64,000 bases of DNA, from positions 15,973-79,972 of the forward strand of contig JAZNJH010000008.1 in assembly GCA_045577925.1 (NCBI GenBank). Reading direction: 5' to 3'. Within the stretch, counting starts at the first letter, position 1, and every line of letters begins with the position of its first letter. This DNA is from Eubacteriales bacterium (lineage in GTDB: Bacteria > Bacillota > Clostridia > Oscillospirales > CAG-272). The notes beneath the pieces are model-generated. The model was not told the origin of the DNA. It did not search any database and worked only from the letters and a program-made list of their open reading frames with translations. Position numbers and translations under genes: made by a program. Shown here piece by piece: positions 1-64,000 of the stretch.

Positions 1-32
1 ACGAAGTAAAGAAAGCGTATCTCGGTGGATAA
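1..32 (+). CDS. 3' terminal fragment of an upstream CDS (C-terminus ...EVKKAYLGG, reminiscent of ABC-type ATPase tails)
   Basis: Frame open from the window edge to TAA at 30-32, followed by a terminator at 82-114. Only 10 codons are visible, so the product is a guess. Confidence 0.2.
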   Translation, partial: EVKKAYLGG

Positions 33-81
33 AAAAATAAAGCCGCTTTTGGCACACCTGCTAAAAGCAATATTTAAAAAA

Positions 82-114
82 AAGACATAGCTATTGTTTG
101 GCTATGTCTTTTTC
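82..114 (+). terminator. Rho-independent terminator
   Basis: Stem aagacatagc (82-91) pairs with gctatgtctt (101-110), followed by a T-run. Confidence 0.6.
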
Positions 115-229
115 TTAGAAATTTTCTATGATTAGTAGAATTAAGTCTATGTTGCAGTTATTGATTCGGAATCAAAAGTACTTTATAATATATATAGACG
201 CGTCGGAACAATTAAATTTGGAGGTTACT

Positions 230-1018
230 ATGATGGAATTGATGATCGGCAACAAACTTAAAGAATTGCGCCGTAGCAGAGATTTGACTCAAGAAGAGGT
301 CGCAGCTCACCTCGGGATTTCTTTTCAAGCAATCAGCAAATGGGAGCGAGGTGACGGATATCCGGATATCACCATTCTACCGTCATTGGCAAATTATTTT
401 GAAGTATCCATTGACGAATTGATTGGAATGGATGAAATTTCTTCTGCCAACAAACTTAATGAGATTAATCAGAAATGGCAGGAAAACAGAGCATTTGGAA
501 AACATAAAGAAAACGTAGAGCTTATGCGAAGTGCGCTGAAAACTTACCCTAACAATGCACTTTTGTTAATCCAGCTATCTGCATCTCTTGAACGACTCGA
601 CGGAACAGAAAAAGAAATGAGGGAGTTATTAAAAGAGTCTATTCTGATTCAAGAGCAGATTTTGCAATATTGCAATGATTCAGAAGTGAGGGGTGCAGCA
701 CTTTTCAACATATCCGATGCATATTACAGATATGGGGATTATGAGAAAGCGGTAGAATACGCCGACAAGTTACCGAATTTGTATAAGACAAGAGAAACTG
801 CAATGGTGCGCATTTTAAAAGACGATGCGGAAAAGAACAAGATTGCAAGGTCTGCTATAGAGGCGTTGGCATGGCTGTTATCATACCATATGACGGCACT
901 TTCAGATACTGAAAACGATAATCTGTATAAAGAAAAGATCATAAAAATATTAGATGTTCTTTTTGAAGGTAATGAGAGTGATTTTATTATCGAAATTCGC
1001 AAGAGAGCAACCCAATAA
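230..1018 (+). CDS. XRE-family HTH transcriptional regulator with C-terminal TPR-like helical repeat domain
   Basis: N-terminus LKELRRSRDLTQEEVAAHLGISFQAISKWERGDGYPDITILPSLANYFEVSIDELIG is a canonical Cro/C1 HTH. About 190 aa of helical repeats follow. ATG at 230 is preceded by GGAGG at 222-226; the ORF-track start at 128 has no RBS. Confidence 0.8.
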   Translation: MMELMIGNKLKELRRSRDLTQEEVAAHLGISFQAISKWERGDGYPDITILPSLANYFEVSIDELIGMDEISSANKLNEINQKWQENRAFGKHKENVELMRSALKTYPNNALLLIQLSASLERLDGTEKEMRELLKESILIQEQILQYCNDSEVRGAALFNISDAYYRYGDYEKAVEYADKLPNLYKTRETAMVRILKDDAEKNKIARSAIEALAWLLSYHMTALSDTENDNLYKEKIIKILDVLFEGNESDFIIEIRKRATQ

Positions 1019-1135
1019 TTATCGCCCCGCTTCGAGTGTGGCACAAAAGTCTTCTTCCACAGTGGAAGATTATTATATTGCCATAGAGTGAGTACACCTG
1101 CAGGGTGTAACAAGCTAAATGTAGGCTAATCGTTA

Positions 1136-1168
1136 AAAAGGACAGATACGAAAAGTCTCTGTCCTTTT
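1136..1168. terminator. Bidirectional terminator between the convergent regulator gene and yebC
   Basis: aaaa-ggacaga (1140-1146) / tctgtcc (1158-1164)-tttt; A-run upstream and T-run downstream. Confidence 0.6.
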
Positions 1169-1175
1169 GTTATAG

Positions 1176-1213
1176 GGGCGTTCTGCGAACGCCCACGAGC
1201 GAACACAGTTCGC
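1176..1213. repeat. Two adjacent short GC-rich hairpins sharing a GCGAAC core
   Basis: gggcgtt-ctgcg-aacgccc (1176-1194) and gcgaac-aca-gttcgc (1199-1213). GCGAAC occurs at 1185 and 1199. Confidence 0.4.
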
Positions 1214-1273
1214 ACCTACTATGGTATGTTAGACCAGCTTTTTGGAAAGTATTCCTTAAGCGGATTTTGTTTT

Positions 1274-2005
1274 TTACTCATCAGCGTTTTCCCAGTTGTG
1301 GAAAACGTTCTGTACGTCTTCATTGTCGTCAAGATGCTCGAGCAGAAGATTCATATACTTGATGTCCTCTTCGGACTCAAGCGTTACGTACGTTGCAGGA
1401 ACCTTGTCCTTTTCAGCAGACTCAATAGCGTAGCCGAGACCTTCAAGTGCCTCTCTTACAGCAGAGAGATCGTTTGCTTCAGTTGTTATCTGGTAGAGCT
1501 CTTCTTCCACGATAAAATCGCTTGCACCTGCCTCAAGAGCATCTTCCATAAGCTTATCCTCGTCAACCTTGTCATCCTTTAATATAATGATAACGCCGCA
1601 CTCGGAAAAGAGGAAGCTTACGCATCCGCTCGTACCGAGATTACCGTGAAATTTGTCAAAGTAGTGACGCACTTCGGAAGCAGTACGGTTTCTGTTGTCG
1701 GTAGTCGTTTCAACGATAACTGCAACGCCTGCAGGACCGTAGCCCTCATAGGTGATCTCCTCGTAGTTTACATTTTCAGTACCGAGCGCCTTCTTGATAG
1801 TACGTTCAATGTTGTCGTTAGGTACGTTGTTGCTCTTAGCCTTTGAAATAAGATCGCGAAGCTTGGAGTTGGTATTCGGGTCTCCGCCGCCTTCCTTGAC
1901 CGCGATCATAATTTCCTTACCTATCTTTGTAAAGATCTTCGCCTTCTGAGCGTCGGTCTTTTCTTTTTTATGCATTATATTTTTCCATTTGCTATGTCCT
2001 GACAT
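1274..2005 (-). CDS. yebC: YebC/PmpR family DNA-binding transcriptional regulator
   Basis: Hallmark N-terminus MSGHSKWKNIMHKKEKTDAQKAKIFTKIGKEI; 243 aa, typical length. Confidence 0.9.
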   Translation of the reverse strand: MSGHSKWKNIMHKKEKTDAQKAKIFTKIGKEIMIAVKEGGGDPNTNSKLRDLISKAKSNNVPNDNIERTIKKALGTENVNYEEITYEGYGPAGVAVIVETTTDNRNRTASEVRHYFDKFHGNLGTSGCVSFLFSECGVIIILKDDKVDEDKLMEDALEAGASDFIVEEELYQITTEANDLSAVREALEGLGYAIESAEKDKVPATYVTLESEEDIKYMNLLLEHLDDNEDVQNVFHNWENADE

Positions 2006-2024
2006 TTTTATATTCTCCTTTAAA

Positions 2025-3728
2025 TTAAATCTTTTCGGTTGGTTTTATGCAGATAAGCGTAAAGGCTGTTTTAAGCACGTGATTTACTGCATTTGTAAGA
2101 TATACTCTCGTGTTCTTTACATTCTCATCATCAGCATTAAGTATCTGGCACGAGTGATAGAAGCGGTTAAACGCATTACATACGTCAAGTATATAACGTG
2201 TTATTACCATAGGCTCGTAGTCACCGAGAGCAGAGAGGATCTTTTCGGGGTATCTTGCAAGCACCTTTACAAGCTCGCGCTCTGTGTCGTCGGTAAATTC
2301 ACCGGCAGAGCCTTCAGAGTCAGCTTTGTTAAGTATTGAGCACGTACGTGCATACGTGTACTGCGAATAAGGACCCGTGTTACCCTCAAAAGAGAGCGCG
2401 TCCTCTAAAACGAAGTTTATGTCCTTGATACGGCTGTTCGAGAGATAGTGGAATACGATAGCGCCAACACCAACAGCCTCCGCAACCTCGTCAGAATTTT
2501 CAAGATCGGGGTTCTTTTCCTTGATAATACCGCGTACCTTGTCGATAGACAATGCAAAAAGGTCTTTTAAGAGTATTACGTTACCCGTACGTGTTGCAAG
2601 CTTTTCGCCGTTTATCGAAACCGTACCGTAAGGTACGTGTACAAGATCTTTTGCCCACTCATAGCCCATAAGCTCAACGACCTTGAACCACTGAGCAAAG
2701 TGCAAGCTCTGACCTGCGGACGTTACGTAGATGCACTTGTCAAAGTTGTAATTGTCTTTTCTGTATTTTGCCGCTGAAATATCACGTGTGGGATAGAGTG
2801 TTGATCCGTCGCGCTTGAGTATCAGACAAGGCGGCATGTTGAACTCTTCAAGATTAACAATAGATGCGCCGTCATCAAGTGTCATAAGCTTCTTCTCGCG
2901 TAATTCTTCAACGATTGCCGGCATCTTGTCAGAGTAGAAGCTTTCGCCGTTGTAGCTGTCAAACTCAATACCAAGTTGTTTGTATGTCTTGCTGTATTCG
3001 GCAAGGCTTATCTCAATAAACCATTTCCATAACTTTATGTTTTCATCGTCAAAATGTTCAAGTTTAGTAAACTCCTCACGTGCTCTGTCATTAAGGGAAG
3101 AGTCCTTTTCAGCCTCTTCGTGAAATTTAACGTAAAGAGCAACAAGCTCGTCAATACCGCCGCGCTCAATTGTTTCGCGGTCACCCCATAGCCTGTAAGC
3201 AACGATAAGCTTACCAAACTGTGTACCCCAGTCGCCGAGGTGGTTTATACCGATACAGTGATATCCGGCAAATTCGTGAAGCATCTTGAGAGAGTGACCA
3301 ATAACAGTCGTACCAAGATGGCCGATGTGGAATGGCTTTGCAACGTTCGGGGAAGAATAGTCGAGAACAACGGTCTTTCCTTTACCGAAATCAAAGCGAC
3401 CATATGATTCGCCAAGCGTGTTTATTTCACAAAGTCTTTCAGCAAGATAAGAATCTGAAATAAACATGTTAAGATAGCCGCCTGCGATATCTGTTTTTGC
3501 GATCTCAGGTATCTCAACACAGTCGGCAAGCATAGCCGCAATCTGAGGCGGAGCAGCTCTGAGCGCTTTGCTTAACTTAAAGCAGGGAAACGCAAGGTCG
3601 CCCATCGCACGGTCCGGCGGATACTCAAACATCTGTGAAATAGAGTCAATATTAAGCCCGTGTGTAGCATTTTTTTCATCAAGCCGCGCGAGTATCGCTT
3701 CGGCAAGCTTGTTTTTTAATTTAAGCAT
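2025..3728 (-). CDS. argS: Arginine--tRNA ligase
   Basis: 567 aa class I aaRS with HIGH motif in SSPNVAKPFHIGHLGTTVIGH; ArgRS-type N-terminal and anticodon-binding regions. Confidence 0.9.
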   Translation of the reverse strand: MLKLKNKLAEAILARLDEKNATHGLNIDSISQMFEYPPDRAMGDLAFPCFKLSKALRAAPPQIAAMLADCVEIPEIAKTDIAGGYLNMFISDSYLAERLCEINTLGESYGRFDFGKGKTVVLDYSSPNVAKPFHIGHLGTTVIGHSLKMLHEFAGYHCIGINHLGDWGTQFGKLIVAYRLWGDRETIERGGIDELVALYVKFHEEAEKDSSLNDRAREEFTKLEHFDDENIKLWKWFIEISLAEYSKTYKQLGIEFDSYNGESFYSDKMPAIVEELREKKLMTLDDGASIVNLEEFNMPPCLILKRDGSTLYPTRDISAAKYRKDNYNFDKCIYVTSAGQSLHFAQWFKVVELMGYEWAKDLVHVPYGTVSINGEKLATRTGNVILLKDLFALSIDKVRGIIKEKNPDLENSDEVAEAVGVGAIVFHYLSNSRIKDINFVLEDALSFEGNTGPYSQYTYARTCSILNKADSEGSAGEFTDDTERELVKVLARYPEKILSALGDYEPMVITRYILDVCNAFNRFYHSCQILNADDENVKNTRVYLTNAVNHVLKTAFTLICIKPTEKI

Positions 3729-3763
3729 ATATAGTCCTTTCTTTTATAAATATGTCAAATAGA

Positions 3764-5236
3764 TCACTTTGCACTTTTCGCCAAAAGAGCGGCTTCTTCG
3801 AGAACAATGGCGCGCTCATCGAAAAAAACGTGTTTGCCTTCTATGAGTTGATATCTTTCATGCCCTTTTCCGGCAAGTATTATAACGTCGCCAACACACG
3901 CATTTCTTATAACGTATCTTATAGCTTCAGCGCGGTCAGCGATAGTAACGTATGGGGTAGAGCTTCCGATAAAGCTTTGTTCAATATCGGCAATAATCCT
4001 ATTCGGATCCTCAAAATCAGGGTTGTCACTTGTAATAACACAAAAATCAGCGCTTTTTGCGCATACGTCGCCAAGCTCCTTTCGCCTGAGCTCTGTTCTC
4101 GAACCAACAGAACCGAAAAGCACGACAAGCCTGCGTGGAGAGTATCTTCTGACAGTGTCAAGCAGATTCTGCATTGCAAAGCCGTTGTGAGCATAGTCGA
4201 TTATAACAACTGCGTTTTCAAGTGCATCGATTATCTCGAATCTTCCGTCAACGGTTGATTTTTTCAGCGCGGATGAAATTATATCATCATGTATTCCAAA
4301 ACGCTTTGCACAGGCGATTGCTGCAAGAGCATTGTATACGTTGAATTTTCCCGGCATTTTTAGAGTTATCGGTATGACTCCCATAGCACATAGCGCTTCA
4401 AAGCTTATACCAAGGCAAGTGTCAGTCTTGTATTCTTTTATAAGGCCTGCAGTATAGTCTGCATGAGTATCAAGCGCATAGGTCAGCGAAGTGCATTTCG
4501 AATTTTTTCTTATGTCAGTATAGTGCTTGTCATCAGCATTGAATATACCGCATCTGCAGTTTTCAAAAAGCTTTGCCTTGCACTCAAGATAATTTTGAAA
4601 ATCGGGGTGCTCACCGTCGCCAATATGATCTTTTGCAAGATTTGTAAAGACACCTATATCAAAAGTTATTGAGTCAACACGGTGAGTAAGATAAGCCTGC
4701 GAGGAAACCTCTATTACACATACGTCAACGTTTGATCTGACCATTTTGTCAAAAGCCTTAAATAATTCAAAACTCTCGGGGGTAGTGTTTACAGTAGGCG
4801 TATGCTCGCCGTTTATATAAATGCCATTAGTGCCGATCGTGGCAGTATTGTATCCGCCCTCGGTCAGTATATCGCGCGTGAGCTTTGTAACGGTGGTCTT
4901 TCCCTTGGTTCCGGTTATACCGATAAGCTTTAGTCGCCTTTCGGGATGATAGAAGAACTCTGAGGATAAAAGGGGAAGCGCCGCGCGCGTATCTTCAACT
5001 ATAACGGTTAAACTGTCATTTGGCAGCTTTAATTCACGCTGTGCTAAAAACACACGGCAACCGCGCTCGTAAGCGCTTTTGGCATAGTCGTGTCCGTCAA
5101 CAACGTGCCCTTTTAGGCAGACGAACAAGCATCCCTCATAAGCCTTTCGCGAGTCATATACGATATCACATATTTCATAGTCGTTTTCCGGCATGTTTGC
5201 GTTGCCAAGTGCGGATAACAGTTGAGTCAGAAGCAT
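3764..5236 (-). CDS. murE: UDP-N-acetylmuramoyl-L-alanyl-D-glutamate--diamino acid ligase (MurE), probably not meso-DAP specific
   Basis: Mur ligase P-loop GITGTKGKTT. 490 aa. C-terminal specificity motif reads DNPD (4016-4027) where DAP-adding enzymes have DNPR. Confidence 0.9.
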   Translation of the reverse strand: MLLTQLLSALGNANMPENDYEICDIVYDSRKAYEGCLFVCLKGHVVDGHDYAKSAYERGCRVFLAQRELKLPNDSLTVIVEDTRAALPLLSSEFFYHPERRLKLIGITGTKGKTTVTKLTRDILTEGGYNTATIGTNGIYINGEHTPTVNTTPESFELFKAFDKMVRSNVDVCVIEVSSQAYLTHRVDSITFDIGVFTNLAKDHIGDGEHPDFQNYLECKAKLFENCRCGIFNADDKHYTDIRKNSKCTSLTYALDTHADYTAGLIKEYKTDTCLGISFEALCAMGVIPITLKMPGKFNVYNALAAIACAKRFGIHDDIISSALKKSTVDGRFEIIDALENAVVIIDYAHNGFAMQNLLDTVRRYSPRRLVVLFGSVGSRTELRRKELGDVCAKSADFCVITSDNPDFEDPNRIIADIEQSFIGSSTPYVTIADRAEAIRYVIRNACVGDVIILAGKGHERYQLIEGKHVFFDERAIVLEEAALLAKSAK

Positions 5237-5263
5237 AATTACTCCGTGCCTGATATGGCAAAA

Positions 5264-5989
5264 TTATATTTGTTTGCGGCAAGCCTTGCCGCATTCGGTA
5301 ACAGTTTTTATTGCTAAAACCTCGAGCGAGTCAACGTAGAACTCGTCATTGGCTATAATATCAAAATTTTTCTTTATCAGAGCAAGCTCTGTACAACCGA
5401 GTATAACACGGCTGCAGCCAAGCTCCTTCATTTTTGAAGCAATATTTATAAACTTATCAATATCAGGATCCTTGCCGCGCTTGATGTCGTCAAATATTAT
5501 CGAAGTGATAATATCCTGATCCTCTTTGTCCGGGGTAACGATCTCAACCTTGCCGATACCGTAGGACCTGTAAGTTCCTGACTTGCACGTACCCTCAGTT
5601 GCAAATAGAGCCGCACGTGTAACGCCTGTATCATACAGATGATTGATAGTCTCAGTAATAATATTTAAAACTGGTATGTTTACGTTTTGAGATATACCGT
5701 CATAAAAATAATGAGCAGTATTGCAGGGAATAGCTATAAGCTTTGCGCCGTACGCCTCAAGCTTTTTAGCTTCATCTATCATATCGGGCAGAGGATTATC
5801 ATCGCTTTGCCCAAGAATATAAGCCGAACGGTCGGGAGTTGAAACACGGCTGGATATAACCATATCAATATGCTCCTGATCGCACTCTGCAACAGTGAGC
5901 GCCGTTAGTAATTCATAGAAATAAGCTGTTGCCATCGGCCCAAGTCCGCCAAGTATTCCGAGAAGCTTGGAACTTTTGTTTTTATCCAT
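5264..5989 (-). CDS. Aspartate racemase family protein
   Basis: N-terminal GILGGLGPMAT plus both catalytic Cys motifs, IPCNTAHYF and ILGCTELAL. 241 aa is typical of Asp racemases and shorter than MurI. Confidence 0.85.
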   Translation of the reverse strand: MDKNKSSKLLGILGGLGPMATAYFYELLTALTVAECDQEHIDMVISSRVSTPDRSAYILGQSDDNPLPDMIDEAKKLEAYGAKLIAIPCNTAHYFYDGISQNVNIPVLNIITETINHLYDTGVTRAALFATEGTCKSGTYRSYGIGKVEIVTPDKEDQDIITSIIFDDIKRGKDPDIDKFINIASKMKELGCSRVILGCTELALIKKNFDIIANDEFYVDSLEVLAIKTVTECGKACRKQI

Positions 5990-6002
5990 TTAAACAAATC
6001 CT

Positions 6003-7226
6003 TTATCTGTATTTTCTGAATTTCTTAAAATGATTGAAAGTATACGCAAGAGCATAGAAAAGTCTCTTTGGATTGTTCTTCAGATCATATTTGTAGAAAT
6101 ATGAAGAAAACTCACGCTTTGAGCGCACGAGGTTATGAATTCGCTTTTTTATTTCAGGGTGCTCGGTCAAGTACGAGTATATGATTTTCTTAGGAACAAT
6201 ATGCCAGAAAGCTTCTTTTCCGTACTTTATATCAGAAAGACCGTTCCCAATGCAATCTTCAACTATGAGCTTTGCAATATTACATCCTGAAGCCGTAACG
6301 TAATAATTACTTCTGCCTTGCCTGAGATTTATCTCAAAAGCACGGTATGTGTTATCGCGCTCATCATATTTTATATCAAAGTTGGCAAATCCGCGGTATC
6401 CGATATCTTCAAGATATGTCTTGAAATTTGCACACAGCTCTTCATTATCTTCGGTGAGTATAGCCGCATGATTTCCGATAGCCTTGGGCGTGTGCTCTTC
6501 CAAAAGAACGTGACCGAGACACATCATTTTCACCTTTGAATCCTTGTCGCAATATGCTGTAAGAACTCTCATGCATGAATCAGTACCCGGAATAGTGTCC
6601 TGCAGTATTATCTCGTCCGGATAACCTGAAGCAAAGATTTCATCAATTATCTTTTCAGCTTCAAGCGGAGTTTTAGCAGAGTAAACTTTTTTCATACCTT
6701 CAAAAGGATATTTCCAATAAAGAATACTGCTTGACGGCTTTATAATAATAGGATAATCAAAAGAGAGGTTTTCAAGAATAGCCTTGTCGTAATCGCTTGC
6801 GATTATCGCAGTTTTCGGATATAGTATTCCCGATTTGTCACATTCCTTGTAAAAATCAGCCTTGCTTTGAAGCTTTTGCCATAATTTTTCTTCGATATAC
6901 GGCATTATATATTTTTCTTTAAGCGAAGATTTGTTCTTTATAATAAGACCGGCATAATCGTCGGTGCAGCCGATAAGTATAAGCTTTTTATCTGTGTGAG
7001 ATTTGGCAAAATCAAGCAGAGTTTTAACAAACACTTCGGGCTCATCAAAATCAGCAACAGTTGTGAATCTGACAATTCTTGAGTGCTTTGTACAACCTAT
7101 CTCATATCTGCCAAATGCATATGCAACAGTCCCATAAGCCTCGTGAAAAGCACGGGCAACGTTGTAGCAGTTTAAGTCAGCACCTGCAATAACAAGCTCA
7201 AAATCATTTTTTGTAATTTCAGACAT
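6003..7226 (-). CDS. ATP-grasp carboxylate-amine ligase, candidate D-aspartate ligase for the peptidoglycan cross-bridge
   Basis: ATP-grasp-like elements (IIIKPSSS, FEINLRQGRS). Start chosen at ATG 7226 (MSEITKND), which has AAGGA 8 nt upstream; the alternative ATG at 7253 has no RBS. Function inferred from the neighbouring genes. Confidence 0.7.
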   Translation of the reverse strand: MSEITKNDFELVIAGADLNCYNVARAFHEAYGTVAYAFGRYEIGCTKHSRIVRFTTVADFDEPEVFVKTLLDFAKSHTDKKLILIGCTDDYAGLIIKNKSSLKEKYIMPYIEEKLWQKLQSKADFYKECDKSGILYPKTAIIASDYDKAILENLSFDYPIIIKPSSSILYWKYPFEGMKKVYSAKTPLEAEKIIDEIFASGYPDEIILQDTIPGTDSCMRVLTAYCDKDSKVKMMCLGHVLLEEHTPKAIGNHAAILTEDNEELCANFKTYLEDIGYRGFANFDIKYDERDNTYRAFEINLRQGRSNYYVTASGCNIAKLIVEDCIGNGLSDIKYGKEAFWHIVPKKIIYSYLTEHPEIKKRIHNLVRSKREFSSYFYKYDLKNNPKRLFYALAYTFNHFKKFRKYR

Positions 7227-7256
7227 TTGAATTATCCTTTCTGCAAAAATCATAAT

Positions 7257-9119
7257 TTACGCTTTTTTGCAGTTAACCTTTTCATCAATAAAGAAACGTT
7301 TGTACCATACAAGGAAAGTAAATACTGTCCAGATCTTTCTGCCTCTGTCGTGAGCGCGCTCAGTGTTGTTCTTGTGCTCGTCAAGAATAGCTACAAGCTT
7401 GTCGGTGTTAAAGAAGATAGCAGCATATTCGCTTGTGAAATACTCTTTGACAATGCCATAATACTTGTCCTCTCTGAGCCAATAGCGGATCGGAACAGGG
7501 AAGCCTTTTTTCTCTCTGTCAGCCCATGCATCGGGAAGAGTTTTGTTGGCAGCTTTTCTGAGAACAAACTTCGTGTTCTCAGGCGTTATCTTGTACCTGG
7601 CAGGTATTTTTGATGCGTGAGCGAGTACCTCTTTATCAAGAAAAGGCACACGTAATTCAAGAGATGACGCCATGCTCATCTTGTCAGCCTTTAGTAGTAT
7701 ATCACCAACCAGCCATAAATTTAAATCAAGATATTGCTTTTTTGAAAGCTCGTCAAGATGGGAAACTCGCTTGTAAACGGGTGAAGTGATATCTTTTACA
7801 CTCTTGCCGAACTTGTACTTGTCACATAGAATATCAACCGCTTCTGTTTCATCAAACACATGAGCCTGACCGATAAAATAATCTTCAGGTCTGCCCGAAT
7901 TTTTAATGATGAAATCGTGACCCTTGAAATAGGGAAGAGCTTTTGCACATTTCGCCAAAGCCCTGCGCATACAGCCGGGAATATGCTTGTATTTACGAGC
8001 TAAAGCCCTTTCATTGTATTCTTCATATCCGGCATATATTTCATCAGCACCTTCGCCTGAAAGAACAACGGTAACGTGTTCACTTGCAAGCCTTGCAAGG
8101 AAATAAAGCGGAACTGATGAGGGGTTAGACTGCGGTTCATCCATATGGTACTGAATATCCGAAAAAGCATCAAAACATTCGTCTGCAGTAAGTAACCTCT
8201 TGTGATTTTCAATACCAAGCTTGTCTGAAAGCTCAGCGGCATAGTCGGTTTCATTAAATTTGTTAAAATCAAATCCAACAGAGAAAGTCTTGTTTGGCAT
8301 AAGAGCCGCAGTAATATAGCTTGAATCAACACCACCCGATAAAAACGAGCCAACCTTAACGTCGCTTATCGAGTGAGCACTGACAGACTCACGCACAATA
8401 TTGTCAACTTCATCCACATATTCTTCAAAGAATTTTTCTTCACTTGTAAAATTCGTATCTGCATATCTTTCAATAGTGAGCTTTCCGTTTGCGTAGGAGA
8501 AAGAATGAGCCTGAGGGAGCTTGTACACGCCCTTGAAAAAAGTCTCGGTGTCAGCAGAGTATTGGAAAGTCAGATACGGACGCAGAGCTTTTTCATTAAC
8601 ACTCATAACAAAATCCGGGTGTTCGAGAAAACTTTTAATCTCAGAGCCGAAAAGTAAATTTCCATCATCTAAAACCGTATAGTAGAAAGGCTTGATGCCA
8701 AACATATCGCGCGCACCGAAAAGGGATCTTGTTTCAATATCCCAAATAGCAAAAGCGTACATGCCGCGAAGGCGCTTAACAATGTCGCGACCGAAATGAC
8801 GGTAGCCCGCAAGCAATACCTCAGTATCGCTGGTTGTAGAAAAGGATGCACCGTAGTTTTCAAGCTCGCTTCTCAATTCTCTGAAATTGTAAATCTCGCC
8901 GTTGAAAACTATAACAGAATTGCCGTCAGCACTTACCATAGGCTGATTTGCATCAGGCCTGAGGTCAAGGATGGAAAGGCGCCGGAAACCGAGCGTAATA
9001 CCATCGCCCATATACGTGTTTCCCATGTCGGGTCCACGGTGAATGATTCGCTCATTCATTCTGTTTATAATTTCTTCACGGCTTTCAAGAAAGCCTGTAA
9101 AACCGGCAAATCCGCACAT
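7257..9119 (-). CDS. asnB: Asparagine synthase (glutamine-hydrolysing) family amidotransferase
   Basis: Ntn nucleophile MCGFAGF at the N-terminus and PP-loop FLSGGVDSSYI; 620 aa. Confidence 0.9.
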   Translation of the reverse strand: MCGFAGFTGFLESREEIINRMNERIIHRGPDMGNTYMGDGITLGFRRLSILDLRPDANQPMVSADGNSVIVFNGEIYNFRELRSELENYGASFSTTSDTEVLLAGYRHFGRDIVKRLRGMYAFAIWDIETRSLFGARDMFGIKPFYYTVLDDGNLLFGSEIKSFLEHPDFVMSVNEKALRPYLTFQYSADTETFFKGVYKLPQAHSFSYANGKLTIERYADTNFTSEEKFFEEYVDEVDNIVRESVSAHSISDVKVGSFLSGGVDSSYITAALMPNKTFSVGFDFNKFNETDYAAELSDKLGIENHKRLLTADECFDAFSDIQYHMDEPQSNPSSVPLYFLARLASEHVTVVLSGEGADEIYAGYEEYNERALARKYKHIPGCMRRALAKCAKALPYFKGHDFIIKNSGRPEDYFIGQAHVFDETEAVDILCDKYKFGKSVKDITSPVYKRVSHLDELSKKQYLDLNLWLVGDILLKADKMSMASSLELRVPFLDKEVLAHASKIPARYKITPENTKFVLRKAANKTLPDAWADREKKGFPVPIRYWLREDKYYGIVKEYFTSEYAAIFFNTDKLVAILDEHKNNTERAHDRGRKIWTVFTFLVWYKRFFIDEKVNCKKA

Positions 9120-9253
9120 TAGAGTAAAATCCTTTCAAGAATATGAGGGGGATAAAACCGCTATACCGGCGGACATAGTCCGCCGGCGCAGTTATTTATA
9201 TTTCTAAAATCAAGATAAAACATTTGACAAACCGTTATATTCAGCGTGTCCCT

Positions 9254-9281
9254 AAAGATACAAAGCAAGCTTTGTATCTTT
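9254..9281. repeat. Perfect 13-bp-arm palindrome in the GRE-asnB spacer
   Basis: aaagatacaaagc-aa-gctttgtatcttt. No T-run follows on the transcribed (minus) strand. Confidence 0.5.
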
Positions 9282-9305
9282 TAATTATTTGAGTTTCCCC
9301 GAAAC

Positions 9306-11273
9306 TCAAATATTGTACTCCTGACGTCTTATAACATGATCCTGATACTCGCGGTCGAGCTCAACGAAGTAAGCGCTCCAACCCCAGATACGAACAACGA
9401 GTCTGCCGTAGTCCTCGGGGTGCTCTTGTGCCTCTTTCATTGTTTCAAGATTAACACTGTTAAGCTGAAGCTGATGTCCGCCAAGCGTGATAAAGTACTT
9501 AACAAGCTTTGCAACCTTGCTGATACCGTCAGCATCACGGAATACGGAGTTGTGGAACTCAATTGTAAGAGGACCGCCGTTCATAACGTTCTCAAAATGC
9601 TGCTTGGAGAAAGACTTGATAACCGAAACGGGTCCAACCTTAGCAAAGAGGCTGGGCGCAAAGTTTGCACCGAAGGGCTCGTTTGCAAGTCTGCCGTCTG
9701 CAGAAGCGCCTATCTCGTTTGCGTGCCAGAGATAGTACATTGCAGAGCCTGTTCCTGCTCTCCAGATACCGCCCTGACAGTTCTTCTTACCCTCAAAGCA
9801 CTTTGCAAAGCTGTCCATAAGCTCAATAGAGATGTTGTCAGCGTAATCGTCGTCCATGCCAAGCTTGGGAGTGTCATTACGAAGCTTTGCGAGAAGCTCG
9901 GGATAACCCTCGAAGTTTGCTTTTACAGCGTTGACCATTTCCGAAGCGGATACCGACTTTTCATCAAACACATACTTCTTTATAGCAGCAAGCGAGTCAA
10001 CAGCAGTCGAGTGACCCGTGCCGTGAACACCGTAGTTGCGGTACTTGATAGGATCAAGCATAACACCCTCGAGGAAAGGAGAGGGAACGAACCATACGTT
10101 CTTGACCGAATCCATGATCTTATCGCATTCAGCCTTGATCTGTGCTTTGACCTCACCAAAGAATTCTTCGTAAGTCGCACACTTTTCAAGAGACTCGTAC
10201 ATAGCATCATTTACAGCCTTGGGGTACGACATAGCCGCAATATTAACTATATCAAACGCACATCCGGGGATAATGAACTCCCAGCAAGCCGCAACAACGT
10301 AGTTTGCAGCATCCTCGTGCGTATATCCAAGCTTTTCGAGTGCAGGGATAGCAACGTCGTCGTTTTCATACTGCGGGAATCCGAGTCCTGCCTTTGTAAG
10401 CTCTGTGCCGAGCTCGAATATCTCGTCGGGAGTGTCCTTTGTAACGCGGAGATTTATCTTCGGGTCGATCATCTTGAGGTTTCTTGATGCTTCAAGACAC
10501 ATCTTTGAAAGCTCGGAGAAAACGTCCTTTCCGTTTTCATCAACACCGCCGAGCACCATACTCTGACCGTTGTCGCCCTGCTGTACACCAACGTACATGT
10601 CGCTGTCCTTGTTAAAGGAGAGGAAGAAGTCCTCGATAAGCTCAAGAGCCGTGTCATATGTATAAACACCGGCGTCTAAATCTGCCTTGAAGTAAGGATA
10701 CATGTATTTGTCAAAACGGCCTACCGTGTTGTGGTAGTTACCCTCGAGCCACATAGAGAAGTGAATGATTCTGAAAAGCTGAAGAGCTTCTCTGAAATTC
10801 TTAGCACCGTATCTGGGAGCATTCTCGAGAGTGTCGGCAATATCCTGTCTGCCGACTCTGATAGCCTCAGCCTTGTATCTGTCTGCAAGGTCGATTATAA
10901 GGTCGATAGCCTTGTCGGCATACTCGTTTGCACCCTTGAAAGCGAGAAGCCCCTTTTTTATAACCTTTTCAAAATTAACGTTGAGGTTGGAGATATATCC
11001 AAGCTCGTGGATATAGTGATCCTTCTTTATCTCTGCCCACTCGTCTTCTGTGAAGCAGTCGGGAATACAGGTTGTCGTACGAACAAAAACGATTTTTTCT
11101 TCGGGAAGTATATGGGGAGTCTGGAGCTTCATAAGACGCTCAAAACGGTCGCTCATACGCTCGATAGGCGAAAGACCGCGCGCCTTGTACTCGCTTGCAA
11201 GATCACAGCAGTTGTCAACTCTTAACTTGTGATGCTCTTTTGCGATGATATAGTCGAATAATACCTTGCTCAT
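9306..11273 (-). CDS. Compact glycyl radical enzyme (PFL-like) family protein
   Basis: C-terminal glycine-radical-like motif VVRIWGWSAYFVEL (Gly631, 9381-9383). Cys loop VVAACWEFIIPG (Cys330, 10284-10286). GRE-like QSMVLGG and INLRV segments. Only 655 aa. Confidence 0.75.
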   Translation of the reverse strand: MSKVLFDYIIAKEHHKLRVDNCCDLASEYKARGLSPIERMSDRFERLMKLQTPHILPEEKIVFVRTTTCIPDCFTEDEWAEIKKDHYIHELGYISNLNVNFEKVIKKGLLAFKGANEYADKAIDLIIDLADRYKAEAIRVGRQDIADTLENAPRYGAKNFREALQLFRIIHFSMWLEGNYHNTVGRFDKYMYPYFKADLDAGVYTYDTALELIEDFFLSFNKDSDMYVGVQQGDNGQSMVLGGVDENGKDVFSELSKMCLEASRNLKMIDPKINLRVTKDTPDEIFELGTELTKAGLGFPQYENDDVAIPALEKLGYTHEDAANYVVAACWEFIIPGCAFDIVNIAAMSYPKAVNDAMYESLEKCATYEEFFGEVKAQIKAECDKIMDSVKNVWFVPSPFLEGVMLDPIKYRNYGVHGTGHSTAVDSLAAIKKYVFDEKSVSASEMVNAVKANFEGYPELLAKLRNDTPKLGMDDDYADNISIELMDSFAKCFEGKKNCQGGIWRAGTGSAMYYLWHANEIGASADGRLANEPFGANFAPSLFAKVGPVSVIKSFSKQHFENVMNGGPLTIEFHNSVFRDADGISKVAKLVKYFITLGGHQLQLNSVNLETMKEAQEHPEDYGRLVVRIWGWSAYFVELDREYQDHVIRRQEYNI

Positions 11274-11274
11274 A

Positions 11275-12075
11275 TTAGATCCTTTCTGCTGAATTTTTCA
11301 GCGCTCGTTTATCAATGTTGTAAAATTTACATGCGTTTTCAAATGTAATGTCGAGTATTTCCTTGGCAGTAACACCTTTTATCTCAGCAAGCTTTTCGGC
11401 AACGTAGAGAAGGTTGCCCGAATGATTGACGCTTCCGCGCAGGGGTGTCGGCGCAAGATAAGGAGAGTCTGTTTCAATCAGAATCCTGTCAAACGGAACG
11501 GCTTCTGCCGCCTCAACAGCCTTTCGCGCATTTTTGAACGTCACAACTCCCGAAAAAGAGATGTATCTTCCTGCTTTGACAAGCTCACGCGCCCATTCGC
11601 CGCTTCCGCTGTAGCTGTGTAGCACCGTTTTAACGTCGGGATAACTTTTGAGTATCTCATCAACGTCACCGTGAGCCTCGCGGTCGTGTATTACAACGGG
11701 CATTGAGAGCTTTCGCGCAAGCTCAAGCTGAGCACAAAAGAAGTCCTTTTGCTTTTGTTTGTCGTACGGCTCCCAATAGTAGTCAAGACCTATCTCACCG
11801 ATCGCCACGGCTTTCGGGTGCGATGCAAGAGCTTCTATCTCAGCTATCGCTGATTCAAACCCACCGACCTTTTCAACGTCACTCGGGTGTATGCCGACAG
11901 CCGCATAAATTTGCGGATACGCCTCACATAAATCAAGCGACAGGCGTGAATCCTCGGGATTTACCGAAGCGTTAACGATAGCTCCTACGTTACCTGATAA
12001 CAAGCGAGGGAGCAGAGCGTCGCGCTCACCGTCAAACTTTGAGTCGTTGTAATGTGCGTGCGAATCAAATATCAT
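11275..12075 (-). CDS. tatD: TatD family metal-dependent hydrolase
   Basis: MIFDSHAHYND metal-binding HxH, ETDSPYLAP motif, 266 aa. The metG-tatD synteny is classical in Firmicutes. Confidence 0.9.
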   Translation of the reverse strand: MIFDSHAHYNDSKFDGERDALLPRLLSGNVGAIVNASVNPEDSRLSLDLCEAYPQIYAAVGIHPSDVEKVGGFESAIAEIEALASHPKAVAIGEIGLDYYWEPYDKQKQKDFFCAQLELARKLSMPVVIHDREAHGDVDEILKSYPDVKTVLHSYSGSGEWARELVKAGRYISFSGVVTFKNARKAVEAAEAVPFDRILIETDSPYLAPTPLRGSVNHSGNLLYVAEKLAEIKGVTAKEILDITFENACKFYNIDKRALKNSAERI

Positions 12076-12077
12076 AC

Positions 12078-14021
12078 TTATCTGATCCTGTCGCCGAGCT
12101 TTGCAGACTCGTCAAGGAATACTACCTTTATTTCTTCCTCGCCGCTTGCAAGTATCATACCCTGGGATTCAACACCGCAGAGCTTTGCAGGCGCAAGGTT
12201 TGCAACTACAATTATTTTCTTGCCGATAAGGTCTTCGGGAGTATAGAACTTTGCTATTCCCGAAACTACCTGTCGCTTTTCATATCCGAGGTCAAGCTGA
12301 AGCTTTAAAAGCTTCTTTGCTTTCGGAACACTTTCGCAGGCAATAACCTTTGCCACACGAAGCTCGACCTTCATAAAGTCGTCGATACCGATCTGAGCAA
12401 TACCCTCGGGCTTTTCAATTTTATCAGGATTTGCCGCCGCGTTGCGCGCTTCTGTCTCAGCTTTTATTTCTTCAAGCTTCTTTGCTTCGTCTATTCTGTC
12501 AAAGAGGTGAGCGGAAGCACCAATAGTCGAGCCGACCTTGAGCTTGCCGAAGTTGTCGATAGACTCAAACGAACACTCATCTGTTGCAAGAACGTCAAAT
12601 ATAGTCTTCGCGGTAGTCGGCATGATGGGGTAGAGCATTACTGCCGCAATCCTTATAGTTTCAAGAAGATTATAAAGCACAGTACCGAGTCTCGGTTTAA
12701 GGCTTTCGTCCTTTGCAAGTACCCACGGAGTAGTCTCGTCAATATACTTGTTTGCACGTCTTAAAAGATTAAATACTTCTTCAGACGCATCTGCAAGCTT
12801 GAAGTCGTCCATGAGCGCACAGTATTTTTTCTTTGCCGACTCAAACGCAGCGTTAAGCTCGTCATCCAGCGGCTCACGAACGTCGGCCGACGGTACAACG
12901 GAGCCGAAATACTTAGCTGTCATTGCAAGTGTGCGGTTTACAAGGTTACCAAGATTATTAGCAAGATTTGCATTGTATCTTTCGATTACAGACTCATACG
13001 TTATCGAGCCGTCTGCCGCAAAAGGCATTTCAGCGAGAACGTAGTATCTTACACCGTCAACACCAAAGTGACGTACAAGCTCGTCAGCGTATATAATGTT
13101 GCCCTTCGACTTGGACATCTTGTCAGCACCAAAAAGTAACCACGGGTGACCGAATACACGCTTCGGAAGCGGCTCACCTAATGCCATAAGCATAATAGGC
13201 CAGTAAATAGTGTGGAATCTTAAAATGTCCTTACCGATTATGTGAACGTCGGCAGGCCAGTATTTGTTGTAAAGCTCAGGCTGGCTTTCGTTGTTCGGAT
13301 TGTATCCGAGAGCCGTGATATAGTTTGAAAGAGCATCGATCCACACGTAAATTACGTGCTTGTTGTCAAACGATACCGGAACACCCCACTTGAATGAGGA
13401 ACGGGAAACGCAAAGATCCTGAAGGCCGGGCTTTATGAAATTGTTTACCATTTCTTTTTTGCGAGGCTCGGGCGAAATAAAATCGGGGTTATCCTCAATA
13501 TATTTCATGAGCTTGTCGGTATATTTGCTCATTCTGAAGAAGTATGCCTCTTCAGTTGTCTTCTGTACCGGACGTCCGCAGTCGGGGCAAATTCCGCCTG
13601 CAGCCTGTGTTTCTGTGAAGAAGGACTCACAGGGAACACAGTAAAGACCCTCGTATTCACTCTTGTATATGTCGCCCTTGTCATAGAGCTTTTTGAATAT
13701 CGCCGAAACAGCCTCTTCGTGATAATCGTCTGTCGTGCGGATGAACTTGTCATAGTCCGCGCCGACCATATCCCATATGTCCTTGATGTTACCGGCTACC
13801 TTATCAACGTATTCTTTTGGAGTGATGCCTGCATCTTTGGCAAGATTTTCAATTTTCTGACCGTGCTCGTCGGTTCCCGTAAGAAAGTACACGTCATACC
13901 CGCGCATCTTCTTGTATCTCGCGATAGCATCTGTCAGAATAATCTCATACGTGTTACCGATATGCGGCTTACCGGACGCATACGCGATAGCCGTAGTGAT
14001 ATAATACTTTTGCTTTTCCAT
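12078..14021 (-). CDS. metG: Methionine--tRNA ligase with C-terminal tRNA-binding domain
   Basis: HIGH-type YASGKPHIGNTYE, KMSKS in ADKMSKSKGN, and the zinc knuckle CVPCESF...CPDCGRP. Confidence 0.95.
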   Translation of the reverse strand: MEKQKYYITTAIAYASGKPHIGNTYEIILTDAIARYKKMRGYDVYFLTGTDEHGQKIENLAKDAGITPKEYVDKVAGNIKDIWDMVGADYDKFIRTTDDYHEEAVSAIFKKLYDKGDIYKSEYEGLYCVPCESFFTETQAAGGICPDCGRPVQKTTEEAYFFRMSKYTDKLMKYIEDNPDFISPEPRKKEMVNNFIKPGLQDLCVSRSSFKWGVPVSFDNKHVIYVWIDALSNYITALGYNPNNESQPELYNKYWPADVHIIGKDILRFHTIYWPIMLMALGEPLPKRVFGHPWLLFGADKMSKSKGNIIYADELVRHFGVDGVRYYVLAEMPFAADGSITYESVIERYNANLANNLGNLVNRTLAMTAKYFGSVVPSADVREPLDDELNAAFESAKKKYCALMDDFKLADASEEVFNLLRRANKYIDETTPWVLAKDESLKPRLGTVLYNLLETIRIAAVMLYPIMPTTAKTIFDVLATDECSFESIDNFGKLKVGSTIGASAHLFDRIDEAKKLEEIKAETEARNAAANPDKIEKPEGIAQIGIDDFMKVELRVAKVIACESVPKAKKLLKLQLDLGYEKRQVVSGIAKFYTPEDLIGKKIIVVANLAPAKLCGVESQGMILASGEEEIKVVFLDESAKLGDRIR

Positions 14022-14051
14022 TAATTTAAGCCTCCGTGTGGGTTATGTATG

Positions 14052-15221
14052 TCAGATAGTCGATACGTCTATTCTTTCTCCGTTTACAAATATCGCCTTA
14101 ATATCGTATTTGTCGTCGAACACAACGAAATTAGCAGGCTTGCCGGATCCGATCAAAGCATATCCGGGATTCTTTAACATTGAAAGCGGATTTACAATTG
14201 CCGCTCTTGCTGTTTCTTCAAGACTTGCACCTGTAAATTTCATATAGTTAACAAAACCCTTGTGCATCGTAATAACGCTTCCGTTTATAGTGCCGTTCAA
14301 AAGTCTGCCGACACCACCGTCAATTTTCGTAGGACTTCCATCAAAACAGTTAAATATCGTTCCCTCAGGAAGGCCTGCCGCAGACGAGTCTGTAATAAGC
14401 ACCATTTTGTCAGCATCCTTTGCTCTTCTCATAAGCTTCGCAATTTCAGGAAGCGAATGGAATCCGTCACATATATATTCCGTGTACGCATCACTTGTAA
14501 GAGCGCAGGTAAGGGAAGTGGATGTTCTGTGATGTATCGGGCGAAGCTGATTGAATGTGTGAGTGAATGATACAGCACCGTTTTCAAGTGCCTTCATAGA
14601 AATGTCGTAATCAGCATCAGAGTGGCCGATACCTGCGGTAGCACCATTGTCTGCAAGATACTTGATAAATTCCATAGCACCGTCCATTTCGGGGGCGAGA
14701 GTGAAGTGAGCTGCGAGCTTGCGACCAAGCTTCTTTTCAGCCGCTCTTATCTTGCCGAGGAAAATATCAGCCTCATCCTTAGTTGGAGTAGCGAACCATT
14801 CAGGTCTGTGAGCGCCCGCCTTAACGGGATTTAAGTATCTGCACTCATAATGAATACCGATAACAGTTGCTGCGGGAATGTTTTCGCTTTGTATTTCTTG
14901 AGCAGCCTCGAGAATCCTGTCAGTAGCCGCGCAGATATCTTCAAGTGATATTGTGGCAATAGTCGGCATAATATAAAGCGTACCTGCCGAAGCGTAAAAT
15001 TTTAGCATCTTAATAAGCTCGTCAGGAGTTGCATTTTCGAAGAAATAACCGAGTACACCATGAGTATGAGCGTCAACGTAACCGCCGATTGCATACATGT
15101 CTGCGAATTCATTACTTGTGTTTTCTGACTTTTCTGCAAATACTTTGCCGTCAAGTGAAAGGGAACCTTTCTGGAAACAGCCTTTTTCTATATCGAATAT
15201 GTTTAAATTTGTGTATGTCAC
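14052..15221 (-). CDS. N-acetylglucosamine-6-phosphate deacetylase-like amidohydrolase
   Basis: NagA-like motif series GGYVDAHTHG, IHYECRY, TLAPE, IGHSDA, THTFNQL...HHR, ICDGFH, LITDSS. It looks divergent, so substrate is uncertain. Confidence 0.65.
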   Translation of the reverse strand: MTYTNLNIFDIEKGCFQKGSLSLDGKVFAEKSENTSNEFADMYAIGGYVDAHTHGVLGYFFENATPDELIKMLKFYASAGTLYIMPTIATISLEDICAATDRILEAAQEIQSENIPAATVIGIHYECRYLNPVKAGAHRPEWFATPTKDEADIFLGKIRAAEKKLGRKLAAHFTLAPEMDGAMEFIKYLADNGATAGIGHSDADYDISMKALENGAVSFTHTFNQLRPIHHRTSTSLTCALTSDAYTEYICDGFHSLPEIAKLMRRAKDADKMVLITDSSAAGLPEGTIFNCFDGSPTKIDGGVGRLLNGTINGSVITMHKGFVNYMKFTGASLEETARAAIVNPLSMLKNPGYALIGSGKPANFVVFDDKYDIKAIFVNGERIDVSTI

Positions 15222-15387
15222 GATGGAACCACCTTTATTATTTATATTTCATTATATTATACATCAATTTTGCTGGTTATGTCAAGTGCTTTTTCACCGA
15301 AATAAAGGGCTAAATACTTGATTTCAGCATAAATTTTACGTTCTTCATGTATTAAATAAAAAAATACGGGAAATGTTGCATATGATG

Positions 15388-15417
15388 TTGACAAACACAA
15401 GGTCTTTGTGCTACAAT
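15388..15417 (+). promoter_or_regulatory. Sigma-A-type promoter for asd
   Basis: TTGACA (15388-15393), 18-nt spacer, TACAAT (15412-15417). Confidence 0.5.
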
Positions 15418-15465
15418 ATATAGAAAATTTGTAAATGTTAATTTTTATCGAAAGGTAAGACAGAT

Positions 15466-16548
15466 ATGGATCAGAAGAAGCTCCGCGCCGGAATCGTAGG
15501 CGCAACGGGAATGGTAGGCCAGCGTTTTATAACACTTCTCGACGGTCATCCCTATTTTGAAATAACAGCACTTGCCGCGAGCGCCCGCTCCGCAGGAAGA
15601 ACTTATGCAGAAGCAGTTGACGGCAGATGGAAGATGCAGACAGAAATGCCTGAATTTGTTCGAGATATGGTAGTTATGGACGCTTCCAAGATCGATGAGA
15701 TCAAAGAACTTGTTGACTTCGTGTTCTGCGCCGTTGATATGAAGAAGGAAGAAATACGTGCTCTCGAAGAAGCATATGCAAAGGCAGAGATCCCCGTTGT
15801 TTCAAATAACAGCGCACACCGTATGACTCCCGACGTTCCTATGGTAATTCCGGAGATCAACGAGGATCACCTTGCTATAATTGAAGATCAGAAAAAGAGA
15901 CTCGTAACAAAAAGAGGCTTTATCGCGGTTAAGCCTAATTGCTCGATACAGAGCTACGTTCCCCCGCTTTCAGCACTTCTCAAGTATGAGCCTACTGAAA
16001 TAGTAGTTACAACGTATCAGGCTATCTCGGGCGCAGGTAAAACCTTCAAGGAATGGCCCGAAATGATAGATAACGTTATCCCTTATATTGGTGGCGAAGA
16101 AGAGAAGAGCGAGCAGGAACCCCTCAAGATCTGGGGCACAATCGAAAACGGCGAAATAGTTAAGGCGAAAGAGCCTGTTATCACCGCACAGTGCATCCGC
16201 GTACCCGTAAGTGACGGTCATACGGCGGCTGTGTTCGTAAAGTTTAAGAATAAGCCTACAAAGGAAGAAATACTTGACGCCTGGAAGAACTATAAGGGCT
16301 CACCGCAGGAGCTTGAGCTTCCTCACGCACCCGAACAGTTCATTACATATTTTGAAGAAGATAACCGTCCCCAGGCAAAGCTCGACCGCGATATCTACGG
16401 CGGTATGGGCGTAACAGTCGGCAGACTCAGAGAAGATACAGTCTACGACTATAAGTTCGTCGGACTTCACCACAATACACTTCGCGGAGCGGCAGGCGGA
16501 GCAGTACTCATAGCCGAGCTCCTCTGCAAAAAAGGCTACTTCGACTGA
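15466..16548 (+). CDS. asd: Aspartate-semialdehyde dehydrogenase
   Basis: N-terminal GIVGATGMVGQRF Rossmann motif, catalytic Cys in KPNCSIQ, His in VSDGHTAAV; 360 aa. Confidence 0.9.
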   Translation: MDQKKLRAGIVGATGMVGQRFITLLDGHPYFEITALAASARSAGRTYAEAVDGRWKMQTEMPEFVRDMVVMDASKIDEIKELVDFVFCAVDMKKEEIRALEEAYAKAEIPVVSNNSAHRMTPDVPMVIPEINEDHLAIIEDQKKRLVTKRGFIAVKPNCSIQSYVPPLSALLKYEPTEIVVTTYQAISGAGKTFKEWPEMIDNVIPYIGGEEEKSEQEPLKIWGTIENGEIVKAKEPVITAQCIRVPVSDGHTAAVFVKFKNKPTKEEILDAWKNYKGSPQELELPHAPEQFITYFEEDNRPQAKLDRDIYGGMGVTVGRLREDTVYDYKFVGLHHNTLRGAAGGAVLIAELLCKKGYFD

Positions 16549-16557
16549 TAAAACGAC

Positions 16558-16588
16558 AAAAAGCGATGCACAAAAGCATCGCTTTTTT
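16558..16588 (+). terminator. Rho-independent terminator of asd
   Basis: aagcgatgc (16561-16569) / gcatcgctt (16576-16584) plus a T-run. Confidence 0.7.
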
Positions 16589-16591
16589 GTT

Positions 16592-16620
16592 AAAAAAGGC
16601 CTTCTCCAGCGGAGAAGGCT
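16592..16620 (-). terminator. Rho-independent terminator of the small RHH-like gene
   Basis: gccttctcc (16599-16607) / ggagaaggc (16611-16619), with a T-run on the minus strand (A-run 16592-16597). Confidence 0.6.
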
Positions 16621-16625
16621 AACAG

Positions 16626-16820
16626 TTACTTAATTATTCCAACTGATTTTAAATCATCTTTAGTGATTTCTCCGTGCTCTCGTTCAAAATCTTCAATAAG
16701 CATACGTAGCATATAATGAATCTGTCCGCTACCGCTTCGACCGTGATATTTTGCAATATATTGTGATTTTTGTAATATTTCTGTTTCAATATGTAAACCA
16801 AGATGTTTTAGCTGCTTCAT
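16626..16820 (-). CDS. Small ribbon-helix-helix-like protein (64 aa), function unknown
   Basis: MKQLKHLGLHIETEILQKSQYIAKYHGRSGSGQIHYMLRMLIEDFEREHG fits a strand-helix-helix pattern. ATG at 16820 has AGGA 7 nt upstream. The ORF-track extension to 16931 runs into the promoter region. Confidence 0.55.
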   Translation of the reverse strand: MKQLKHLGLHIETEILQKSQYIAKYHGRSGSGQIHYMLRMLIEDFEREHGEITKDDLKSVGIIK

Positions 16821-16963
16821 TTTAATTCCTGAAAATTTTATGTACTTAAATAGTCTCAAAATCGACTTATTGTTTACACTATACACTAAATTTATGGTAG
16901 AATGTTGAAAACGCACTAAAATTAAGTCCAATTCAAGTCATAAAATTTTTCGGAGGTAAGAAA

Positions 16964-17215
16964 ATGAAGTGCAGCAACGACTTTTGTTTACACAATAACG
17001 AAGCCGGTAAATGTATGCTTCGTAAGATAGAAGTCAACGAATGCGGTATGTGCGCCGAATGTTTGCAGATTACGTTTACAAGAGAGGAAAAAGAAGAAAA
17101 ACGTCAGAAAATGTTAAAAGCTTTTGAAAAAAGAGATAAAGAGGATATTGCAGTATATCTTGAGGATACAGACATTGCTGATAGATTAAATCTTAAAAAC
17201 TTACCCCTGAAATGA
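16964..17215 (+). CDS. Small cysteine-rich protein (DUF1540-like CxxxC pattern) with a charged C-terminal tail
   Basis: MKCSNDFCLHNNEAGKCMLRKIEVNECGMCAEC; GGAGG RBS 8 nt upstream of the ATG. Confidence 0.6.
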   Translation: MKCSNDFCLHNNEAGKCMLRKIEVNECGMCAECLQITFTREEKEEKRQKMLKAFEKRDKEDIAVYLEDTDIADRLNLKNLPLK

Positions 17216-17271
17216 TCTTAAACTGTTTATACATTATTTACAAAACAACCCTGAAATAATCAAAATAACTA

Positions 17272-17300
17272 TTGCAAATAACCAAAAAACATGCTATAAT
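17272..17300 (+). promoter_or_regulatory. Sigma-A-type promoter for hpf
   Basis: TTGCAA (17272-17277), 17-nt spacer, TATAAT (17295-17300). Confidence 0.55.
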
Positions 17301-17360
17301 AAAAGCGTAAACAAGAAACAGCGTATTGTTTACGAATCTATAGCAAAGGTGGTCCACTTA

Positions 17361-17885
17361 ATGAAGATTTTAGTAACAGGCAGACAAACGCACGTTCCGG
17401 CAGAATTTGCTCAGATTGCAGAGAAGAAGCTTGAAAAACTTGATAAGTATTTCAAGGACGATGCTCAGGCAACGGTGAAGCTTAAGAATGAGCGCGATAA
17501 GGATAAAGTAGAAGTAACGCTCACCGCCGGCGGCCATATGTTCAGAAGCGAAGAAGTGGATGAAACGTATCAAAACGCACTCGATAAGGCAATCGACACT
17601 CTTGTGCGCCAGATCAGAAAGAACAAAACCAAGCTTGAAAAAAGGCTTAGAGATGCATCGAAAACAGAGCTTTTTGCAGAAGCTGTTGATTATGAAGAAG
17701 AAGGAGCGTTCGACATCCGCACAAAGAGCTTTTCTGTAAAGCCGATGACGCCTGAAGAAGCGATACTTCAGATGAATATCACAGGACATGATTTCTATAT
17801 GTTCCGCGACGATGCGACAGACGAAATTTGCGTAGTATATAAGCGCCGTGACAAAGGATACGGATTGATAATCCCTCAAAAGTAA
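17361..17885 (+). CDS. hpf: Ribosome hibernation promoting factor, long form
   Basis: S30AE/RaiA-like N-terminal domain (MKILVTGRQTHVP...VEVTL) plus the C-terminal dimerisation domain (PMTPEEAILQMNITGHDFYMFRD). ATG at 17361 follows AAGGTGG. Confidence 0.9.
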   Translation: MKILVTGRQTHVPAEFAQIAEKKLEKLDKYFKDDAQATVKLKNERDKDKVEVTLTAGGHMFRSEEVDETYQNALDKAIDTLVRQIRKNKTKLEKRLRDASKTELFAEAVDYEEEGAFDIRTKSFSVKPMTPEEAILQMNITGHDFYMFRDDATDEICVVYKRRDKGYGLIIPQK

Positions 17886-17893
17886 GATTAACA

Positions 17894-17924
17894 GGGACCG
17901 CTAATGGCGGTCCCGAATTTTTTT
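17894..17924 (+). terminator. Rho-independent terminator of hpf
   Basis: gggaccgc (17894-17901) / gcggtccc (17907-17914), then a T-run at 17918-17924. Confidence 0.75.
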
Positions 17925-17935
17925 GTCCAAAGTTA

Positions 17936-17964
17936 TTGACAAACTTTAGAAAGTATATTATAAT
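17936..17964 (+). promoter_or_regulatory. Sigma-A-type promoter for tRNA-Thr
   Basis: TTGACA (17936-17941), 17-nt spacer, TATAAT (17959-17964), 12 nt before the tRNA 5' end. Confidence 0.6.
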
Positions 17965-17976
17965 ACATAATGTTCT

Positions 17977-18051
17977 GCTGGTGTAGCACAGTGGTAGTGC
18001 AGCTGATTCGTAATCAGCAGGTCGAGGGTTCAATCCCCTCCACCAGCTCCA
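17977..18051 (+). tRNA. tRNA-Thr (anticodon CGT), CCA encoded
   Basis: Manual cloverleaf: acceptor gctggtg/caccagc, D arm gcac/gtgc, anticodon arm gctga-ttCGTaa-tcagc, variable aggtc, T arm gaggg-ttcaatc-ccctc, discriminator t, CCA. Confidence 0.9.
18030..18049 (+). repeat. Direct repeat copy 1 (T-loop to 3' end of tRNA-Thr)
   Basis: tcaatcccctccaccagctc is repeated exactly at 18210-18229. Confidence 0.85.
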
Positions 18052-18055
18052 AAAA

Positions 18056-18088
18056 ATAGCAGACGGATTTTTACGTCTGCTATTTTTT
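18056..18088 (+). terminator. Rho-independent terminator after tRNA-Thr
   Basis: atagcagacg (18056-18065) / cgtctgctat (18074-18083) plus a T-run. Confidence 0.7.
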
Positions 18089-18115
18089 ATTGTAAGGGAT
18101 TGAACCCTGCGAGGG

Positions 18116-18162
18116 CTTGCGGCGTATATAAAACAGTCCGGTGGACTGTTTTAAGCCGTAAG
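18116..18162. other. Nested stem-loop between the two repeat copies
   Basis: Outer cttgcggc (18116-18123) / gccgtaag (18155-18162) with one G-T pair. Inner aaaacagtcc (18130-18139) / ggactgtttt (18143-18152). Confidence 0.4.
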
Positions 18163-18209
18163 GTGCGAATCCATTAGGATGAGCAGAGTGAGTTGCGAAG
18201 CAAAACACG

Positions 18210-18229
18210 TCAATCCCCTCCACCAGCTC
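18210..18229 (+). repeat. Direct repeat copy 2 (orphan tRNA-Thr 3' end, att-like)
   Basis: Exact 20-nt copy of 18030-18049, followed by the same A-rich tail. The upstream bases acacg cannot form a T stem, so this is not a functional tRNA. Confidence 0.85.
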
Positions 18230-18237
18230 AAAAAATA

Positions 18238-18257
18238 ATTTAGATAAACATCTAAAT
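18238..18257. promoter_or_regulatory. Inverted repeat 1 upstream of the sdpR-like promoter (candidate operator)
   Basis: atttagat-aaac-atctaaat; half-site ATTTAGA is shared with the repeat at 18294-18313. Confidence 0.5.
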
Positions 18258-18262
18258 AGATC

Positions 18263-18291
18263 TTGACAAGCGAATGTATGTGTGCTATAAT
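18263..18291 (+). promoter_or_regulatory. Sigma-A-type promoter of the sdpR/sdpI-like operon
   Basis: TTGACA (18263-18268), 17-nt spacer, TATAAT (18286-18291). Confidence 0.6.
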
Positions 18292-18293
18292 CT

Positions 18294-18313
18294 ATTTAGA
18301 AATATTTCTAAAT
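18294..18313. promoter_or_regulatory. Inverted repeat 2 just downstream of the -10 box (candidate operator)
   Basis: atttagaaat-atttctaaat, a perfect 10+10 palindrome. Confidence 0.5.
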
Positions 18314-18337
18314 ACCAACTCTTGAAGGAGTGGACCT

Positions 18338-18607
18338 ATGGCAATAAACGAGACGTTGAAAGCAATATCCGATCCTGTCAGGCGCGATATACTTACTATG
18401 TTAAAGAAAGGAAGAATGTCGGCAGGAGAGATAGCCGAAAAATTCAATCTTACAGGTGCTACGGTTTCATACCACCTTTCTAAGCTTAAAAACGCTGACC
18501 TGATAAGCGAACAAAAAGAAAAAAACTTCATTTATTATGATCTTAATACTTCGGTGTTTGAAGAAGTACTAACATGGATCTATATGCTCGGAGGTAATAT
18601 ACAATGA
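18338..18607 (+). CDS. ArsR/SmtB-family winged-HTH repressor, SdpR-like
   Basis: LKAISDPVRRDILTMLKKGRMSAGEIAEKFNLTGATVSYHLSKLKNADLI is a canonical ArsR HTH. 89 aa. Stop overlaps the start of the next gene (ATGA). Confidence 0.85.
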   Translation: MAINETLKAISDPVRRDILTMLKKGRMSAGEIAEKFNLTGATVSYHLSKLKNADLISEQKEKNFIYYDLNTSVFEEVLTWIYMLGGNIQ

Positions 18608-19245
18608 AATTTATTAAATGGAAAATACTTATAATAACGTGCATCGTTTGTCTTCTTCCTATATTATTAGGACTTGCTATGTGGGAAAGCCTGCCCGATA
18701 AAATGGCAATACATTTCAATTTTTACGGTGAGCCTGACAACTTTGCTTCGAAAGAATTTACAGTATTCGCGCTTCCTGCACTTATGGTGTTTATGCAGTG
18801 CTTCTGTTGCATTGTTAATGATGTTACTGTGTATAAACAACAGGGCATGAGTGAAAAAATCGCTAGAGTAGTTAAGTGGATAATCCCTGCGGTGGCGTTG
18901 ATACTTCATCCGGCAACTATACTTTATTCGCTCGGATTCAATATTGATGCGCGCAAGCTCGCTGTTTTTATAGTCGGATGTATGTTTATAGTGATAGGAA
19001 ACTATATTCCCAAATTTGACTATATAAAAAAATCCAACTTTGTCGAACTGAAGAAATTCGATATCGAGACGGACAAAGCAAGAAAAATAAATCGCTTTGT
19101 CGGTCATACAACAGTACTTATGGGGATCTTACAACTTGCAAGTATTTTCTTTGCACCGATCGTAAGCGTTATCGCTTTACTATTACTTATTCCTCATACA
19201 ATAGTATGTATTGTGTACGGGATAGTCGTAACTAAAAGTAAATAA
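18604..19245 (+). CDS. SdpI/YhfL-family polytopic membrane protein (DUF1648 N-terminus)
   Basis: 213 aa, about 5-6 TM segments, WESLPDKMAIHFNFYGEPDNF N-terminal signature. Translationally coupled to the ArsR-type gene, as in B. subtilis sdpRI. Confidence 0.75.
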   Translation: MKFIKWKILIITCIVCLLPILLGLAMWESLPDKMAIHFNFYGEPDNFASKEFTVFALPALMVFMQCFCCIVNDVTVYKQQGMSEKIARVVKWIIPAVALILHPATILYSLGFNIDARKLAVFIVGCMFIVIGNYIPKFDYIKKSNFVELKKFDIETDKARKINRFVGHTTVLMGILQLASIFFAPIVSVIALLLLIPHTIVCIVYGIVVTKSK

Positions 19246-19251
19246 AAAATG

Positions 19252-19276
19252 AAAGCGGCTGAAATTGCCGCTTTTC
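19252..19276 (+). terminator. Rho-independent terminator
   Basis: aagcggc (19253-19259) / gccgctt (19267-19273), then tttc. Confidence 0.55.
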
Positions 19277-19340
19277 TCATGCTTTGATAATTTAAACAAA
19301 AAATAATATAAAAATATTATTTATATTAAACTAATTGCTA

Positions 19341-19369
19341 TTGACAATGAGGGCGTGTTGTGTTACAAT
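19341..19369 (+). promoter_or_regulatory. Sigma-A-type promoter of the pyr operon
   Basis: TTGACA (19341-19346), 17-nt spacer, TACAAT (19364-19369). Confidence 0.65.
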
Positions 19370-19495
19370 ATAGAGGATAAATCCGATACCGAAACGGACG
19401 GATACAAAATCTCTATGGCGATGGCAGTGGGATCGGCAGGACGGAGATATATAAATATGCGGGCGTACTATAACTGTGTGCGTCGGTCTGTTTAT

Positions 19496-19524
19496 GTCTT
19501 GCCGCGTCGGGCAAGGCTTTTTTT
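19496..19524 (+). terminator. Intrinsic terminator inside the pyr leader (attenuator)
   Basis: gtcttgcc (19496-19503) / ggcaaggc (19510-19517), followed by seven T. It lies about 120 nt upstream of pyrC. Confidence 0.65.
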
Positions 19525-19544
19525 GTACGGTGCGGCTATGCATT

Positions 19545-19574
19545 TTTCAGGCAAGGGTATAACTATGCCTGAAA
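19545..19574 (+). promoter_or_regulatory. Second leader hairpin between the attenuator and pyrC
   Basis: tttcaggca (19545-19553) / tgcctgaaa (19566-19574) with a 12-nt loop. Confidence 0.4.
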
Positions 19575-19640
19575 TCTCCCTTTCTGATTTAAACTTTAGT
19601 CAAGTCATGGGCGCATGCTCAATGAAAGGATAAATTTCTG

Positions 19641-20831
19641 ATGAAAAAACTCGTGAACGCAAAGGTTATAGACTTAGGTATGCTCGACAGCTTTTCGCCG
19701 TCGGACGAGCTTTTGCATTCCCTTGATTTTGCCAAATATACTATTTTTCCCGGTTTTTGCGATGTGCACGTTCATTTTCGCGAGCCGGGATTTATTTATA
19801 AGGAAACGATAAAAAGCGGAAGTGAGGCGGCAGCGGCAGGAGGATATACTGCGGTATGTACAATGCCTAATCTGAATCCCGTACCCGATTCTCCCGAGAA
19901 TCTGAAGCTGCAGACAGACGCTATTGAAAAGGACGCGGTTATCGACGTGTATCCGTATGCATCAATAACAGTTGGCCAGCGCGGCGAAGAGCTTTCAGAT
20001 TTTGCAGCCCTTGCCGGCACAGCAATAGCATTTTCCGATGACGGACGCGGAGTTCAGTCGGACGATATGATGCTTAAAGCTATGCTCGAAGCAAAGCGGC
20101 TCGGGAAAATGATAGTAGCACACTGCGAGGTCAACTCGCTGCTCAATGGCGGTTATATTCACGACGGTGTATACGCAAAAGAACACGGGCACCGTGGAAT
20201 ATGCTCGGAGAGTGAATACAAGCAGATTGAACGCGACCTCAGGCTTGCGGAGGAAACGGGTTGCGCATATCACGTGTGCCATATCTCGACAAAAGAAAGT
20301 GTTGAGCTTATAAGGCAGGCGAAGGCGAGAGGAGTGGACGTAACCTGCGAAACAGCGCCTCACTACCTTGTGCTTGACGAAAACGACTTAAAGGAAGAGG
20401 GAAGATTCAAAATGAATCCCCCGATTAGAAGTAATGAAGACAAGCTTGCGCTAATCGAAGGCATATGCGACGGCACAATAGATATGATAGCGACCGACCA
20501 CGCTCCGCACTCAATTGAAGAAAAATCAAAAGGACTTGAAAAGAGCGCTTTCGGCATAGTCGGACTTGAAACGGCTTTTCCGGTTATGTACACGCATCTT
20601 GTGAAGAAAAATATAATAAGCCTTGAAAAGCTTATTGAGCTTATGGCGATAAATCCGAGAAAACGGTTTAAAATACCAATAGATAATGATTTTTCTGTTT
20701 GGGCACTTGATGAAGAGATAACGGTAAGCCCTGATGAATTTAAGTCAATGGGAAAGGCAACACCCTTTGATGGGGAAAATTTATACGGTAAACATATAAC
20801 AACGATATACAGGGGGAAAAGAGTATGTTAA
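19641..20831 (+). CDS. pyrC: Dihydroorotase
   Basis: DVHVHFREPG, AFSDDG, VAHCE, HVCHIST and ATDHAPH metal-ligand motifs. Confidence 0.9.
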   Translation: MKKLVNAKVIDLGMLDSFSPSDELLHSLDFAKYTIFPGFCDVHVHFREPGFIYKETIKSGSEAAAAGGYTAVCTMPNLNPVPDSPENLKLQTDAIEKDAVIDVYPYASITVGQRGEELSDFAALAGTAIAFSDDGRGVQSDDMMLKAMLEAKRLGKMIVAHCEVNSLLNGGYIHDGVYAKEHGHRGICSESEYKQIERDLRLAEETGCAYHVCHISTKESVELIRQAKARGVDVTCETAPHYLVLDENDLKEEGRFKMNPPIRSNEDKLALIEGICDGTIDMIATDHAPHSIEEKSKGLEKSAFGIVGLETAFPVMYTHLVKKNIISLEKLIELMAINPRKRFKIPIDNDFSVWALDEEITVSPDEFKSMGKATPFDGENLYGKHITTIYRGKRVC

Positions 20832-21925
20832 AGGAATTTGATAAAAAAATCGTACTTGAAGACGGAAGCGAGTATTACGGCTACGCGTTCGGCGCAAAAG
20901 AAAAAGAACGTGTTACCGAAATAGTATTCAACACCTCTATGGTAGGTTATCAGGAGATAGTGTCTGATCCGACGTATATAAATCAGACGGTAGTTATGAC
21001 GTATACCCTTATAGGTAACTATGGTATAACGGATGAGGACTTTGAGTCTAAAACACTAACAATTGGCGGACTTGTTGTAAGAGAATACAATAACTTCCCG
21101 TCAAACTTCAGATATACCAAAACTCTTGCCGAGCTTATGGAAGAAAATGACATTCCCGGTATATACGGACTTGATACCCGTAAGCTTGCGCGCTCAATCA
21201 GAGATAACGGTAGCTGCAGAGCGTTTATATGTTCAGCATCAACGCCTCTCGACAAAGCGCTTGAAATTCTGAAGTCAACTGAGTTTCCAAAGGACGAAGT
21301 TGCAAAGGTAAGCTGCAAAAAGAGATGGTACTCAAGAACACCTAACCCTAAGTATAACGTTGTTGCAGTAGACTGCGGAATCAAGCTCAGCATAGTACGC
21401 ACACTCAACGCAATCGGATGCAACGTAACTGTAATTCCGTGGGATACCCCTGCAAGTGAAGTTGAAATGATGAAGCCTGACGGTATTTTCATATCAGACG
21501 GGCCGGGCGATCCTGCAGACGCAGTTGCAGTAATCGACCTCATAAAAGAGCTCAAGGGCAATTATCCGATATTCGGAGAGGGCCTTGGACATCAGATGAT
21601 AAGCCTTGCTTATGGCGCAAAGATAAGCAAGCTTAAATTCGGTCACCGTGGATGCAATCATCCGGTCAAGGACCTTGAAACAGGACTTGTTTCAATAGAA
21701 ACTCAGAACCATTCGTTTGTTGTTGATAAAGAGAGCCTGACTAAAACAAAGCTTGAAGCTACGCACATAAATCTTCTCGATGATACAGTTGAGGGAGTAA
21801 GATGCGCAACAGATAAGGTTTACGGTGTACAGTATTACCCCGGAACAGAGAAAGGCCCCAAGGGCAGCGACAACTTTTTCGATAAATTTATAAAAGTAAT
21901 GAAGGAGGGCAAAGCAAATGCCTAA
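20825..21925 (+). CDS. carA: Carbamoyl-phosphate synthase small subunit homologue lacking the glutaminase catalytic triad
   Basis: Colinear CarA features: [36 protein letters not shown]. The GATase signature reads FGEGLGHQ rather than FGICLGHQ, and the C-terminal motif reads VQYYPG rather than QGHPE. Confidence 0.9.
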
Positions 21926-24900
21926 GAGAACTGATTTAAAGAAAATACTCGTAATCGGCTCAGGCCCTATTGTAATCGGTCAGGCGGCTGAATTCGACTA
22001 CGCCGGAACACAGGCGTGCCTCGCTCTCAAAGAAGAGGGTTATGAGGTAGTTCTTTGTAACTCAAACCCTGCAACAATTATGACAGACACAACTATTGCC
22101 GATAAGGTATATATGGAACCTCTGACACTTGAATATATAGCAAAGATACTCCGTTACGAAAGACCTGACGCGATAGTTCCCGGTATCGGCGGTCAGACAG
22201 GACTTAACCTCGCGATGCAGCTTGAAAAGAAGGGTATTCTCAAAGAGTGCCAGGTTGAGCTTCTCGGTACAAGCAGCGACAGTATAGAAATGGCAGAAGA
22301 CAGAGAGAGATTCAAGGAGCTTTGCGAAAGACTCGGTGAGCCTGTTCTCCCTTCGCTTATAGCTAATTCCATGGATGAAGGATTAGCGGCAGCAGAAGAG
22401 ATCGGATATCCCGTTGTTCTTCGCCCCGCTTTTACACTCGGCGGTACAGGCGGGGGCTTTGCCAATAACGAAGAAGAATTCAGAGAAATAATGAAGAATG
22501 CACTCGTGCTTTCTCCTGTACATCAGGTGCTCGTAGAAAAGAGCATCAAGGGATACAAGGAGATCGAATACGAGGCAATGCGCGATGCTAATGACACCGC
22601 AATTACAATATGCAATATGGAAAACGTAGACCCCGTCGGAATCCATACAGGTGACTCGATAGTAGTTTGCCCGTCGCAGACTCTTACGAACAAGGAGCAT
22701 CAGATGCTTCGCTCAAGTGCGCTTAAAATAATCCGTGCACTCAAGATTGAGGGAGGATGTAATATTCAGTTTGCACTCGACCCCCACTCGTTCAAGTATT
22801 ACCTTATCGAAGTAAATCCCAGAGTTTCGCGCTCATCCGCACTTGCATCCAAGGCAAGTGGCTTCCCGATAGCACGTGTATCAGCAAAAATAAGCGTTGG
22901 TATGCACCTTGACGAGATCCAACTTGCAAATACTCCTGCATCATTTGAACCTGCAATTGACTATGTTGTAACAAAGATGCCTCGTTTCCCGTTCGATAAA
23001 TTCACAACCGCGAATAATGTTCTCGGCACGCAGATGAAGGCAACCGGTGAGGTAATGAGCATCGGACGTACGATTGAAGAAAGCCTTCTCAAAGCAATCC
23101 GCTCGCTTGAAATTGGCGTGTACCACCTTCACATGCACAAGTTCGATTCTTATAAAGCTGACGAGCTTTTAGAATATGTGAAGCTTGGAACAGACGACAG
23201 AATTTATGCCATAGCAGAGCTTCTTCGCCGTGGTGCTGACATCGGTATGATCGCCGATGCAACGCAGATAGATATGCTCTTTATTGAAAAGTTCAAGAAT
23301 ATCATAGACGAAGAAAATGAGCTTAAGGCGAACGTCGGAAACCTCGACGTATTAAGAGAAGCTAAGAGAATGGGCTTCTGCGACAGAGCAGTTGCAGACA
23401 TGTGGTCAATGAGCGAGCTTGACGTTTTCAATATGCGTGTTAAAGAAAACATCATGCCGGTTTATAAGATGATCGACTCATGCGCTTCCGAGTTCAAGAG
23501 TTACGTTCCTTACCTTTACTCAACGTACGAAGAGGAAAACGAATCAGTAGTAACCGACCGTAAGAAAGTAATCGTTCTCGGTTCAGGTCCTATCCGAATC
23601 GGACAGGGCGTTGAGTTTGACTATTCAACAGTACACGCGGTATCAACAATAAGAAAAGCGGGTTATGAAGCTATAATAATAAACAATAACCCTGAAACAG
23701 TATCAACGGACTATACGACCTCAGATAAGCTCTACTTTGAGCCTCTCTGTACTGAGGACGTAATGAATATAATTATGCTTGAAAAGCCTGACGGTGTTAT
23801 CGCTTCTCTCGGAGGACAGACAGCAATCAACCTTGCAGAACCGCTCAGAGCACGCGGAGTCAAGCTTATCGGTACAGATTGCGATGCTATTGAACGTGCC
23901 GAAAACCGCGATTCTTTTGAAAAGATCCTTCACTCGCTAAGCATCCCTCAGCCTAAGGGTAAGGCGGTAACTAAAATTGAAGACGGCGTAAAGGCAGCGG
24001 CAGATATCGGATATCCCGTTCTCGTTCGCCCGAGCTTTGTTCTCGGCGGACGTGCGATGCAGATAGTAGCAAATGAAGAACAGCTTCGCCACTACCTCAA
24101 GACAGCGGTTGAAATTGATGATGATAAGCCCGTACTCGTTGATAAGTATATACAGGGCAAGGAAGTTGAAGTAGATGCAGTATGCGACGGTAAGGACGTG
24201 TTCATTCCCGGTATCATGGAGCTTGTTGAAAGAACAGGTATCCACTCGGGTGACTCGATAAGCGTTTACCCCTCATTCAGTATTTCGCAGAAAGTCAAGG
24301 ATAAGATTATTGAATATACCGAAAAGCTGGGACTTGGTATCGGAATCATCGGACTTTTCAATATCCAGTTTATCGTTGATTCAAACGAAGATGTGTATAT
24401 CATAGAAGTAAACCCCCGTTCATCACGTACTGTTCCGTTTCTTTCCAAGGCAACGGGATACAGCCTTGCAGATATTGCAACACTTGTAATACTCGGCAAG
24501 TCACTAAAGGAGCAGGGCTATACAGAAAAATATCCGGCAGAAAAGAAGCGCTATTATGTAAAAGTTCCTGCCTTCTCGTTCTCGAAACTTCGCGGACTTG
24601 ACGCGTACCTCTCGCCCGAAATGAAGTCAACGGGTGAAGCAATAGGTTATGATGATAAGATGACACGTGCGCTTTACAAAGCACTTCAGGCATCGGGTAT
24701 GAACCTTATGAACTACGGAACAGTTCTTGTAACAGTAGCAGACAGAGATAAGGAAGAAGCGCTTCCTCTTATAAGAAGATTCTATAACCTCGGTTTCAAT
24801 ATTCAGGCAACTGAAGGAACAGCTGAGTTCTTGAAACAACACGGGATACGCACGAGAGTAAAGCAGAAGATCAGTGAAGGATCTGATGATATCCCTAGTG

Positions 24901-25094
24901 CTATAAGACAGGGATACGTTACCTACGTTATCAATACCCGTGACGTTGCAAGTGGCGCCGAAAACGACGGACACGCAATAAGACAGTGCGCCGTTGAAAA
25001 TAACGTAACTATATTCACGGCGCTCGATACAGTACGTGTTGTGCTTGACGTGCTTGAGGAAACAACGCTTCTCATTTCAACTATTGATGCGTAA
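21918..25094 (+). CDS. carB: Carbamoyl-phosphate synthase large subunit
   Basis: 1058 aa, two ATP-grasp halves ([23 protein letters not shown] and [22 protein letters not shown]) and a C-terminal MGS-like allosteric domain. Confidence 0.95.
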
Positions 25095-25111
25095 GACGGA
25101 GACTTTATATT

Positions 25112-25846
25112 ATGAAGCAGACCTTGTTTGAAATAACTCAAAATAAAGCACTGACCTCAAGCGTGTATAAAATGGTGCTTAGAGGAGATACAACAGATAT
25201 CACTTCACCGGGGCAGTTTGTTAATATAAAGCTTGACGGACTTTATCTGCGCAGACCTATATCAGTCTGTGACTGTGAAGAAGGAAAACTTACTCTTATC
25301 TATAAGGTGGTAGGACACGGCACAGAGCAGATGAGTAAAATGTCAGATGGCAGGCTTGATATTCTGACAGGTCTTGGTAACGGATACGATACAATAAAAT
25401 CAGGAGACCACCCTCTGCTTGTAGGCGGAGGTGTTGGTGTGCCGCCGCTTTACATGCTCGCTAAAAAGCTTATTAGCGATGGCAAAAAGGTAAGCGTAGT
25501 GCTTGGTTTCAATACAAAAGACGAGATATTCTGTGAAGAAGACTTCAAGGCACTCGGCGCAGAAGTTTACGTTACGACCGTAGACGGAAGCTATGGAGTA
25601 AAAGGCTTCGTTACAAACGTCATTGATTCTATCGACTATACCTACACGTATTCGTGCGGGCCTGAGCCTATGCTTAAAGCGCTTTACAACGCTTCGAAGA
25701 CCTCAGGACAGTATAGCTTTGAAGAACGTATGGGATGCGGATTCGGAGCGTGCATGGGATGCTCGTGCAAGACATTATACGGCAACAAGAGAATATGTAA
25801 AGACGGTCCTGTGCTTGAAAAGGAGGAGATAATATGGGAAAAATGA
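25112..25846 (+). CDS. pyrK: Dihydroorotate dehydrogenase B electron-transfer subunit
   Basis: FAD motif LRRPISV and the C-terminal 2Fe-2S cysteines MGCGFGACMGCSC...ICKDGP. Confidence 0.9.
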   Translation: MKQTLFEITQNKALTSSVYKMVLRGDTTDITSPGQFVNIKLDGLYLRRPISVCDCEEGKLTLIYKVVGHGTEQMSKMSDGRLDILTGLGNGYDTIKSGDHPLLVGGGVGVPPLYMLAKKLISDGKKVSVVLGFNTKDEIFCEEDFKALGAEVYVTTVDGSYGVKGFVTNVIDSIDYTYTYSCGPEPMLKALYNASKTSGQYSFEERMGCGFGACMGCSCKTLYGNKRICKDGPVLEKEEIIWEK

Positions 25847-26748
25847 ACGTAAATTTATGCGGCATTGAGCTTGATAACCCGATTATCCCCGCAAGCGGAA
25901 CGTTTGGATTCGGCAGAGAATTTGCTGAGCTTTACGATATAAATATTCTAGGTACTTTCTCGTTTAAAGGAACAACAAAAGACCCTCGCTTCGGTAATCC
26001 CACACCGAGAATTGCCGAGTGCAAGGCGGGCATGATAAATGCCGTTGGACTGCAGAATCCCGGTGTAGAAAAGGTAATAGCCGAAGAACTTTCTGAGCTT
26101 CGTAAAATATTCAATAAAAAAGTAATGGCAAACGTGAGTGGATTTTCTGTTGAGGATTATGCATACACGTGTGAAAAGCTTGATAAGTGTGAACAGGTCG
26201 GCTGGCTTGAAGTAAACGTTAGCTGCCCTAACGTACACGGCGGCGGCATGAGCTTCGGTACGTCTCCGGAAGCGGCGGCGACAGTTACAAAGGCAGTAAA
26301 GGCTGTCACAACAAAGCCTGTTATAATCAAGCTTTCGCCTAACGTTACAGACATCGTAAGCATAGCAAAAGCTTGCGAGGAGGCAGGTGCCGACGGTATC
26401 AGCCTTATAAACACACTTCTCGGAATGAGAATAGACCTCAAGACAAAAAAGCCTGTTATAGCCAATAAAATGGGCGGCTTCTCGGGCGATGCGATTTTCC
26501 CCGTAGCCGTAAGAATGGTATACCAGGTAGCCACAGCAGTAAAAATACCCGTTGTCGGTATGGGCGGCGTATCATCTGCCGAAGACGTGATTGAAATGAT
26601 GCTTGCAGGTGCAACTGCCGTTGAAGTAGGTGCTGCAAACCTCATAAATCCGTACGCCTGCCGTGATATAATTAACGATCTCCCGGCGGTAATGGAAAAA
26701 TATAAAATAAACTCTCTTGCCGAGATAATCGGTGCAGCGAGAGACTGA
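25834..26748 (+). CDS. pyrD: Dihydroorotate dehydrogenase B catalytic subunit
   Basis: PASGTFG, class 1 catalytic Cys in [11 protein letters not shown], and the GGV FMN phosphate site. Confidence 0.9.
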
Positions 26749-26765
26749 CAGAAAGGAAAATCAAA

Positions 26766-27464
26766 ATGGGTAAGGACGTAATTATTGCCTGCGATTTTAA
26801 TAGCGCAGAGCAGGTCTTCGCATTTCTCGATAAATTTACAGACACAAAGCCTTTCGTAAAGATCGGCATGGAGCTTTATTATGCGGAAGGTCCGCAAATC
26901 GTTAAGGAGATCAAAGCAAGAGGACATAAGATCTTCCTTGATCTCAAGCTTCACGATATTCCCAACACAGTAAAGAAGTCTATGGCGGTTCTTTCAAACC
27001 TAGACGTTGATATGTGTAATCTTCACGCATCAGGTACAGGTAAAATGATGGAAGCGGCCCTTGAAGGACTCACACGTCCAGACGGCACACGTCCGCTTCT
27101 TATCGCAGTAACTCAGCTTACTTCAACAGATGAAGAAACCATGAGAACTGACCTTCTTATAGAAAAGCCTATCGACGAGGTTGTTATGCATTACGCAAAA
27201 AATGCAAAGAACGCAGGACTTGACGGTGTGGTTTGCTCGCCTCTTGAAGCAGGTAAGGTTCACGATCTCTGCGGTAAGGACTTTATGACGGTAACTCCAG
27301 GCGTCCGTTTTGCAGACGGCGACATTGGCGACCAGAAGAGAGTTATGACTCCTGCGCAGGCAAAGGAAATAGGATCCGACTATATAGTAGTCGGAAGACC
27401 GATAACTGCGGCGGAAGATCCGGTAGCGGCGTATAAGAGATGCGTTACTGAATTCGTAGGGTAA
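26766..27464 (+). CDS. pyrF: Orotidine 5'-phosphate decarboxylase
   Basis: [12 protein letters not shown] active-site motif and a VVGRPI C-terminal motif. Confidence 0.9.
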
Positions 27465-27482
27465 AAAGAAAGGAATAAAATT

Positions 27483-28115
27483 ATGGAAAAGCTTATAGCA
27501 AAAGATTTACTATCAATAAAGGCGGTATTTTTCCGTCCCGACGAGCCTTTTACATGGGCAAGCGGAATCAAGAGCCCCGTATATTGCGATAACAGACTCA
27601 CACTTACAGCACCCAAGGTACGTAACGACGTAGAAAACGGACTCTGTGAGCTTGTAAAGAAGCATTACCCTGAATGCGAAGTACTTATGGGAACTTCAAC
27701 AGCCGGCATCGCTCACGCAGCTATCTGCGGACATATCCTCGATATGCCTATGGGCTACGTTCGTTCAGGCGCTAAGGATCACGGCAGACAGAATCAGATC
27801 GAGGGTAAGCTTGAAGCAGGACAGAAGGTCGTCGTAGTGGAAGACCTTATCTCAACAGGCGGAAGCGTTATCGAAGTAGTAAACGTTTTAAGAGAAGCCG
27901 GTGCCGAAGTTCTCGGTATCGTCAGCATCTTCACATATGGTATGAAGAAAGGTCTTGACCGCCTTGCGGAAGCAAACGTCAAGAACGTGTCGCTTACAAA
28001 CTTTGACGTTATCGCAGAGGTAGCGTCTGAAGAAGGCTACATTAAGCCAGAAGACGTAAAAAGACTTATCGCTTTCAGAAACAATCCCTCAGACGAAAGC
28101 TGGATAAAAGCGTAA
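27483..28115 (+). CDS. pyrE: Orotate phosphoribosyltransferase
   Basis: PRPP-binding [13 protein letters not shown]; 210 aa. Confidence 0.9.
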
Positions 28116-28155
28116 AAACGTTTTGTGCCGCAATGGCGGCTGAATGGAGAAAATC

Positions 28156-29268
28156 ATGAGAAGTCTTATGGATCCGCTTGATTTAAGCGTTGAGGAAATT
28201 GACGAGCTTATTGCGCGTGCAAACGATATTATAGATAACCCGGCAAAATACAGCGAAATGTGCCGCGGCAAGAAGCTTGCAACACTCTTTTTTGAACCGT
28301 CAACAAGAACTCGACTGAGTTTTGAAGCGGCTATGTACGAGCTTGGCGGAAATGTTCTCGGCTTTTCTGCTGCAAACAGTTCATCTGCTGCAAAAGGTGA
28401 AAGCGTTGCTGATACGGCAAAAACGGTTAGCTGCTATGCCGATATTATCGCTATGCGCCACCCTCTTGAGGGCGCACCTTACGTTGCATCACTTAACTCA
28501 GACGTCCCGATAATAAATGCAGGAGACGGAGGACATAACCATCCGACCCAGACCCTTGCAGACCTTTTAACGATAAGCCGCGAAAAGGGAAGACTCAATA
28601 ATCTTACAGTCGGATTTTGCGGAGACCTCAAATACGGCAGAACTGTTCACTCGCTTATAATTGCACTTGCAAGATATGCAGGTATTAAAATAGTTCTCAT
28701 ATCACCCGATGAACTAAAACTTCCCAACTACGTTAAGATCGGCGTTCTTGACAGACAGAATATTCCTTACAGTGAATGTGACGATCTTGAAAAAGCTATA
28801 CCTGAGCTTGATATACTCTATATGACACGCATACAGGGTGAGCGCTTTGCAGATAAAGACGAGTATGAACGTCTCAAGGACTTTTACATACTTACTCCCG
28901 ATAAGCTAACCCATGCTAAAGAGGACCTTTCGATAATGCATCCGCTTCCCAGAGTAAATGAGATAAGCGTTGCAATAGATAATGATAAGCGTGCTTGCTA
29001 TTTCAAGCAGGTAAGTAACGGTAAGTATATCCGTATGGCGCTTATACTTAAGCTGCTCGGTATTACTGAGTCTGATGCGCCCAAACCTGATAAGAGCAAG
29101 GAAATTCTTATAAAAGATAAGCTTGTATGTAAGAATACAAGATGTATTACCTCCTCTGAACAGGAGCTTGAACAGGTCTTCAAGGTAACAGACGTTGATG
29201 CCGGAATCTGCAGATGTATATACTGCGAGAAGAAATCCGAAAAGCTTTATAGCGAAATAAATCTTTAA
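28156..29268 (+). CDS. pyrB: Aspartate carbamoyltransferase catalytic chain fused to a PyrI-type zinc domain
   Basis: ATCase motifs [21 protein letters not shown] and HPLPRVNEI. The C-terminal ~50 aa, [10 protein letters not shown]...CRCIYCEKK, match the PyrI Zn domain (Cx4C...Cx2C). ATG at 28156 follows GGAGA; an alternative ATG lies at 28144. Confidence 0.85.
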
Positions 29269-29276
29269 ATTATAAT

Positions 29277-29300
29277 GGCGTACAGTCTTTTCTGTACGCC
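29277..29300 (+). terminator. Terminator hairpin at the end of the pyr operon
   Basis: ggcgtacag (29277-29285) / ctgtacgcc (29292-29300); the downstream T-tract is weak. Confidence 0.5.
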
Positions 29301-29362
29301 TTGTAATATTAAAGCATTTCCGTGAAAATAATTACACGTGATTAAAAGTACGGAGCTGTATT

Positions 29363-30724
29363 ATGTTAAGAAGTGAAAAAATAAAGAGAATATATGCCTT
29401 TATAATAAGTGCACTCCTTATCGTATCGATCGCGGCGCTTGTTTGGGCTATGAATAATCAGACTGCGCTTTGCAGAGACGATTATTCATATTCGTATACC
29501 TTCGCAGTCAAAGAAAACAAATTCAGAATAACAAATTTCAGGCAGATCATAGATTCTCAGATAAATCACTATAAGGTGATGAACGGACGAGCTGTAACAC
29601 ATACGCTTGCGCAAACCTTTCTGATGTTTGATAAAAGTATCTTTAATCTAATCAACACAGTGGCGTTTATTATTCTGATCTGTCTTATAGTATATCACTC
29701 AAAACAGGCAGGGAAGAACCACTTTTCGATAATGTTTCTTTCCGCTTTTTTGAGCCTCTGGTTCTTTACACCGTCATTCGGTAAGAGTTATTTGTGGCTA
29801 ACAGGGGCGTGCAACTACCTCTGGGGCATTCTTATAATACTTTTATACCTTTTGCCGCTCAGACACGCTTTGAACGGACCCTGCGGCATGAAGTTGACGA
29901 CCATGATAGTCCTGTCGCCTCTGTATTTTGTTTCAGGGCTTATAGCAGGGTGGACAAACGAAAATACGTCAGCGGCTCTAATGGTTATTAGTTTGCTTCT
30001 GATAATTGCAATAACTATAAAATACAGGCGCTTACCCGTGTGGCCACTTACAGGTTTTGCTGGCAACATCTGCGGATTTCTTTTGATGATACTTGCACCG
30101 GGTCAGTCGGTAAGACTTGAAGCAAACGGCGGATTCGGTTCTGTTGATGTGTGGCTTAAGCGCTTTGTGTCTATCAGTACCGATATGTTTAAATATCATG
30201 GGATACTCCTGATGCTGGCCTTTATATTTGTAGTGATAGCCATAATAAGAAAAAACAAACCAAAAGACTTTCTTATCACAGGTATATTTTTCGTTGGTTG
30301 GCTTGCATCTGTATATTCAATGATACTCTCACCATACTTTCCGCTTCGAACCTGGAGTGGACCGACGATACTTTTAACGATAACGCTTTTGTCTGCAATG
30401 TCGCAAGCATTGCCTGAAGATATTGGCAGAAAAACAAGTGTTATTATATGCATTATAGCCGCATGTCTTGGATATATATTTGCCGAGGATTATAAGCAAG
30501 CATATAATGATGTCAGCATAACCAAAGCGGCGGTTGATGCGCGTGTGGAAGCCATAAACAACGCTAAAAGAGAGGGAGTAAGCGAAATCGAACTCGATGC
30601 CATATACGGGCATTCAAGATTTGATGCATACGTTTCCATAGGAGATTTGAACAATGACTCATCAACATGGCCAAATACGGCAATTGCTATGTACTTTGGA
30701 CTTGATGAGGTTAGAAAAAAGTAA
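29363..30724 (+). CDS. Polytopic membrane protein (about 11-12 TM), possibly a GT-C-like/DUF6056-type glycosyltransferase
   Basis: 453 aa with hydrophobic segments throughout. A conserved-looking N-terminal loop CRDDYSYSY...NGRAVTHTLAQ and a soluble C-terminal tail. The function is a guess. Confidence 0.6.
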   Translation: MLRSEKIKRIYAFIISALLIVSIAALVWAMNNQTALCRDDYSYSYTFAVKENKFRITNFRQIIDSQINHYKVMNGRAVTHTLAQTFLMFDKSIFNLINTVAFIILICLIVYHSKQAGKNHFSIMFLSAFLSLWFFTPSFGKSYLWLTGACNYLWGILIILLYLLPLRHALNGPCGMKLTTMIVLSPLYFVSGLIAGWTNENTSAALMVISLLLIIAITIKYRRLPVWPLTGFAGNICGFLLMILAPGQSVRLEANGGFGSVDVWLKRFVSISTDMFKYHGILLMLAFIFVVIAIIRKNKPKDFLITGIFFVGWLASVYSMILSPYFPLRTWSGPTILLTITLLSAMSQALPEDIGRKTSVIICIIAACLGYIFAEDYKQAYNDVSITKAAVDARVEAINNAKREGVSEIELDAIYGHSRFDAYVSIGDLNNDSSTWPNTAIAMYFGLDEVRKK

Positions 30725-30751
30725 AAGGAACGGGGAAACCCGTTCCTTTTT
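30723..30751. terminator. Bidirectional terminator between the membrane protein gene and pdp
   Basis: aggaacggg (30726-30734)-gaaa-cccgttcct (30739-47), flanked by A-run and T-run. Confidence 0.75.
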
Positions 30752-32048
30752 ATATAATTTCAAAAATAAGCGGATGCTCTTCAGGTTTGCTATCAGAATA
30801 AGTTATCGATGACTTAAATATTTCAAAGGCTTCGGTGGCAAGCGCGGGAGTTGATGTGTGAAGCTCGGCAATTATATCGCCATCATTAACCTTGTCACCC
30901 GTTTTTTTCTTTAGAATAATACCGGCAAGCGGATCAATCCTTGAATTTTTGTCTGTACGGCCTGCACCGAGTTTTGTACTTGCAAGCCCAATCTTCTCTG
31001 TGTCCATAGCACAGATATACCCCTCGGTTTCAGCTTTCACCGGTACGACAACATTTGCTTTGCCAAACATATCGGGTGCTGATATATAACGAACGTCACC
31101 GCCTTGATACCCGATCCACTCAATAAACTTTTTGTATGCCGAACCCGATGCAAGTGTCTCACGGGCAAGCTCTATACCTTCAGAGTCGGATATTCCTCTG
31201 ACAGATGCTACAATCATTCCTGCAAGCGTTATCGAAACCTCTCTTAAATCGTCAGGGCCTCTTCCGGCAAGCACTTCAATCGCTTCCTTAACTTCAAGCA
31301 CGTTGCCGATAGCATAGCCGAGAGGCGTGTTCATGTCCGTTAAAGCCGCGCGAACGTTTCTGCCGCATCTTTTTCCGATATCACACATAATATGTGCCAG
31401 TTTCTTTGCGCTTTCAATATCGTGCATGAAAGCGCCGCTTCCGACTTTTACGTCAAGTACTATATTATGAGAGCCTGCGGCGATTTTCTTGCTCATTATA
31501 CTTGATGCAATAAGTGGCGCCGATTCAACCGTGCCCGTAACGTCTCTGAGGGCATAAAGCGCCTTGTCGGCCGGAGCAAGCAAACCACTTTGACCAACAA
31601 CCGCTATGTTTATATCTTTCACCTGATTTATAAATTCAATGGGCGTAAGCTCACTTTTGTAGCCGGGTATACTTTCAAGCTTGTCAACAGTACCGCCGGT
31701 GTGGCCCAGCGCCCGGCCTGACATTTTCGCTATCTTACATTCAAGCGCCGCCGTAATTGGCGCTACTATAAGCGTTGTTTTGTCGCCAACACCGCCCGTG
31801 CTGTGCTTGTCAGCAGAGAGCTTGCCAAAAACAGAAAGATCGAGCATATCACCCGACTTAGCCATGGCATCGGTAAGCTTTGCAGTCTCTTTTGTCGTCA
31901 TACCGGCAAAACAAACAGCCATAAGGAAAGCTGAGAGCTGATAATCGGGTATGGAAGCACCGGTAACACCGTCTATCAGAAAATCTATCTCGTAATCTGA
32001 AAGCTCCTGACCCGAGCGCTTCTTTTTTATTATGTCAATAAAGTTCAT
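30750..32048 (-). CDS. pdp: Pyrimidine-nucleoside (thymidine) phosphorylase
   Basis: DKHSTGGVGDKTT phosphate-binding motif; 432 aa. Confidence 0.9.
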   Translation of the reverse strand: MNFIDIIKKKRSGQELSDYEIDFLIDGVTGASIPDYQLSAFLMAVCFAGMTTKETAKLTDAMAKSGDMLDLSVFGKLSADKHSTGGVGDKTTLIVAPITAALECKIAKMSGRALGHTGGTVDKLESIPGYKSELTPIEFINQVKDINIAVVGQSGLLAPADKALYALRDVTGTVESAPLIASSIMSKKIAAGSHNIVLDVKVGSGAFMHDIESAKKLAHIMCDIGKRCGRNVRAALTDMNTPLGYAIGNVLEVKEAIEVLAGRGPDDLREVSITLAGMIVASVRGISDSEGIELARETLASGSAYKKFIEWIGYQGGDVRYISAPDMFGKANVVVPVKAETEGYICAMDTEKIGLASTKLGAGRTDKNSRIDPLAGIILKKKTGDKVNDGDIIAELHTSTPALATEAFEIFKSSITYSDSKPEEHPLIFEII

Positions 32049-32058
32049 ATTGCCTCCA

Positions 32059-33231
32059 TTATCGCTTTAAAATGGCATCAGCAAAGCTTTTGCCGGGAGT
32101 TTCAAAATCAACTCCAAGTATGTCGCATATAGTAGCCGCAATATCTGCAAATGTTGATCTTGTTGAAAGATTAACAGGCCTTATATCTTTTCCGTAAATA
32201 AGCAGGGGAGTGTATTCACGCGTGTGATCGGTGCTTAGGTCGCCCGGATCACAACCATGGTCTGCCGTGATGAAAAGAATATCACTATCGTTCATTTTAT
32301 CAATAAAACTTGAAATTTGCTTGTCTGCTTCAGACAAAGCCTTTGCATATCCGTCAATATCGTTTCTGTGACCGTAAATTGAATCAAAATCAACGAGGTT
32401 TGTAAAGCACAGACCGCTAAAATCACGATTTAATAGTTCATGAGTCAGCCTCATACCATCATCATTTGATTTTGATAGCAACGTATCGGTAACACCACAA
32501 CCTGCAAAAATATCCGTTATTTTGCCAATGGCAATTACGTCACCGCCGCTTGTTTTGATCGCATCAAGCATAGTTTCACTCGTTGGTTCAAGTGAAAAAT
32601 CGTGCCTGTTCGCTGTGCGCTTGAACTTGGGATACTCTCCAATAAACGGCCGGGCAATAACTCTGCCAACAGCATGCCTGCCACAGAGAAGCTTTCGCGC
32701 TATACGGCAATATTCGTATAGCTTTTCAGGTGCTACTATATCTTCGTGCGCGGCTATCTGGAAAACGCTGTCCGCGGAAGTATAGACGATAAGCGCACCG
32801 CTTTGAATATGTTCCCGTCCATAATCGCGTATAACATCTGTTCCGGAATAAGGCTTGTTGCACAAAATCTTTCTTCCTGTAAGTCTTTCAAACTCGCTTA
32901 TTATCTCATCAGGAAATCCGTTAGGATAAGTTGGCAGAGGAGTGTCAGATATGATTCCAGCAATCTCCCAATGGCCAATCGTAGTATCCTTGCCGCATGA
33001 AGCCTCAGACATACGTGCATACGCCGCAAGTGGCGAATCTATACAACCTAAATATTCCTGTCCATCAATATTTCCTATTCCAAGACGTTTAAGTGTCGGA
33101 ATATTAAAATACGCAGAGCTTGAAATGCGTCTGAGCGTATCAGTTTCTTCATCGTGAAAGTCAGCGGCATCAGGCATGGCACCGATTCCGAGACTGTCGA
33201 GGACTATCAAAAATATTTTTCTGTTGTTCAT
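32059..33231 (-). CDS. deoB: Phosphopentomutase
   Basis: N-terminal IVLDSLGIG and ITADHGCDPG metal-binding motifs; 390 aa. Confidence 0.9.
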   Translation of the reverse strand: MNNRKIFLIVLDSLGIGAMPDAADFHDEETDTLRRISSSAYFNIPTLKRLGIGNIDGQEYLGCIDSPLAAYARMSEASCGKDTTIGHWEIAGIISDTPLPTYPNGFPDEIISEFERLTGRKILCNKPYSGTDVIRDYGREHIQSGALIVYTSADSVFQIAAHEDIVAPEKLYEYCRIARKLLCGRHAVGRVIARPFIGEYPKFKRTANRHDFSLEPTSETMLDAIKTSGGDVIAIGKITDIFAGCGVTDTLLSKSNDDGMRLTHELLNRDFSGLCFTNLVDFDSIYGHRNDIDGYAKALSEADKQISSFIDKMNDSDILFITADHGCDPGDLSTDHTREYTPLLIYGKDIRPVNLSTRSTFADIAATICDILGVDFETPGKSFADAILKR

Positions 33232-33956
33232 TTATTCTCCATTTTGACTGCCGTGTCAAGTGCAATCTCCATCATCTTCACAAAGGTAGTCTGTCTTTCT
33301 TCGCTTGTTGTCTGCTCGCCTGTCAGTATATGGTCTGATATCGTGCATATAGCAAGTGCAGACTTTCCTGCGCGTGCTGCAGTCATATATAGGCCTGCCG
33401 CTTCCATTTCAACTGCGAGTACACCCATTTTTCTCCATGCGTCTGTTGCAGATATATCATCACTGTAAAATCTGTCAGAAGATAGCAGATTGCCAACGTG
33501 GAAAGTGCTATTATGCTTTTCTGCCTGCTCTATGGCAGTTTTCATAAGAGTATAGTCTGCAATCGGTGCGAAGCTTCCGGGAAGCCTATACTGTCCTGCA
33601 AATGCAGAATCAGTGCAGGCGCCCATACCGATAACTATATCTCTGAGCTTTAATTTTTCGCTCATAGCACCTGCAGAGCCTATTCTGATAATGTTTTCAA
33701 CGCCAAAGAAATTGTAAAGCTCGTATGAGTATATTCCGATTGACGGCATGCCCATACCGCTCGCCATAACACTTACGTTAACACCTTTGTATTTTCCCGT
33801 ATATCCCTGAATTGAACGTACGTTGTTTATAAGTCTTGCATTTTCAAGAAAGTTTTTTGCAACAAATTCGCTTCTTAAAGGGTCGCCGGGCATGAGGACG
33901 GTTTTAGCAAAATCATCAGGGGTAGCATTTATGTGAGGAGTAGGGTAGTTTTTCAT
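33228..33956 (-). CDS. deoD: Purine nucleoside phosphorylase, DeoD type
   Basis: PTPHINA..., GMGMPSIGIYSYEL and AVEMEAAGLY motifs; 242 aa. Confidence 0.9.
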   Translation of the reverse strand: MKNYPTPHINATPDDFAKTVLMPGDPLRSEFVAKNFLENARLINNVRSIQGYTGKYKGVNVSVMASGMGMPSIGIYSYELYNFFGVENIIRIGSAGAMSEKLKLRDIVIGMGACTDSAFAGQYRLPGSFAPIADYTLMKTAIEQAEKHNSTFHVGNLLSSDRFYSDDISATDAWRKMGVLAVEMEAAGLYMTAARAGKSALAICTISDHILTGEQTTSEERQTTFVKMMEIALDTAVKMENK

Positions 33957-33977
33957 TTTGTAAACCTTCCTTGTATA

Positions 33978-34652
33978 TCAATATCCGCTTGCATTTTCAT
34001 TTTTAACAAGCTTTACGATTCTACTCGTGCCGAGTCTTGAAGCGCCGAGTTTTATAAACTCCTTGGCATCTTCAAGGGATGAGATGCCGCCTGCAGCCTT
34101 GATTTTTACGTGAGGTGCAACATGGTCTGAAAAGAGAATGATGTCTTCTTTCGTAGCACCGCCGGTAGAAAAACCTGTTGACGTTTTAATATAATCCGCA
34201 CCCGACTTACTGACTATTTCGCACATTTTGATTTTTTCTTCATCAGTTAAAAGACACGTTTCAATAATAACTTTGAGTATTTTGTCACCGCAGGCAGCCT
34301 TTACAGCTTTGATCTCAGCAAGGATATTATCATATTCTCGATCCTTGAGCATGCCGAGATTTATGACCATGTCAATCTCATCAGCACCGTTTTCGATAGC
34401 ATTAGCCGCTTCGAAGCGCTTAGCTTCTGTAGTTGAATATCCGTTTGGAAATCCGATAACTGTGCATATACGTACACGTGAATTGGCGTATTCAGCCGCT
34501 CTTTTTACAAAAGAAGCAGGAATACACACAGAAGCAGTCTTGTAAGCTATTCCGTCATCAATGATCTGTTTAATATCAGAAAACTTTGCAGTTGTGGAGA
34601 GCAGAGTATGGTCGACCTTCGCGAGAATTTCTTTTATGTCCATTATTTTCAC
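33978..34652 (-). CDS. deoC: Deoxyribose-phosphate aldolase
   Basis: IDHTLL, the Schiff-base lysine in DYIKTSTGF, and VKAAGGI. Confidence 0.9.
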
Positions 34653-34756
34653 CTTCTAAAGAAAATGTATTACATCTATAATATAGCATAATTATAAAAA
34701 TTTGTAAAGCGAAAAAAAGTCGATATTTGTCTAAACGAAAAATTTAATTGCATCCA

Positions 34757-34785
34757 TTGACAAATATCCGCTTATAATGTATAAT
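34757..34785 (+). promoter_or_regulatory. Sigma-A-type promoter preceding the preQ1 riboswitch
   Basis: TTGACA (34757-34762), 17-nt spacer, TATAAT (34780-34785). Confidence 0.6.
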
Positions 34786-34797
34786 GTAGTAGTAAAA

Positions 34798-34840
34798 TCG
34801 GACAGTTCGAAACCATCCTGTCCTTAAACAAAACTATGGG
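34798..34840 (+). promoter_or_regulatory. preQ1-I riboswitch aptamer
   Basis: P1 ggacag (34800-05) / ctgtcc (34818-23), loop uucgaaaccau, A-rich tail uuaaacaaaacua. The 3' ugg can pair with loop cca (H-type pseudoknot). Closely parallels the T. tengcongensis aptamer CUGGGUCGCAGUAACCCCAGUUAACAAAACAAGG. Confidence 0.75.
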
Positions 34841-34867
34841 CAATTCTTATAAAGATGTGCTTTTTCT

Positions 34868-34897
34868 ATGCGCCCGTAGTGGCGCATTTTATTTTTT
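34868..34897 (+). terminator. Riboswitch expression-platform terminator
   Basis: atgcgcc (34868-74) / ggcgcat (34881-87), followed by ttttatttttt. Confidence 0.7.
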
Positions 34898-34909
34898 GAG
34901 AGGTTATAT

Positions 34910-35617
34910 ATGACAAACGAATTACTGCTAATAGGTTCTGTGGTATTGATATTTGGTTCAGTTCTTGTCTCTTACCGTTTGTTCGGCAAACTCGGACTAT
35001 ATGCAATGACCGTTATTGCAACGGTGTTTGCAAATATTGAAGTGCTGATTTTAGTTGATGGATTTGGGCTTGAGCAAACGCTTGGAAACGTAATGTTTGC
35101 TTCCACATATCTTATAACGGATATATTAAGCGAAAACGAAGGAAAGAAAAGCGCATCAAGAGCCGTGTGGTTAGGCGTTTTTACTTCAGTCATTATGCTT
35201 GTATTTACTCAGTATTGGATGCTGTACGAGCCTGCCCAGAGCGACTGGGCAAGCCCACATATCAGCGCAGTATTTTCAACAACGCCGCGAATGTTAGCTG
35301 CAAGCTTTCTCGGTTACGTTATATCACAACGCTTTGACGTATGGCTATATCACATGTTATGGGATTTAACAACAATGAAATGCGGAGATAAAACCCGATA
35401 TTTGTGGTTTCGCAATAACGTTGCAACACTCATTTCGCAGGTTATAAATACCGTAATATTCACAACGATTGCGTTTGCAGGCTGGTACGATACAAAAACG
35501 CTTATATCTATCATGTTGTCAAGCTACGTAGTATATATATTCACGAGCTTGCTTGATACCCCGGCACTTTACCTCGCACGGCGCATGAAAGCAAAAGTTA
35601 AAAAGGAGACACTTTGA
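34910..35617 (+). CDS. Queuosine-precursor transporter (YhhQ/VUT, DUF165 family)
   Basis: 235 aa, 6 TM, YhhQ-like segments NVMFASTYLITDILSENEGKK and FRNNVATLISQVINTVIF. It sits directly behind a preQ1 riboswitch. Confidence 0.8.
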   Translation: MTNELLLIGSVVLIFGSVLVSYRLFGKLGLYAMTVIATVFANIEVLILVDGFGLEQTLGNVMFASTYLITDILSENEGKKSASRAVWLGVFTSVIMLVFTQYWMLYEPAQSDWASPHISAVFSTTPRMLAASFLGYVISQRFDVWLYHMLWDLTTMKCGDKTRYLWFRNNVATLISQVINTVIFTTIAFAGWYDTKTLISIMLSSYVVYIFTSLLDTPALYLARRMKAKVKKETL

Positions 35618-35632
35618 AAGTGTCTCCTTTTC
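35600..35632. terminator. Bidirectional terminator between the yhhQ-like gene and nrdR
   Basis: aaggagacac (35603-12) / gtgtctcctt (35620-29), flanked by A-run and T-run; overlaps the yhhQ stop codon. Confidence 0.7.
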
Positions 35633-35633
35633 A

Positions 35634-36095
35634 TTATTTCTGATTTTTGCGCAGAATGTCCTCAATTTCGTGCATAAAGGTTTCAACGTCCTTGAATTCA
35701 CGGTAAACAGAAGCAAATCTGACGTAAGAAACAGCGTCAATCTCCTTGAGATTGTCCATTACCATACTTCCGATCGTACTGACGTGAACTTCATTTTTGA
35801 GCGTGTTGTGAAGTTCGTTTTCGATGTCGTTAACGATCTTTTCCATCTGTTCAACGCTTACAGGACGCTTCTGGCAAGCATGCATGATACCGTTTAATAC
35901 TTTAGTTCTGTCAAATGGCTCGCGGCTGTCGTTCTTTTTTATCACCATAAGCGGGATAGTCTCGATTACCTCATATGTCGTAAACCTGCGCTGGCAAGAA
36001 AGACATTCGCGTCTGCGGCGTATTGAATTTCCCTCGTCTGTAGAGCGAGAGTCAATAACTTTGCTTTCAGTATGTCCGCAACCGGGGCATCTCAT
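35634..36095 (-). CDS. nrdR: Transcriptional repressor NrdR
   Basis: MRCPGCGH...[12 protein letters not shown] zinc ribbon followed by an ATP-cone; 153 aa. Confidence 0.95.
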
Positions 36096-36116
36096 AAGCG
36101 TTTACCTTTCCTTGTT

Positions 36117-38270
36117 TTAGTCTCTTGCAGTGAAATTTACTGAATATGAATCAAGCTTGTTTTCAAGCACAACCTTAACATTGTTGCTGCCACCGTAAAC
36201 ATTGAGCTTGAATGTACGCTTTTCGGGTCTTCCTTCATAATCCTTGTCGGGAGCTGAAATTGTAACAACAGTTTCGTTAGCCTTTGCCGAGCAGGTAATT
36301 ACAGTTTTGCAAGCCTCTGTGTTTTCATATTCGAGTGAAATCATATCATCTTCACGTAAGATGTATTCGGTATCTCCCTCGGGGTATATATCAAGTTCAA
36401 TGATGCTCTTATCATAGTCACGGATACACTGGTGTTCTGTGCCGGCGCAGGGAATAATAGCACCACGCTTAACAAAGAGCGCACCGCCTGTATGCTTGGG
36501 GAATACAGCAGGTATAGTCTGATTACCTTCATAAATCTTGCCTGTCCAGTAGTCCTCCCATTTGCCTTCAGGAAGAGTTACAGTATCGCCGTAAGCACAA
36601 ACCATAATAGAGGGACCGAACATATACTGTGTTACACAGTCAAACGTAGGTTCAAATTCGGGGAATGCGAGAGGCATAGGTCTGATCATGGGAAGGGCCT
36701 CATCATGAGCTTCAAGTGCAGCAGAATAGATATAAGGATAAAGTCTGTATCTGAGTCTGTCGTAGAACTTGAACATTTCGTATAAATGCTCATCAGCATA
36801 CCAGGGCTGAGTCATACCTGTCCATGAGTTGTAGTGAGCCCACGGCACGAAGAAGCCGAAGTGGATACTTTCGGGCTTATATACATACATATCGATTGTA
36901 GAGTTGGATAAGCCTGTCATAGCAAGTGTTAAGAGCCAACACATAGCACGATGCTGACCGCCGTTGTCGCCTGTATTGAATGCGCTCCACTTTTGTGTTC
37001 CGATATAACCGCCGCAGTAGTGGTGCATAGGACGTGTGCCTAATTTTTCTGCAGTACCCTCGTAAACCTGCTTGGTAAGAAGTACCTGATTTAAGTTGTG
37101 CATGTGAAGCTGAGGTACGCCGTTAACATAGGTAAGCTCAGGATGGCATGTCCATACGTGGTCTGCAGGGTCAAGCTTGAAGCCGTCTATACCGTACTCA
37201 GTCTGAATGCCAAGGTGCTTGTACCAGGGCTCATACTGATTTTTGTCATCGCCTCTGTAAACTCTTTCAGCCTCGTCTGTAAGGTCATAGCTTTCACAGA
37301 ACCAAAGGGAAGTGTGAATACCCTTTCTTCTGAGAGCAGCAACGAAACTACCGGTAGTAGTACGTGACTGATACCATTCGGGCATGTGGAAGCGTTCCAT
37401 ATTCCACTGCGTTTCAGTAGAGAAATCATAGAATTGTGTCATCCATCCGGGTTCAATACTGAACATGTCAACAGGTACCTTTTCGCCTCTGAAACGTTCA
37501 GCATCGTGTAAAAGTTCAAACTGGTTTGTGTTAATAGGTGCAACGTATGTAAGACCGTAAGCCCAGCCGGGAAGTACCATTGACTTGCCTGTAAGCTTAG
37601 TATAGCCTTTAAGGATTTCCTGATAGTTGCCGTAGAAAACAAATACGTCAAGATGATCATCCTCACCGCTGACGATTACCTTGTCATTATACTGTTCACA
37701 AATATCAACAAAGTGTCTTGCATTAGCATTTATAAGCATACCCCAGCCGCCGCTTGACATAAAGAAGGGTACGGGAATTTCATTGTACTGATAGAAGGTC
37801 CAGTTCTGATAAGCTCTGCCGCGAAGTTCAAGTTTGTTGCTTGAGCCTTCGCCGAGACCGTAGAAGCGCTCCTTATCTCCAACTTCAACAGAAATACCGA
37901 AGTGGTGACCGGGTTCATATAATCCGAGAGTCATATCCGGAGTACCGGTGCGGGGAGGAGCAGAACGGGAGTTAGGGTTACCCTCAGCCACTGTGCTGTT
38001 TAGCTTATAGTCTTCAAATTTATCCAAAAGATATTTTGAAGCATCTGACCAGAATTTATTGTCGTCATCAGGACGGAAATCAAACTTTAAAGTAAGGTCT
38101 CCTGCTTTTAAAACGCCGGTCTCTGCATCAAATGTGGCACCATCTGTTGCCTCTTCCACGGCGGCCTTTACTATGTCATATCTTTCGGTAAGAGTCTGCT
38201 TACCGTCGTAGTTTGCATCAGTAATCCTGAAAATGCCGTTTGCAATCTGCTTTCCAATAACTTTTTTCAT
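36117..38270 (-). CDS. Glycoside hydrolase family 31 protein (alpha-glucosidase/alpha-xylosidase-like), cytoplasmic
   Basis: 717 aa with no signal peptide. GH31-like catalytic region YGIDGFKLDPAD (nucleophile Asp) and WSAFNTGDNGG. Confidence 0.75.
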   Translation of the reverse strand: MKKVIGKQIANGIFRITDANYDGKQTLTERYDIVKAAVEEATDGATFDAETGVLKAGDLTLKFDFRPDDDNKFWSDASKYLLDKFEDYKLNSTVAEGNPNSRSAPPRTGTPDMTLGLYEPGHHFGISVEVGDKERFYGLGEGSSNKLELRGRAYQNWTFYQYNEIPVPFFMSSGGWGMLINANARHFVDICEQYNDKVIVSGEDDHLDVFVFYGNYQEILKGYTKLTGKSMVLPGWAYGLTYVAPINTNQFELLHDAERFRGEKVPVDMFSIEPGWMTQFYDFSTETQWNMERFHMPEWYQSRTTTGSFVAALRRKGIHTSLWFCESYDLTDEAERVYRGDDKNQYEPWYKHLGIQTEYGIDGFKLDPADHVWTCHPELTYVNGVPQLHMHNLNQVLLTKQVYEGTAEKLGTRPMHHYCGGYIGTQKWSAFNTGDNGGQHRAMCWLLTLAMTGLSNSTIDMYVYKPESIHFGFFVPWAHYNSWTGMTQPWYADEHLYEMFKFYDRLRYRLYPYIYSAALEAHDEALPMIRPMPLAFPEFEPTFDCVTQYMFGPSIMVCAYGDTVTLPEGKWEDYWTGKIYEGNQTIPAVFPKHTGGALFVKRGAIIPCAGTEHQCIRDYDKSIIELDIYPEGDTEYILREDDMISLEYENTEACKTVITCSAKANETVVTISAPDKDYEGRPEKRTFKLNVYGGSNNVKVVLENKLDSYSVNFTARD

Positions 38271-38361
38271 GTCATAATTCCTTTCGGCAATTTATGTATT
38301 TAAGTTATAATAATATTATCATAAGAATAGTAAAAAGTCAATAAAAATATGGCTTTTTTAA

Positions 38362-38396
38362 AAGAAAAAAGCGGTGACCAAACGTGTCACCGCTTT
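38362..38396 (-). terminator. Rho-independent terminator of ftsH
   Basis: aagcggtgac (38369-78) / gtcaccgctt (38386-95), with a T-run on the minus strand. Confidence 0.7.
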
Positions 38397-38406
38397 TGTG
38401 TAGATA

Positions 38407-40428
38407 TTATTTGTCGTTATTATCTGTAGGGCCTTCATCCTCAGCTTTGCCATCATCGCTTTTTCGAAGAGTGAATCCCGATGTCAAATCATTTTTTTCA
38501 GCTTCAGTAGTCTTTTTAGCTTCCGCTGCTTCACGTGCGAGCTTGTTCTCAAGCTCGCTCTTTTTGCGTTTTTCGGATTTCATTTCATCAAGCTCTTCAT
38601 GCGTGGGATTACCGTCCATAGCAGCCTTGAACTGAATATCATCCATTACCTCATATTTAATGAGAAATTCAGCAATAAAATCAAGCTTTTCTCTGTTAGC
38701 TTCAAGAATTTCACGCGCCTTATCGTATGCCGCAGAAATGATCCTCTTTATCTCATCATCAATAGTTGAAGCAGTACGCTCGGAATAATTCTTTTCGTTG
38801 TTAAAGTCACGTCCGAGGAATACGGAATCATTGCCATGCTCCGAACCGTATACAATAGGTCCGAGAGTGTCACTCATGCCGTACTTTGTAACCATGCTGC
38901 GTGCAATATTTGTTGCTCTCTGAATGTCATTAGACGCACCGGTACAAATATCGCCAATAACAATAGCTTCAGCAACACGTCCGCCGAGAAGTGTAACGAT
39001 CTCGTTTTCCATATCCTTCTTAGACATGTGAGAACGGTCCTCGATCGGAAGTGAAAGCGTATATCCTGCGGCTCTTCCGCTCGGGATAATAGATATCTGA
39101 TGGACAGGCTCATCGGGGCGTATGAATTTTGTAACAACTGCGTGACCTGCTTCGTGAATTGCGGTAATTTTCTTATCCTTGTCGTTGATAACTTTAGATG
39201 TCTTCTGGGGACCTACAATGCATTTTGTAGTAGCATCTTCAATATCATTCATTCCGATAAGCTGCTTGCCGCGTCTTGCCGCAAGAAGAGCAGCTTCATT
39301 GAGCACATTAGCAAGGTCTGCACCTGTAAATCCGATAGTTGTTTTAGCAACAATCGAAAGATCTACGTCTTCTTCAAAGGGCTTACCCTTTGCATGAACT
39401 CTTAGTATTTCAAGACGTCCGCGTGTATCGGGATAATCAACGGTAACCTGTCTGTCAAATCTGCCGGGTCTGAGAAGAGCAGGATCAAGTATGTCAGGAC
39501 GGTTGGTTGCAGCTATAACTATAATGCCTGAATGGGATCCGAATCCGTCCATTTCAACAAGAAGCTGGTTTAGCGTCTGCTCGCGTTCATCGTGACCGCC
39601 GCCAAGGCCTGCTCCACGGTGGCGTCCGACTGCGTCGATTTCATCAATAAATACAATACTTGCAGGATGCTTGCGGGCGGTGTCAAAGAGATCTCTTACT
39701 CTTGAAGCACCAACACCAACGTACATTTCAACAAAATCCGAACCGGAAATTGAGAAAAAGGGAACTCCGGCTTCTCCCGCAACAGCTTTTGCAAGAAGGG
39801 TTTTACCTGTACCGGGAGGTCCAACAAGAAGAACACCGTGAGGAATCTTTGCGCCAAGACTCGTAAATTTGGCCGGATCTCTCAGGAAATCAACTATTTC
39901 CTTAAGCTCTTCCTTTTCTTCATCTGCGCCGGCAACGTCAGCAAATGTAACCTTGTTTTTGTCATCAGTGATAATCCTTGCTCTGGATTTGCCGAACGAG
40001 TTGATTTTTCCACCGCGACCTCCTGATGCCTGATTCATCATAAAGATCCAGAATAAAACTATCAGGATTGCAACGATAGCGTAAGGAATGAGCATGAACC
40101 ACCAAGGAAGGGACACAGGCTGCTCAATGTCATACCATTCAATTATTCCGGCATTAAGCTGTTCATCGATCAGATCACCGTACATCTCCATAAAGAGGGA
40201 GTAGTCTCTGAGTGTAAACGTAAGTGTACGACCGTCTTTTGTGTATAATTTTATCTGGTCATTACTGGTTATTTCAAAGCTGTTGACCTGTTTGCTTTCG
40301 AATTCCTTTATTATATCACTGTATTTAGGTATAATATCGTCAGAATCCGAAAAAATCATTGCAGAAACGACAAGAATTACTGCCACAAGAACACCGTAAA
40401 ACAGCAATATCTTTGAATTGTTTTTCAT
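38407..40428 (-). CDS. ftsH: ATP-dependent zinc metalloprotease FtsH
   Basis: Two N-terminal TM segments, Walker [12 protein letters not shown] region, zinc motif HEAGHAV, and a long acidic/lysine-rich tail. Confidence 0.95.
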
Positions 40429-40495
40429 AAAAATTGGTACCTCTTAAAGTTATTTGTCATTAACGACAGGAGAAAAAACAGAACTGATTATCATC

Positions 40496-41044
40496 TTATG
40501 AATATACCTCTGGCTTAAGAACACCTATAAAGGGAAGTGCCCTGTAATTTTCATCATAATCCAAACCGTATCCGATAATGAATTCATCGGGAACGGTCAA
40601 GCCGCAGTAATCGGGAACAAATTCCACAACTCTGCGGGAAGGCTTGTCGAGCATAGTACAGGTCTTAACACTTTTTGCACCTTTTAACAGCAGATATTCA
40701 ACAAGGTAGGAAAGTGTTTTTCCACTGTCTATAATGTCCTCAACGATCAGGATATCCAGATCTGAGAGATCTTTTCTGTGAAGATCAAGAACGATGTTAA
40801 CCGTTCCGCTTGATTCGGTTGAGCTTCCATACGAGGAAACCTTCATAAAATCGATCTGTGTAGGGATACTCAGATGCTTCATCAGATCTCCCATGAAAAC
40901 AACCGCACCCTTGAGAATACATAGCATCAATAGATTTTTATCTTTGTAATCCTCGCTTATTTTAGTTGCAATACCCGATACTATATTTTCTATTTCTTCT
41001 TTGGAGGCAAGAACTTTTAAAACGTCATTTTTTGGCATTGTCAT
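40496..41044 (-). CDS. hpt: Hypoxanthine phosphoribosyltransferase
   Basis: PRPP motif LIVEDIIDSGKT; 182 aa; tilS-hpt-ftsH synteny. Confidence 0.9.
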   Translation of the reverse strand: MTMPKNDVLKVLASKEEIENIVSGIATKISEDYKDKNLLMLCILKGAVVFMGDLMKHLSIPTQIDFMKVSSYGSSTESSGTVNIVLDLHRKDLSDLDILIVEDIIDSGKTLSYLVEYLLLKGAKSVKTCTMLDKPSRRVVEFVPDYCGLTVPDEFIIGYGLDYDENYRALPFIGVLKPEVYS

Positions 41045-42483
41045 ATCCCTTTCTTTCGCTTCATATCTTTGCGATCAACAAAGAAGAATATTTGGCATTT
41101 TTCGTTGCTTTCAGGGTGAGTACCTGTGCGTGAGCGAAGCCCGGGTATCCATAAAATCCCGTCTTCGTCACAAACGAGTACAGTCGAGTTTCTGCGAGTC
41201 AGATCAGGTTCGAGTTCCCATAAAAGCTTTTTTAATTTCCTGTTTACACCGTTGATATTGTATATATCACCGGGCTTTCTTGATCTTAAAGACAAAGCAC
41301 CTTTAATTGTAGCAGATGTAATCTCAGTCTGTATAAATTTTTTGTAAATATTTTTAAATATTTCAATGTTTTCTTTGTCATCATTATCAAAACGAGCAAT
41401 TATGTCACCCGTTTCAGCAATTTCGTTTATACCGTACCCAAATGATATATTCAGTTCCAGGGCTTTACTTTGGGTATAATCTTTTAAAAAGAATAGGCTG
41501 CCGGATTCGATAGTTGCTGTAATACTATCTGGCAGATCAAGCCTTGAGTGCGGTTTTGCAACGTTGCATAGATCAAGCAGAGAACTTATATGAACCTCAA
41601 AAAATTCACCGCAACCCACTTTGTCAAGCATAATCGCAAGGACACGGGCTTTTATTGAATCGTGAAGATCATTAAAGCTATCAAGCGGTAGTTTTCCTGA
41701 ATTAAAATGCTTTGAAGCAAAGTCCTCTGCAACCTGATTAAGATAATCATTGTCGCGATTTAACGATAAGCATAGACGAGAAACGGCAGAATTTAGAGAG
41801 GGGTTTATATCACGCAAAACAGGCAGAACGTCGTGACGCAATTTATTTCGAGTGTAGTTCTTATCGAAATTAGTACTGTCTGTAATATATTTTACGCCGT
41901 TTTCTTCACAGTAACCACAAATCTCTTCTTTTGACGAAAATATAATCGGCCTGATTATATTTTCGCGCTTTGCTTTAATTCCGCAGATACCGGAAAGAGA
42001 ACTGCCCCTAGTAAGATTAAATAGTATGGTTTCAATATTGTCGTCAGCGTTGTGGGCTGTGGCAATATAAAACTCTAATCCTGTATTCTTACTTAAATTC
42101 AGCGCAATATCATTAAAAGCTTTGTAACGGACGTTACGCGCAGTTTCTTCGAGCCCTGTTTTGAACTTCTTGGCCAACGCCGGAACGTCAGCTTTAAAAA
42201 CCTCAAACAAAACCGAAAGATTTTTACATTCTTCTCTGCAGAATTCTTCGTCGCGGTCTGCTTCAGCACCGCGTATCATGTGGTTAACGTGAAGCGCATA
42301 TAGCTCGAAGTTGAATTTCTCGCGGTTTTGATGTAATAATGAAAGCAAAGCAGCAGAATCCGCACCACCCGAATATCCGAGGAGTATGCCGAACTTTTCT
42401 TTCGGTAACGATAGAGTCTGCATTACTTTGATAAAATCATTTTTTACTTTTTCGGAGCAATTTAAATTCATTTTAAATTTCAT
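41041..42483 (-). CDS. tilS: tRNA(Ile)-lysidine synthetase
   Basis: PP-loop GYSGGADS; 480 aa with the C-terminal TilS domain. The start is uncertain (alternative ATG at 42471). Confidence 0.9.
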   Translation of the reverse strand: MKFKMNLNCSEKVKNDFIKVMQTLSLPKEKFGILLGYSGGADSAALLSLLHQNREKFNFELYALHVNHMIRGAEADRDEEFCREECKNLSVLFEVFKADVPALAKKFKTGLEETARNVRYKAFNDIALNLSKNTGLEFYIATAHNADDNIETILFNLTRGSSLSGICGIKAKRENIIRPIIFSSKEEICGYCEENGVKYITDSTNFDKNYTRNKLRHDVLPVLRDINPSLNSAVSRLCLSLNRDNDYLNQVAEDFASKHFNSGKLPLDSFNDLHDSIKARVLAIMLDKVGCGEFFEVHISSLLDLCNVAKPHSRLDLPDSITATIESGSLFFLKDYTQSKALELNISFGYGINEIAETGDIIARFDNDDKENIEIFKNIYKKFIQTEITSATIKGALSLRSRKPGDIYNINGVNRKLKKLLWELEPDLTRRNSTVLVCDEDGILWIPGLRSRTGTHPESNEKCQIFFFVDRKDMKRKKGI

Positions 42484-43834
42484 CTCTCTGAAGAGTAAGG
42501 AATTTAGTATATTTTCCGATCCATTTCATTTTAACCGAATCGGTTGAACCATGACGGTTCTTTGCAACTATTACTTCAGCCAGATTCTGTTCCTCTGTCT
42601 GTTCTGTGTTGTAATAATCTCTGTGTAAAAACATTACAACGTCAGCATCCTGTTCGATCGCGCCTGAATCGCGGAGGTCGGAAAGCATTGGCTTTGAATC
42701 CTTGCGCTGCTCAGCACCTCTTGAAAGCTGTGCACAGCAAACAACGGGAATTTCAAGTTCTTTTGCAAGAAGCTTTAAATTTCTTGAAATATCAGAAACT
42801 TCCTGTACGCGGTTGTCAATCTTCTTGTCAGATTGCATCAGCTGAAGATAGTCGATAACAACAAGACCTAAGTTTTCAATTTTTCTGAGCTTAGCCTTTA
42901 CCTTAGAAACTGACATGCCGCTTGTATCGTCAATGTAAATGTTACACTTGCTCAAGGTTTCAGCAGCATGCGTAAGCTTTACCCAATCGTCTTTTTCTAT
43001 TTTACCCGAACGCAGAGCATAGCTGTCAACAAGCGCTTCACTTGAAAGCAAACGGAGAACAAGCTGTTCTGCCGACATTTCAAGGCTGAAAACACAAACT
43101 GCTTTCTCTGGATTTGCAAGTGACACCTGAGAAGCAATATTTAAAGCAAAGCTCGTTTTACCCATACCGGGACGCGCACCGATAAGCACAAGATCGCCTG
43201 CACCCATTCCAACGAGAACACGGTCAAGATCAGAGTATCCGGTCTTTGTACCCGTTGCACCTTCGTCGCTTTGAGAAAGCTGTCTGAGGCCTGTGAGAGA
43301 GGATACAAGTACGTCCTTAATATGCTTGAAATCGCTTGTTTCGCTACCTTGTATAAGCCTGAAAAAGCGATCTGCACTTGCTCTGAGAACATCGGTGACA
43401 TCATCGTATTTTTCGGTAAGAACCGTGTCTTCAACTTCCTGAGCCGCAGAAAGTAATTGCCTTAAAAGACTGTTATCGCGAACGATATTGGCATAATCCT
43501 TTATGTTCTTTGCCGAAGGAACTATCTGAGCGATTACTTTTATGTAATCGCTGATGTCGCGGTCTTTAAGAACTCCCTGCTTTGTAAGGGTATCAATTAA
43601 AGTTACAAGGTCTATCGTTCGGTTTGAAATGAACATTTCGTTCATGGCAAGATAGATCTTGGCATGATCGTCTATGTAAAAATCAGATGAAGTGATAATG
43701 CCAGCAACATCTTCGATAGCTCTGGGATCAATCAATATTGAACCGAGAACAGATTGCTCTGCCTCAAGCGAAAACGGAACTTTTCTTTGAGAAAGATCCG
43801 AATAATTGTTGTAGCCTTCTGTATTCATAGCCAT
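42473..43834 (-). CDS. dnaB: Replicative DNA helicase
   Basis: N-terminal PFSLEAEQSVLGS, Walker A GARPGMGKTSF, and the RecA-like C-terminal domain. Confidence 0.95.
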   Translation of the reverse strand: MAMNTEGYNNYSDLSQRKVPFSLEAEQSVLGSILIDPRAIEDVAGIITSSDFYIDDHAKIYLAMNEMFISNRTIDLVTLIDTLTKQGVLKDRDISDYIKVIAQIVPSAKNIKDYANIVRDNSLLRQLLSAAQEVEDTVLTEKYDDVTDVLRASADRFFRLIQGSETSDFKHIKDVLVSSLTGLRQLSQSDEGATGTKTGYSDLDRVLVGMGAGDLVLIGARPGMGKTSFALNIASQVSLANPEKAVCVFSLEMSAEQLVLRLLSSEALVDSYALRSGKIEKDDWVKLTHAAETLSKCNIYIDDTSGMSVSKVKAKLRKIENLGLVVIDYLQLMQSDKKIDNRVQEVSDISRNLKLLAKELEIPVVCCAQLSRGAEQRKDSKPMLSDLRDSGAIEQDADVVMFLHRDYYNTEQTEEQNLAEVIVAKNRHGSTDSVKMKWIGKYTKFLTLQRDEI

Positions 43835-43866
43835 TACGCGAATAAGTCGCGCTCTCCCGTAATTTA

Positions 43867-44316
43867 TTATTTGATATCGCTTACAACGATGTTAAGTTTT
43901 CCGATAACTTCAGGATAGAGCTTAACGTCAACACAATAAGTTCCAAAAGCCTTTATAGGATCGTCAAGCATAATTTTCTTTTTGTCGATCTTGATTTTAG
44001 AAACTTTTTCAAGCTCATCAGCGATATCCTTTGATGTAACCGATCCGAAAAGTCTGCCGTCAGGACCTGCCTGAAGCTTCAGCTTTATAACGATGGGTTC
44101 AAGTTTTTTTGCAAGCTCTTGGGCTTCGGCTCTTTCAACCTCGATCTTATGCTGTCTTGATGCTTCTTTGTTTTTAATATCGCTCATAGCTTTAGCATCA
44201 GCAACTATAGCAAGCCCCTTCGGAAAAAGGAAATTTCTTGCATATCCATCAGATACGTTTACGATCTCGCCCTTTTTTCCCTGTGCCTTAACATCCTGAG
44301 TAAGAATAACCTTCAT
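43867..44316 (-). CDS. rplI: 50S ribosomal protein L9
   Basis: [35 protein letters not shown] at 44316 has AAAGGA upstream. The ORF-track start at 44334 is a TTG. Confidence 0.95.
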
Positions 44317-44340
44317 TTTTGTTTGTCCTTTCAAATATCT

Positions 44341-46359
44341 TTATTTAGAAGCAGTAGTATCAATATAAAGATCTATCTGCTCTTTAAGGGCAATAAGAGT
44401 TTCCTCGATCGTAGCGTCCTTTATCTGTGCCCCGGCAGATTCATAATAGCCGCCGCCACCAACGCCTTCGATAATTGATGCAACGTTGATTTTTCCGGCA
44501 GATCGTGCGGAAACGTGAATAACGTTATTAATTTCAAATACAGCAAAAGAAGCGTGAACTCCTTTAAGATCAAGGAGGATATCAGCAACCTTTGCTGCTG
44601 TGATCTTGTCATCTGAGTTTTGAGAAGAACGCAAAGCAGCTATTGCAAAATGCTCGCGGTATATTTTGGCATCTGCTGCACATACTGCAGAGCGCTTGTA
44701 ATCCTCAAGATTGCTTTCAAAGAAAGCCCGAGCATCTGCGGGAATGGCCCCCTCGCTTCTGAGATATTGACCTGCACTGAACGTGCGCACTCCTGTGTTT
44801 CTTGTAAACTGTTTTGTATCAAGCATTATGCCTGTAAGTAACAGTAAAGCTTCTTTAGGAGGAAGTGTTCCCATAGAAAGAGAGTGCTCTAAAAATTCAG
44901 CAACAAGCTCAGAAGCAGATGACGCGTAGGGTTCGATATATTCGATAGCCGGAGAAATAGATGGAGCATCTTTAACGTGCTGCTTGCTGTGGTGGTCAAT
45001 AATAATAACCTTGCCTGAATTGAGGGCAATATCGATAGACTCAAATCTTGAAGGATTATTAACGTCAACGATAATTGCAAGAGAATCGCTTCTTACAAGG
45101 TCCTGTGCAACCGCAGGGTCTACAAAAAGTGATTCGTATTCGTTTGAATTTAAATAATCAATACACACCTTTGCATTGATATTTTCTTTGTTCATTACAA
45201 TTTTAGGATTAGCACCGACGCTTAAAGCAAGACGAGCGATACCAATGCATGCGCCAATTGAATCGTAATCCGGGCTTTTATGCCCCATAATAATAACGTT
45301 ACTTGATTCTGATATGAGACTGCAGATCTTAGCTGCGGTCATGCGCGCTCTGACCTGGGTTGACTTTGACGTAGTCTTGACTCTTCCGTCAAAAGTAAGA
45401 TTTTCGCTGCCGTTGTTGTAAACAGCCGTGTCGCCTCCACGCTTGAGAGCAAATTCAAGAGCACTTTGCGCACCTGCTTCTCTCTGAGCGAGCGTGCCCG
45501 CAAAACGTGCGGCACCTATTGAGATAGTAAGCGAAAGATTTGTTTCGCCAACCTTTATATCATGTATTTTTTCGCGTATTCTGAATTTGTCTTCAATAAA
45601 CTTGTCAAGATAACGAGATTCAAAAACAAAGAGATATTTGTTGCGTTCATATTCCTTGATTATACCGCCAACCTCTGAAGCCCAGCTCTTGAGTATCAGT
45701 TCAACCTGATGGGTAGCTTCTCTTGTTTTTTCATGTACTGCCTGACTTAATTCATCGATATTATCAATGATGATATATGCGATTACCGTCTGCTCGTCAC
45801 ATAAACGTTTGTTAAGCCTTGAAAGCTCGGTATTTTCATTCCATATCGTAATATAATAAGGGCTGCTTTGAGCCTCTATTTTATAACCGGTGATCTTATA
45901 GTTTCGCTCAAACGCCTGGGCATCAACACCGCCGTTTTCGAGAGAAGATGCAATTTCATCAATTCTTACACTGCAAATCTCCTCGATGTTTCTCGGCATC
46001 TGCTTGTGAGTCTTCTGAATCAGGGAAGCGACAGAGTCGTTGCAATATATAATTTTTCCATTGTCAGAGCAGATAACGATGGGTAAATAAAGCTCCTTTA
46101 TAAACTGAAGCGTTATATTTTGTAAAATCGGGTCGTTAACATTTCCGATGCCGGAATTAAAGCGAAGCGAAAAGAATATAACAAGCTTGTCCGCAGCAAA
46201 ATACAGAAGCGTGTTGGCGGCAAATATGATAATTGCAGCCAAAAAACTGTTCATATCAGTAGCGGAAGTGATTACCGCGTAAACTATCAAAAGTACAAGC
46301 GTTATAAGAGGCTTTATGAATAGACTTGGTGAAAGAATCTGCTTGTCATTTTTTTGCAT
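44341..46359 (-). CDS. gdpP: GdpP/YybT-type DHH-DHHA1 phosphodiesterase (cyclic-di-AMP phosphodiesterase family)
   Basis: Two N-terminal TM segments, a PAS-like region, a degenerate GGDEF-like region, DHH motifs (GHKSPDYDSIGA, IIIDHHSK) and a DHHA1 domain. yybS-gdpP-rplI-dnaB synteny. Confidence 0.9.
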   Translation of the reverse strand: MQKNDKQILSPSLFIKPLITLVLLIVYAVITSATDMNSFLAAIIIFAANTLLYFAADKLVIFFSLRFNSGIGNVNDPILQNITLQFIKELYLPIVICSDNGKIIYCNDSVASLIQKTHKQMPRNIEEICSVRIDEIASSLENGGVDAQAFERNYKITGYKIEAQSSPYYITIWNENTELSRLNKRLCDEQTVIAYIIIDNIDELSQAVHEKTREATHQVELILKSWASEVGGIIKEYERNKYLFVFESRYLDKFIEDKFRIREKIHDIKVGETNLSLTISIGAARFAGTLAQREAGAQSALEFALKRGGDTAVYNNGSENLTFDGRVKTTSKSTQVRARMTAAKICSLISESSNVIIMGHKSPDYDSIGACIGIARLALSVGANPKIVMNKENINAKVCIDYLNSNEYESLFVDPAVAQDLVRSDSLAIIVDVNNPSRFESIDIALNSGKVIIIDHHSKQHVKDAPSISPAIEYIEPYASSASELVAEFLEHSLSMGTLPPKEALLLLTGIMLDTKQFTRNTGVRTFSAGQYLRSEGAIPADARAFFESNLEDYKRSAVCAADAKIYREHFAIAALRSSQNSDDKITAAKVADILLDLKGVHASFAVFEINNVIHVSARSAGKINVASIIEGVGGGGYYESAGAQIKDATIEETLIALKEQIDLYIDTTASK

Positions 46360-46394
46360 ATATTTAACCCTTTCGTTAAATTATTTAGTTGCTT

Positions 46395-47393
46395 TTATTG
46401 GATGGTACCTATGTTTAATTTATCAGTATAATGAGATTTTAAAGTATACGTAAGACCGCAATATGAGAGATAATAAACAATAACCTGAAGTTGCAAAAGT
46501 AAAAGAGAGATAATGAGGATAAAAATCGTGAATCCCGGATTTGCATGCTCAACTTTAAATTTGATATTTGCCAGATAATATATACCTGTAAATACAAAAA
46601 TCGGTGTAAGAACTGTAACTAAGTTAGTTGAGAGATGCGTATAGAAATGGATTTTATCGCTTCCGGACACGAAGAATACCGATATTACAACGCAAATTAT
46701 ATAGATCCAAACGCTTATGACCGAAGGCTTTATATCAACCATGCTTTTGCCTGAATATATTTTTTTGTCGCAAGCAATACGTGCCGCAGCAATGGTGGAA
46801 AAATAAGCAATACAAACAGATACAACAAAGGATGAAAGAACTATGCCGATGAGCAGTGCCTTTGCGTTAGATACAAGGATATCTGTGTTCTTGATTTCGA
46901 CTTTAAGGATTGTATTTACAATGTCTGCTAAAAGAGCGTAAGCTTTATCTATCTCAGCAGGAATGTTTTTAACAAATTCAATAAGGAAAGATATGCCACT
47001 TGTAAGTATTATTCCGGCTGCCCCAAAGACGAGAGTGCTTAATAGGTATGCTGATGTTGATATGAGAATTGTGTTTGAAGGACGCACCTTATACTTTACA
47101 GATAATCCTATTGCTCCGGCAAGAACCATATGAGGAAAAAGTAAAAGTGCAGCATCATAAGAATCGGTTAGTGCTATGAAAGCCGTAGATATAAGGCATA
47201 AAACTATTGCAAGATAACCGGTATGAGAAAATAACAGCGCAAATAAGGATACGGATATCACAGTTAAAAAAAACGATATGAAAAGCGAACTTATCATTCT
47301 GGTTAGTATTAAGGTTGCACAAGCAATTGTGAAATATATTAAGATACGCAATAAAAAGCTTGTATCCTTGGGAATTCTGGATTTTAAATTCAT
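46395..47393 (-). CDS. YybS-like polytopic membrane protein (DUF2232 type)
   Basis: 332 aa, about 9 TM, located immediately upstream of gdpP as in B. subtilis yybS. Confidence 0.7.
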   Translation of the reverse strand: MNLKSRIPKDTSFLLRILIYFTIACATLILTRMISSLFISFFLTVISVSLFALLFSHTGYLAIVLCLISTAFIALTDSYDAALLLFPHMVLAGAIGLSVKYKVRPSNTILISTSAYLLSTLVFGAAGIILTSGISFLIEFVKNIPAEIDKAYALLADIVNTILKVEIKNTDILVSNAKALLIGIVLSSFVVSVCIAYFSTIAAARIACDKKIYSGKSMVDIKPSVISVWIYIICVVISVFFVSGSDKIHFYTHLSTNLVTVLTPIFVFTGIYYLANIKFKVEHANPGFTIFILIISLLLLQLQVIVYYLSYCGLTYTLKSHYTDKLNIGTIQ

Positions 47394-47513
47394 GATAGTG
47401 ACCTGAAAATAATAAATAATTTATTTAACGACAATTATATACTATTATACAATATTTAAACTACTATACAAGTTAATTTTTTGTAAATTATTTAATCTAT
47501 TTAATAAACAAAC

Positions 47514-47540
47514 AAAAAAAGACGCCTTGGCGTCTTTTTT
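47514..47540. terminator. Bidirectional terminator
   Basis: aaaaaaa-gacgcc (47521-26)-tt-ggcgtc (47529-34)-tttttt. Confidence 0.75.
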
Positions 47541-47553
47541 AGAGTGCTGGAAC

Positions 47554-48120
47554 TTAGTTTTTCCTTGAACCTGGATTAGCAAACACTTTGAAATTTTTCA
47601 GCCCGGCGATATATGCGATCTGTGTCACCAACACAGAAAAAGCAATCGCTATCAACAACAGAAAAAGCTTAATGATCTCGAAATTAACTCCTGGAATGTC
47701 TGCAAATGAAATGATCGCAATATACATACCGTTTAACAACCACGCAATTAAAGAGCATATAGCGGTAGTGTTAGCCGCCCATTGTAATCCGAAACCTTTT
47801 GCAAGATAATAACACAATATAGCAGTAACTATCAAAATGAAATTTATAGCGTTTGCAGAAACCCCAAGATAAACCCCCTTCAGTTTAACGGGTTGCATTC
47901 GTCCGCCATCAATTTTTATTTTATCTCTGGCCCCTATATCCCAACCGGCAGTATATAAAAGATAAATATAAAAAAGTATTGAAAGCAATCCGCAAGCAAG
48001 CTTTAATGTATCATTTGAAAAAGATGCTGCTGAGAGAAGGAGAGCGAATATAGTCATCGCTATCTGATTTACAGAAAGTTTCAGGATATTATTTGAATTT
48101 TCGTTTAAGAAATTAAGCAT
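47554..48120 (-). CDS. Hypothetical membrane protein (about 5 TM)
   Basis: Hydrophobic segments throughout. ATG at 48120 (MLNFLNENSNN) is preferred over the ORF-track start at 48207. I recognise no family. Confidence 0.55.
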   Translation of the reverse strand: MLNFLNENSNNILKLSVNQIAMTIFALLLSAASFSNDTLKLACGLLSILFYIYLLYTAGWDIGARDKIKIDGGRMQPVKLKGVYLGVSANAINFILIVTAILCYYLAKGFGLQWAANTTAICSLIAWLLNGMYIAIISFADIPGVNFEIIKLFLLLIAIAFSVLVTQIAYIAGLKNFKVFANPGSRKN

Positions 48121-48267
48121 AAGAATGCCTTGCCCTTTCAATTGAACGTAGTTAACTTTATTATATTTTAAACCAAAAACAGGATATTTGCAATATGTTC
48201 GAAGCATTGTTTACACCTTTATAACAAATAGAATTAAGATCAAATATGTGAAGTTTGCTGATATTTG

Positions 48268-48296
48268 TTGACTTTGATGCGAAATTAAACTATAAT
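48268..48296 (+). promoter_or_regulatory. Sigma-A-type promoter of the recombinase gene
   Basis: TTGACT (48268-73), 17-nt spacer, TATAAT (48291-96). Confidence 0.55.
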
Positions 48297-48338
48297 AAAT
48301 ACATAAATAGTAATCAAACATAAGGAGGAGTGGCTATT

Positions 48339-49352
48339 ATGGATAAATCAATAAACGAGAAACTGAACGGCCTTCCTTCAATAGCGCGTGAATACTGTAT
48401 GAGTAAGCTGGTAATAGAGAATCGCTCGCCCAAAACTGTTGCTGAGTATGCTCTTGATTTATCTGTATTCTTCAAATATATGCGCGTTCACAAAGAATCT
48501 CTGAGCATCGACGTTTATGATAATAATGCGATATCAGAGATCGATATAAGTAATATAGATATTAAGTTCATAAACAGTATATCAACTCTTGATATATATG
48601 AATTCCTGATATATACCCAAAGTATCAGAGGTAACGACTGGGCGTCACGCGCCCGTAAGCTTTCGGCGATCAAGAATTTTTACAAATACATTACGGTTAA
48701 AATGCATTTGAGCGAACATAACCCTGCAAGAGATATAGAGAGCCCAAAAGCAAAAAAAACCTTGCCCAAATACTTGACTTTAGAAGAAGCGCAAACTCTT
48801 TTGAATACAATAGCCGGGGACGAGGGTTCAAAAACGCTTGACAGGGATTACGCAATTGTAACTTTGTTTCTGAATTGCGGTATGCGTTTGTCTGAGCTTG
48901 TTGGCATAAATTTATCCGACATAAGTGCAGACAAATCTACGCTGAGAGTAGTTGGTAAAGGAAATAAGGAGCGTATTATATATTTAAACGATGCCTGCAG
49001 AGACGTGCTTGATTCGTACCTTGCAGTGCGCGCTCTTATATCGGGAATCACTGAACCTAATGCGCTGTTTATAAGCAACAGAGGTGTACGAATGAGCGTA
49101 AAAACGGTACAGTGGATGGTTTATAAGTATCTGAAGCTGGCAGGTTTCGAAAATAAAAAACTTTCAGTACATAAATTAAGACATACCGCGGCAACACTGA
49201 TGTACCGTACAGGTAAAGTAGACGTGCGAGTGCTCAAAGATATTCTTGGTCATGAGCAACTTAATACTACACAGATATATACACACGTCAGTGATGAATC
49301 TATGCGCGATGCAATAGATTCAAACCCGATCTCACACATCAGGAAGACGTGA
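48339..49352 (+). CDS. Tyrosine site-specific recombinase, XerC/XerD family
   Basis: SAM-like N-domain. Catalytic R (NCGMRLSEL), HxxR (HKLRHTAAT), H (LGHEQ) and Y (TQIYTHV). ATG at 48339 lies 10 nt after AAGGAGG. Confidence 0.85.
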   Translation: MDKSINEKLNGLPSIAREYCMSKLVIENRSPKTVAEYALDLSVFFKYMRVHKESLSIDVYDNNAISEIDISNIDIKFINSISTLDIYEFLIYTQSIRGNDWASRARKLSAIKNFYKYITVKMHLSEHNPARDIESPKAKKTLPKYLTLEEAQTLLNTIAGDEGSKTLDRDYAIVTLFLNCGMRLSELVGINLSDISADKSTLRVVGKGNKERIIYLNDACRDVLDSYLAVRALISGITEPNALFISNRGVRMSVKTVQWMVYKYLKLAGFENKKLSVHKLRHTAATLMYRTGKVDVRVLKDILGHEQLNTTQIYTHVSDESMRDAIDSNPISHIRKT

Positions 49353-49435
49353 TTTTAAAATATCAACAACTAAATAAACAACTTTTATCATTAACTTGTA
49401 TAATTTAATGAATTTGAATATTTTTGCAAAAACTA

Positions 49436-49464
49436 TTGCATATTTTATCACCGTATGCTATAAT
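49436..49464 (+). promoter_or_regulatory. Sigma-A-type promoter of argG
   Basis: TTGCAT (49436-41), 17-nt spacer, TATAAT (49459-64). The -10 box is embedded in the palindrome tgctat-aatg-atagca. Confidence 0.5.
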
Positions 49465-49518
49465 GATAGCATAATATAACACTAAAAACTAATATTTATT
49501 CATATGGAGGCAAACGAA

Positions 49519-50745
49519 ATGAATAAGGAAAACATAAAAAAAGTAGTACTCGCGTATTCAGGCGGACTTGATACTTCAATTATCATTCCGTGGTTAAAAG
49601 AGAACTATAATAACTGCGAGGTAATCGCCGTATCCGGTAACGTTGGACAAGCTGATGAGCTTGAAGGACTAGAAGAAAAGGCAATAAAGACCGGTGCATC
49701 TAAGATATATATCGAAGATCTTACCGATGAATTTGTTGATGATTACGTAATCCCCACTGTAAAGGCAGGTGCTCTTTACGAGGATTATATGCTTGGTACA
49801 TCATTTGCAAGACCTGTTATAGCTAAGCGTATTGCAGAAATCGCAGAAGCAGAAGGCGCAGACGCTATCTGCCACGGCTGTACCGGTAAGGGTAACGACC
49901 AGGTTCGTTTTGAGCTTACAATAAAGGCATTTTTGCCTGATATGCCTATAATCGCTCCCTGGAGAGAGTGGGATATCAAGTCGCGTGAAGAAGAGATCGA
50001 GTATGCAGAGGCACATAACGTACCTCTTAAGATCAATCGTGAAACGAACTATTCCAAGGATAAAAACCTCTGGCACCTTTCACACGAAGGACTTGATCTT
50101 GAAGATGCAGGAAATGAGCCGCTGTATGAAAAGAAAGGCTTCCTTGAAATGGGTGTGTCCCCCATTGATGCTCCCGATAAGCCTACATACGTAACGCTTG
50201 ACTTTGAAAAGGGAATACCCGTAGCAATCGACGGCGAAAAGATGAGCGCAAAGAATATTATTTTAAAGCTTAACGAGCTTGGAGGATCAAACGGTATCGG
50301 ACTTCTCGATATAGTTGAAAACAGACTTGTTGGTATGAAGTGCCGCGGCGTATATGAAACCCCCGGCGGAGCAATTCTGTATGCTGCACATAATTATCTT
50401 GAAACACTCACTCTTGATAAGATGACGATGCATAAAAAGCAGGAGCTTGGTATCACGTTCGGCGAACTCGTATATAACGGACAGTGGTTTACACCTTTGC
50501 GTGAGGCTATTTCCGCATTTGTTGATAAGACACAGGAAACAGTTACAGGTAAGGTTAAGCTCAAGCTTTATAAGGGCAATATTATCAAGGCAGGCGCATG
50601 GAGCGATTATTCTCTTTACTCTGAAGAGATCGCAACATTTGGCGAAAACAACGTATACAATCACGCTTATTCAGCAGGATTTATCAATCTTTACGGGCTT
50701 CCGATCAAGGTCCAGGCACAGGTTAAAGCAAAGAACAAGAAGTAA
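49519..50745 (+). CDS. argG: Argininosuccinate synthase
   Basis: PP-loop [12 protein letters not shown]; [16 protein letters not shown] at 49519 lies 8 nt after GGAGG. Confidence 0.95.
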
Positions 50746-50749
50746 TATA

Positions 50750-50788
50750 AAGAAGACCGCAAGGCGATTTGCCTTGCGGTCTTCTTTG
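50750..50788. terminator. Bidirectional terminator (16-bp stem)
   Basis: aagaagaccgcaaggc (50750-65) / gccttgcggtcttctt (50771-86). Confidence 0.8.
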
Positions 50789-50829
50789 CAAATGAAAGGT
50801 TATTTCATTTTTATCGTTGCATATCGGTT

Positions 50830-51438
50830 TTACTGATTCTTTAGAATTAAAGATATTTCATCTTTACTACTAAATCCTAAATCAACATTAATTTCTAATT
50901 CTGACCAATTTGTTGGCAACTGATAGAACAAACCTCCTCTAAGCTTTTTCCCTTGACCAACAGTTCCGTTTATGGTGTTATTTTTAGAGGCTGTACTTGC
51001 GACCAAGTCTTCCTGTATAGCAAAACCATCAAGATACGCATTAAAGTTTAGTATAGAACTTACGTTTAGATCACTATTTGAAGTGTTTTCAATTAGCATT
51101 AATACCTCAACAAAAACGTTTCCCTCGTCAGGTTGTATAAATTGATTATCACTTTCAATGACGTTAAGTGCTTCAACAGTTAGTTTATAGGATTTTGCTG
51201 TTATGGTTGTTCCAATTGAGTATGCTTCATCTGTTTGTGATGAATGCTCAGGCATGTCATTTTCGCTCGTAGTATCATCGTTTGAGCTTGTGCTGTTAAT
51301 AACAAATTTAGTATTTGACTCAGAATTCGAGTTATAGGTCTTTGGTTCACCAGAATTCTTGCTATTACTTCCTACAAAGGCAATTAGCACTATAACAATA
51401 GCCCAGAACCACCATTTTTTGTAAAATGCTTTTTTCAT
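50830..51438 (-). CDS. Membrane-anchored extracytoplasmic protein, DUF4352-like beta-sandwich
   Basis: N-terminal anchor KKWWFWAIVIVLIAFVG, a Ser/Thr/Asn-rich linker, and a C-terminal region typical of DUF4352 (AKSYKLTV...VFVEVLMLIENTS...GGLFYQLP). The gene is AT-rich relative to its neighbours. Confidence 0.65.
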   Translation of the reverse strand: MKKAFYKKWWFWAIVIVLIAFVGSNSKNSGEPKTYNSNSESNTKFVINSTSSNDDTTSENDMPEHSSQTDEAYSIGTTITAKSYKLTVEALNVIESDNQFIQPDEGNVFVEVLMLIENTSNSDLNVSSILNFNAYLDGFAIQEDLVASTASKNNTINGTVGQGKKLRGGLFYQLPTNWSELEINVDLGFSSKDEISLILKNQ

Positions 51439-51500
51439 AATTTCACTCCTATTTTTACCTTTTCAGTGTAAATAATTAAATAGTAACAAAATGTACATAT

Positions 51501-51525
51501 TTATTGTAACACACTGTTACAATAA
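51501..51525. promoter_or_regulatory. Perfect palindrome between divergent genes (candidate operator overlapping both -10 boxes)
   Basis: ttattgtaaca-cac-tgttacaataa, 11-bp arms. Each arm contains TACAAT when read towards its own gene. Confidence 0.55.
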
Positions 51526-51571
51526 AGTCAAGCAAATTAATAAATTTTTTGAAATGGAAGCTTGATTTTAT

Positions 51572-51778
51572 ATGAAAATGATTGGACTACGTGAAATCCG
51601 CAAGAAAAAGGGGTACAGTCAATTAAAAATTGCGTTTGATCTTAACATATCGAGGGAAGCATTGTCATATTATGAAAACGGAAAGAGAAACCCAAGCTTA
51701 GATATGTTAGTTGCATTTTCGAAATACTTCGGAAAGTCTATTGACTATCTAATAATAGGACAAGAATTTCCTCATTAA
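51572..51778 (+). CDS. Small XRE-family HTH transcriptional regulator (68 aa)
   Basis: LREIRKKKGYSQLKIAFDLNISREALSYYENGKRNPSLDMLVAFSKYFGKSIDYLI is a Cro/C1 HTH. Confidence 0.8.
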   Translation: MKMIGLREIRKKKGYSQLKIAFDLNISREALSYYENGKRNPSLDMLVAFSKYFGKSIDYLIIGQEFPH

Positions 51779-51795
51779 AATTAATCGGTAAATAT

Positions 51796-51856
51796 AAAAA
51801 GAGCAAATCGTATTGTGAACTATTTGGGTTCACTTCAATTGATTTGCTCTTTTTTA
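51796..51856. terminator. Composite bidirectional terminator
   Basis: Outer aagagcaaatc (51799-809) / gatttgctctt (51841-51), inner gtgaac/gttcac; flanked by A-run and T-run. Confidence 0.6.
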
Positions 51857-51861
51857 TGTAG

Positions 51862-52683
51862 TTATATATTTGCATCAATATATTCAATCAGTCCTGCGAC
51901 TGCACCGTCGTTGTTTGAGCATACGATAACGTCGGCAATCTCGCGAAGCTGTATTATGGCGTTTGAAGGGCAAGCCGAGAGGTCAGCGTCTTTCAAAAGC
52001 GGCAGATCATTGCCGTAATCACCTATGCCGTAAAGAGTAAATACGCCGTCTTTGTTTTTCGCTTCGCACATGTGCTTTAGTTCCTGCGCTGCATGACCTT
52101 TTGTTGCTCTGATATTGTTTATCTCAAGCATTGTCGGCCAAGAACGGCATATTATGTAAAGATTTTCAGCAGATACGTTTATAAATTTTTCAACCAGATC
52201 AAGTTGGGCTTTCTCTCCGTGAAAAACAATCGAATACCAGTCGCTTGTCGGTACATCGTCAAGGTCTGCGAAAACAAAATTTTCTTCAGTTTGGTCAAAC
52301 TTTGGGGTCGACATGTTTTCGAGAGAGCCGATAATATAGAATTTTTTGTCAACGGTAATCGAAACCGTTACTCCGGGAAAACTATCAAGAACGGTTTTTA
52401 TAATAGAAATAGCCGGACCGGGTGCTATACATATCTCATTGTGGCGTCGGCCGTTTTCAAAGTCATAAATGTACGCTCCGTTGCAGCAAATCAACGGAGC
52501 ATTTGCAAGCTTTGCGATCTCGGGTTCTATAGTGACCTCGTTTCTTCCTGTGGCAAACGTAAACAGACCGCCGTTTTCCTTGAAATAATTGATAGCGTCA
52601 ATATTACAGCTGGGTATAAGCTCGTTGTCATCGAAAAAAGTACCGTCAATATCGCTTACTATAAGCTTGTTGTCAAATTTCAT
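51862..52683 (-). CDS. Cof-type HAD-IIB family hydrolase
   Basis: LIVSDIDGTFF motif I, FATGR motif II, GIGDYGNDLPLL motif IV. ATG at 52683 is preceded by GGAGG. Confidence 0.85.
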   Translation of the reverse strand: MKFDNKLIVSDIDGTFFDDNELIPSCNIDAINYFKENGGLFTFATGRNEVTIEPEIAKLANAPLICCNGAYIYDFENGRRHNEICIAPGPAISIIKTVLDSFPGVTVSITVDKKFYIIGSLENMSTPKFDQTEENFVFADLDDVPTSDWYSIVFHGEKAQLDLVEKFINVSAENLYIICRSWPTMLEINNIRATKGHAAQELKHMCEAKNKDGVFTLYGIGDYGNDLPLLKDADLSACPSNAIIQLREIADVIVCSNNDGAVAGLIEYIDANI

Positions 52684-52724
52684 AAATCCTCCGAATATGA
52701 TATGCGTTATAACAGGTTGAGCAA

Positions 52725-53672
52725 TCACATTTTTCTGAGTTTTTCAAGTATAAGTTCAAAATAAGGCGGAAGACCGGAGTCGAAAAAGAGTCTTTCGCCG
52801 GTTATCGGATGATCAAATCCAATAATACGCGCATGTAGGCATTGACCGTTAAGCGTTGATGCATTCATCTTTTCGAATCTATCCTGGTTAGGCTTATAGA
52901 CTGTATCACCAATAACCGGATGCGATATGCTTGACATGTGAACACGAATCTGATGAGTCCTGCCTGTTTCAAGTTTTAATTTAAGATAAGTATATGCTCC
53001 GAAACGCTCCATTACTTCATAGTGAGTTCTTGCATCACGCGCTGATGTTGAGCTGGTTTTAATTACCGCCATTTTCTTGCGGTCAACGGGGTGTCTGCCT
53101 ATGGGCGCATCGACAATTCCGAAGTCTTCTTTTAAATTGCCGGCAACGATAGCATTATATTCACGGTCAAAAGAATGATCCTTTATCTGTTTTGCCAGCG
53201 AAAGATGCGCTTCGTTGCATTTTGCAACAATAAGAAGACCGCTTGTATCCTTATCAATTCTGTGAACGATTCCGGGCCTTATTACCCCGTTGATCGAAGA
53301 GAGTGAATCCTTGCAATGATACATAAGCGCGTTCACCAGCGTACCGCTTGAGTTTCCCGGGGCAGGATGAACGACCATACCTTTTGGCTTGTTAACAACA
53401 AGTAAATACTTGTCTTCAAATATTATATCAAGCTCAATGTTTTCCGGTAAAACATCCAGTATTTCCGGCTTTGGAAGAGTAAGTATTATTTCTTCTGCTG
53501 CCGCGCGTATTTTATAGTTTTTTTTAACGCTTGCATTGTTAACAGTGACCAAAGAATCGTCGATCAGCTTTTGAATCGCTGAGCGCGTCATCTCTGTTTC
53601 TCTTGATAGAAAAGCATCAAGTCTGTCGCCGATATCGCAAACTTTTGTAAAAAGAGTAATTATTTCATCCAT
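52725..53672 (-). CDS. rluD: RluA-family 23S rRNA pseudouridine synthase (RluD-like)
   Basis: N-terminal S4 domain; catalytic motif VHRIDKDTSGLL; HQIRVH. Confidence 0.9.
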   Translation of the reverse strand: MDEIITLFTKVCDIGDRLDAFLSRETEMTRSAIQKLIDDSLVTVNNASVKKNYKIRAAAEEIILTLPKPEILDVLPENIELDIIFEDKYLLVVNKPKGMVVHPAPGNSSGTLVNALMYHCKDSLSSINGVIRPGIVHRIDKDTSGLLIVAKCNEAHLSLAKQIKDHSFDREYNAIVAGNLKEDFGIVDAPIGRHPVDRKKMAVIKTSSTSARDARTHYEVMERFGAYTYLKLKLETGRTHQIRVHMSSISHPVIGDTVYKPNQDRFEKMNASTLNGQCLHARIIGFDHPITGERLFFDSGLPPYFELILEKLRKM

Positions 53673-53697
53673 AAATCGGCAAAATGCAGGGAAGACA

Positions 53698-54177
53698 TCA
53701 AGTCGTCCCCTGCAAATCTCCTTTTTTACTGAATATAAGATATATAATTAATAGAGCCGCACCGCAAGTTACGCATATGTCTGCAACGTTGAAAACAGGG
53801 AAGTCTATAATCTCAAAGTATATAAAGTCTATAACGTAACCAAGCGTTATTCTATCAACCATATTTCCGATTCCGCCGCCTGCTATAAGTGCAAGAGAAA
53901 CAAGAACCGTGTAACTGTTTTCCTTATAGAAAATCAAATATACAAGTATAGCTATGATTGAAATAATAGACACTGTCATGAATACCCAACGATTGTTAGA
54001 AAGCATTCCAAAAGCAGCTCCGCGGTTTTCGTGATAAGTAAAAGAAAGTACATCACGGATCAAATCAACGCTTTTGAGAGATGTATCTTTAAGGCAAAGC
54101 ATTGCAATTGTTTTTGTTGCGTGATCGAGTATAACCAATGCAACAATAATTAGAAATGAAAAGATTTTTTTATTCAT
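53698..54177 (-). CDS. lspA: Lipoprotein signal peptidase II
   Basis: Four TM segments with catalytic Asp motifs GNMVDR and FNVADI. Confidence 0.9.
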   Translation of the reverse strand: MNKKIFSFLIIVALVILDHATKTIAMLCLKDTSLKSVDLIRDVLSFTYHENRGAAFGMLSNNRWVFMTVSIISIIAILVYLIFYKENSYTVLVSLALIAGGGIGNMVDRITLGYVIDFIYFEIIDFPVFNVADICVTCGAALLIIYLIFSKKGDLQGTT

Positions 54178-54913
54178 TATCGTCTTTGATTTTGTTTATT
54201 ACAAGAGTGTCGCCGCTATTATCATTGCTTTCTACAGTATTGTCTTCTACTTTTTCAAAAACAACAGTATCAGCATTTTCAAAGAGTGTGTCTTCATCAA
54301 CAATGGTGGCATCTTCTTTTATTATGTCCGTTTCGGCTGTATCGACAAAGTCGTAGTTAATATTAACCTGAGGCTTATCTTCGGGCTTTTGGTTCTTAAG
54401 AGCAGCTTTAGCTCTTTTAGCTGCTTCAAGAAGATAGTCTTCGCTTGACTTTATTTTTGCGGAGTCCGTAATTTTAGTAAGAGCTTCCACGCGTTCTATG
54501 TGCTCACGGTATGTTTCATATAAACTGCGCTTGAGAGAGCTTACCTGGTTTTTCAGAGCAATAACAGTATCTCTTTCGGCATTTATCTGTTCATTAAGAT
54601 CGGAAAGAACGGAGTTACCGCCAACCTTCGCAGATTCTATAATTGCATCAGCTCGTGCATTGGCCTTTTCTATAATAGTTGCCGCAACCTTTTGAGCATT
54701 AACTATATTGCTTCTTATAGATTGCTTTTCACTTTCAAGTTCAGTCTTTTGATCAATAGCCGCACGCAATTGTTGCTCAAGTTCAAAATTTCTTCTGAAA
54801 AGCTCAGTGTATTTTTCAAGCATAAAGCTCATGTATTCATCAACTTCAGCAACACTGTATCCTCTCACAGCTTTGGTAAAGCTTTTCTTTTTTAGTTCAC
54901 TCGGCTTTAACAT
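54170..54913 (-). CDS. divIVA: DivIVA domain-containing cell-division protein
   Basis: MLKPSELKKKSFTKAVRGYSVAEVDEYMSFM DivIVA N-domain, coiled coil, acidic tail. Confidence 0.9.
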   Translation of the reverse strand: MLKPSELKKKSFTKAVRGYSVAEVDEYMSFMLEKYTELFRRNFELEQQLRAAIDQKTELESEKQSIRSNIVNAQKVAATIIEKANARADAIIESAKVGGNSVLSDLNEQINAERDTVIALKNQVSSLKRSLYETYREHIERVEALTKITDSAKIKSSEDYLLEAAKRAKAALKNQKPEDKPQVNINYDFVDTAETDIIKEDATIVDEDTLFENADTVVFEKVEDNTVESNDNSGDTLVINKIKDDNE

Positions 54914-54932
54914 TTTATATTACCTCGAAGAT

Positions 54933-55775
54933 TCATATATATTTTAACACGGTGATACGGGATTTTCCTTTAGACGTAACACCGCTTGTGTCGTCAATTT
55001 TATATTTTCCATATCCGCGAACGGATATTATATCGCCATCAGTAACAATGTCATCAGGCGAGGCTTTAGAGTAGTAATTAAGCTCGGCAAGCCCTTGCTT
55101 AATTAAAGTTTTTGATTTTTCTCTTGAGACTCCGGTGATAGCAGAAAGAACACAGTCAAATCTCAAAGACGTCGTAACTGCTTGAGTGCTTTGAAAGTTG
55201 TGTTTAAGATGAACACGGGAAAAGTCCGAGCAAATTTCAGCTTTCACCGGTGTTCTGCCAACACTTGTAAGATTGTCACAAATAAAACTTGCCATGCTTT
55301 TAATGGCGAAAACGCAAGCACAATGGTCACCTTGCAGTACTATATCACCAATGGTAGACCTGTCAATGCCAAGCGAAAGAATAGCCCCCATGTAATCTCT
55401 GTGCGATAATTTTATAAAATTTGAGCAGGATATGCAAACAAGTGAGAGCTCATCAGACACGATTTCCCCGCAAAGCTTTATAACACTTTTGTCAGGTTCT
55501 ATGTAGCCTGGTTCTAAAAGCATAGAGTACATGGTAAACTCATCAAATATGACGAGCACCTTGCGCTCGGCATCATTAAAACCGCCGTAAAAGGTAAAGC
55601 AGAAAGAACCGTCCGACAATAGGGCGGTTTTTACGAGCTTTTGCTCACGGATATTCAAAAACGATGAAACGCGTGTTCTGGAATTACGGCTTCTTTCGGC
55701 AAGCTCAAGAGCGCTACAGACTACGCGTTTTTCGTCATTATCGGTGAAATTCATAAAGGACAAATTTTTACTCAT
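54933..55775 (-). CDS. YlmH-like RNA-binding protein with S4 domain
   Basis: C-terminal S4-like LRFDCVLSAITGVSREKSKTLIKQGLAELN; conserved position between yggT and divIVA. Confidence 0.8.
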   Translation of the reverse strand: MSKNLSFMNFTDNDEKRVVCSALELAERSRNSRTRVSSFLNIREQKLVKTALLSDGSFCFTFYGGFNDAERKVLVIFDEFTMYSMLLEPGYIEPDKSVIKLCGEIVSDELSLVCISCSNFIKLSHRDYMGAILSLGIDRSTIGDIVLQGDHCACVFAIKSMASFICDNLTSVGRTPVKAEICSDFSRVHLKHNFQSTQAVTTSLRFDCVLSAITGVSREKSKTLIKQGLAELNYYSKASPDDIVTDGDIISVRGYGKYKIDDTSGVTSKGKSRITVLKYI

Positions 55776-55780
55776 ATATT

Positions 55781-56074
55781 CTAAGCCTTAAAAAATGATA
55801 GCATTTCAGTTATAATACTTAAACCTATAAACGATATAATAAATGAAATGTCAATAGGAAGAGAATTTAATGAGTCGAACCTGTCTATTATCATTCTGAC
55901 CGGGATTATAAACGGCTCGGTTACAGCTATTAAAAAGGACTCAATTGGATTACCCTGAGATAGAGGGAACCATGAGAGTATTGCCCTAAAAAACATAAGT
56001 GACAACTCGACCGTTAATAGCAAATGTATAACGTTTGTAAATAAATAGAGTAAAAGATAAGCGAAATTGTTCAC
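55781..56074 (-). CDS. YggT family membrane protein
   Basis: 97 aa, FFRAILSWFP motif, two or three TM segments. GTG start with GAGG upstream. Confidence 0.8.
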   Translation of the reverse strand: MNNFAYLLLYLFTNVIHLLLTVELSLMFFRAILSWFPLSQGNPIESFLIAVTEPFIIPVRMIIDRFDSLNSLPIDISFIISFIGLSIITEMLSFFKA

Positions 56075-56127
56075 TCAAAACCTCGAAAACAATCGGGCTA
56101 AAAGCCTTTTAGTAAATTTATACTATA

Positions 56128-56544
56128 TTAGTTTTCTTCGTCTTCAGTATCTACAACAGCAGTAGGATCTCCTGTTACGTCAACATCGTGAGGAGTAATA
56201 ATAAATGTGTTTGCTGCAACGTTCTTAAACTTACCCTGAACAGAATATACAACACCCGTAAGGAAATCAATAAGACGTCTTGCGTCTTCTTTCTGTGTTA
56301 CTTCAAGATTGAGCACAACAGTTTTGCCTTCAAGAAGATGATCGGCAATCTGAGTTACTTCATTAAATGATGCGGGCTTAACAACCTTGAGCTGAAGGGA
56401 AGCACTGCTCATAGAAACACTGCCATCATCAGCATAACCGGTATCATACTCATCAGAAACTTCATCGTAACCGTTGTCATATGCTCCTATAACATCCTCA
56501 GAATTTTTGTTTGTCATGTTTTTAAGCGAGTCGAATATATTCAT
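56128..56544 (-). CDS. sepF: Cell division protein SepF
   Basis: C-terminal SepF domain VVKPASFNEVTQIADHLLEGKTVVLNL...RLIDFLTG. ATG at 56544 lies 5 nt after GGAGG. Confidence 0.9.
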   Translation of the reverse strand: MNIFDSLKNMTNKNSEDVIGAYDNGYDEVSDEYDTGYADDGSVSMSSASLQLKVVKPASFNEVTQIADHLLEGKTVVLNLEVTQKEDARRLIDFLTGVVYSVQGKFKNVAANTFIITPHDVDVTGDPTAVVDTEDEEN

Positions 56545-56564
56545 TTCTACCTCCAAAAAATAAT

Positions 56565-57263
56565 TTATAAATTTCTTTCTCCGAAGAGAGTAGTGCCGAG
56601 TCTTATACGGGTTGAGCCGGCAAGTACTGCTTGAACATATGAAGAACTCATACCCATAGAAAGAATGTCCATACTTATATTATGTATGTTTTTTTCACAA
56701 ATGTCAATAAAATATTGATAAGTTTCCGAAAAATATTTTAAAATTTTTTCATTTTCGTCGCATTTTGGCGCAATAGTCATTAAACCGCGTACTTTAATTG
56801 ACTTGAAAACAGAAAGCTCTTCCAAAAAATTAACCAGGTCTTCCGGCATAACGCCACCTTTTTGAGGCTCGCGACCAATATTCAACTCAACAAGCACCTC
56901 CATGATCTTTCCGGCCTTTTCTGCTCTCGAGTCGATTTCTTTTGCAAGCTTTAGAGAATCAAGCGATTCGATCATATCAACTTTATCAATAATATATTTG
57001 ACTTTATTGGTCTGCAAAGATCCGATAAGGTGAATTCTTACCTTTCTGTCTGCTGGAAAGTTTATACTATCATATTTTGATAAAAGCTCCTGAACGCGGT
57101 TCTCGCCAATTATTGAAATGCCAAGTTCGTTGATAGCGTAGTTTATTGCTTCAACTGGTTGATTTTTGGTAACAGCCATAATTTCAACATTACGGTCCGT
57201 TAATGAAGCTAGTGCTTGTGTTACCTTATTGTAGTTTTCTTTAATAATGTTAAAATCAAGCAT
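56565..57263 (-). CDS. YggS family pyridoxal phosphate homeostasis protein
   Basis: PLP lysine in IMAVTKNQP, HLIGSLQTNK, and a C-terminal GMSSS. Confidence 0.9.
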   Translation of the reverse strand: MLDFNIIKENYNKVTQALASLTDRNVEIMAVTKNQPVEAINYAINELGISIIGENRVQELLSKYDSINFPADRKVRIHLIGSLQTNKVKYIIDKVDMIESLDSLKLAKEIDSRAEKAGKIMEVLVELNIGREPQKGGVMPEDLVNFLEELSVFKSIKVRGLMTIAPKCDENEKILKYFSETYQYFIDICEKNIHNISMDILSMGMSSSYVQAVLAGSTRIRLGTTLFGERNL

Positions 57264-58507
57264 CAGTTTATCACCTTGCCTTCATACAGATCCTTGCCGC
57301 TTACGATAATATTATCGTAAATATACAGTACACCGTACGGCGTTTTGGTAAGGTCGGGAATTGCAGCAATATAATAATTCTCGTTTTGCGCAAGAATCTC
57401 CAGTGTGCAGAAATAAACCCTTGAACCGTAGAGTATGTATACACCCGTCTGTCCATCAATGATACGAAGTGCAGCAGAAGGTACCTTTATTCCGGACACA
57501 GAGCTTTGTATTATTTTTACCGGTTGTACCCTTGAAAATGAAAAGTCTTTGGGTGAGTCGAATGATTCAAAAATAAGAAGAGCACCGTCTGAGCTGGTAT
57601 CCGAAACTGATTTGACTAATTTAAGCGTCAGCTTTTTGTTCGAGTTTGATCCGAATACTATGTCATAGCTTGTACCGACGCTATAATTTTTGAGATCAGA
57701 TTTAGTAACACTGCACACAAGATACCATCTGTAATCGTAGGCGATCTTTCCTATAATACCGCCGTCAGTGTTTTCCGGTGATTTATTAGTATATTCAATA
57801 AAATCGTCATATGACATCTGGAGTGCTCTGTCGGCAGTGAATATGCCTTCATAACCATCGCAGGAGGAATAAAAATAACCCGAGTAATCTGAATATATGT
57901 TTGAAGTCGCGCTTCCCAGCGAATTAGCATACTTGGAGCGCTCGTTCATAAGTAATTCTATCTGACTGTCAAAATTATTGATTTCGCCGGTTATAACCAT
58001 TCTTCTGTTTAACAGTGTCAGCAGATCGTCTGAAGACGATATTGCACCGGTTATATTTTTCTCTTCAAGTCCGTGCCTTATCGCATAGTATATATCGCTA
58101 AGCCGCGCATCAACAGTAGACGTATCGGAGGTTAGATAGGTTTTGTCAATATTGCTGTTTTCAAGAAAATCAATTCTTTTATCAATATCGATAAGCGTAC
58201 TTCCTCTTGATTCACTTTCATCTGCATATAGAGAAGCTATCAGCGCATTTTTTGGGACCTTCGTGCCGTCATCAAAATAGTATGCCGCGGATATGCCTCC
58301 TGAATCTGACCTGATAACGTATTCATTTTTCATTATGTACGCATCACATGAAAGTGATATTTCTTCTGTAACAGGATAAGCAATTTCCGTAACGATTTGA
58401 TCGGCGCTTGAAAAGAACATGTGATATATCAGGTACGCAGATAATGCTAATAAAATTACAGAGGTGATCAAGTATTTAAAAATTTTGTTTTTCAAGCTTT
58501 TTTCCAT
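57263..58507 (-). CDS. Membrane-anchored hypothetical protein, possibly HlyD/membrane-fusion-like
   Basis: One N-terminal TM segment (YLITSVILLALSAYLIY) followed by about 380 extracytoplasmic residues. Stop overlaps the yggS start. Family assignment is tentative. Confidence 0.55.
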   Translation of the reverse strand: MEKSLKNKIFKYLITSVILLALSAYLIYHMFFSSADQIVTEIAYPVTEEISLSCDAYIMKNEYVIRSDSGGISAAYYFDDGTKVPKNALIASLYADESESRGSTLIDIDKRIDFLENSNIDKTYLTSDTSTVDARLSDIYYAIRHGLEEKNITGAISSSDDLLTLLNRRMVITGEINNFDSQIELLMNERSKYANSLGSATSNIYSDYSGYFYSSCDGYEGIFTADRALQMSYDDFIEYTNKSPENTDGGIIGKIAYDYRWYLVCSVTKSDLKNYSVGTSYDIVFGSNSNKKLTLKLVKSVSDTSSDGALLIFESFDSPKDFSFSRVQPVKIIQSSVSGIKVPSAALRIIDGQTGVYILYGSRVYFCTLEILAQNENYYIAAIPDLTKTPYGVLYIYDNIIVSGKDLYEGKVIN

Positions 58508-58540
58508 ACGATCCCCCTTTCGTTTAAACGATATTGATAA

Positions 58541-59518
58541 TTACTTATCTATTGTAGCACAAAAGCCTTTACTGTTTAAGTAAGACACAGCATTGTTTAC
58601 AATAATTTTAAATCTGTCATTTTCGTTTTCTGTTTTATCAGGATATAACCAATAAATTTCGCTGTTTCTTCTGAACCAGGTCATCTGCCTTTTTGCATAT
58701 CGTCTTGTTTCTCTTTTTATGGATTCGATTGCATCACAAAGAGGAGTATTATCCAAAACGTGACTTAAGAGCTCTTTGTATCCGATTGCCTGAGCAGCCG
58801 TTGTCCCCGGACGTAATGCTGATATAGCTGCCAATATTTTCACTTCGTCAACAAGACCGTTGTTTATCATTATATCAACTCTTTTATTAATCCTATCGTA
58901 TAAAGCTTCACGGTTGTTATATGCAATTCCTAGTACCGTAGCATCATATTCTCTCGTTTTGGTACGAGAGCGCTTGTCCCATTCAGTCTTGGTAACATTA
59001 GAAGTGTGAAATATTTCAAGAGCCCTGATAACCCGTTTTAAGTTATTGGGGTGAATACTTTTGGCACTTTCGGGATCAACTTTTACTAACATATCGTAAA
59101 CAAAATCATTACCGTTAGCCTCGGCAAGAGCAAAAAGCTTATTTCTGTACTCGAGATCGGTAACTGTATCAGAAAATTCAGTTCCTGTGATAATATTGTC
59201 AATATACAACCCTGTACCGCCACAGAGTATCGGTAGCTTATTTCTGCTTAATATGTCGTCAATGGCTTTTTTTGCAAGAGCAGTAAATTCAGCGCAGGAA
59301 AAAGAATCGGTTATTTTAGGATCAACGATATCTACCATATGGTGTTTTACAAGCACTCTTTCTTCATTGGTGGGTTTTGCGGTACCAATGTCAAAGTACT
59401 TGTATATCTGCATTGAATCGCAGGACACTATCTCGCCGTCATATATACGTGCTAGCTCAAGCGCAAGTGCGCTTTTTCCTGAAGCGGTAGGACCGACTAC
59501 TGCAATTATTTTTTTCAT
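58541..59518 (-). CDS. miaA: tRNA dimethylallyltransferase
   Basis: P-loop VVGPTASGKS and CGGTGLY motifs. ATG at 59518; the ORF-track start is a GTG two codons upstream. Confidence 0.9.
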   Translation of the reverse strand: MKKIIAVVGPTASGKSALALELARIYDGEIVSCDSMQIYKYFDIGTAKPTNEERVLVKHHMVDIVDPKITDSFSCAEFTALAKKAIDDILSRNKLPILCGGTGLYIDNIITGTEFSDTVTDLEYRNKLFALAEANGNDFVYDMLVKVDPESAKSIHPNNLKRVIRALEIFHTSNVTKTEWDKRSRTKTREYDATVLGIAYNNREALYDRINKRVDIMINNGLVDEVKILAAISALRPGTTAAQAIGYKELLSHVLDNTPLCDAIESIKRETRRYAKRQMTWFRRNSEIYWLYPDKTENENDRFKIIVNNAVSYLNSKGFCATIDK

Positions 59519-59539
59519 ATACACACCTGTTACTTAATT

Positions 59540-60607
59540 TTATTGAATGAACATAGCGTCGCCAAAAGAAAAGAAGCGATAATTTTCTTTTATAGCAGTT
59601 TCATAAGCCTTCATGACAAAATCTTTGCCGGCTAATGCACTGACAAGCATCAAAAGAGTGCTTTCGGGAAGATGAAAGTTTGTAATAAGTGCATCAGTTG
59701 CTTTAAATTTATATCCGGGATAAATAAATATTCCTGTATCAGTGTCAACGGGTTGTATAACACCGTTTTCATCTGCAGCACTTTCAAGAGTGCGGCAAGA
59801 CGTTGTGCCAACGGCAATTATACGCCCCCCGTTTCTTTTTCGTTCGTTGATTATATCTGCGGATTCTTTTGATACACTTATAAATTCTGAATGCATAACG
59901 TGCTCTGTGACGTTATCAACCTTAACGGGTCTGAATGTGCCAAGACCAACGTGAAGCATAACGGGTACAACAGCAGCACCCTTTGTCTTGATACTGGCTA
60001 AAAGTTCTTCGGTAAAGTGAAGACCGGCGGTAGGCGCGGCAGCAGATCCTTCGTGCTTTGCATAAACAGTCTGATATCTGCTTTTGTCCTCAAGCTTTTT
60101 GGTAATGTAAGGAGGAAGCGGCATGCTTCCTATTATATCGAGAACGTTATATATATTTTCAAACTTGTTTTTATCATATTCGAATTTTAAAAGTCTGTTG
60201 CCACCTTCGAGTATATCTTCGACTTTAGCACTAAGAATACCGTCGCCGAATATAATAACAGTACCCACTTTACAGCGTTTTCCCGGCCTAGTCATGACCT
60301 CCCAAAGATCGAGTCCGCGTGAGCGGAGCATTACAACTTCGATATCAACACCTGTGTCTGCTTTATGACCATACATACGCGCAGGAATTACCTTGGAGTT
60401 ATTTATAACCAGAACATCATTTTCATTAATGTAATTTATTATGTCGTAAAACGTTTTATGTGAGATCTCGTGCGAGGTGCGGTTTAAAAGCATTAGCCGT
60501 GAGTGGTCGCGCTTTTCTGCCGGAGTTTGTGCAATCAGCTGTTGTGGAAGATCGTAATAAAAATCGTGTGTTGTAAGATCACATGCAATGCGTTCGTTGT
60601 TGATCAT
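59540..60607 (-). CDS. queA: S-adenosylmethionine:tRNA ribosyltransferase-isomerase
   Basis: FDYDLPQQLIAQTPAEKRDHSRLM N-terminus, AAPTAGLHFT and GDAMFI C-terminal motifs. Confidence 0.9.
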   Translation of the reverse strand: MINNERIACDLTTHDFYYDLPQQLIAQTPAEKRDHSRLMLLNRTSHEISHKTFYDIINYINENDVLVINNSKVIPARMYGHKADTGVDIEVVMLRSRGLDLWEVMTRPGKRCKVGTVIIFGDGILSAKVEDILEGGNRLLKFEYDKNKFENIYNVLDIIGSMPLPPYITKKLEDKSRYQTVYAKHEGSAAAPTAGLHFTEELLASIKTKGAAVVPVMLHVGLGTFRPVKVDNVTEHVMHSEFISVSKESADIINERKRNGGRIIAVGTTSCRTLESAADENGVIQPVDTDTGIFIYPGYKFKATDALITNFHLPESTLLMLVSALAGKDFVMKAYETAIKENYRFFSFGDAMFIQ

Positions 60608-60668
60608 ATAAGGTCTCCGTAAATAGATTTATACTAAATTTAAAACTGTGAAAGGCAGAATAATATAA

Positions 60669-61568
60669 ATGTCTGTTAAGAAGAAAACTGTATTTAAAGG
60701 ATGTGCAACCGCTCTTATAACCCCATTTTCAAAAGGTTCTGTTGACTATGAAAGTCTTGGCAGGTTGATAGAATTTCAGATAAGTGAGGGGGCAGACGCG
60801 CTTGTTGTATGTGGAACAACAGGAGAATCTGCAACTTTAGATGACGATGAACGACGAGAAGTGATATCCTTCAGCGTTACAAAAGCTGCAGGAAGAGTAC
60901 CTGTAATCGCCGGCACCGGATGTAATAATATAAACAAAGCCGTGGAACTGTCGAGATATGCCGGCGAATGCGGTGCAGATGCCGTGATGACTGTCACCCC
61001 ATATTACAATAAAGCAAGTGCAAACGGGCTCGTCAAAAGTTTTACCAAAATCGCAGACAATGTAAAAATACCTGTAATGATATATAACGTACCGTCAAGA
61101 ACGGGCATTGATATACCAATACACGTTTACAAAGAATTGTCTCAGCACGAGAATATATGCGCAGTAAAGGAAGCGAGCGGGAACATTGTTACCGTAGAGA
61201 AAATACTCGATAGCTGCGCCGATAGACTGGACGTATACAGCGGTAATGATGATATGACTTTGCCTGTATTGTCTGTTGGCGGAATAGGAGTAGTGTCAGT
61301 AGTATCAAATATCCTTCCAAAAAAAGTTCACGATTTGTGTGCCGCGTTTGAAATGGGACAAATTATGAAAAGTGCGCAAATTCAACTTGAACTGCTCGAA
61401 ATTATAAATGCTATGTTCTCTGAAATAAATCCTATACCGGTAAAAAGCGCAGCAGCACTTATCGGGCTTTGCTCAAATGAGATGAGACTTCCTTTGTGCG
61501 AGCTTGATGCACGTAACCTGAGAGAACTAATAAAAGTACTTGAAAAATACGATTTTGAAATTAAATGA
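60669..61568 (+). CDS. dapA: 4-hydroxy-tetrahydrodipicolinate synthase
   Basis: GTTGESATL, YNVPSRTG and the Schiff-base lysine in AVKEASGN. Confidence 0.9.
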   Translation: MSVKKKTVFKGCATALITPFSKGSVDYESLGRLIEFQISEGADALVVCGTTGESATLDDDERREVISFSVTKAAGRVPVIAGTGCNNINKAVELSRYAGECGADAVMTVTPYYNKASANGLVKSFTKIADNVKIPVMIYNVPSRTGIDIPIHVYKELSQHENICAVKEASGNIVTVEKILDSCADRLDVYSGNDDMTLPVLSVGGIGVVSVVSNILPKKVHDLCAAFEMGQIMKSAQIQLELLEIINAMFSEINPIPVKSAAALIGLCSNEMRLPLCELDARNLRELIKVLEKYDFEIK

Positions 61569-61571
61569 AGC

Positions 61572-61599
61572 ATAGGGCTGTCGGTAACGGCAGCCCTAT
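61572..61599. terminator. Bidirectional terminator between dapA and the Mrp-like gene
   Basis: atagggctgtcg-gtaa-cggcagccctat. Confidence 0.65.
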
Positions 61600-61603
61600 A
61601 TTA

Positions 61604-62431
61604 TTAAGCCTTTTCAATTTCGGAAAAAGCTGCATCGAGATAATCGTTTTCCATAAGCTCGAGCATTCCTCTGTCGGAAAGAGCTGCAAGCTTGGGATCG
61701 ATCGGAATCTTTGCAAGCACCTTGAGACCGAATTTTTCTGCAGTCTCATCAACGTGGCTTTCTCCGAATACTTTGTATTCCTTGCCGCAGTCGGGACATT
61801 TGTAATAGCTCATGTTCTCAACTATTCCGAGAACAGGAATATTCATCATTTTGGCCATATTGACTGCTTTTGCAACGATCATGTTTGCGAGTTCCTGAGG
61901 ACTTGTAACAATTATGATTCCATCAAGTGGAATAGACTGGAATACGGTAAGCGGTACGTCGCCCGTTCCGGGAGGCATGTCAATATACATATAATCTACG
62001 TCATTCCAGATTACGTCAGTCCAGAACTGCTTTACAGTTCCTGCAATAACAGGTCCGCGCCATACAACAGGCGTTTCTTTGTCGGAAAGCAGGAGATTTA
62101 CGCTCATAATCTCAATGCCGGTCTTTGTGGTGAGAGGAAAGATACCACCGTTTCCATCTCCTTCAACTTCGCCTTCCAAAGCAAAGATCTTGGGAATTGA
62201 AGGACCGGTTATATCGGCATCAAGAATTGCGGTTTTGAAGCCGAGACGCTGGGTGGTAACAGCAAGCATAGATGTGACGGCAGACTTACCAACACCGCCT
62301 TTGCCGCTAACAACACCAATTACTTTTTTTATATTAGAAAGCTCATGCGGCTTTTCAATCAAACTATCAGGCTGTCTTGAAGAGCAGTTGGCAGAACAGC
62401 TTGAACAATCGTGAGTACATTCGTTAGACAT
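61604..62431 (-). CDS. Mrp/NBP35 (ApbC) family iron-sulfur cluster carrier ATPase
   Basis: Deviant Walker A SGKGGVGKS, N-terminal Cys cluster CTHDCSSCSANC, and the CPDCGK motif. ATG at 62431 lies 8 nt after AAGGA. Confidence 0.85.
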   Translation of the reverse strand: MSNECTHDCSSCSANCSSRQPDSLIEKPHELSNIKKVIGVVSGKGGVGKSAVTSMLAVTTQRLGFKTAILDADITGPSIPKIFALEGEVEGDGNGGIFPLTTKTGIEIMSVNLLLSDKETPVVWRGPVIAGTVKQFWTDVIWNDVDYMYIDMPPGTGDVPLTVFQSIPLDGIIIVTSPQELANMIVAKAVNMAKMMNIPVLGIVENMSYYKCPDCGKEYKVFGESHVDETAEKFGLKVLAKIPIDPKLAALSDRGMLELMENDYLDAAFSEIEKA

Positions 62432-62631
62432 GTTGAACATCCTTTCAGAATTATAAACTAGATATATTATATCACAAAAAAATAAAAATGCAAGTACGAT
62501 TATAAAAAATGTAAAAAATAAGAACGAGCAAAGCAATGATGATAAATGTTTACAAAATTATATCAAATTTGTACAAAAGATTTTGTATACTAAACTTAAC
62601 AAAAGTGACAAAGAAAGGTGTGTTTAAACAC

Positions 62632-63024
62632 ATGAGAGAACGTTTTGTGCGATTTATGTACGGAAGATACGGTATGGATAAGCTCGGCATTTCGCTTATC
62701 GTAGCTTCAATGGTAATAACGTTGATATCGACATGGTTTGATTCGGACTTTATAATCGTTTCATACGTTTTGTTGTTATGGGAAGTATTCAGATATTTTT
62801 CAAAAAACACTTATAAGCGTTCTCGTGAAAATATTAAATTCCTATCTTTGACTTCGGATCTTAAAAAAAGGCTTTCATTAGTCAAAAATAAAATACGAGA
62901 CCGGAAAACTCATAGATATTTCGAATGTACAACCTGTCATAATAATTTGCGTGTTCCGAAGGGGAAGGGTGAAATCAGAGTTACGTGCCCTGTCTGTAAA
63001 ACGATTACTATTATAAAGACGTAA
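62632..63024 (+). CDS. Small membrane protein with a C-terminal zinc ribbon
   Basis: Two hydrophobic segments, then FECTTCHNNLRVPKGKGEIRVTCPVCKT (CxxC...CxxC). ATG at 62632 is preferred over the ORF-track start at 62536. Confidence 0.55.
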   Translation: MRERFVRFMYGRYGMDKLGISLIVASMVITLISTWFDSDFIIVSYVLLLWEVFRYFSKNTYKRSRENIKFLSLTSDLKKRLSLVKNKIRDRKTHRYFECTTCHNNLRVPKGKGEIRVTCPVCKTITIIKT

Positions 63025-63189
63025 TCTGCAAAATATTAAAAGACTATTTACATTTTTGATTGTATATGTTATCATATTAGGTGTTAAAAATAATCACAAC
63101 AATAAAACGGCGGTGATGAATTGGAACAAAATAACAGACAAAACAAAAATATACCGCGTAATATCAAAAGTACCCCGAAAACACCCGAT

Positions 63190-64000
63190 ATGCGCTCTTT
63201 GGCTAATAAATCGACACAGGCTAAAAAAAGACCCCTGAACATACAGAATGATAAAAAAATATCACGTGATCAGCAAAAATTGTCTTCAAGACCAACTCCT
63301 AAAAATGTTTCTGCTAAATCATCGAAACGAATTAGTACCGATAAGCCTGTGACGTTAACTCGCGAGGAGAGAATCAAGCTCATAAATGAAGAGAAAGAGC
63401 GGATAAAATTTGCTAAAAGAGCCCGCTTTGAATATATCAGATCAGCGTTTATTCTATTTGCTATATCTTTTGCAATATTTGCACTTATCTTCGTGGTTGC
63501 TTTTTATTTTGTTTTAACCTCACATAAAGATCCTGACGTCAGAAATTATACGCTTGAACTTGCAGACTATGAAAGCAGCAGTATTGTTGAAAACGGCAGC
63601 GTAGTGGGTCCAAACGGAATACGATACGTTAACTTTTCCAAGCTTGCTGAGTTTTATGGATTTGCAATGGTTGGCAGCATAGATAACATGAAATATGTTG
63701 TTAAATCGAGCGACAACGAGACGGTGTCATTTACTCCCGATTCAGACAAAGTTATCGTAAATGACGTTGCAGTACGAGCAGATGGCCCTGCGTTTTATAA
63801 AAATGGCGATCTTTTTGTGTGTGAAAGCTTTGTAAATAATTATATTCTCGGCTTTAATTTCGAAAAAGACATGCGTGAACGAAAAGTTACAGTAAAAAGA
63901 ATCCTTTTGAACACTGTTGATGCAGACGGAGTAATAGCAGACGGAAATTCTCCTGAATATGAAAATCTTGCATTCACACTTAAGGCACCGGTTATAACGG
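63190..64000 (+). CDS. Partial CDS running off the window: basic N-terminal tail, one TM segment, extracytoplasmic domain
   Basis: Frame is open from 63106 to the window end and is not in the ORF track because it has no stop. It reads MRSLANKSTQAKKRP...FILFAISFAIFALIFVVAFYFVL...VSFTPDSDKVIVNDVAVRADGPAFYKNGDLFV. An alternative TTG start lies at 63121, after GGTGA. Confidence 0.55.
   Translation, partial: MRSLANKSTQAKKRPLNIQNDKKISRDQQKLSSRPTPKNVSAKSSKRISTDKPVTLTREERIKLINEEKERIKFAKRARFEYIRSAFILFAISFAIFALIFVVAFYFVLTSHKDPDVRNYTLELADYESSSIVENGSVVGPNGIRYVNFSKLAEFYGFAMVGSIDNMKYVVKSSDNETVSFTPDSDKVIVNDVAVRADGPAFYKNGDLFVCESFVNNYILGFNFEKDMRERKVTVKRILLNTVDADGVIADGNSPEYENLAFTLKAPVIT

Follow-up and report, generated by a model that had tools for sequence, protein, structure and literature searches.

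A carbamoyl phosphate synthetase small subunit without its glutaminase triad in a clostridial pyr operon, and its predicted use of free ammonia

The pyr operon and its carA gene

The stretch of 64,000 nucleotides analyzed here (the window), from a bacterium of the Eubacteriales, carries a pyr operon in the order pyrC-carA-carB-pyrK-pyrD-pyrF-pyrE-pyrB, with carAB inside the operon as the original prediction had it. The features of the operon are:

19341..19369, + strand: promoter-like site in the pyr leader, TTGACA and TACAAT separated by a 17 nt spacer, with TG; best site of the region, agreeing with the consensus at 11 of 12 positions, as a consensus match only
19496..19524, + strand: terminator-like hairpin with T-run in the pyr leader, about 120 nt upstream of pyrC
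19641..20831, + strand: pyrC (dihydroorotase); Pfam DHOase and Amidohydro_1; 7-nt overlap with carA
20825..21925, + strand: carA (small subunit of carbamoyl phosphate synthetase, CPSase; dead class I amidotransferase domain predicted); Pfam, TIGR01368, phmmer, AlphaFold and Foldseek
21918..25094, + strand: carB (large, synthetase subunit of CPSase); 1058 aa, complete, with all CarB Pfam domains
25112-25846, + strand: pyrK, family match
25834-26748, + strand: pyrD, family match
26766-27464, + strand: pyrF, family match
27483-28115, + strand: pyrE, family match
28144..29268, + strand: pyrB fused to the C-terminal zinc domain of PyrI, followed by a hairpin (29277-29300)

The hairpin in the leader may be an attenuator; a search of Rfam with the pyr leader matched no regulatory RNA family. 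The fusion of pyrB with the PyrI zinc domain is also found in two related loci (L001 and L216).

The carA gene is an uninterrupted frame of 366 codons for amino acids (20825-21925, + strand). Its product matches the Pfam family CPSase_sm_chain (PF00988) with residues 9-135 (profile positions 1-126 of 126) and GATase (PF00117) with residues 181-357 (profile positions 2-189 of 190), and it scores 411 bits with TIGR01368 (cut-off 307), which bears out the prediction that the frame is intact, full length and colinear with CarA. The identity to E. coli CarA is 39%. The AlphaFold model (pLDDT 91.2) superimposes in Foldseek on E. coli CarA with a TM score of 0.90-0.91 and on the N-terminal moiety of CPS1 with one of 0.85. 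By its full-length two-domain order and the partner gene alongside, the protein is a CPSase small subunit, and the pair shares subunit architecture, domain order, fold and gene arrangement with E. coli CarAB (EC 6.3.5.5). The ATG of carB at 21918 is preceded by GGAGG and lies within an 8-nt overlap with the carA stop (ATGCCTAA), in line with the translational coupling proposed for the two genes.

Loss of the triad and changes around it

The Cys-His-Glu triad that marks a glutamine-hydrolyzing CPSase (EC 6.3.5.5) is missing from the window CarA, and several residues near it are changed as well (E. coli numbering for the residues replaced):

20972..20974, + strand: Thr50 at Ser47; Ser in 150 of 150 canonical sequences, Thr, Ala, Ser or Val in the Cys-less clade
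21497..21499, + strand: Asp225 at Asn240, adjoining Gly241 of the oxyanion hole; Asn in 150 of 150 canonical sequences, Glu, Gln or Asp in Cys-less ones
21572..21595, + strand: nucleophile elbow FGEGLGHQ, with Glu252 for Ile268 and Gly253 for the nucleophile Cys269
21653..21655, + strand: Cys277 at Gly293, which lines the ammonia tunnel; Gly in 149 of 150 canonical sequences
21698..21700, + strand: Glu292 at Thr308; Thr in 150 of 150 canonical sequences
21836..21844, + strand: Y-P-G (Tyr338, Gly340) for the His353-Pro-Glu355 motif, from alignment and reading of the sequence
21851..21865, + strand: loop K343-G-P-K-G347 at P358-G359-P360-H361-D362, with P358K and D362G; G359 and P360 kept

The original prediction had named Gly253, Tyr338 and Gly340 as the replacements of the nucleophile Cys, the His and the Glu. 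Alignment with phmmer against E. coli CarA chains (1bxr, 1jdb and others) and with MAFFT places the three residues in the columns of C269, H353 and E355, and their codons are GGC (21581-21583), TAC (21836-21838) and GGA (21842-21844). These three columns show no variation in 150 canonical relatives, nor at the distant genome loci (78 of 78). Within the window CarA's own group the elbow has Glu-Gly in all six members.

In the second shell N240, T308, P358 and D362 are all replaced. Of the blocks flanking the triad that were described earlier as preserved, two depart from the canonical sequence: the block SDGPGDP has N240D, and another has Cys277 at the invariant tunnel residue G293. Altogether the window CarA departs from the canonical state at 19 of 135 canonical-invariant columns, 16 of which fall among the 77 of the amidotransferase domain; in a leave-one-out control, canonical sequences depart at a mean of 0.30 columns over all 135. 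The scaffold residues G241, P242, G243, G267, G271, G359 and P360 are retained in 79-80 of 80 Cys-less sequences.

Since nucleophile, base and acid are all lost and the second shell is changed too, glutamine should not be hydrolyzed by the class I mechanism, in support of the original prediction that the small subunit is probably unable to hydrolyze glutamine. The loss is specific to CarA, for the AsnB-like amidotransferase encoded in the window still has its N-terminal Cys (it starts MCGF).

Distribution and selection

The same substitutions occur in relatives, and more widely than was known when the prediction was made. Of the 80 Cys-less sequences in the first alignment, 79 form one clade (clade 1; 78 members in a tree of the N-domain only). 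T308 is changed in all 80 of them (clade 1 and P0078) and retained as Thr in 120 of 120 sequences of a second clade from human-gut Oscillospiraceae (clade 2), in which the Cys and the rest of the triad are missing in 120 of the 120 best hits; it is our guess that clade 2 represents an organism like Ruminococcus bromii. A wider, rough tree contains some 9-14 separate Cys-less clades, that is, independent losses, and a scan of a genome collection with query-specific peptide words gave 80 loci with two Cys-less species representatives (L006 and L007). Gly at the position of C269 was found in 103 metagenome CarA genes. The sequence pattern used on the metagenomes also matched 17 times outside CarA, once in a sequence resembling a Cys-less amidotransferase of the TrpG/PabA type (L125) and otherwise out of frame by chance. 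Each Cys-less carA that was fetched (clade 1 and P0078) directly precedes carB, with an overlap of 8 nt except in L216-L219. The names of the relatives' records (ruminant, giraffe and human-gut assemblies) fit an animal gut, in line with the ammonia-rich gut or rumen niche that, in the original prediction, would make the use of ammonia plausible. Literature searches turned up no earlier account of a bacterial CarA lacking the triad.

Assembly error, considered originally as an alternative, is ruled out by relatives with the same substitutions from at least five samples: public records contain a protein identical to the window CarA (P0364), and a relative with a 95% identical CarA and the same triad residues is represented by seven contigs from these at least five samples. 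Between the window and this nearest relative CarB is 97% identical. For the amidotransferase domain dN/dS lies at 0.05-0.12, for the N-domain at 0.015-0.07. The former evolves at 2.2 times the rate of the latter (ratio 0.85 in 5544 canonical pairs), and we therefore take the catalytic constraint to be relaxed and the fold to be kept.

One could read the faster evolution of the amidotransferase domain, together with the cluster for nucleoside salvage and catabolism (pdp, deoB, PNP, deoC) adjoining the pyr operon, as signs that carA is decaying or an artefact and that the cell salvages pyrimidines or obtains its carbamoyl phosphate elsewhere. Such a reading is hardly credible, given the intact frame, the low dN/dS of the domain, the recurrence of one state over a deep clade and many samples, the confident structural model and the coupling of carA to a highly conserved, intact carB in a complete pyr operon. 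The selective loss of chemistry originally proposed in place of decay is thus upheld, also by the clade of 79 Cys-less sequences. With its fold kept, its catalytic residues gone and purifying selection acting on it, the window CarA is a pseudoenzyme by the usual standards.

In CarB no change specific to the Cys-less lineages was found. An adaptation of CarB to ammonia was looked for in the roughly 40 conserved columns that set it apart from distant canonical enzymes. The close canonical relatives L093-L095 share almost all of these differences; the candidates left, V220A, Y261H/F/C and F343C, are not consistent across Cys-less lineages and the adaptation was rejected. At the gate, C232 and A314 are retained, and A251C is present in one canonical relative too.

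The nitrogen donor

Of the tunnel residues the window CarA retains S35, M36 and G359, along with P360, and it has Cys277 at G293. Nearly all Cys-less CarA have lost the Gly at this position: it is replaced in clade 1 by Cys in 64 sequences (64 of 80), Ala in 5, Ser in 3 and Thr in 2, and in clade 2 by Ser in 119 of 120. A Cys so frequent at this position, with His353 and an acidic residue at 355 retained in 26 of the 64 clade-1 sequences that have it and with L270, Q273 and N311 kept in the window CarA, could mean that glutamine is still the nitrogen donor by non-canonical chemistry, either because the nucleophile has moved to Cys277 or because a separate glutaminase feeds the complex. For the window CarA's own group, though not for the 26 relatives just mentioned, a relocated nucleophile was rejected: there the position alternates between Cys, Ser and Ala, and His353 and Glu355, which would be required for activation of the thiol, are absent. 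The replacement of N240, T308, P358 and D362 also speaks against glutamine as donor, and the operon contains no glutaminase gene. Glutamine as the donor, by either route, we consider very improbable.

A further possibility concerns what CarA might do instead of catalysis. The window CarA retains L270, Q273, N311, G241 and G243, residues of the glutamine pocket in the E. coli structures, so that the binding of a ligand without hydrolysis is possible. CarA might then be a sensor that binds glutamine or another metabolite and tunes CarB allosterically, ammonia still being the substrate. Strong purifying selection on the dead domain and three new acidic residues fixed in or near the pocket by the window group (N240D, I268E and T308E) are consistent with such a role. 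However, N240, T308 and S47, the last a glutamine-binding residue in the E. coli structures, are replaced, and other Cys-less lineages also replace Q273 and H272, so that no common ligand site is conserved over the clade. A sensor is unlikely, if less so than glutamine as the donor.

The explanation we prefer, with a probability of about 0.7, is that a dead, structural CarA sits on an ammonia-using CarB, the bacterial counterpart of what vertebrates have in CPS I. The carA product would be a pseudo-glutaminase that keeps the two-domain fold of CarA and the partnership with CarB; with Gly, Tyr and Gly in the places of Cys, His and Glu, a glutamyl-thioester would not be formed. CarB, being intact, would use bicarbonate, two ATP and free cytoplasmic ammonia for the synthesis of carbamoyl phosphate; judging from the loss of the triad, ammonia would be the only nitrogen substrate in vivo, and CarA would be a structural and allosteric partner taking no part in catalysis. 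The former tunnel from the dead site would be narrowed at Cys277 (E. coli G293), and ammonia would probably enter by another route, comparable to that proposed for vertebrate CPS I.

In human CPS I the glutaminase-like domain is inactive, the catalytic Cys being replaced (Ser294), Gln318 at the equivalent of G293 blocks the ancestral tunnel, an alternative ammonia path has been proposed, and free ammonia is the substrate (PMC4655335), whereas for the window CarAB the use of ammonia is predicted only. Like vertebrate CPS I (EC 6.3.4.16; human CPS1, PDB 5dou, 5dot), the window CarA keeps a glutaminase-like domain without nucleophile and has the equivalent of G293 filled, by Cys277 versus Gln318 in the human enzyme, which makes the analogy drawn in the original prediction stronger than could be known at that time. 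CPS I differs in being one mitochondrial polypeptide of 1500 residues that needs N-acetylglutamate, whereas the window CPSase has two subunits encoded by separate genes of a bacterial pyr operon; the window CarA lacks all three triad residues, and nothing points to control by N-acetylglutamate. The two states arose independently.

In 1986 Rubino et al. reportedly observed that C269G and C269S mutants lose the glutamine route and keep ammonia-dependent synthesis. The engineered small-subunit mutants of E. coli include C269S and G359F (PDB 1c30, 1m6v), and Huang and Raushel (2000) state in their title that a blocked tunnel stops the use of glutamine but not that of ammonia. The E. coli enzyme depends on its triad, which is invariant, whereas in the window clade its loss is natural, fixed and clade-wide and is accompanied by second-shell and tunnel changes.

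Ammonia-dependent synthesis in other prokaryotes is differently organized. CarB2 of Bacteroides thetaiotaomicron is an orphan synthetase subunit, for which ammonium-dependent synthesis of carbamoyl phosphate was proposed from genetics (Liu et al., 2021, PMC8121099). This proposed direct use of ammonium by a CarB alone, likewise in a gut bacterium, is a precedent for synthesis that does not start from glutamine, but CarB2 has no small subunit and coexists with a canonical CarAB, whereas in the window the dead CarA is retained beside CarB and coupled to it, which sets the locus apart from an orphan synthetase. The archaeal systems, the minimal CPS of Methanobrevibacter smithii and the carbamate-kinase-like enzyme of Pyrococcus (PMC6022934, PMC8121099), are likewise prokaryotic and use ammonia rather than glutamine, as is predicted for the window CarAB; unlike it they have no CarA-like subunit and are much smaller or of a different fold.

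The window CarAB could be ammonia-dependent and still be a pyrimidine-specific paralogue, with a canonical glutamine-dependent CarAB elsewhere for arginine and general supply, in which case the organism would not rely on ammonia for carbamoyl phosphate. In Bacillus, carAB placed in the pyr operon is pyrimidine-specific. The Cys-less clade has its carAB in the pyrC to pyrB operon described above, the closest canonical relatives have a stand-alone carAB, and Bacillus possesses two CPSases so arranged (PMC8121099). The window also contains argG, and therefore arginine synthesis needs carbamoyl phosphate too. However, operon position alone implies no paralogue, because canonical carAB is found inside the pyr operon of many other Clostridia, and in P0078 a stand-alone carAB has lost the Cys as well. 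The statement that this is the only CPSase in the window has held, tblastn over the 64 kb finding no second carA or carB, and none is present on any fetched contig of the Cys-less clade. A paralogue of this kind is possible but on balance doubtful.

The triad is missing from CarA in many gut Clostridia, so their enzymes too probably depend on free ammonia. In its widest form the proposal is that CarAB became ammonia-dependent many times in gut and rumen Clostridia, including abundant human-gut Oscillospiraceae, by the CPS I route, in which the glutaminase was killed, the tunnel plugged at G293 and the dead subunit kept as a scaffold, and that as sole CPSase it supports pyrimidine and arginine synthesis on free ammonia. 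We put this forward tentatively, at somewhat less than even odds.

In two papers it is stated outright that all bacterial CPSases are glutamine-dependent, a rule which a CarA without triad seems to contradict and which a repeatedly evolved, ammonia-dependent sole CPSase would overturn. The sequences define a large natural set of bacterial CPSases without the canonical glutamine route, and their parallel with CPS I, including the tunnel residue, is useful for the question of how external ammonia reaches the carboxyphosphate site. The Cys-less CarA proteins exceed the TIGR01368 cut-off and are labelled 'glutamine-hydrolyzing' in public records. In metabolic models of gut and rumen Clostridia the nitrogen donor given for pyrimidine synthesis, and perhaps that for arginine synthesis, is therefore probably wrong. 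The ammonia requirement of ruminococci has long been known from classical nutrition studies. If an ammonia-dependent CarAB is indeed the only CPSase of these gut and rumen Clostridia, this would provide a molecular reason for that requirement.

The carA gene and its catalytic triad

The carA gene of the window lies in a pyr operon ordered pyrC, carA, carB, pyrK, pyrD, pyrF, pyrE and pyrB, the last being fused to the C-terminal domain of PyrI.

19341-19524, forward strand: pyr leader, a near-consensus promoter-like site, then, some 120 nt ahead of pyrC, a GC-rich hairpin plus T-run
20825-21925, forward strand: carA, an open reading frame of 366 aa
28144-29268, forward strand: pyrB-PyrI zinc domain fusion, 374 aa, the zinc domain at about residues 323-371
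29363-30724, forward strand: DUF6056 protein, 453 aa, after the pyr operon terminator
30750-34652, reverse strand: cluster of nucleoside catabolism/salvage genes, for pyrimidine-nucleoside phosphorylase, phosphopentomutase, a phosphorylase of the PNP/UDP family and a DeoC aldolase, in convergent orientation with the pyr operon

The leader hairpin looks like an attenuator; an Rfam match (e.g. a PyrR site) was not found for the leader, nor a pyrR gene within the window. Of the regulatory chain PyrI, the pyrB fusion contains the C-terminal zinc domain alone, joined to the catalytic chain of aspartate carbamoyltransferase; the same fusion is present in relatives (locus L001, 17339-18451; locus L216, 16699-17784).

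As originally predicted, carA is intact and full length, its product being covered end to end by Pfam CPSase_sm_chain and GATase and scoring 411 bits with TIGR01368 (cut-off 307). The claimed 8-nt coupling to carB was also found, the carB ATG at 21918 overlapping the carA stop with GGAGG upstream, and pyrC overlaps carA by 7 nt. A tblastn search of the 64-kb window found no further carA or carB, in agreement with the claim that this is its sole CPSase.

Alignment of the protein by phmmer with the E. coli CarA structure chains and by MAFFT bore out the predicted loss of all three catalytic residues: E. coli C269 corresponds to Gly253 (GGC, 21581-21583), H353 to Tyr338 (TAC, 21836-21838) and E355 to Gly340 (GGA, 21842-21844); I268, beside the nucleophile, corresponds to Glu252. 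The three triad columns are unvarying in 150 of 150 canonical (triad-containing) relatives and in all 78 loci from distant bacterial genomes. Window CarA departs from the canonical set at 19 of 135 invariant columns, of which 16 belong to the amidotransferase domain (77 invariant columns) and 3 to the N-terminal domain (58), as compared with 0.30 such differences per canonical sequence in a leave-one-out control. The triad loss is far beyond chance.

Gene decay or an assembly artefact is one alternative, and we reject it. A protein identical to window CarA is already on record (NCBI contig of 96.6 kb), and a relative of 95% identity, present on 7 contigs that come from at least 5 samples, shares both the three residues and the operon. 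Among the six CarA of the window's group (77-95% identical, every one reading FGEGLGHQ), dN/dS is 0.05-0.12 in the amidotransferase domain and 0.015-0.07 in the N-terminal domain. An AlphaFold2 model of window CarA has a mean pLDDT of 91.2 and a pTM of 0.90, with the amidotransferase domain mostly at pLDDT 94-98; the structures that it matches best are those of E. coli CarA (TM 0.90-0.91) and of human CPS1, in its N-terminal moiety (TM 0.85). Window CarB has all expected domains and is conserved. The low dN/dS, the confident fold and the complete CarB uphold the original view of a selective loss. The ratio of amidotransferase to N-domain divergence is 2.2 in the Cys-less group (CarA without the nucleophile) as against 0.85 in canonical CarA (5544 pairs; 5-95% range 0.64-1.20): the catalytic constraint is relaxed, and the amidotransferase domain is nonetheless kept.

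Occurrence and gene context of Cys-less CarA

The suggested survey of relatives found the same loss widely, in the window's clade, in a second clade and in metagenomes. In a first homologue search the nearest relatives included three groups without the Cys; a second was seeded with the Cys-less CarA of locus L007 (an uncultured Eubacteriales genome; 61% identical) and brought the Cys-less total to 80 among 230 aligned sequences. By neighbour-joining one clade holds 79 of the 80, and a tree from the N-terminal domain alone keeps it with 78 members, so that the active-site change does not itself produce the grouping. The remaining protein, P0078, is a separate loss placed inside the canonical clade. 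Of the nearest 150 representatives of 50%-identity clusters, 138 could be aligned, and about 46 of these lack the Cys. By parsimony about 9 changes are needed on a tree of 285 sequences, and its maximal Cys-less clades number 14; as the tree is rough and its sampling biased towards Cys-less CarA, we read this as "several to many" independent losses.

In metagenome DNA the pattern P-[IVM]-F-G-x-G-L-G-H-Q matched on at least 120 contigs, and among the matches listed 103 code for CarA in which the nucleophile is Gly; human-gut, giraffe and fermentation assemblies are among the record names. Three metagenome CarA (L132, L161, L177) differ from canonical only by nucleophile Cys to Gly, the other nine signature positions being canonical (SNIGQTHEPD); either very recent loss or a single-base error could explain them, the latter because a single change turns TGY into GGY. 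Gly likewise takes the place of the nucleophile (PVFGIGLGHQ) in a short class I amidotransferase of TrpG/PabA-like type (L125, contig SDBT01320364.1), which reads QFEPSS where the His-Pro-Glu motif is expected; triad loss may not be confined to CarA.

The second clade, from human gut, sits on contigs of 0.4-0.76 Mb, and its records bear only the names Oscillospiraceae and Candidatus Fimenecus. A third search, seeded with this lineage, found Cys, His and Glu all absent in 120 of the 120 best hits; one 90%-identity cluster has 2371 members. Its CarB is short and very divergent (998 aa; L139, 5419-8415, contig OUPZ01000002.1), has the conserved N-terminal motif GPVVIGSSSEYDYS, and matches window CarB by tblastn only in segments of 30-38% identity. 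The same short type is found in L100, L138, L156, L168 and L175.

In every fetched Cys-less locus of the window's clade, and in that of P0078, carA directly precedes carB, with an overlap of 8 nt save in L216-L219, where the genes abut. The order pyrC, carA, carB, pyrK, pyrD, pyrF, pyrB is kept across the clade. In metagenome Cys-less loci carB mostly adjoins carA and is upstream in a few. Other Clostridia often have canonical carAB inside a pyr operon; in the closest canonical relatives carAB stand alone.

Two further features of the window are these.

7257-9119, reverse strand: AsnB-type glutamine-dependent asparagine synthase, N-terminal nucleophile Cys intact (MCGF)
48330-50745, forward strand: phage-integrase-family gene directly upstream of a stand-alone argG

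AsnB served as internal control; its intact Cys indicates that glutamine-dependent amidotransfer has not been abandoned in general. The presence of argG means that carbamoyl phosphate is needed for arginine as well; further arg genes were not seen near it. A rival reading takes CarAB for a pyrimidine-specific paralogue beside a canonical CPSase, which would change the physiology and leave the mechanism unaffected.

Active site, tunnel and CarB

Eight positions invariant in 150 of 150 canonical sequences are replaced in the 80 Cys-less ones (S47, N240, C269, T308, H353, E355, P358, D362), and K202, H272, Q273 and K287 are replaced in certain Cys-less lineages only. The Gly/Pro scaffold (G241, P242, G243, P245, G267, G271, G359, P360), with S35 and M36, is kept in 79-80 of 80. 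The lost positions are a coherent functional module. Fixed in the window's group, at or beside the old site, are the new acidic residues N240D, I268E and T308E, which, one may speculate, attract ammonium. Of the 150 canonical sequences, 149 have Gly at the tunnel position G293. Members of the window's clade carry Cys (64), Ala (5), Ser (3) or Thr (2) there, the window protein having Cys277; Ser stands in 119 of 120 of the second clade, whose tunnel is rebuilt also by S35 to C, M36 to T, G359 to D and deletion of P360.

The best-supported reading of these sequences is that CarA would be a pseudo-glutaminase, kept as structural and allosteric partner of a CarB that takes free ammonia, with the old tunnel narrowed at Cys277. 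Bacterial CarB alone works as an ammonium-dependent CPS (PMC8121099), and blocking the E. coli tunnel abolishes the use of glutamine and not that of ammonia, according to the title of Huang and Raushel (2000). CPS I, which operates in this manner, is a further precedent. Against ammonia use count the very high ammonia concentrations required by E. coli CPSase (PMC6245113) and the result that a CarB change specific to Cys-less lineages was looked for and not found. In successively more distant Cys-less relatives CarB is 97%, 89-93%, 80% and 76% identical to that of the window and CarA 95%, 77-82%, 61% and 67%; CarB is thus the better conserved. A single CarB position near the loop region of CarA residues 353-362 varies with a preference for Cys-less lineages, and does so inconsistently; it is

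22698-22700, forward strand: CarB residue 261, four residues before R265,

which is Tyr in 99% of canonical CarB, close relatives included. The window has His here, the rest of its group Phe or Tyr, and L007 Cys.

Non-canonical glutamine chemistry, e.g. with Cys277 as relocated nucleophile, is disfavoured for window CarA, since this position varies between Cys, Ser and Ala in the window's group and the window protein lacks His and Glu. A rival to the pseudo-glutaminase reading sees in the dead pocket of CarA a ligand sensor.

Relation to known CPSases

The window enzyme would work most like vertebrate CPS I, as the original prediction had it. Gln318 of human CPS1, at the position of E. coli G293, blocks the ancestral ammonia tunnel, and a different route for ammonia from outside has been proposed (De Cima et al., PMC4655335). 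With G293 replaced in Cys-less CarA too, two CPS I features are repeated and not one, the dead glutaminase and the changed G293. The window enzyme differs in that it consists of two subunits, is encoded in a bacterial operon and arose independently, outside the CPS I lineage. The only bacterial ammonium-dependent CPS proposed in the literature searched is CarB2 of Bacteroides thetaiotaomicron (PMC8121099), an orphan with no small subunit, unlike the CarA-CarB pair of the window. A bacterial CarA without the triad was not found described in that literature, in which subscription journals are thinly covered, and an earlier mention is possible.

By fold, domains and partner the window protein belongs to the CarA family; the catalytic feature that defines a glutamine-hydrolysing CPSase is absent from it. 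Cys-less CarA (P0001, P0002, P0133 and others) exceed the cut-off of TIGR01368, and NCBI records call them [quoted passage not shown], which, judged from the missing residues, is probably a systematic misannotation. Cys-less CarA stand against an explicit textbook generalisation on bacterial CPSases.

Follow-up and report, generated by a model that had tools for sequence, protein, structure and literature searches.

The window, by which is meant the whole stretch of 64,000 nucleotides of DNA that was analysed, carries a de novo pyrimidine operon in which the ATCase gene is the last and pyrC stands at the opposite end (Table 1). By the list of open reading frames and their Pfam matches there is no separate pyrI in the operon; a part of PyrI is instead fused to the end of the catalytic chain. 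The hairpin that follows the stop codon probably terminates transcription of the operon, although the scan scored it on the minus strand and it is a match to the consensus only. The carB gene of the operon keeps its MGS-like regulatory domain, and a search with Rfam (E <= 0.1) of the region from 17 to 31 kb, including the interval 19250-19640 upstream of pyrC, gave no match to a PyrR-binding leader or to any other known regulatory RNA of pyr genes.

Downstream of the operon a polytopic membrane protein with DUF6056 is encoded, standing alone between the pyrimidine operon and a group of salvage genes. The latter are four open reading frames convergent with the operon that, judged by their translations only, resemble a nucleoside-salvage (deo) cluster with a pyrimidine-nucleoside phosphorylase, a phosphopentomutase, a purine-nucleoside phosphorylase and a deoxyribose-phosphate aldolase. 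If these assignments hold, the genes for de novo synthesis and for salvage would lie tail to tail.

Table 1. The ATCase gene, its parts and its surroundings in the window
Feature	Position	Strand	Description and basis
De novo pyrimidine operon pyrC-carA-carB-pyrK-pyrD-pyrF-pyrE-pyrB::Zn	19641-29268	+	List of open reading frames and Pfam
pyrB::pyrI(Zn) fusion gene	28144-29268	+	374 aa and TAA stop, single open frame; OTCace_N, OTCace and PyrI_C (Pfam)
ATCase catalytic chain, aa 1-305	28144-29058	+	TIGR00670, 332 bits; AlphaFold2 model against catalytic chains; 74% mean identity to homologues
Variable linker, aa 306-321	29059-29106	+	16 residues; 12% mean identity to homologues, length varies; pLDDT 78 (aa 311-320)
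PyrI-type zinc domain, aa 322-366	29107-29241	+	PF02748; invariant residues; fold; dN/dS
Short C-terminal extension KLYSEINL, aa 367-374	29242-29265	+	Gaps in most homologues here
9-bp G+C-rich hairpin	29277-29300		Directly 3' of the stop; consensus scan; 9-pair stem, 6 G-C
DUF6056 polytopic membrane protein	29363-30724	+	453 aa; 373.5 bits
Four open reading frames resembling a deo cluster	30750-34652	-	Translations only

The catalytic part of the protein is that of a complete PyrB. In the whole protein Pfam recognises both carbamoyltransferase domains, OTCace_N with 159.6 bits (aa 6-145) and OTCace with 99.3 bits (aa 153-302), and the NCBIfam model for aspartate carbamoyltransferase, TIGR00670, gives 332.1 bits against a cut-off of 236.95. 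The motifs STRTR, HPTQ and HPLPR, by which a preliminary description of this DNA had recognised the catalytic chain, are located at aa 53-57, 133-136 and 266-270. In an alignment of 73 fused proteins, made up of that of the window and 72 other fused homologues, S53-R57, H133-Q136 and H266-R270 are invariant, as are R166, R229 and Q231, the equivalents of R167, R229 and Q231. Among known catalytic chains, that of P. abyssi scores 298 bits and that of E. coli 271, with only 145 bits for B. subtilis, and the protein therefore belongs to the class-B lineage.

Canonical relatives stop 2-5 residues past ...ALIxKLL, which agrees with the point at which the extension had been said to begin. What follows the linker is homologous to the zinc domain of PyrI, as had also been proposed: PyrI_C (PF02748) matches aa 323-366 of the whole protein with 40.4 bits (gathering cut-off 23.4, E 2.6e-10), the 72-aa stretch encoded by 29050-29265 gives 44.5 bits with the same profile when searched alone, and the tail aligns with positions 96-139 of the 142-position PyrI model NF002063 (NCBIfam). 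The codons of the four putative zinc ligands, C329, C334, C358 and C361, start at 29128, 29143, 29215 and 29224 in the pattern Cx4C...Cx2C, exactly where the preliminary description had put them. There is a fifth cysteine, C356 (codon 29209-29211, within ...ICRCIYC...), two residues before C358; 31 of the 73 sequences have C at this position and 29 have Y, and C356 is probably not a ligand, though it could bear on redox behaviour. The C-terminal extension KLYSEINL is identical in one relative (G004) and similar in two (G001 and G007), with comparable tails found mainly within the same genus.

Models that describe the whole of PyrI fall well below their cut-offs on this protein (TIGR00240 23.5 bits against 148.55; NF002063 37.2 against 171), and so does the 525-position model of a full PyrB/PyrI fusion, NF009916 (124.6 bits against 800). 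The nucleotide-binding domain of PyrI, PF01948, is unmatched in the gene, in the operon and in the whole assembly (1.68 Mb in 56 contigs, 88.9% complete), and of 14 control genomes searched in the same way 7 contain it. The sole match to PF02748 in the assembly is the open reading frame of the fused gene, which is also the only ATCase found in the genome of this cell. It is unlikely that a free gene for the allosteric domain lies on the DNA that is missing from the 88.9%-complete genome. The earlier claim that the nucleotide-binding domain is absent, with no pyrI in the operon, therefore extends to the assembled genome, and it is confirmed that the gene is a full-length pyrB with an extra zinc domain in one chain, from which the nucleotide-sensing half of PyrI is absent. 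Classical allostery by CTP and ATP through PyrI is thus impossible because the domain that would bind the nucleotides was found neither in the gene, nor in the operon, nor in the assembled genome. To this extent the functional interpretation given beforehand stands; its other parts, a clamp between trimers or alternatively a docking site for DHOase, are considered below.

An AlphaFold2 model of the full chain, built with the 73-sequence alignment, has a mean pLDDT of 91.5 and a pTM of 0.91, with values of 89-93 for the blocks of the tail and 78 for that of the linker, and superposes on the catalytic chains of P. abyssi and E. coli with a TMt of 0.90-0.94. No chain in the PDB covers both the catalytic and the zinc part, the matches of the full chain being catalytic chains only over ~300-314 aligned columns. 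When modelled alone the tail has a pLDDT of 91.7, which is as high as that of the tail in the full chain, and the confidence in the tail is therefore intrinsic to the domain and no proof that it is docked. The top 19 PDB matches of the tail model are all ATCase regulatory chains, amongst them those of M. jannaschii (2yww), S. acidocaldarius (1pg5_B) and E. coli, with a TMq of 0.60-0.73, an rmsd of 1.6-3.3 A and a probability of 0.99-1.00, and the next match has a probability of 0.11. A profile made from 51 fused tails and searched against the whole PDB likewise gives regulatory chains only, aligning with residues 101-144 of the E. coli r chain.

The alignment by this profile allows the residues of the tail to be named after those of E. 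coli. The four ligands correspond to cysteines 109, 114, 138 and 141 of the r chain and N331 to N111r, all of which are invariant in the 73 sequences; Y360 corresponds to Y140r and is present in 97% of them, E362 corresponds to E142r and is always E or D, and K363 corresponds to K143r and is variable (K in 20, S in 18 and T in 14 of the 73). In a preprint (bioRxiv 10.1101/662718, citing Eisenstein et al. 1989, 1990), N111r, N113r and E142r are described as forming a hydrogen-bond network with the 130s-loop/R167 region of the catalytic chain, mutation of N111r/E142r as abolishing the effects of nucleotides (Eisenstein 1989), and K143r as stabilising the T state, which its mutation destabilises. 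With N331, Y360 and E362 kept and K363 variable, it follows that the residues that hold the domain to its own chain are conserved and the residue of the T-state contact to the opposite trimer is not. The pTM of the model also speaks for a tail that packs against the chain to which it is joined, since 54 unplaced residues of 374 would be expected, from the definition of pTM, to cap this value near 0.86, and it is predicted at 0.91.

These observations bear on the proposal that the zinc domain serves to dock a different protein, be it dihydroorotase, some other enzyme of the pathway or a sensor, rather than its own chain. That all the pyrimidine genes lie in one operon would suit such a partnership; however, the residues conserved in the tail are the very ones that contact the catalytic chain in E. 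coli, the predicted pTM argues for packing on the own chain, and neither the genome of the window nor the fused relatives offer a partner with an allosteric domain (PF01948 is above its cut-off in no fused relative, one of them having a weak sub-threshold match in another gene). Nor was any gene noticed that is confined to genomes of the fused form. The particular suggestion that DHOase docks there found no support, the product of pyrC at the far end of the operon matching the DHOase/amidohydrolase families. A docking module for a foreign partner is therefore very improbable, and a zinc domain that serves its own catalytic chain is the reading that is followed here.

The fused form is by no means peculiar to one genome. 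A scan of one genome per species gave > 590 related stretches, and amongst the best 80 loci, which were classified, 51 are fused and 29 have a canonical pyrB and pyrI. These 80 loci all come from uncultured metagenome bins, mostly named from the guts of ruminants or other animals, and bear the labels Clostridia, Oscillospiraceae, Acutalibacteraceae, Ruminococcus and Christensenellaceae. A closer sample consisted of the genome of the window with 60 others of the same genus, family or order, and 48 of these 61 have the PyrB lineage of the window. The PyrB of 28 of the 48 has the fused Cx4C...Cx2C tail, the other 20 having a PyrB that ends shortly past ...ALIxKLL and a separate PyrI of two domains. 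In no genome of this sample do a fused PyrB and a canonical PyrI occur together, and none of the 48 has a bare PyrB, that is one with no zinc domain, fused or separate.

Of 300 Clostridia sampled evenly, 154 encode a PyrB of the class-B lineage, of which ~16 are fused, ~8 are without any match to PF02748 and the rest are canonical. The idea that no class-B catalytic chain can do without a zinc domain, which the absence of bare forms from the 48 genomes of the order sample would allow, thus holds as a tendency only. In a sample of 301 Bacillota, PF02748 was found in only 25, with 3 of these in frames of the size of PyrB, and from the counts in these samples it follows that the fused form is concentrated in the order of the window. 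Bare PyrB of the class-B lineage was seen in all four genomes of one genus, g153 (G193, G246, G299 and G325), and in two further genomes (G272 and G292); these proteins, in frames of 307-344 aa, are 54-65% identical to that of the window, and PF02748 is unmatched anywhere in the six genomes, which are complete or near-complete. As such genomes exist, the zinc domain can be lost entirely and is not indispensable to the lineage.

Precomputed Pfam annotations already show this combination of domains. When the tail was used in a word-based search it gave 23 protein clusters, of which 21 are of 358-375 aa with all three domains, and the remaining two are a protein of 359 aa without a recorded PF02748 match and a fragment of 222 aa. 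Two other leads were set aside. A search of the representative library with a profile of the tail gave 924 matches at E <= 0.001, but the best 150 are nearly all fragments of 41-266 aa, and it was rejected as a count of fused against canonical forms. A frame of 606 aa around one homologue (G050) was considered as a possible further domain, and its N-terminal 255 residues proved to be low-complexity read-through.

The history of the fusion was followed in a maximum-likelihood tree of 67 catalytic domains. The window protein belongs to a clade of 17 members, all of them fused (support 98/97), that is nested among canonical enzymes, the basal branches around it all being canonical and from several orders of Clostridia, and it is therefore the allosteric domain that has been lost. 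There are two further separate fused lineages, one of two members (G034 and G242) and one of a single member (G145), as well as another clade of 17 members, likewise all fused and deeply diverged, with a support of 100/100. The best tree requires 4 switches between the two forms, at least 2 of which are demanded by branches with good support, so the fused form arose more than once; a single origin, which a tree of 48 rows permits, is rejected by the tree of 67 rows with its larger number of canonical sequences. The second fused clade (loci L051-L065, L164 and L165, for instance in G042, G045, G047, G312 and G338) has shorter tails with an E-x-Y-L-P motif, in which the spacing between the cysteine pairs is down to 16 residues, against 23 in the window; several of these tails are below the Pfam threshold and were recognised only by their cysteine pattern.

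How the fusion might have come about can be read from the neighbouring forms. The tail of the window aligns with the last ~45 residues of neighbouring PyrI and has EQEL...F...RCxYCE in common with the PyrI of sister lineages. The gene is derived from a normal pair of neighbouring pyrB and pyrI genes. In the simplest history this pair lost the ~95-residue allosteric domain with an in-frame junction to the zinc part, and the fused gene was afterwards spread by inheritance as well as by horizontal transfer. Within the genus of the window both layouts occur: five genomes (G000, G001, G004, G007 and G008) are fused, and two (G002, locus L009, and G005, locus L008) have pyrE-pyrB-pyrI in the same place, with a PyrB of 313 aa and a PyrI of 138 aa. 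The PyrB of the fused members is 80-96% identical to that of the window and that of the canonical members only 67%, hence one form replaced the other at the same locus in the genus, and the two layouts point to a replacement by gene transfer.

It is apparent from the sequences of the fused proteins that the zinc domain is maintained. Averaged over the 72 homologues, identity to the window protein falls from 74% for the catalytic part to 12% for the linker and rises again to 53% for the zinc domain. Conservation in the latter goes well beyond the metal ligands, as N331 and E339 are invariant along with C329, C334, C358 and C361, and I335, Q340, E341, L342, F346, R357 and Y360 are conserved in at least 90% of the 73 sequences. 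Amongst genomes of the same genus dN/dS is 0.05-0.12 for the zinc domain against 0.02-0.08 for the catalytic part, and the zinc domain is under purifying selection of the same order as the catalytic part. That a frameshift or an assembly error has joined pyrB to a truncated pyrI, or that the tail is a dispensable remnant, may thus be dismissed for practical purposes. It is true that some Clostridia have a class-B-lineage PyrB without a zinc domain, so that the domain can be lost, but the same in-frame layout is found in dozens of independent assemblies, which contradicts the artefact, and invariant ligand residues together with the low dN/dS are not those of a gene in decay; the deep divergence of the second all-fused clade in turn implies long persistence.

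The reading that we favour, with some confidence though far from certainty, is that the gene encodes a nucleotide-insensitive ATCase with a built-in zinc domain that docks on its catalytic chain and stabilises it. The zinc domain would bind one Zn through its four cysteines and would dock at the site that PyrI occupies on the catalytic chain of the classical enzyme, whether in cis or within the trimer, where it would stabilise the catalytic trimer and tune its kinetics. Markby, Zhou and Schachman (PNAS, 1991) reportedly found that an isolated zinc-domain fragment of E. coli forms a stable complex with the catalytic trimer and changes its kinetics, and Peterson and colleagues (Protein Sci, 1994) are said to have found that association with the zinc fragment raises the thermal stability of the trimer. 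Regulatory dimers, whose r-r interface is in the allosteric domain, connect the two trimers of the E. coli holoenzyme. Because both the nucleotide-binding domain and the r-r dimer interface are absent from the fused protein, it would not form the classical c6r6 dodecamer and would not be controlled by CTP, UTP or ATP through PyrI. Control of the pathway would then come from elsewhere, for which carB with its MGS-like domain or gene expression are candidates.

The chief alternative for the same chain corresponds to the clamp between trimers of the preliminary description, in which two trimers would associate as a (c-Zn)6 hexamer with zinc domains that touch the opposite trimer in the manner of the R1-C4 contact of the E. 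coli T state, so that cooperativity for aspartate is kept without control by nucleotides. The catalytic chain does come from a lineage that forms dodecamers, its K163, Y164 and E240 align with K164, Y165 and E239 of E. coli, which link the trimers, and are K, Y and E in the consensus of the family, and the breadth of conservation in the zinc domain would also be in keeping with a hexamer. However, K164, Y165 and E239 make intrachain bonds in the R state as well, so that their conservation is not decisive, the interface that bridges the trimers sits in the missing allosteric domain, which makes the classical bridge impossible, and K363, the counterpart of the T-state residue, varies within the family. 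The engineered E. coli complex of trimer and zinc domain is moreover said to have stayed a trimer in the 1991 work, which counts against a hexamer. This arrangement is thus regarded as unlikely.

In a more general form, the zinc domain may mediate a quaternary structure or a regulation of ATCase that has not been described, of which an aspartate-cooperative (c-Zn)6 or a redox- or zinc-dependent switching at the cysteine site would be examples, and this too is held to be a minor possibility. If it were true, the repeated origin of the fused form in anaerobic gut Clostridia, where no sampled genome has a canonical PyrI beside it, would agree with selection for another mode of regulation. The nucleotide-insensitive enzyme stabilised by its own zinc domain remains the preferred reading in what follows.

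ATCase is the textbook model of allosteric regulation, and a form that retains the zinc domain alone is common in uncultured gut bacteria of the Oscillospiraceae, Acutalibacteraceae and Ruminococcus type. The fused form is the natural counterpart of a classic dissection experiment, that of a catalytic trimer with an isolated zinc domain, and it suggests that most class-B catalytic chains still profit from a zinc domain once nucleotide sensing has been given up. It also provides a one-gene system in which the structural role of the regulatory chain can be separated from its signalling role. For annotation, such genes should be taken as a full-length pyrB with an extra domain and not as frameshifted pyrBI pairs, and in genomes of the fused type the regulation of pyrimidine synthesis by PyrI is not to be expected. 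A review of ATCase from 2015 (PMC4581275) has three prokaryotic quaternary types together with the full PyrB-PyrI fusion of Thermotoga, and the zinc-only form is absent from it. Searches of the literature gave no paper on a PyrB fusion that retains the zinc domain alone, nor a solved structure of one; the zinc-only fusion is an uncharacterised form of class-B ATCase that is common and conserved in its order.

Of the known systems, the class B holoenzyme of E. coli, P. abyssi and M. jannaschii (PyrB6-PyrI6, with two c3 and three r2) shares the catalytic lineage of the window protein and has a homologous zinc domain with the same four cysteines, the equivalents of N111r, Y140r and E142r being kept in the window protein. 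It differs in that its PyrI is a separate chain, whereas here the regulatory part is fused to the catalytic C-terminus, and in having the allosteric domain, with both the nucleotide site and the r-r interface, that the window protein is without. The PyrB-PyrI fusion of Thermotoga maritima is like the window protein in having the catalytic and then the regulatory sequence on one chain, but it keeps a complete PyrI and is allosteric (Chen et al. 1998, as cited in PMC4581275), whereas the window protein, with its 374 aa, lacks PF01948 and is far below the cut-off of NF009916. The class C ATCase of B. subtilis, an unregulated trimer, would be expected to behave in a similar way in that it has no nucleotide allostery through a regulatory chain, yet its PyrB is of a different lineage, as the bit scores given above indicate, and it has no zinc domain. 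The closest functional analogue is the complex engineered from the E. coli trimer and a separate zinc fragment of 70 residues, which has the same composition and from which the prediction is drawn, by analogy, that the trimer would be stabilised and its kinetics changed with no control by nucleotides. That complex consists of two polypeptides brought together in the laboratory, whereas the protein of the window is a natural covalent fusion that has long been conserved and has arisen more than once.
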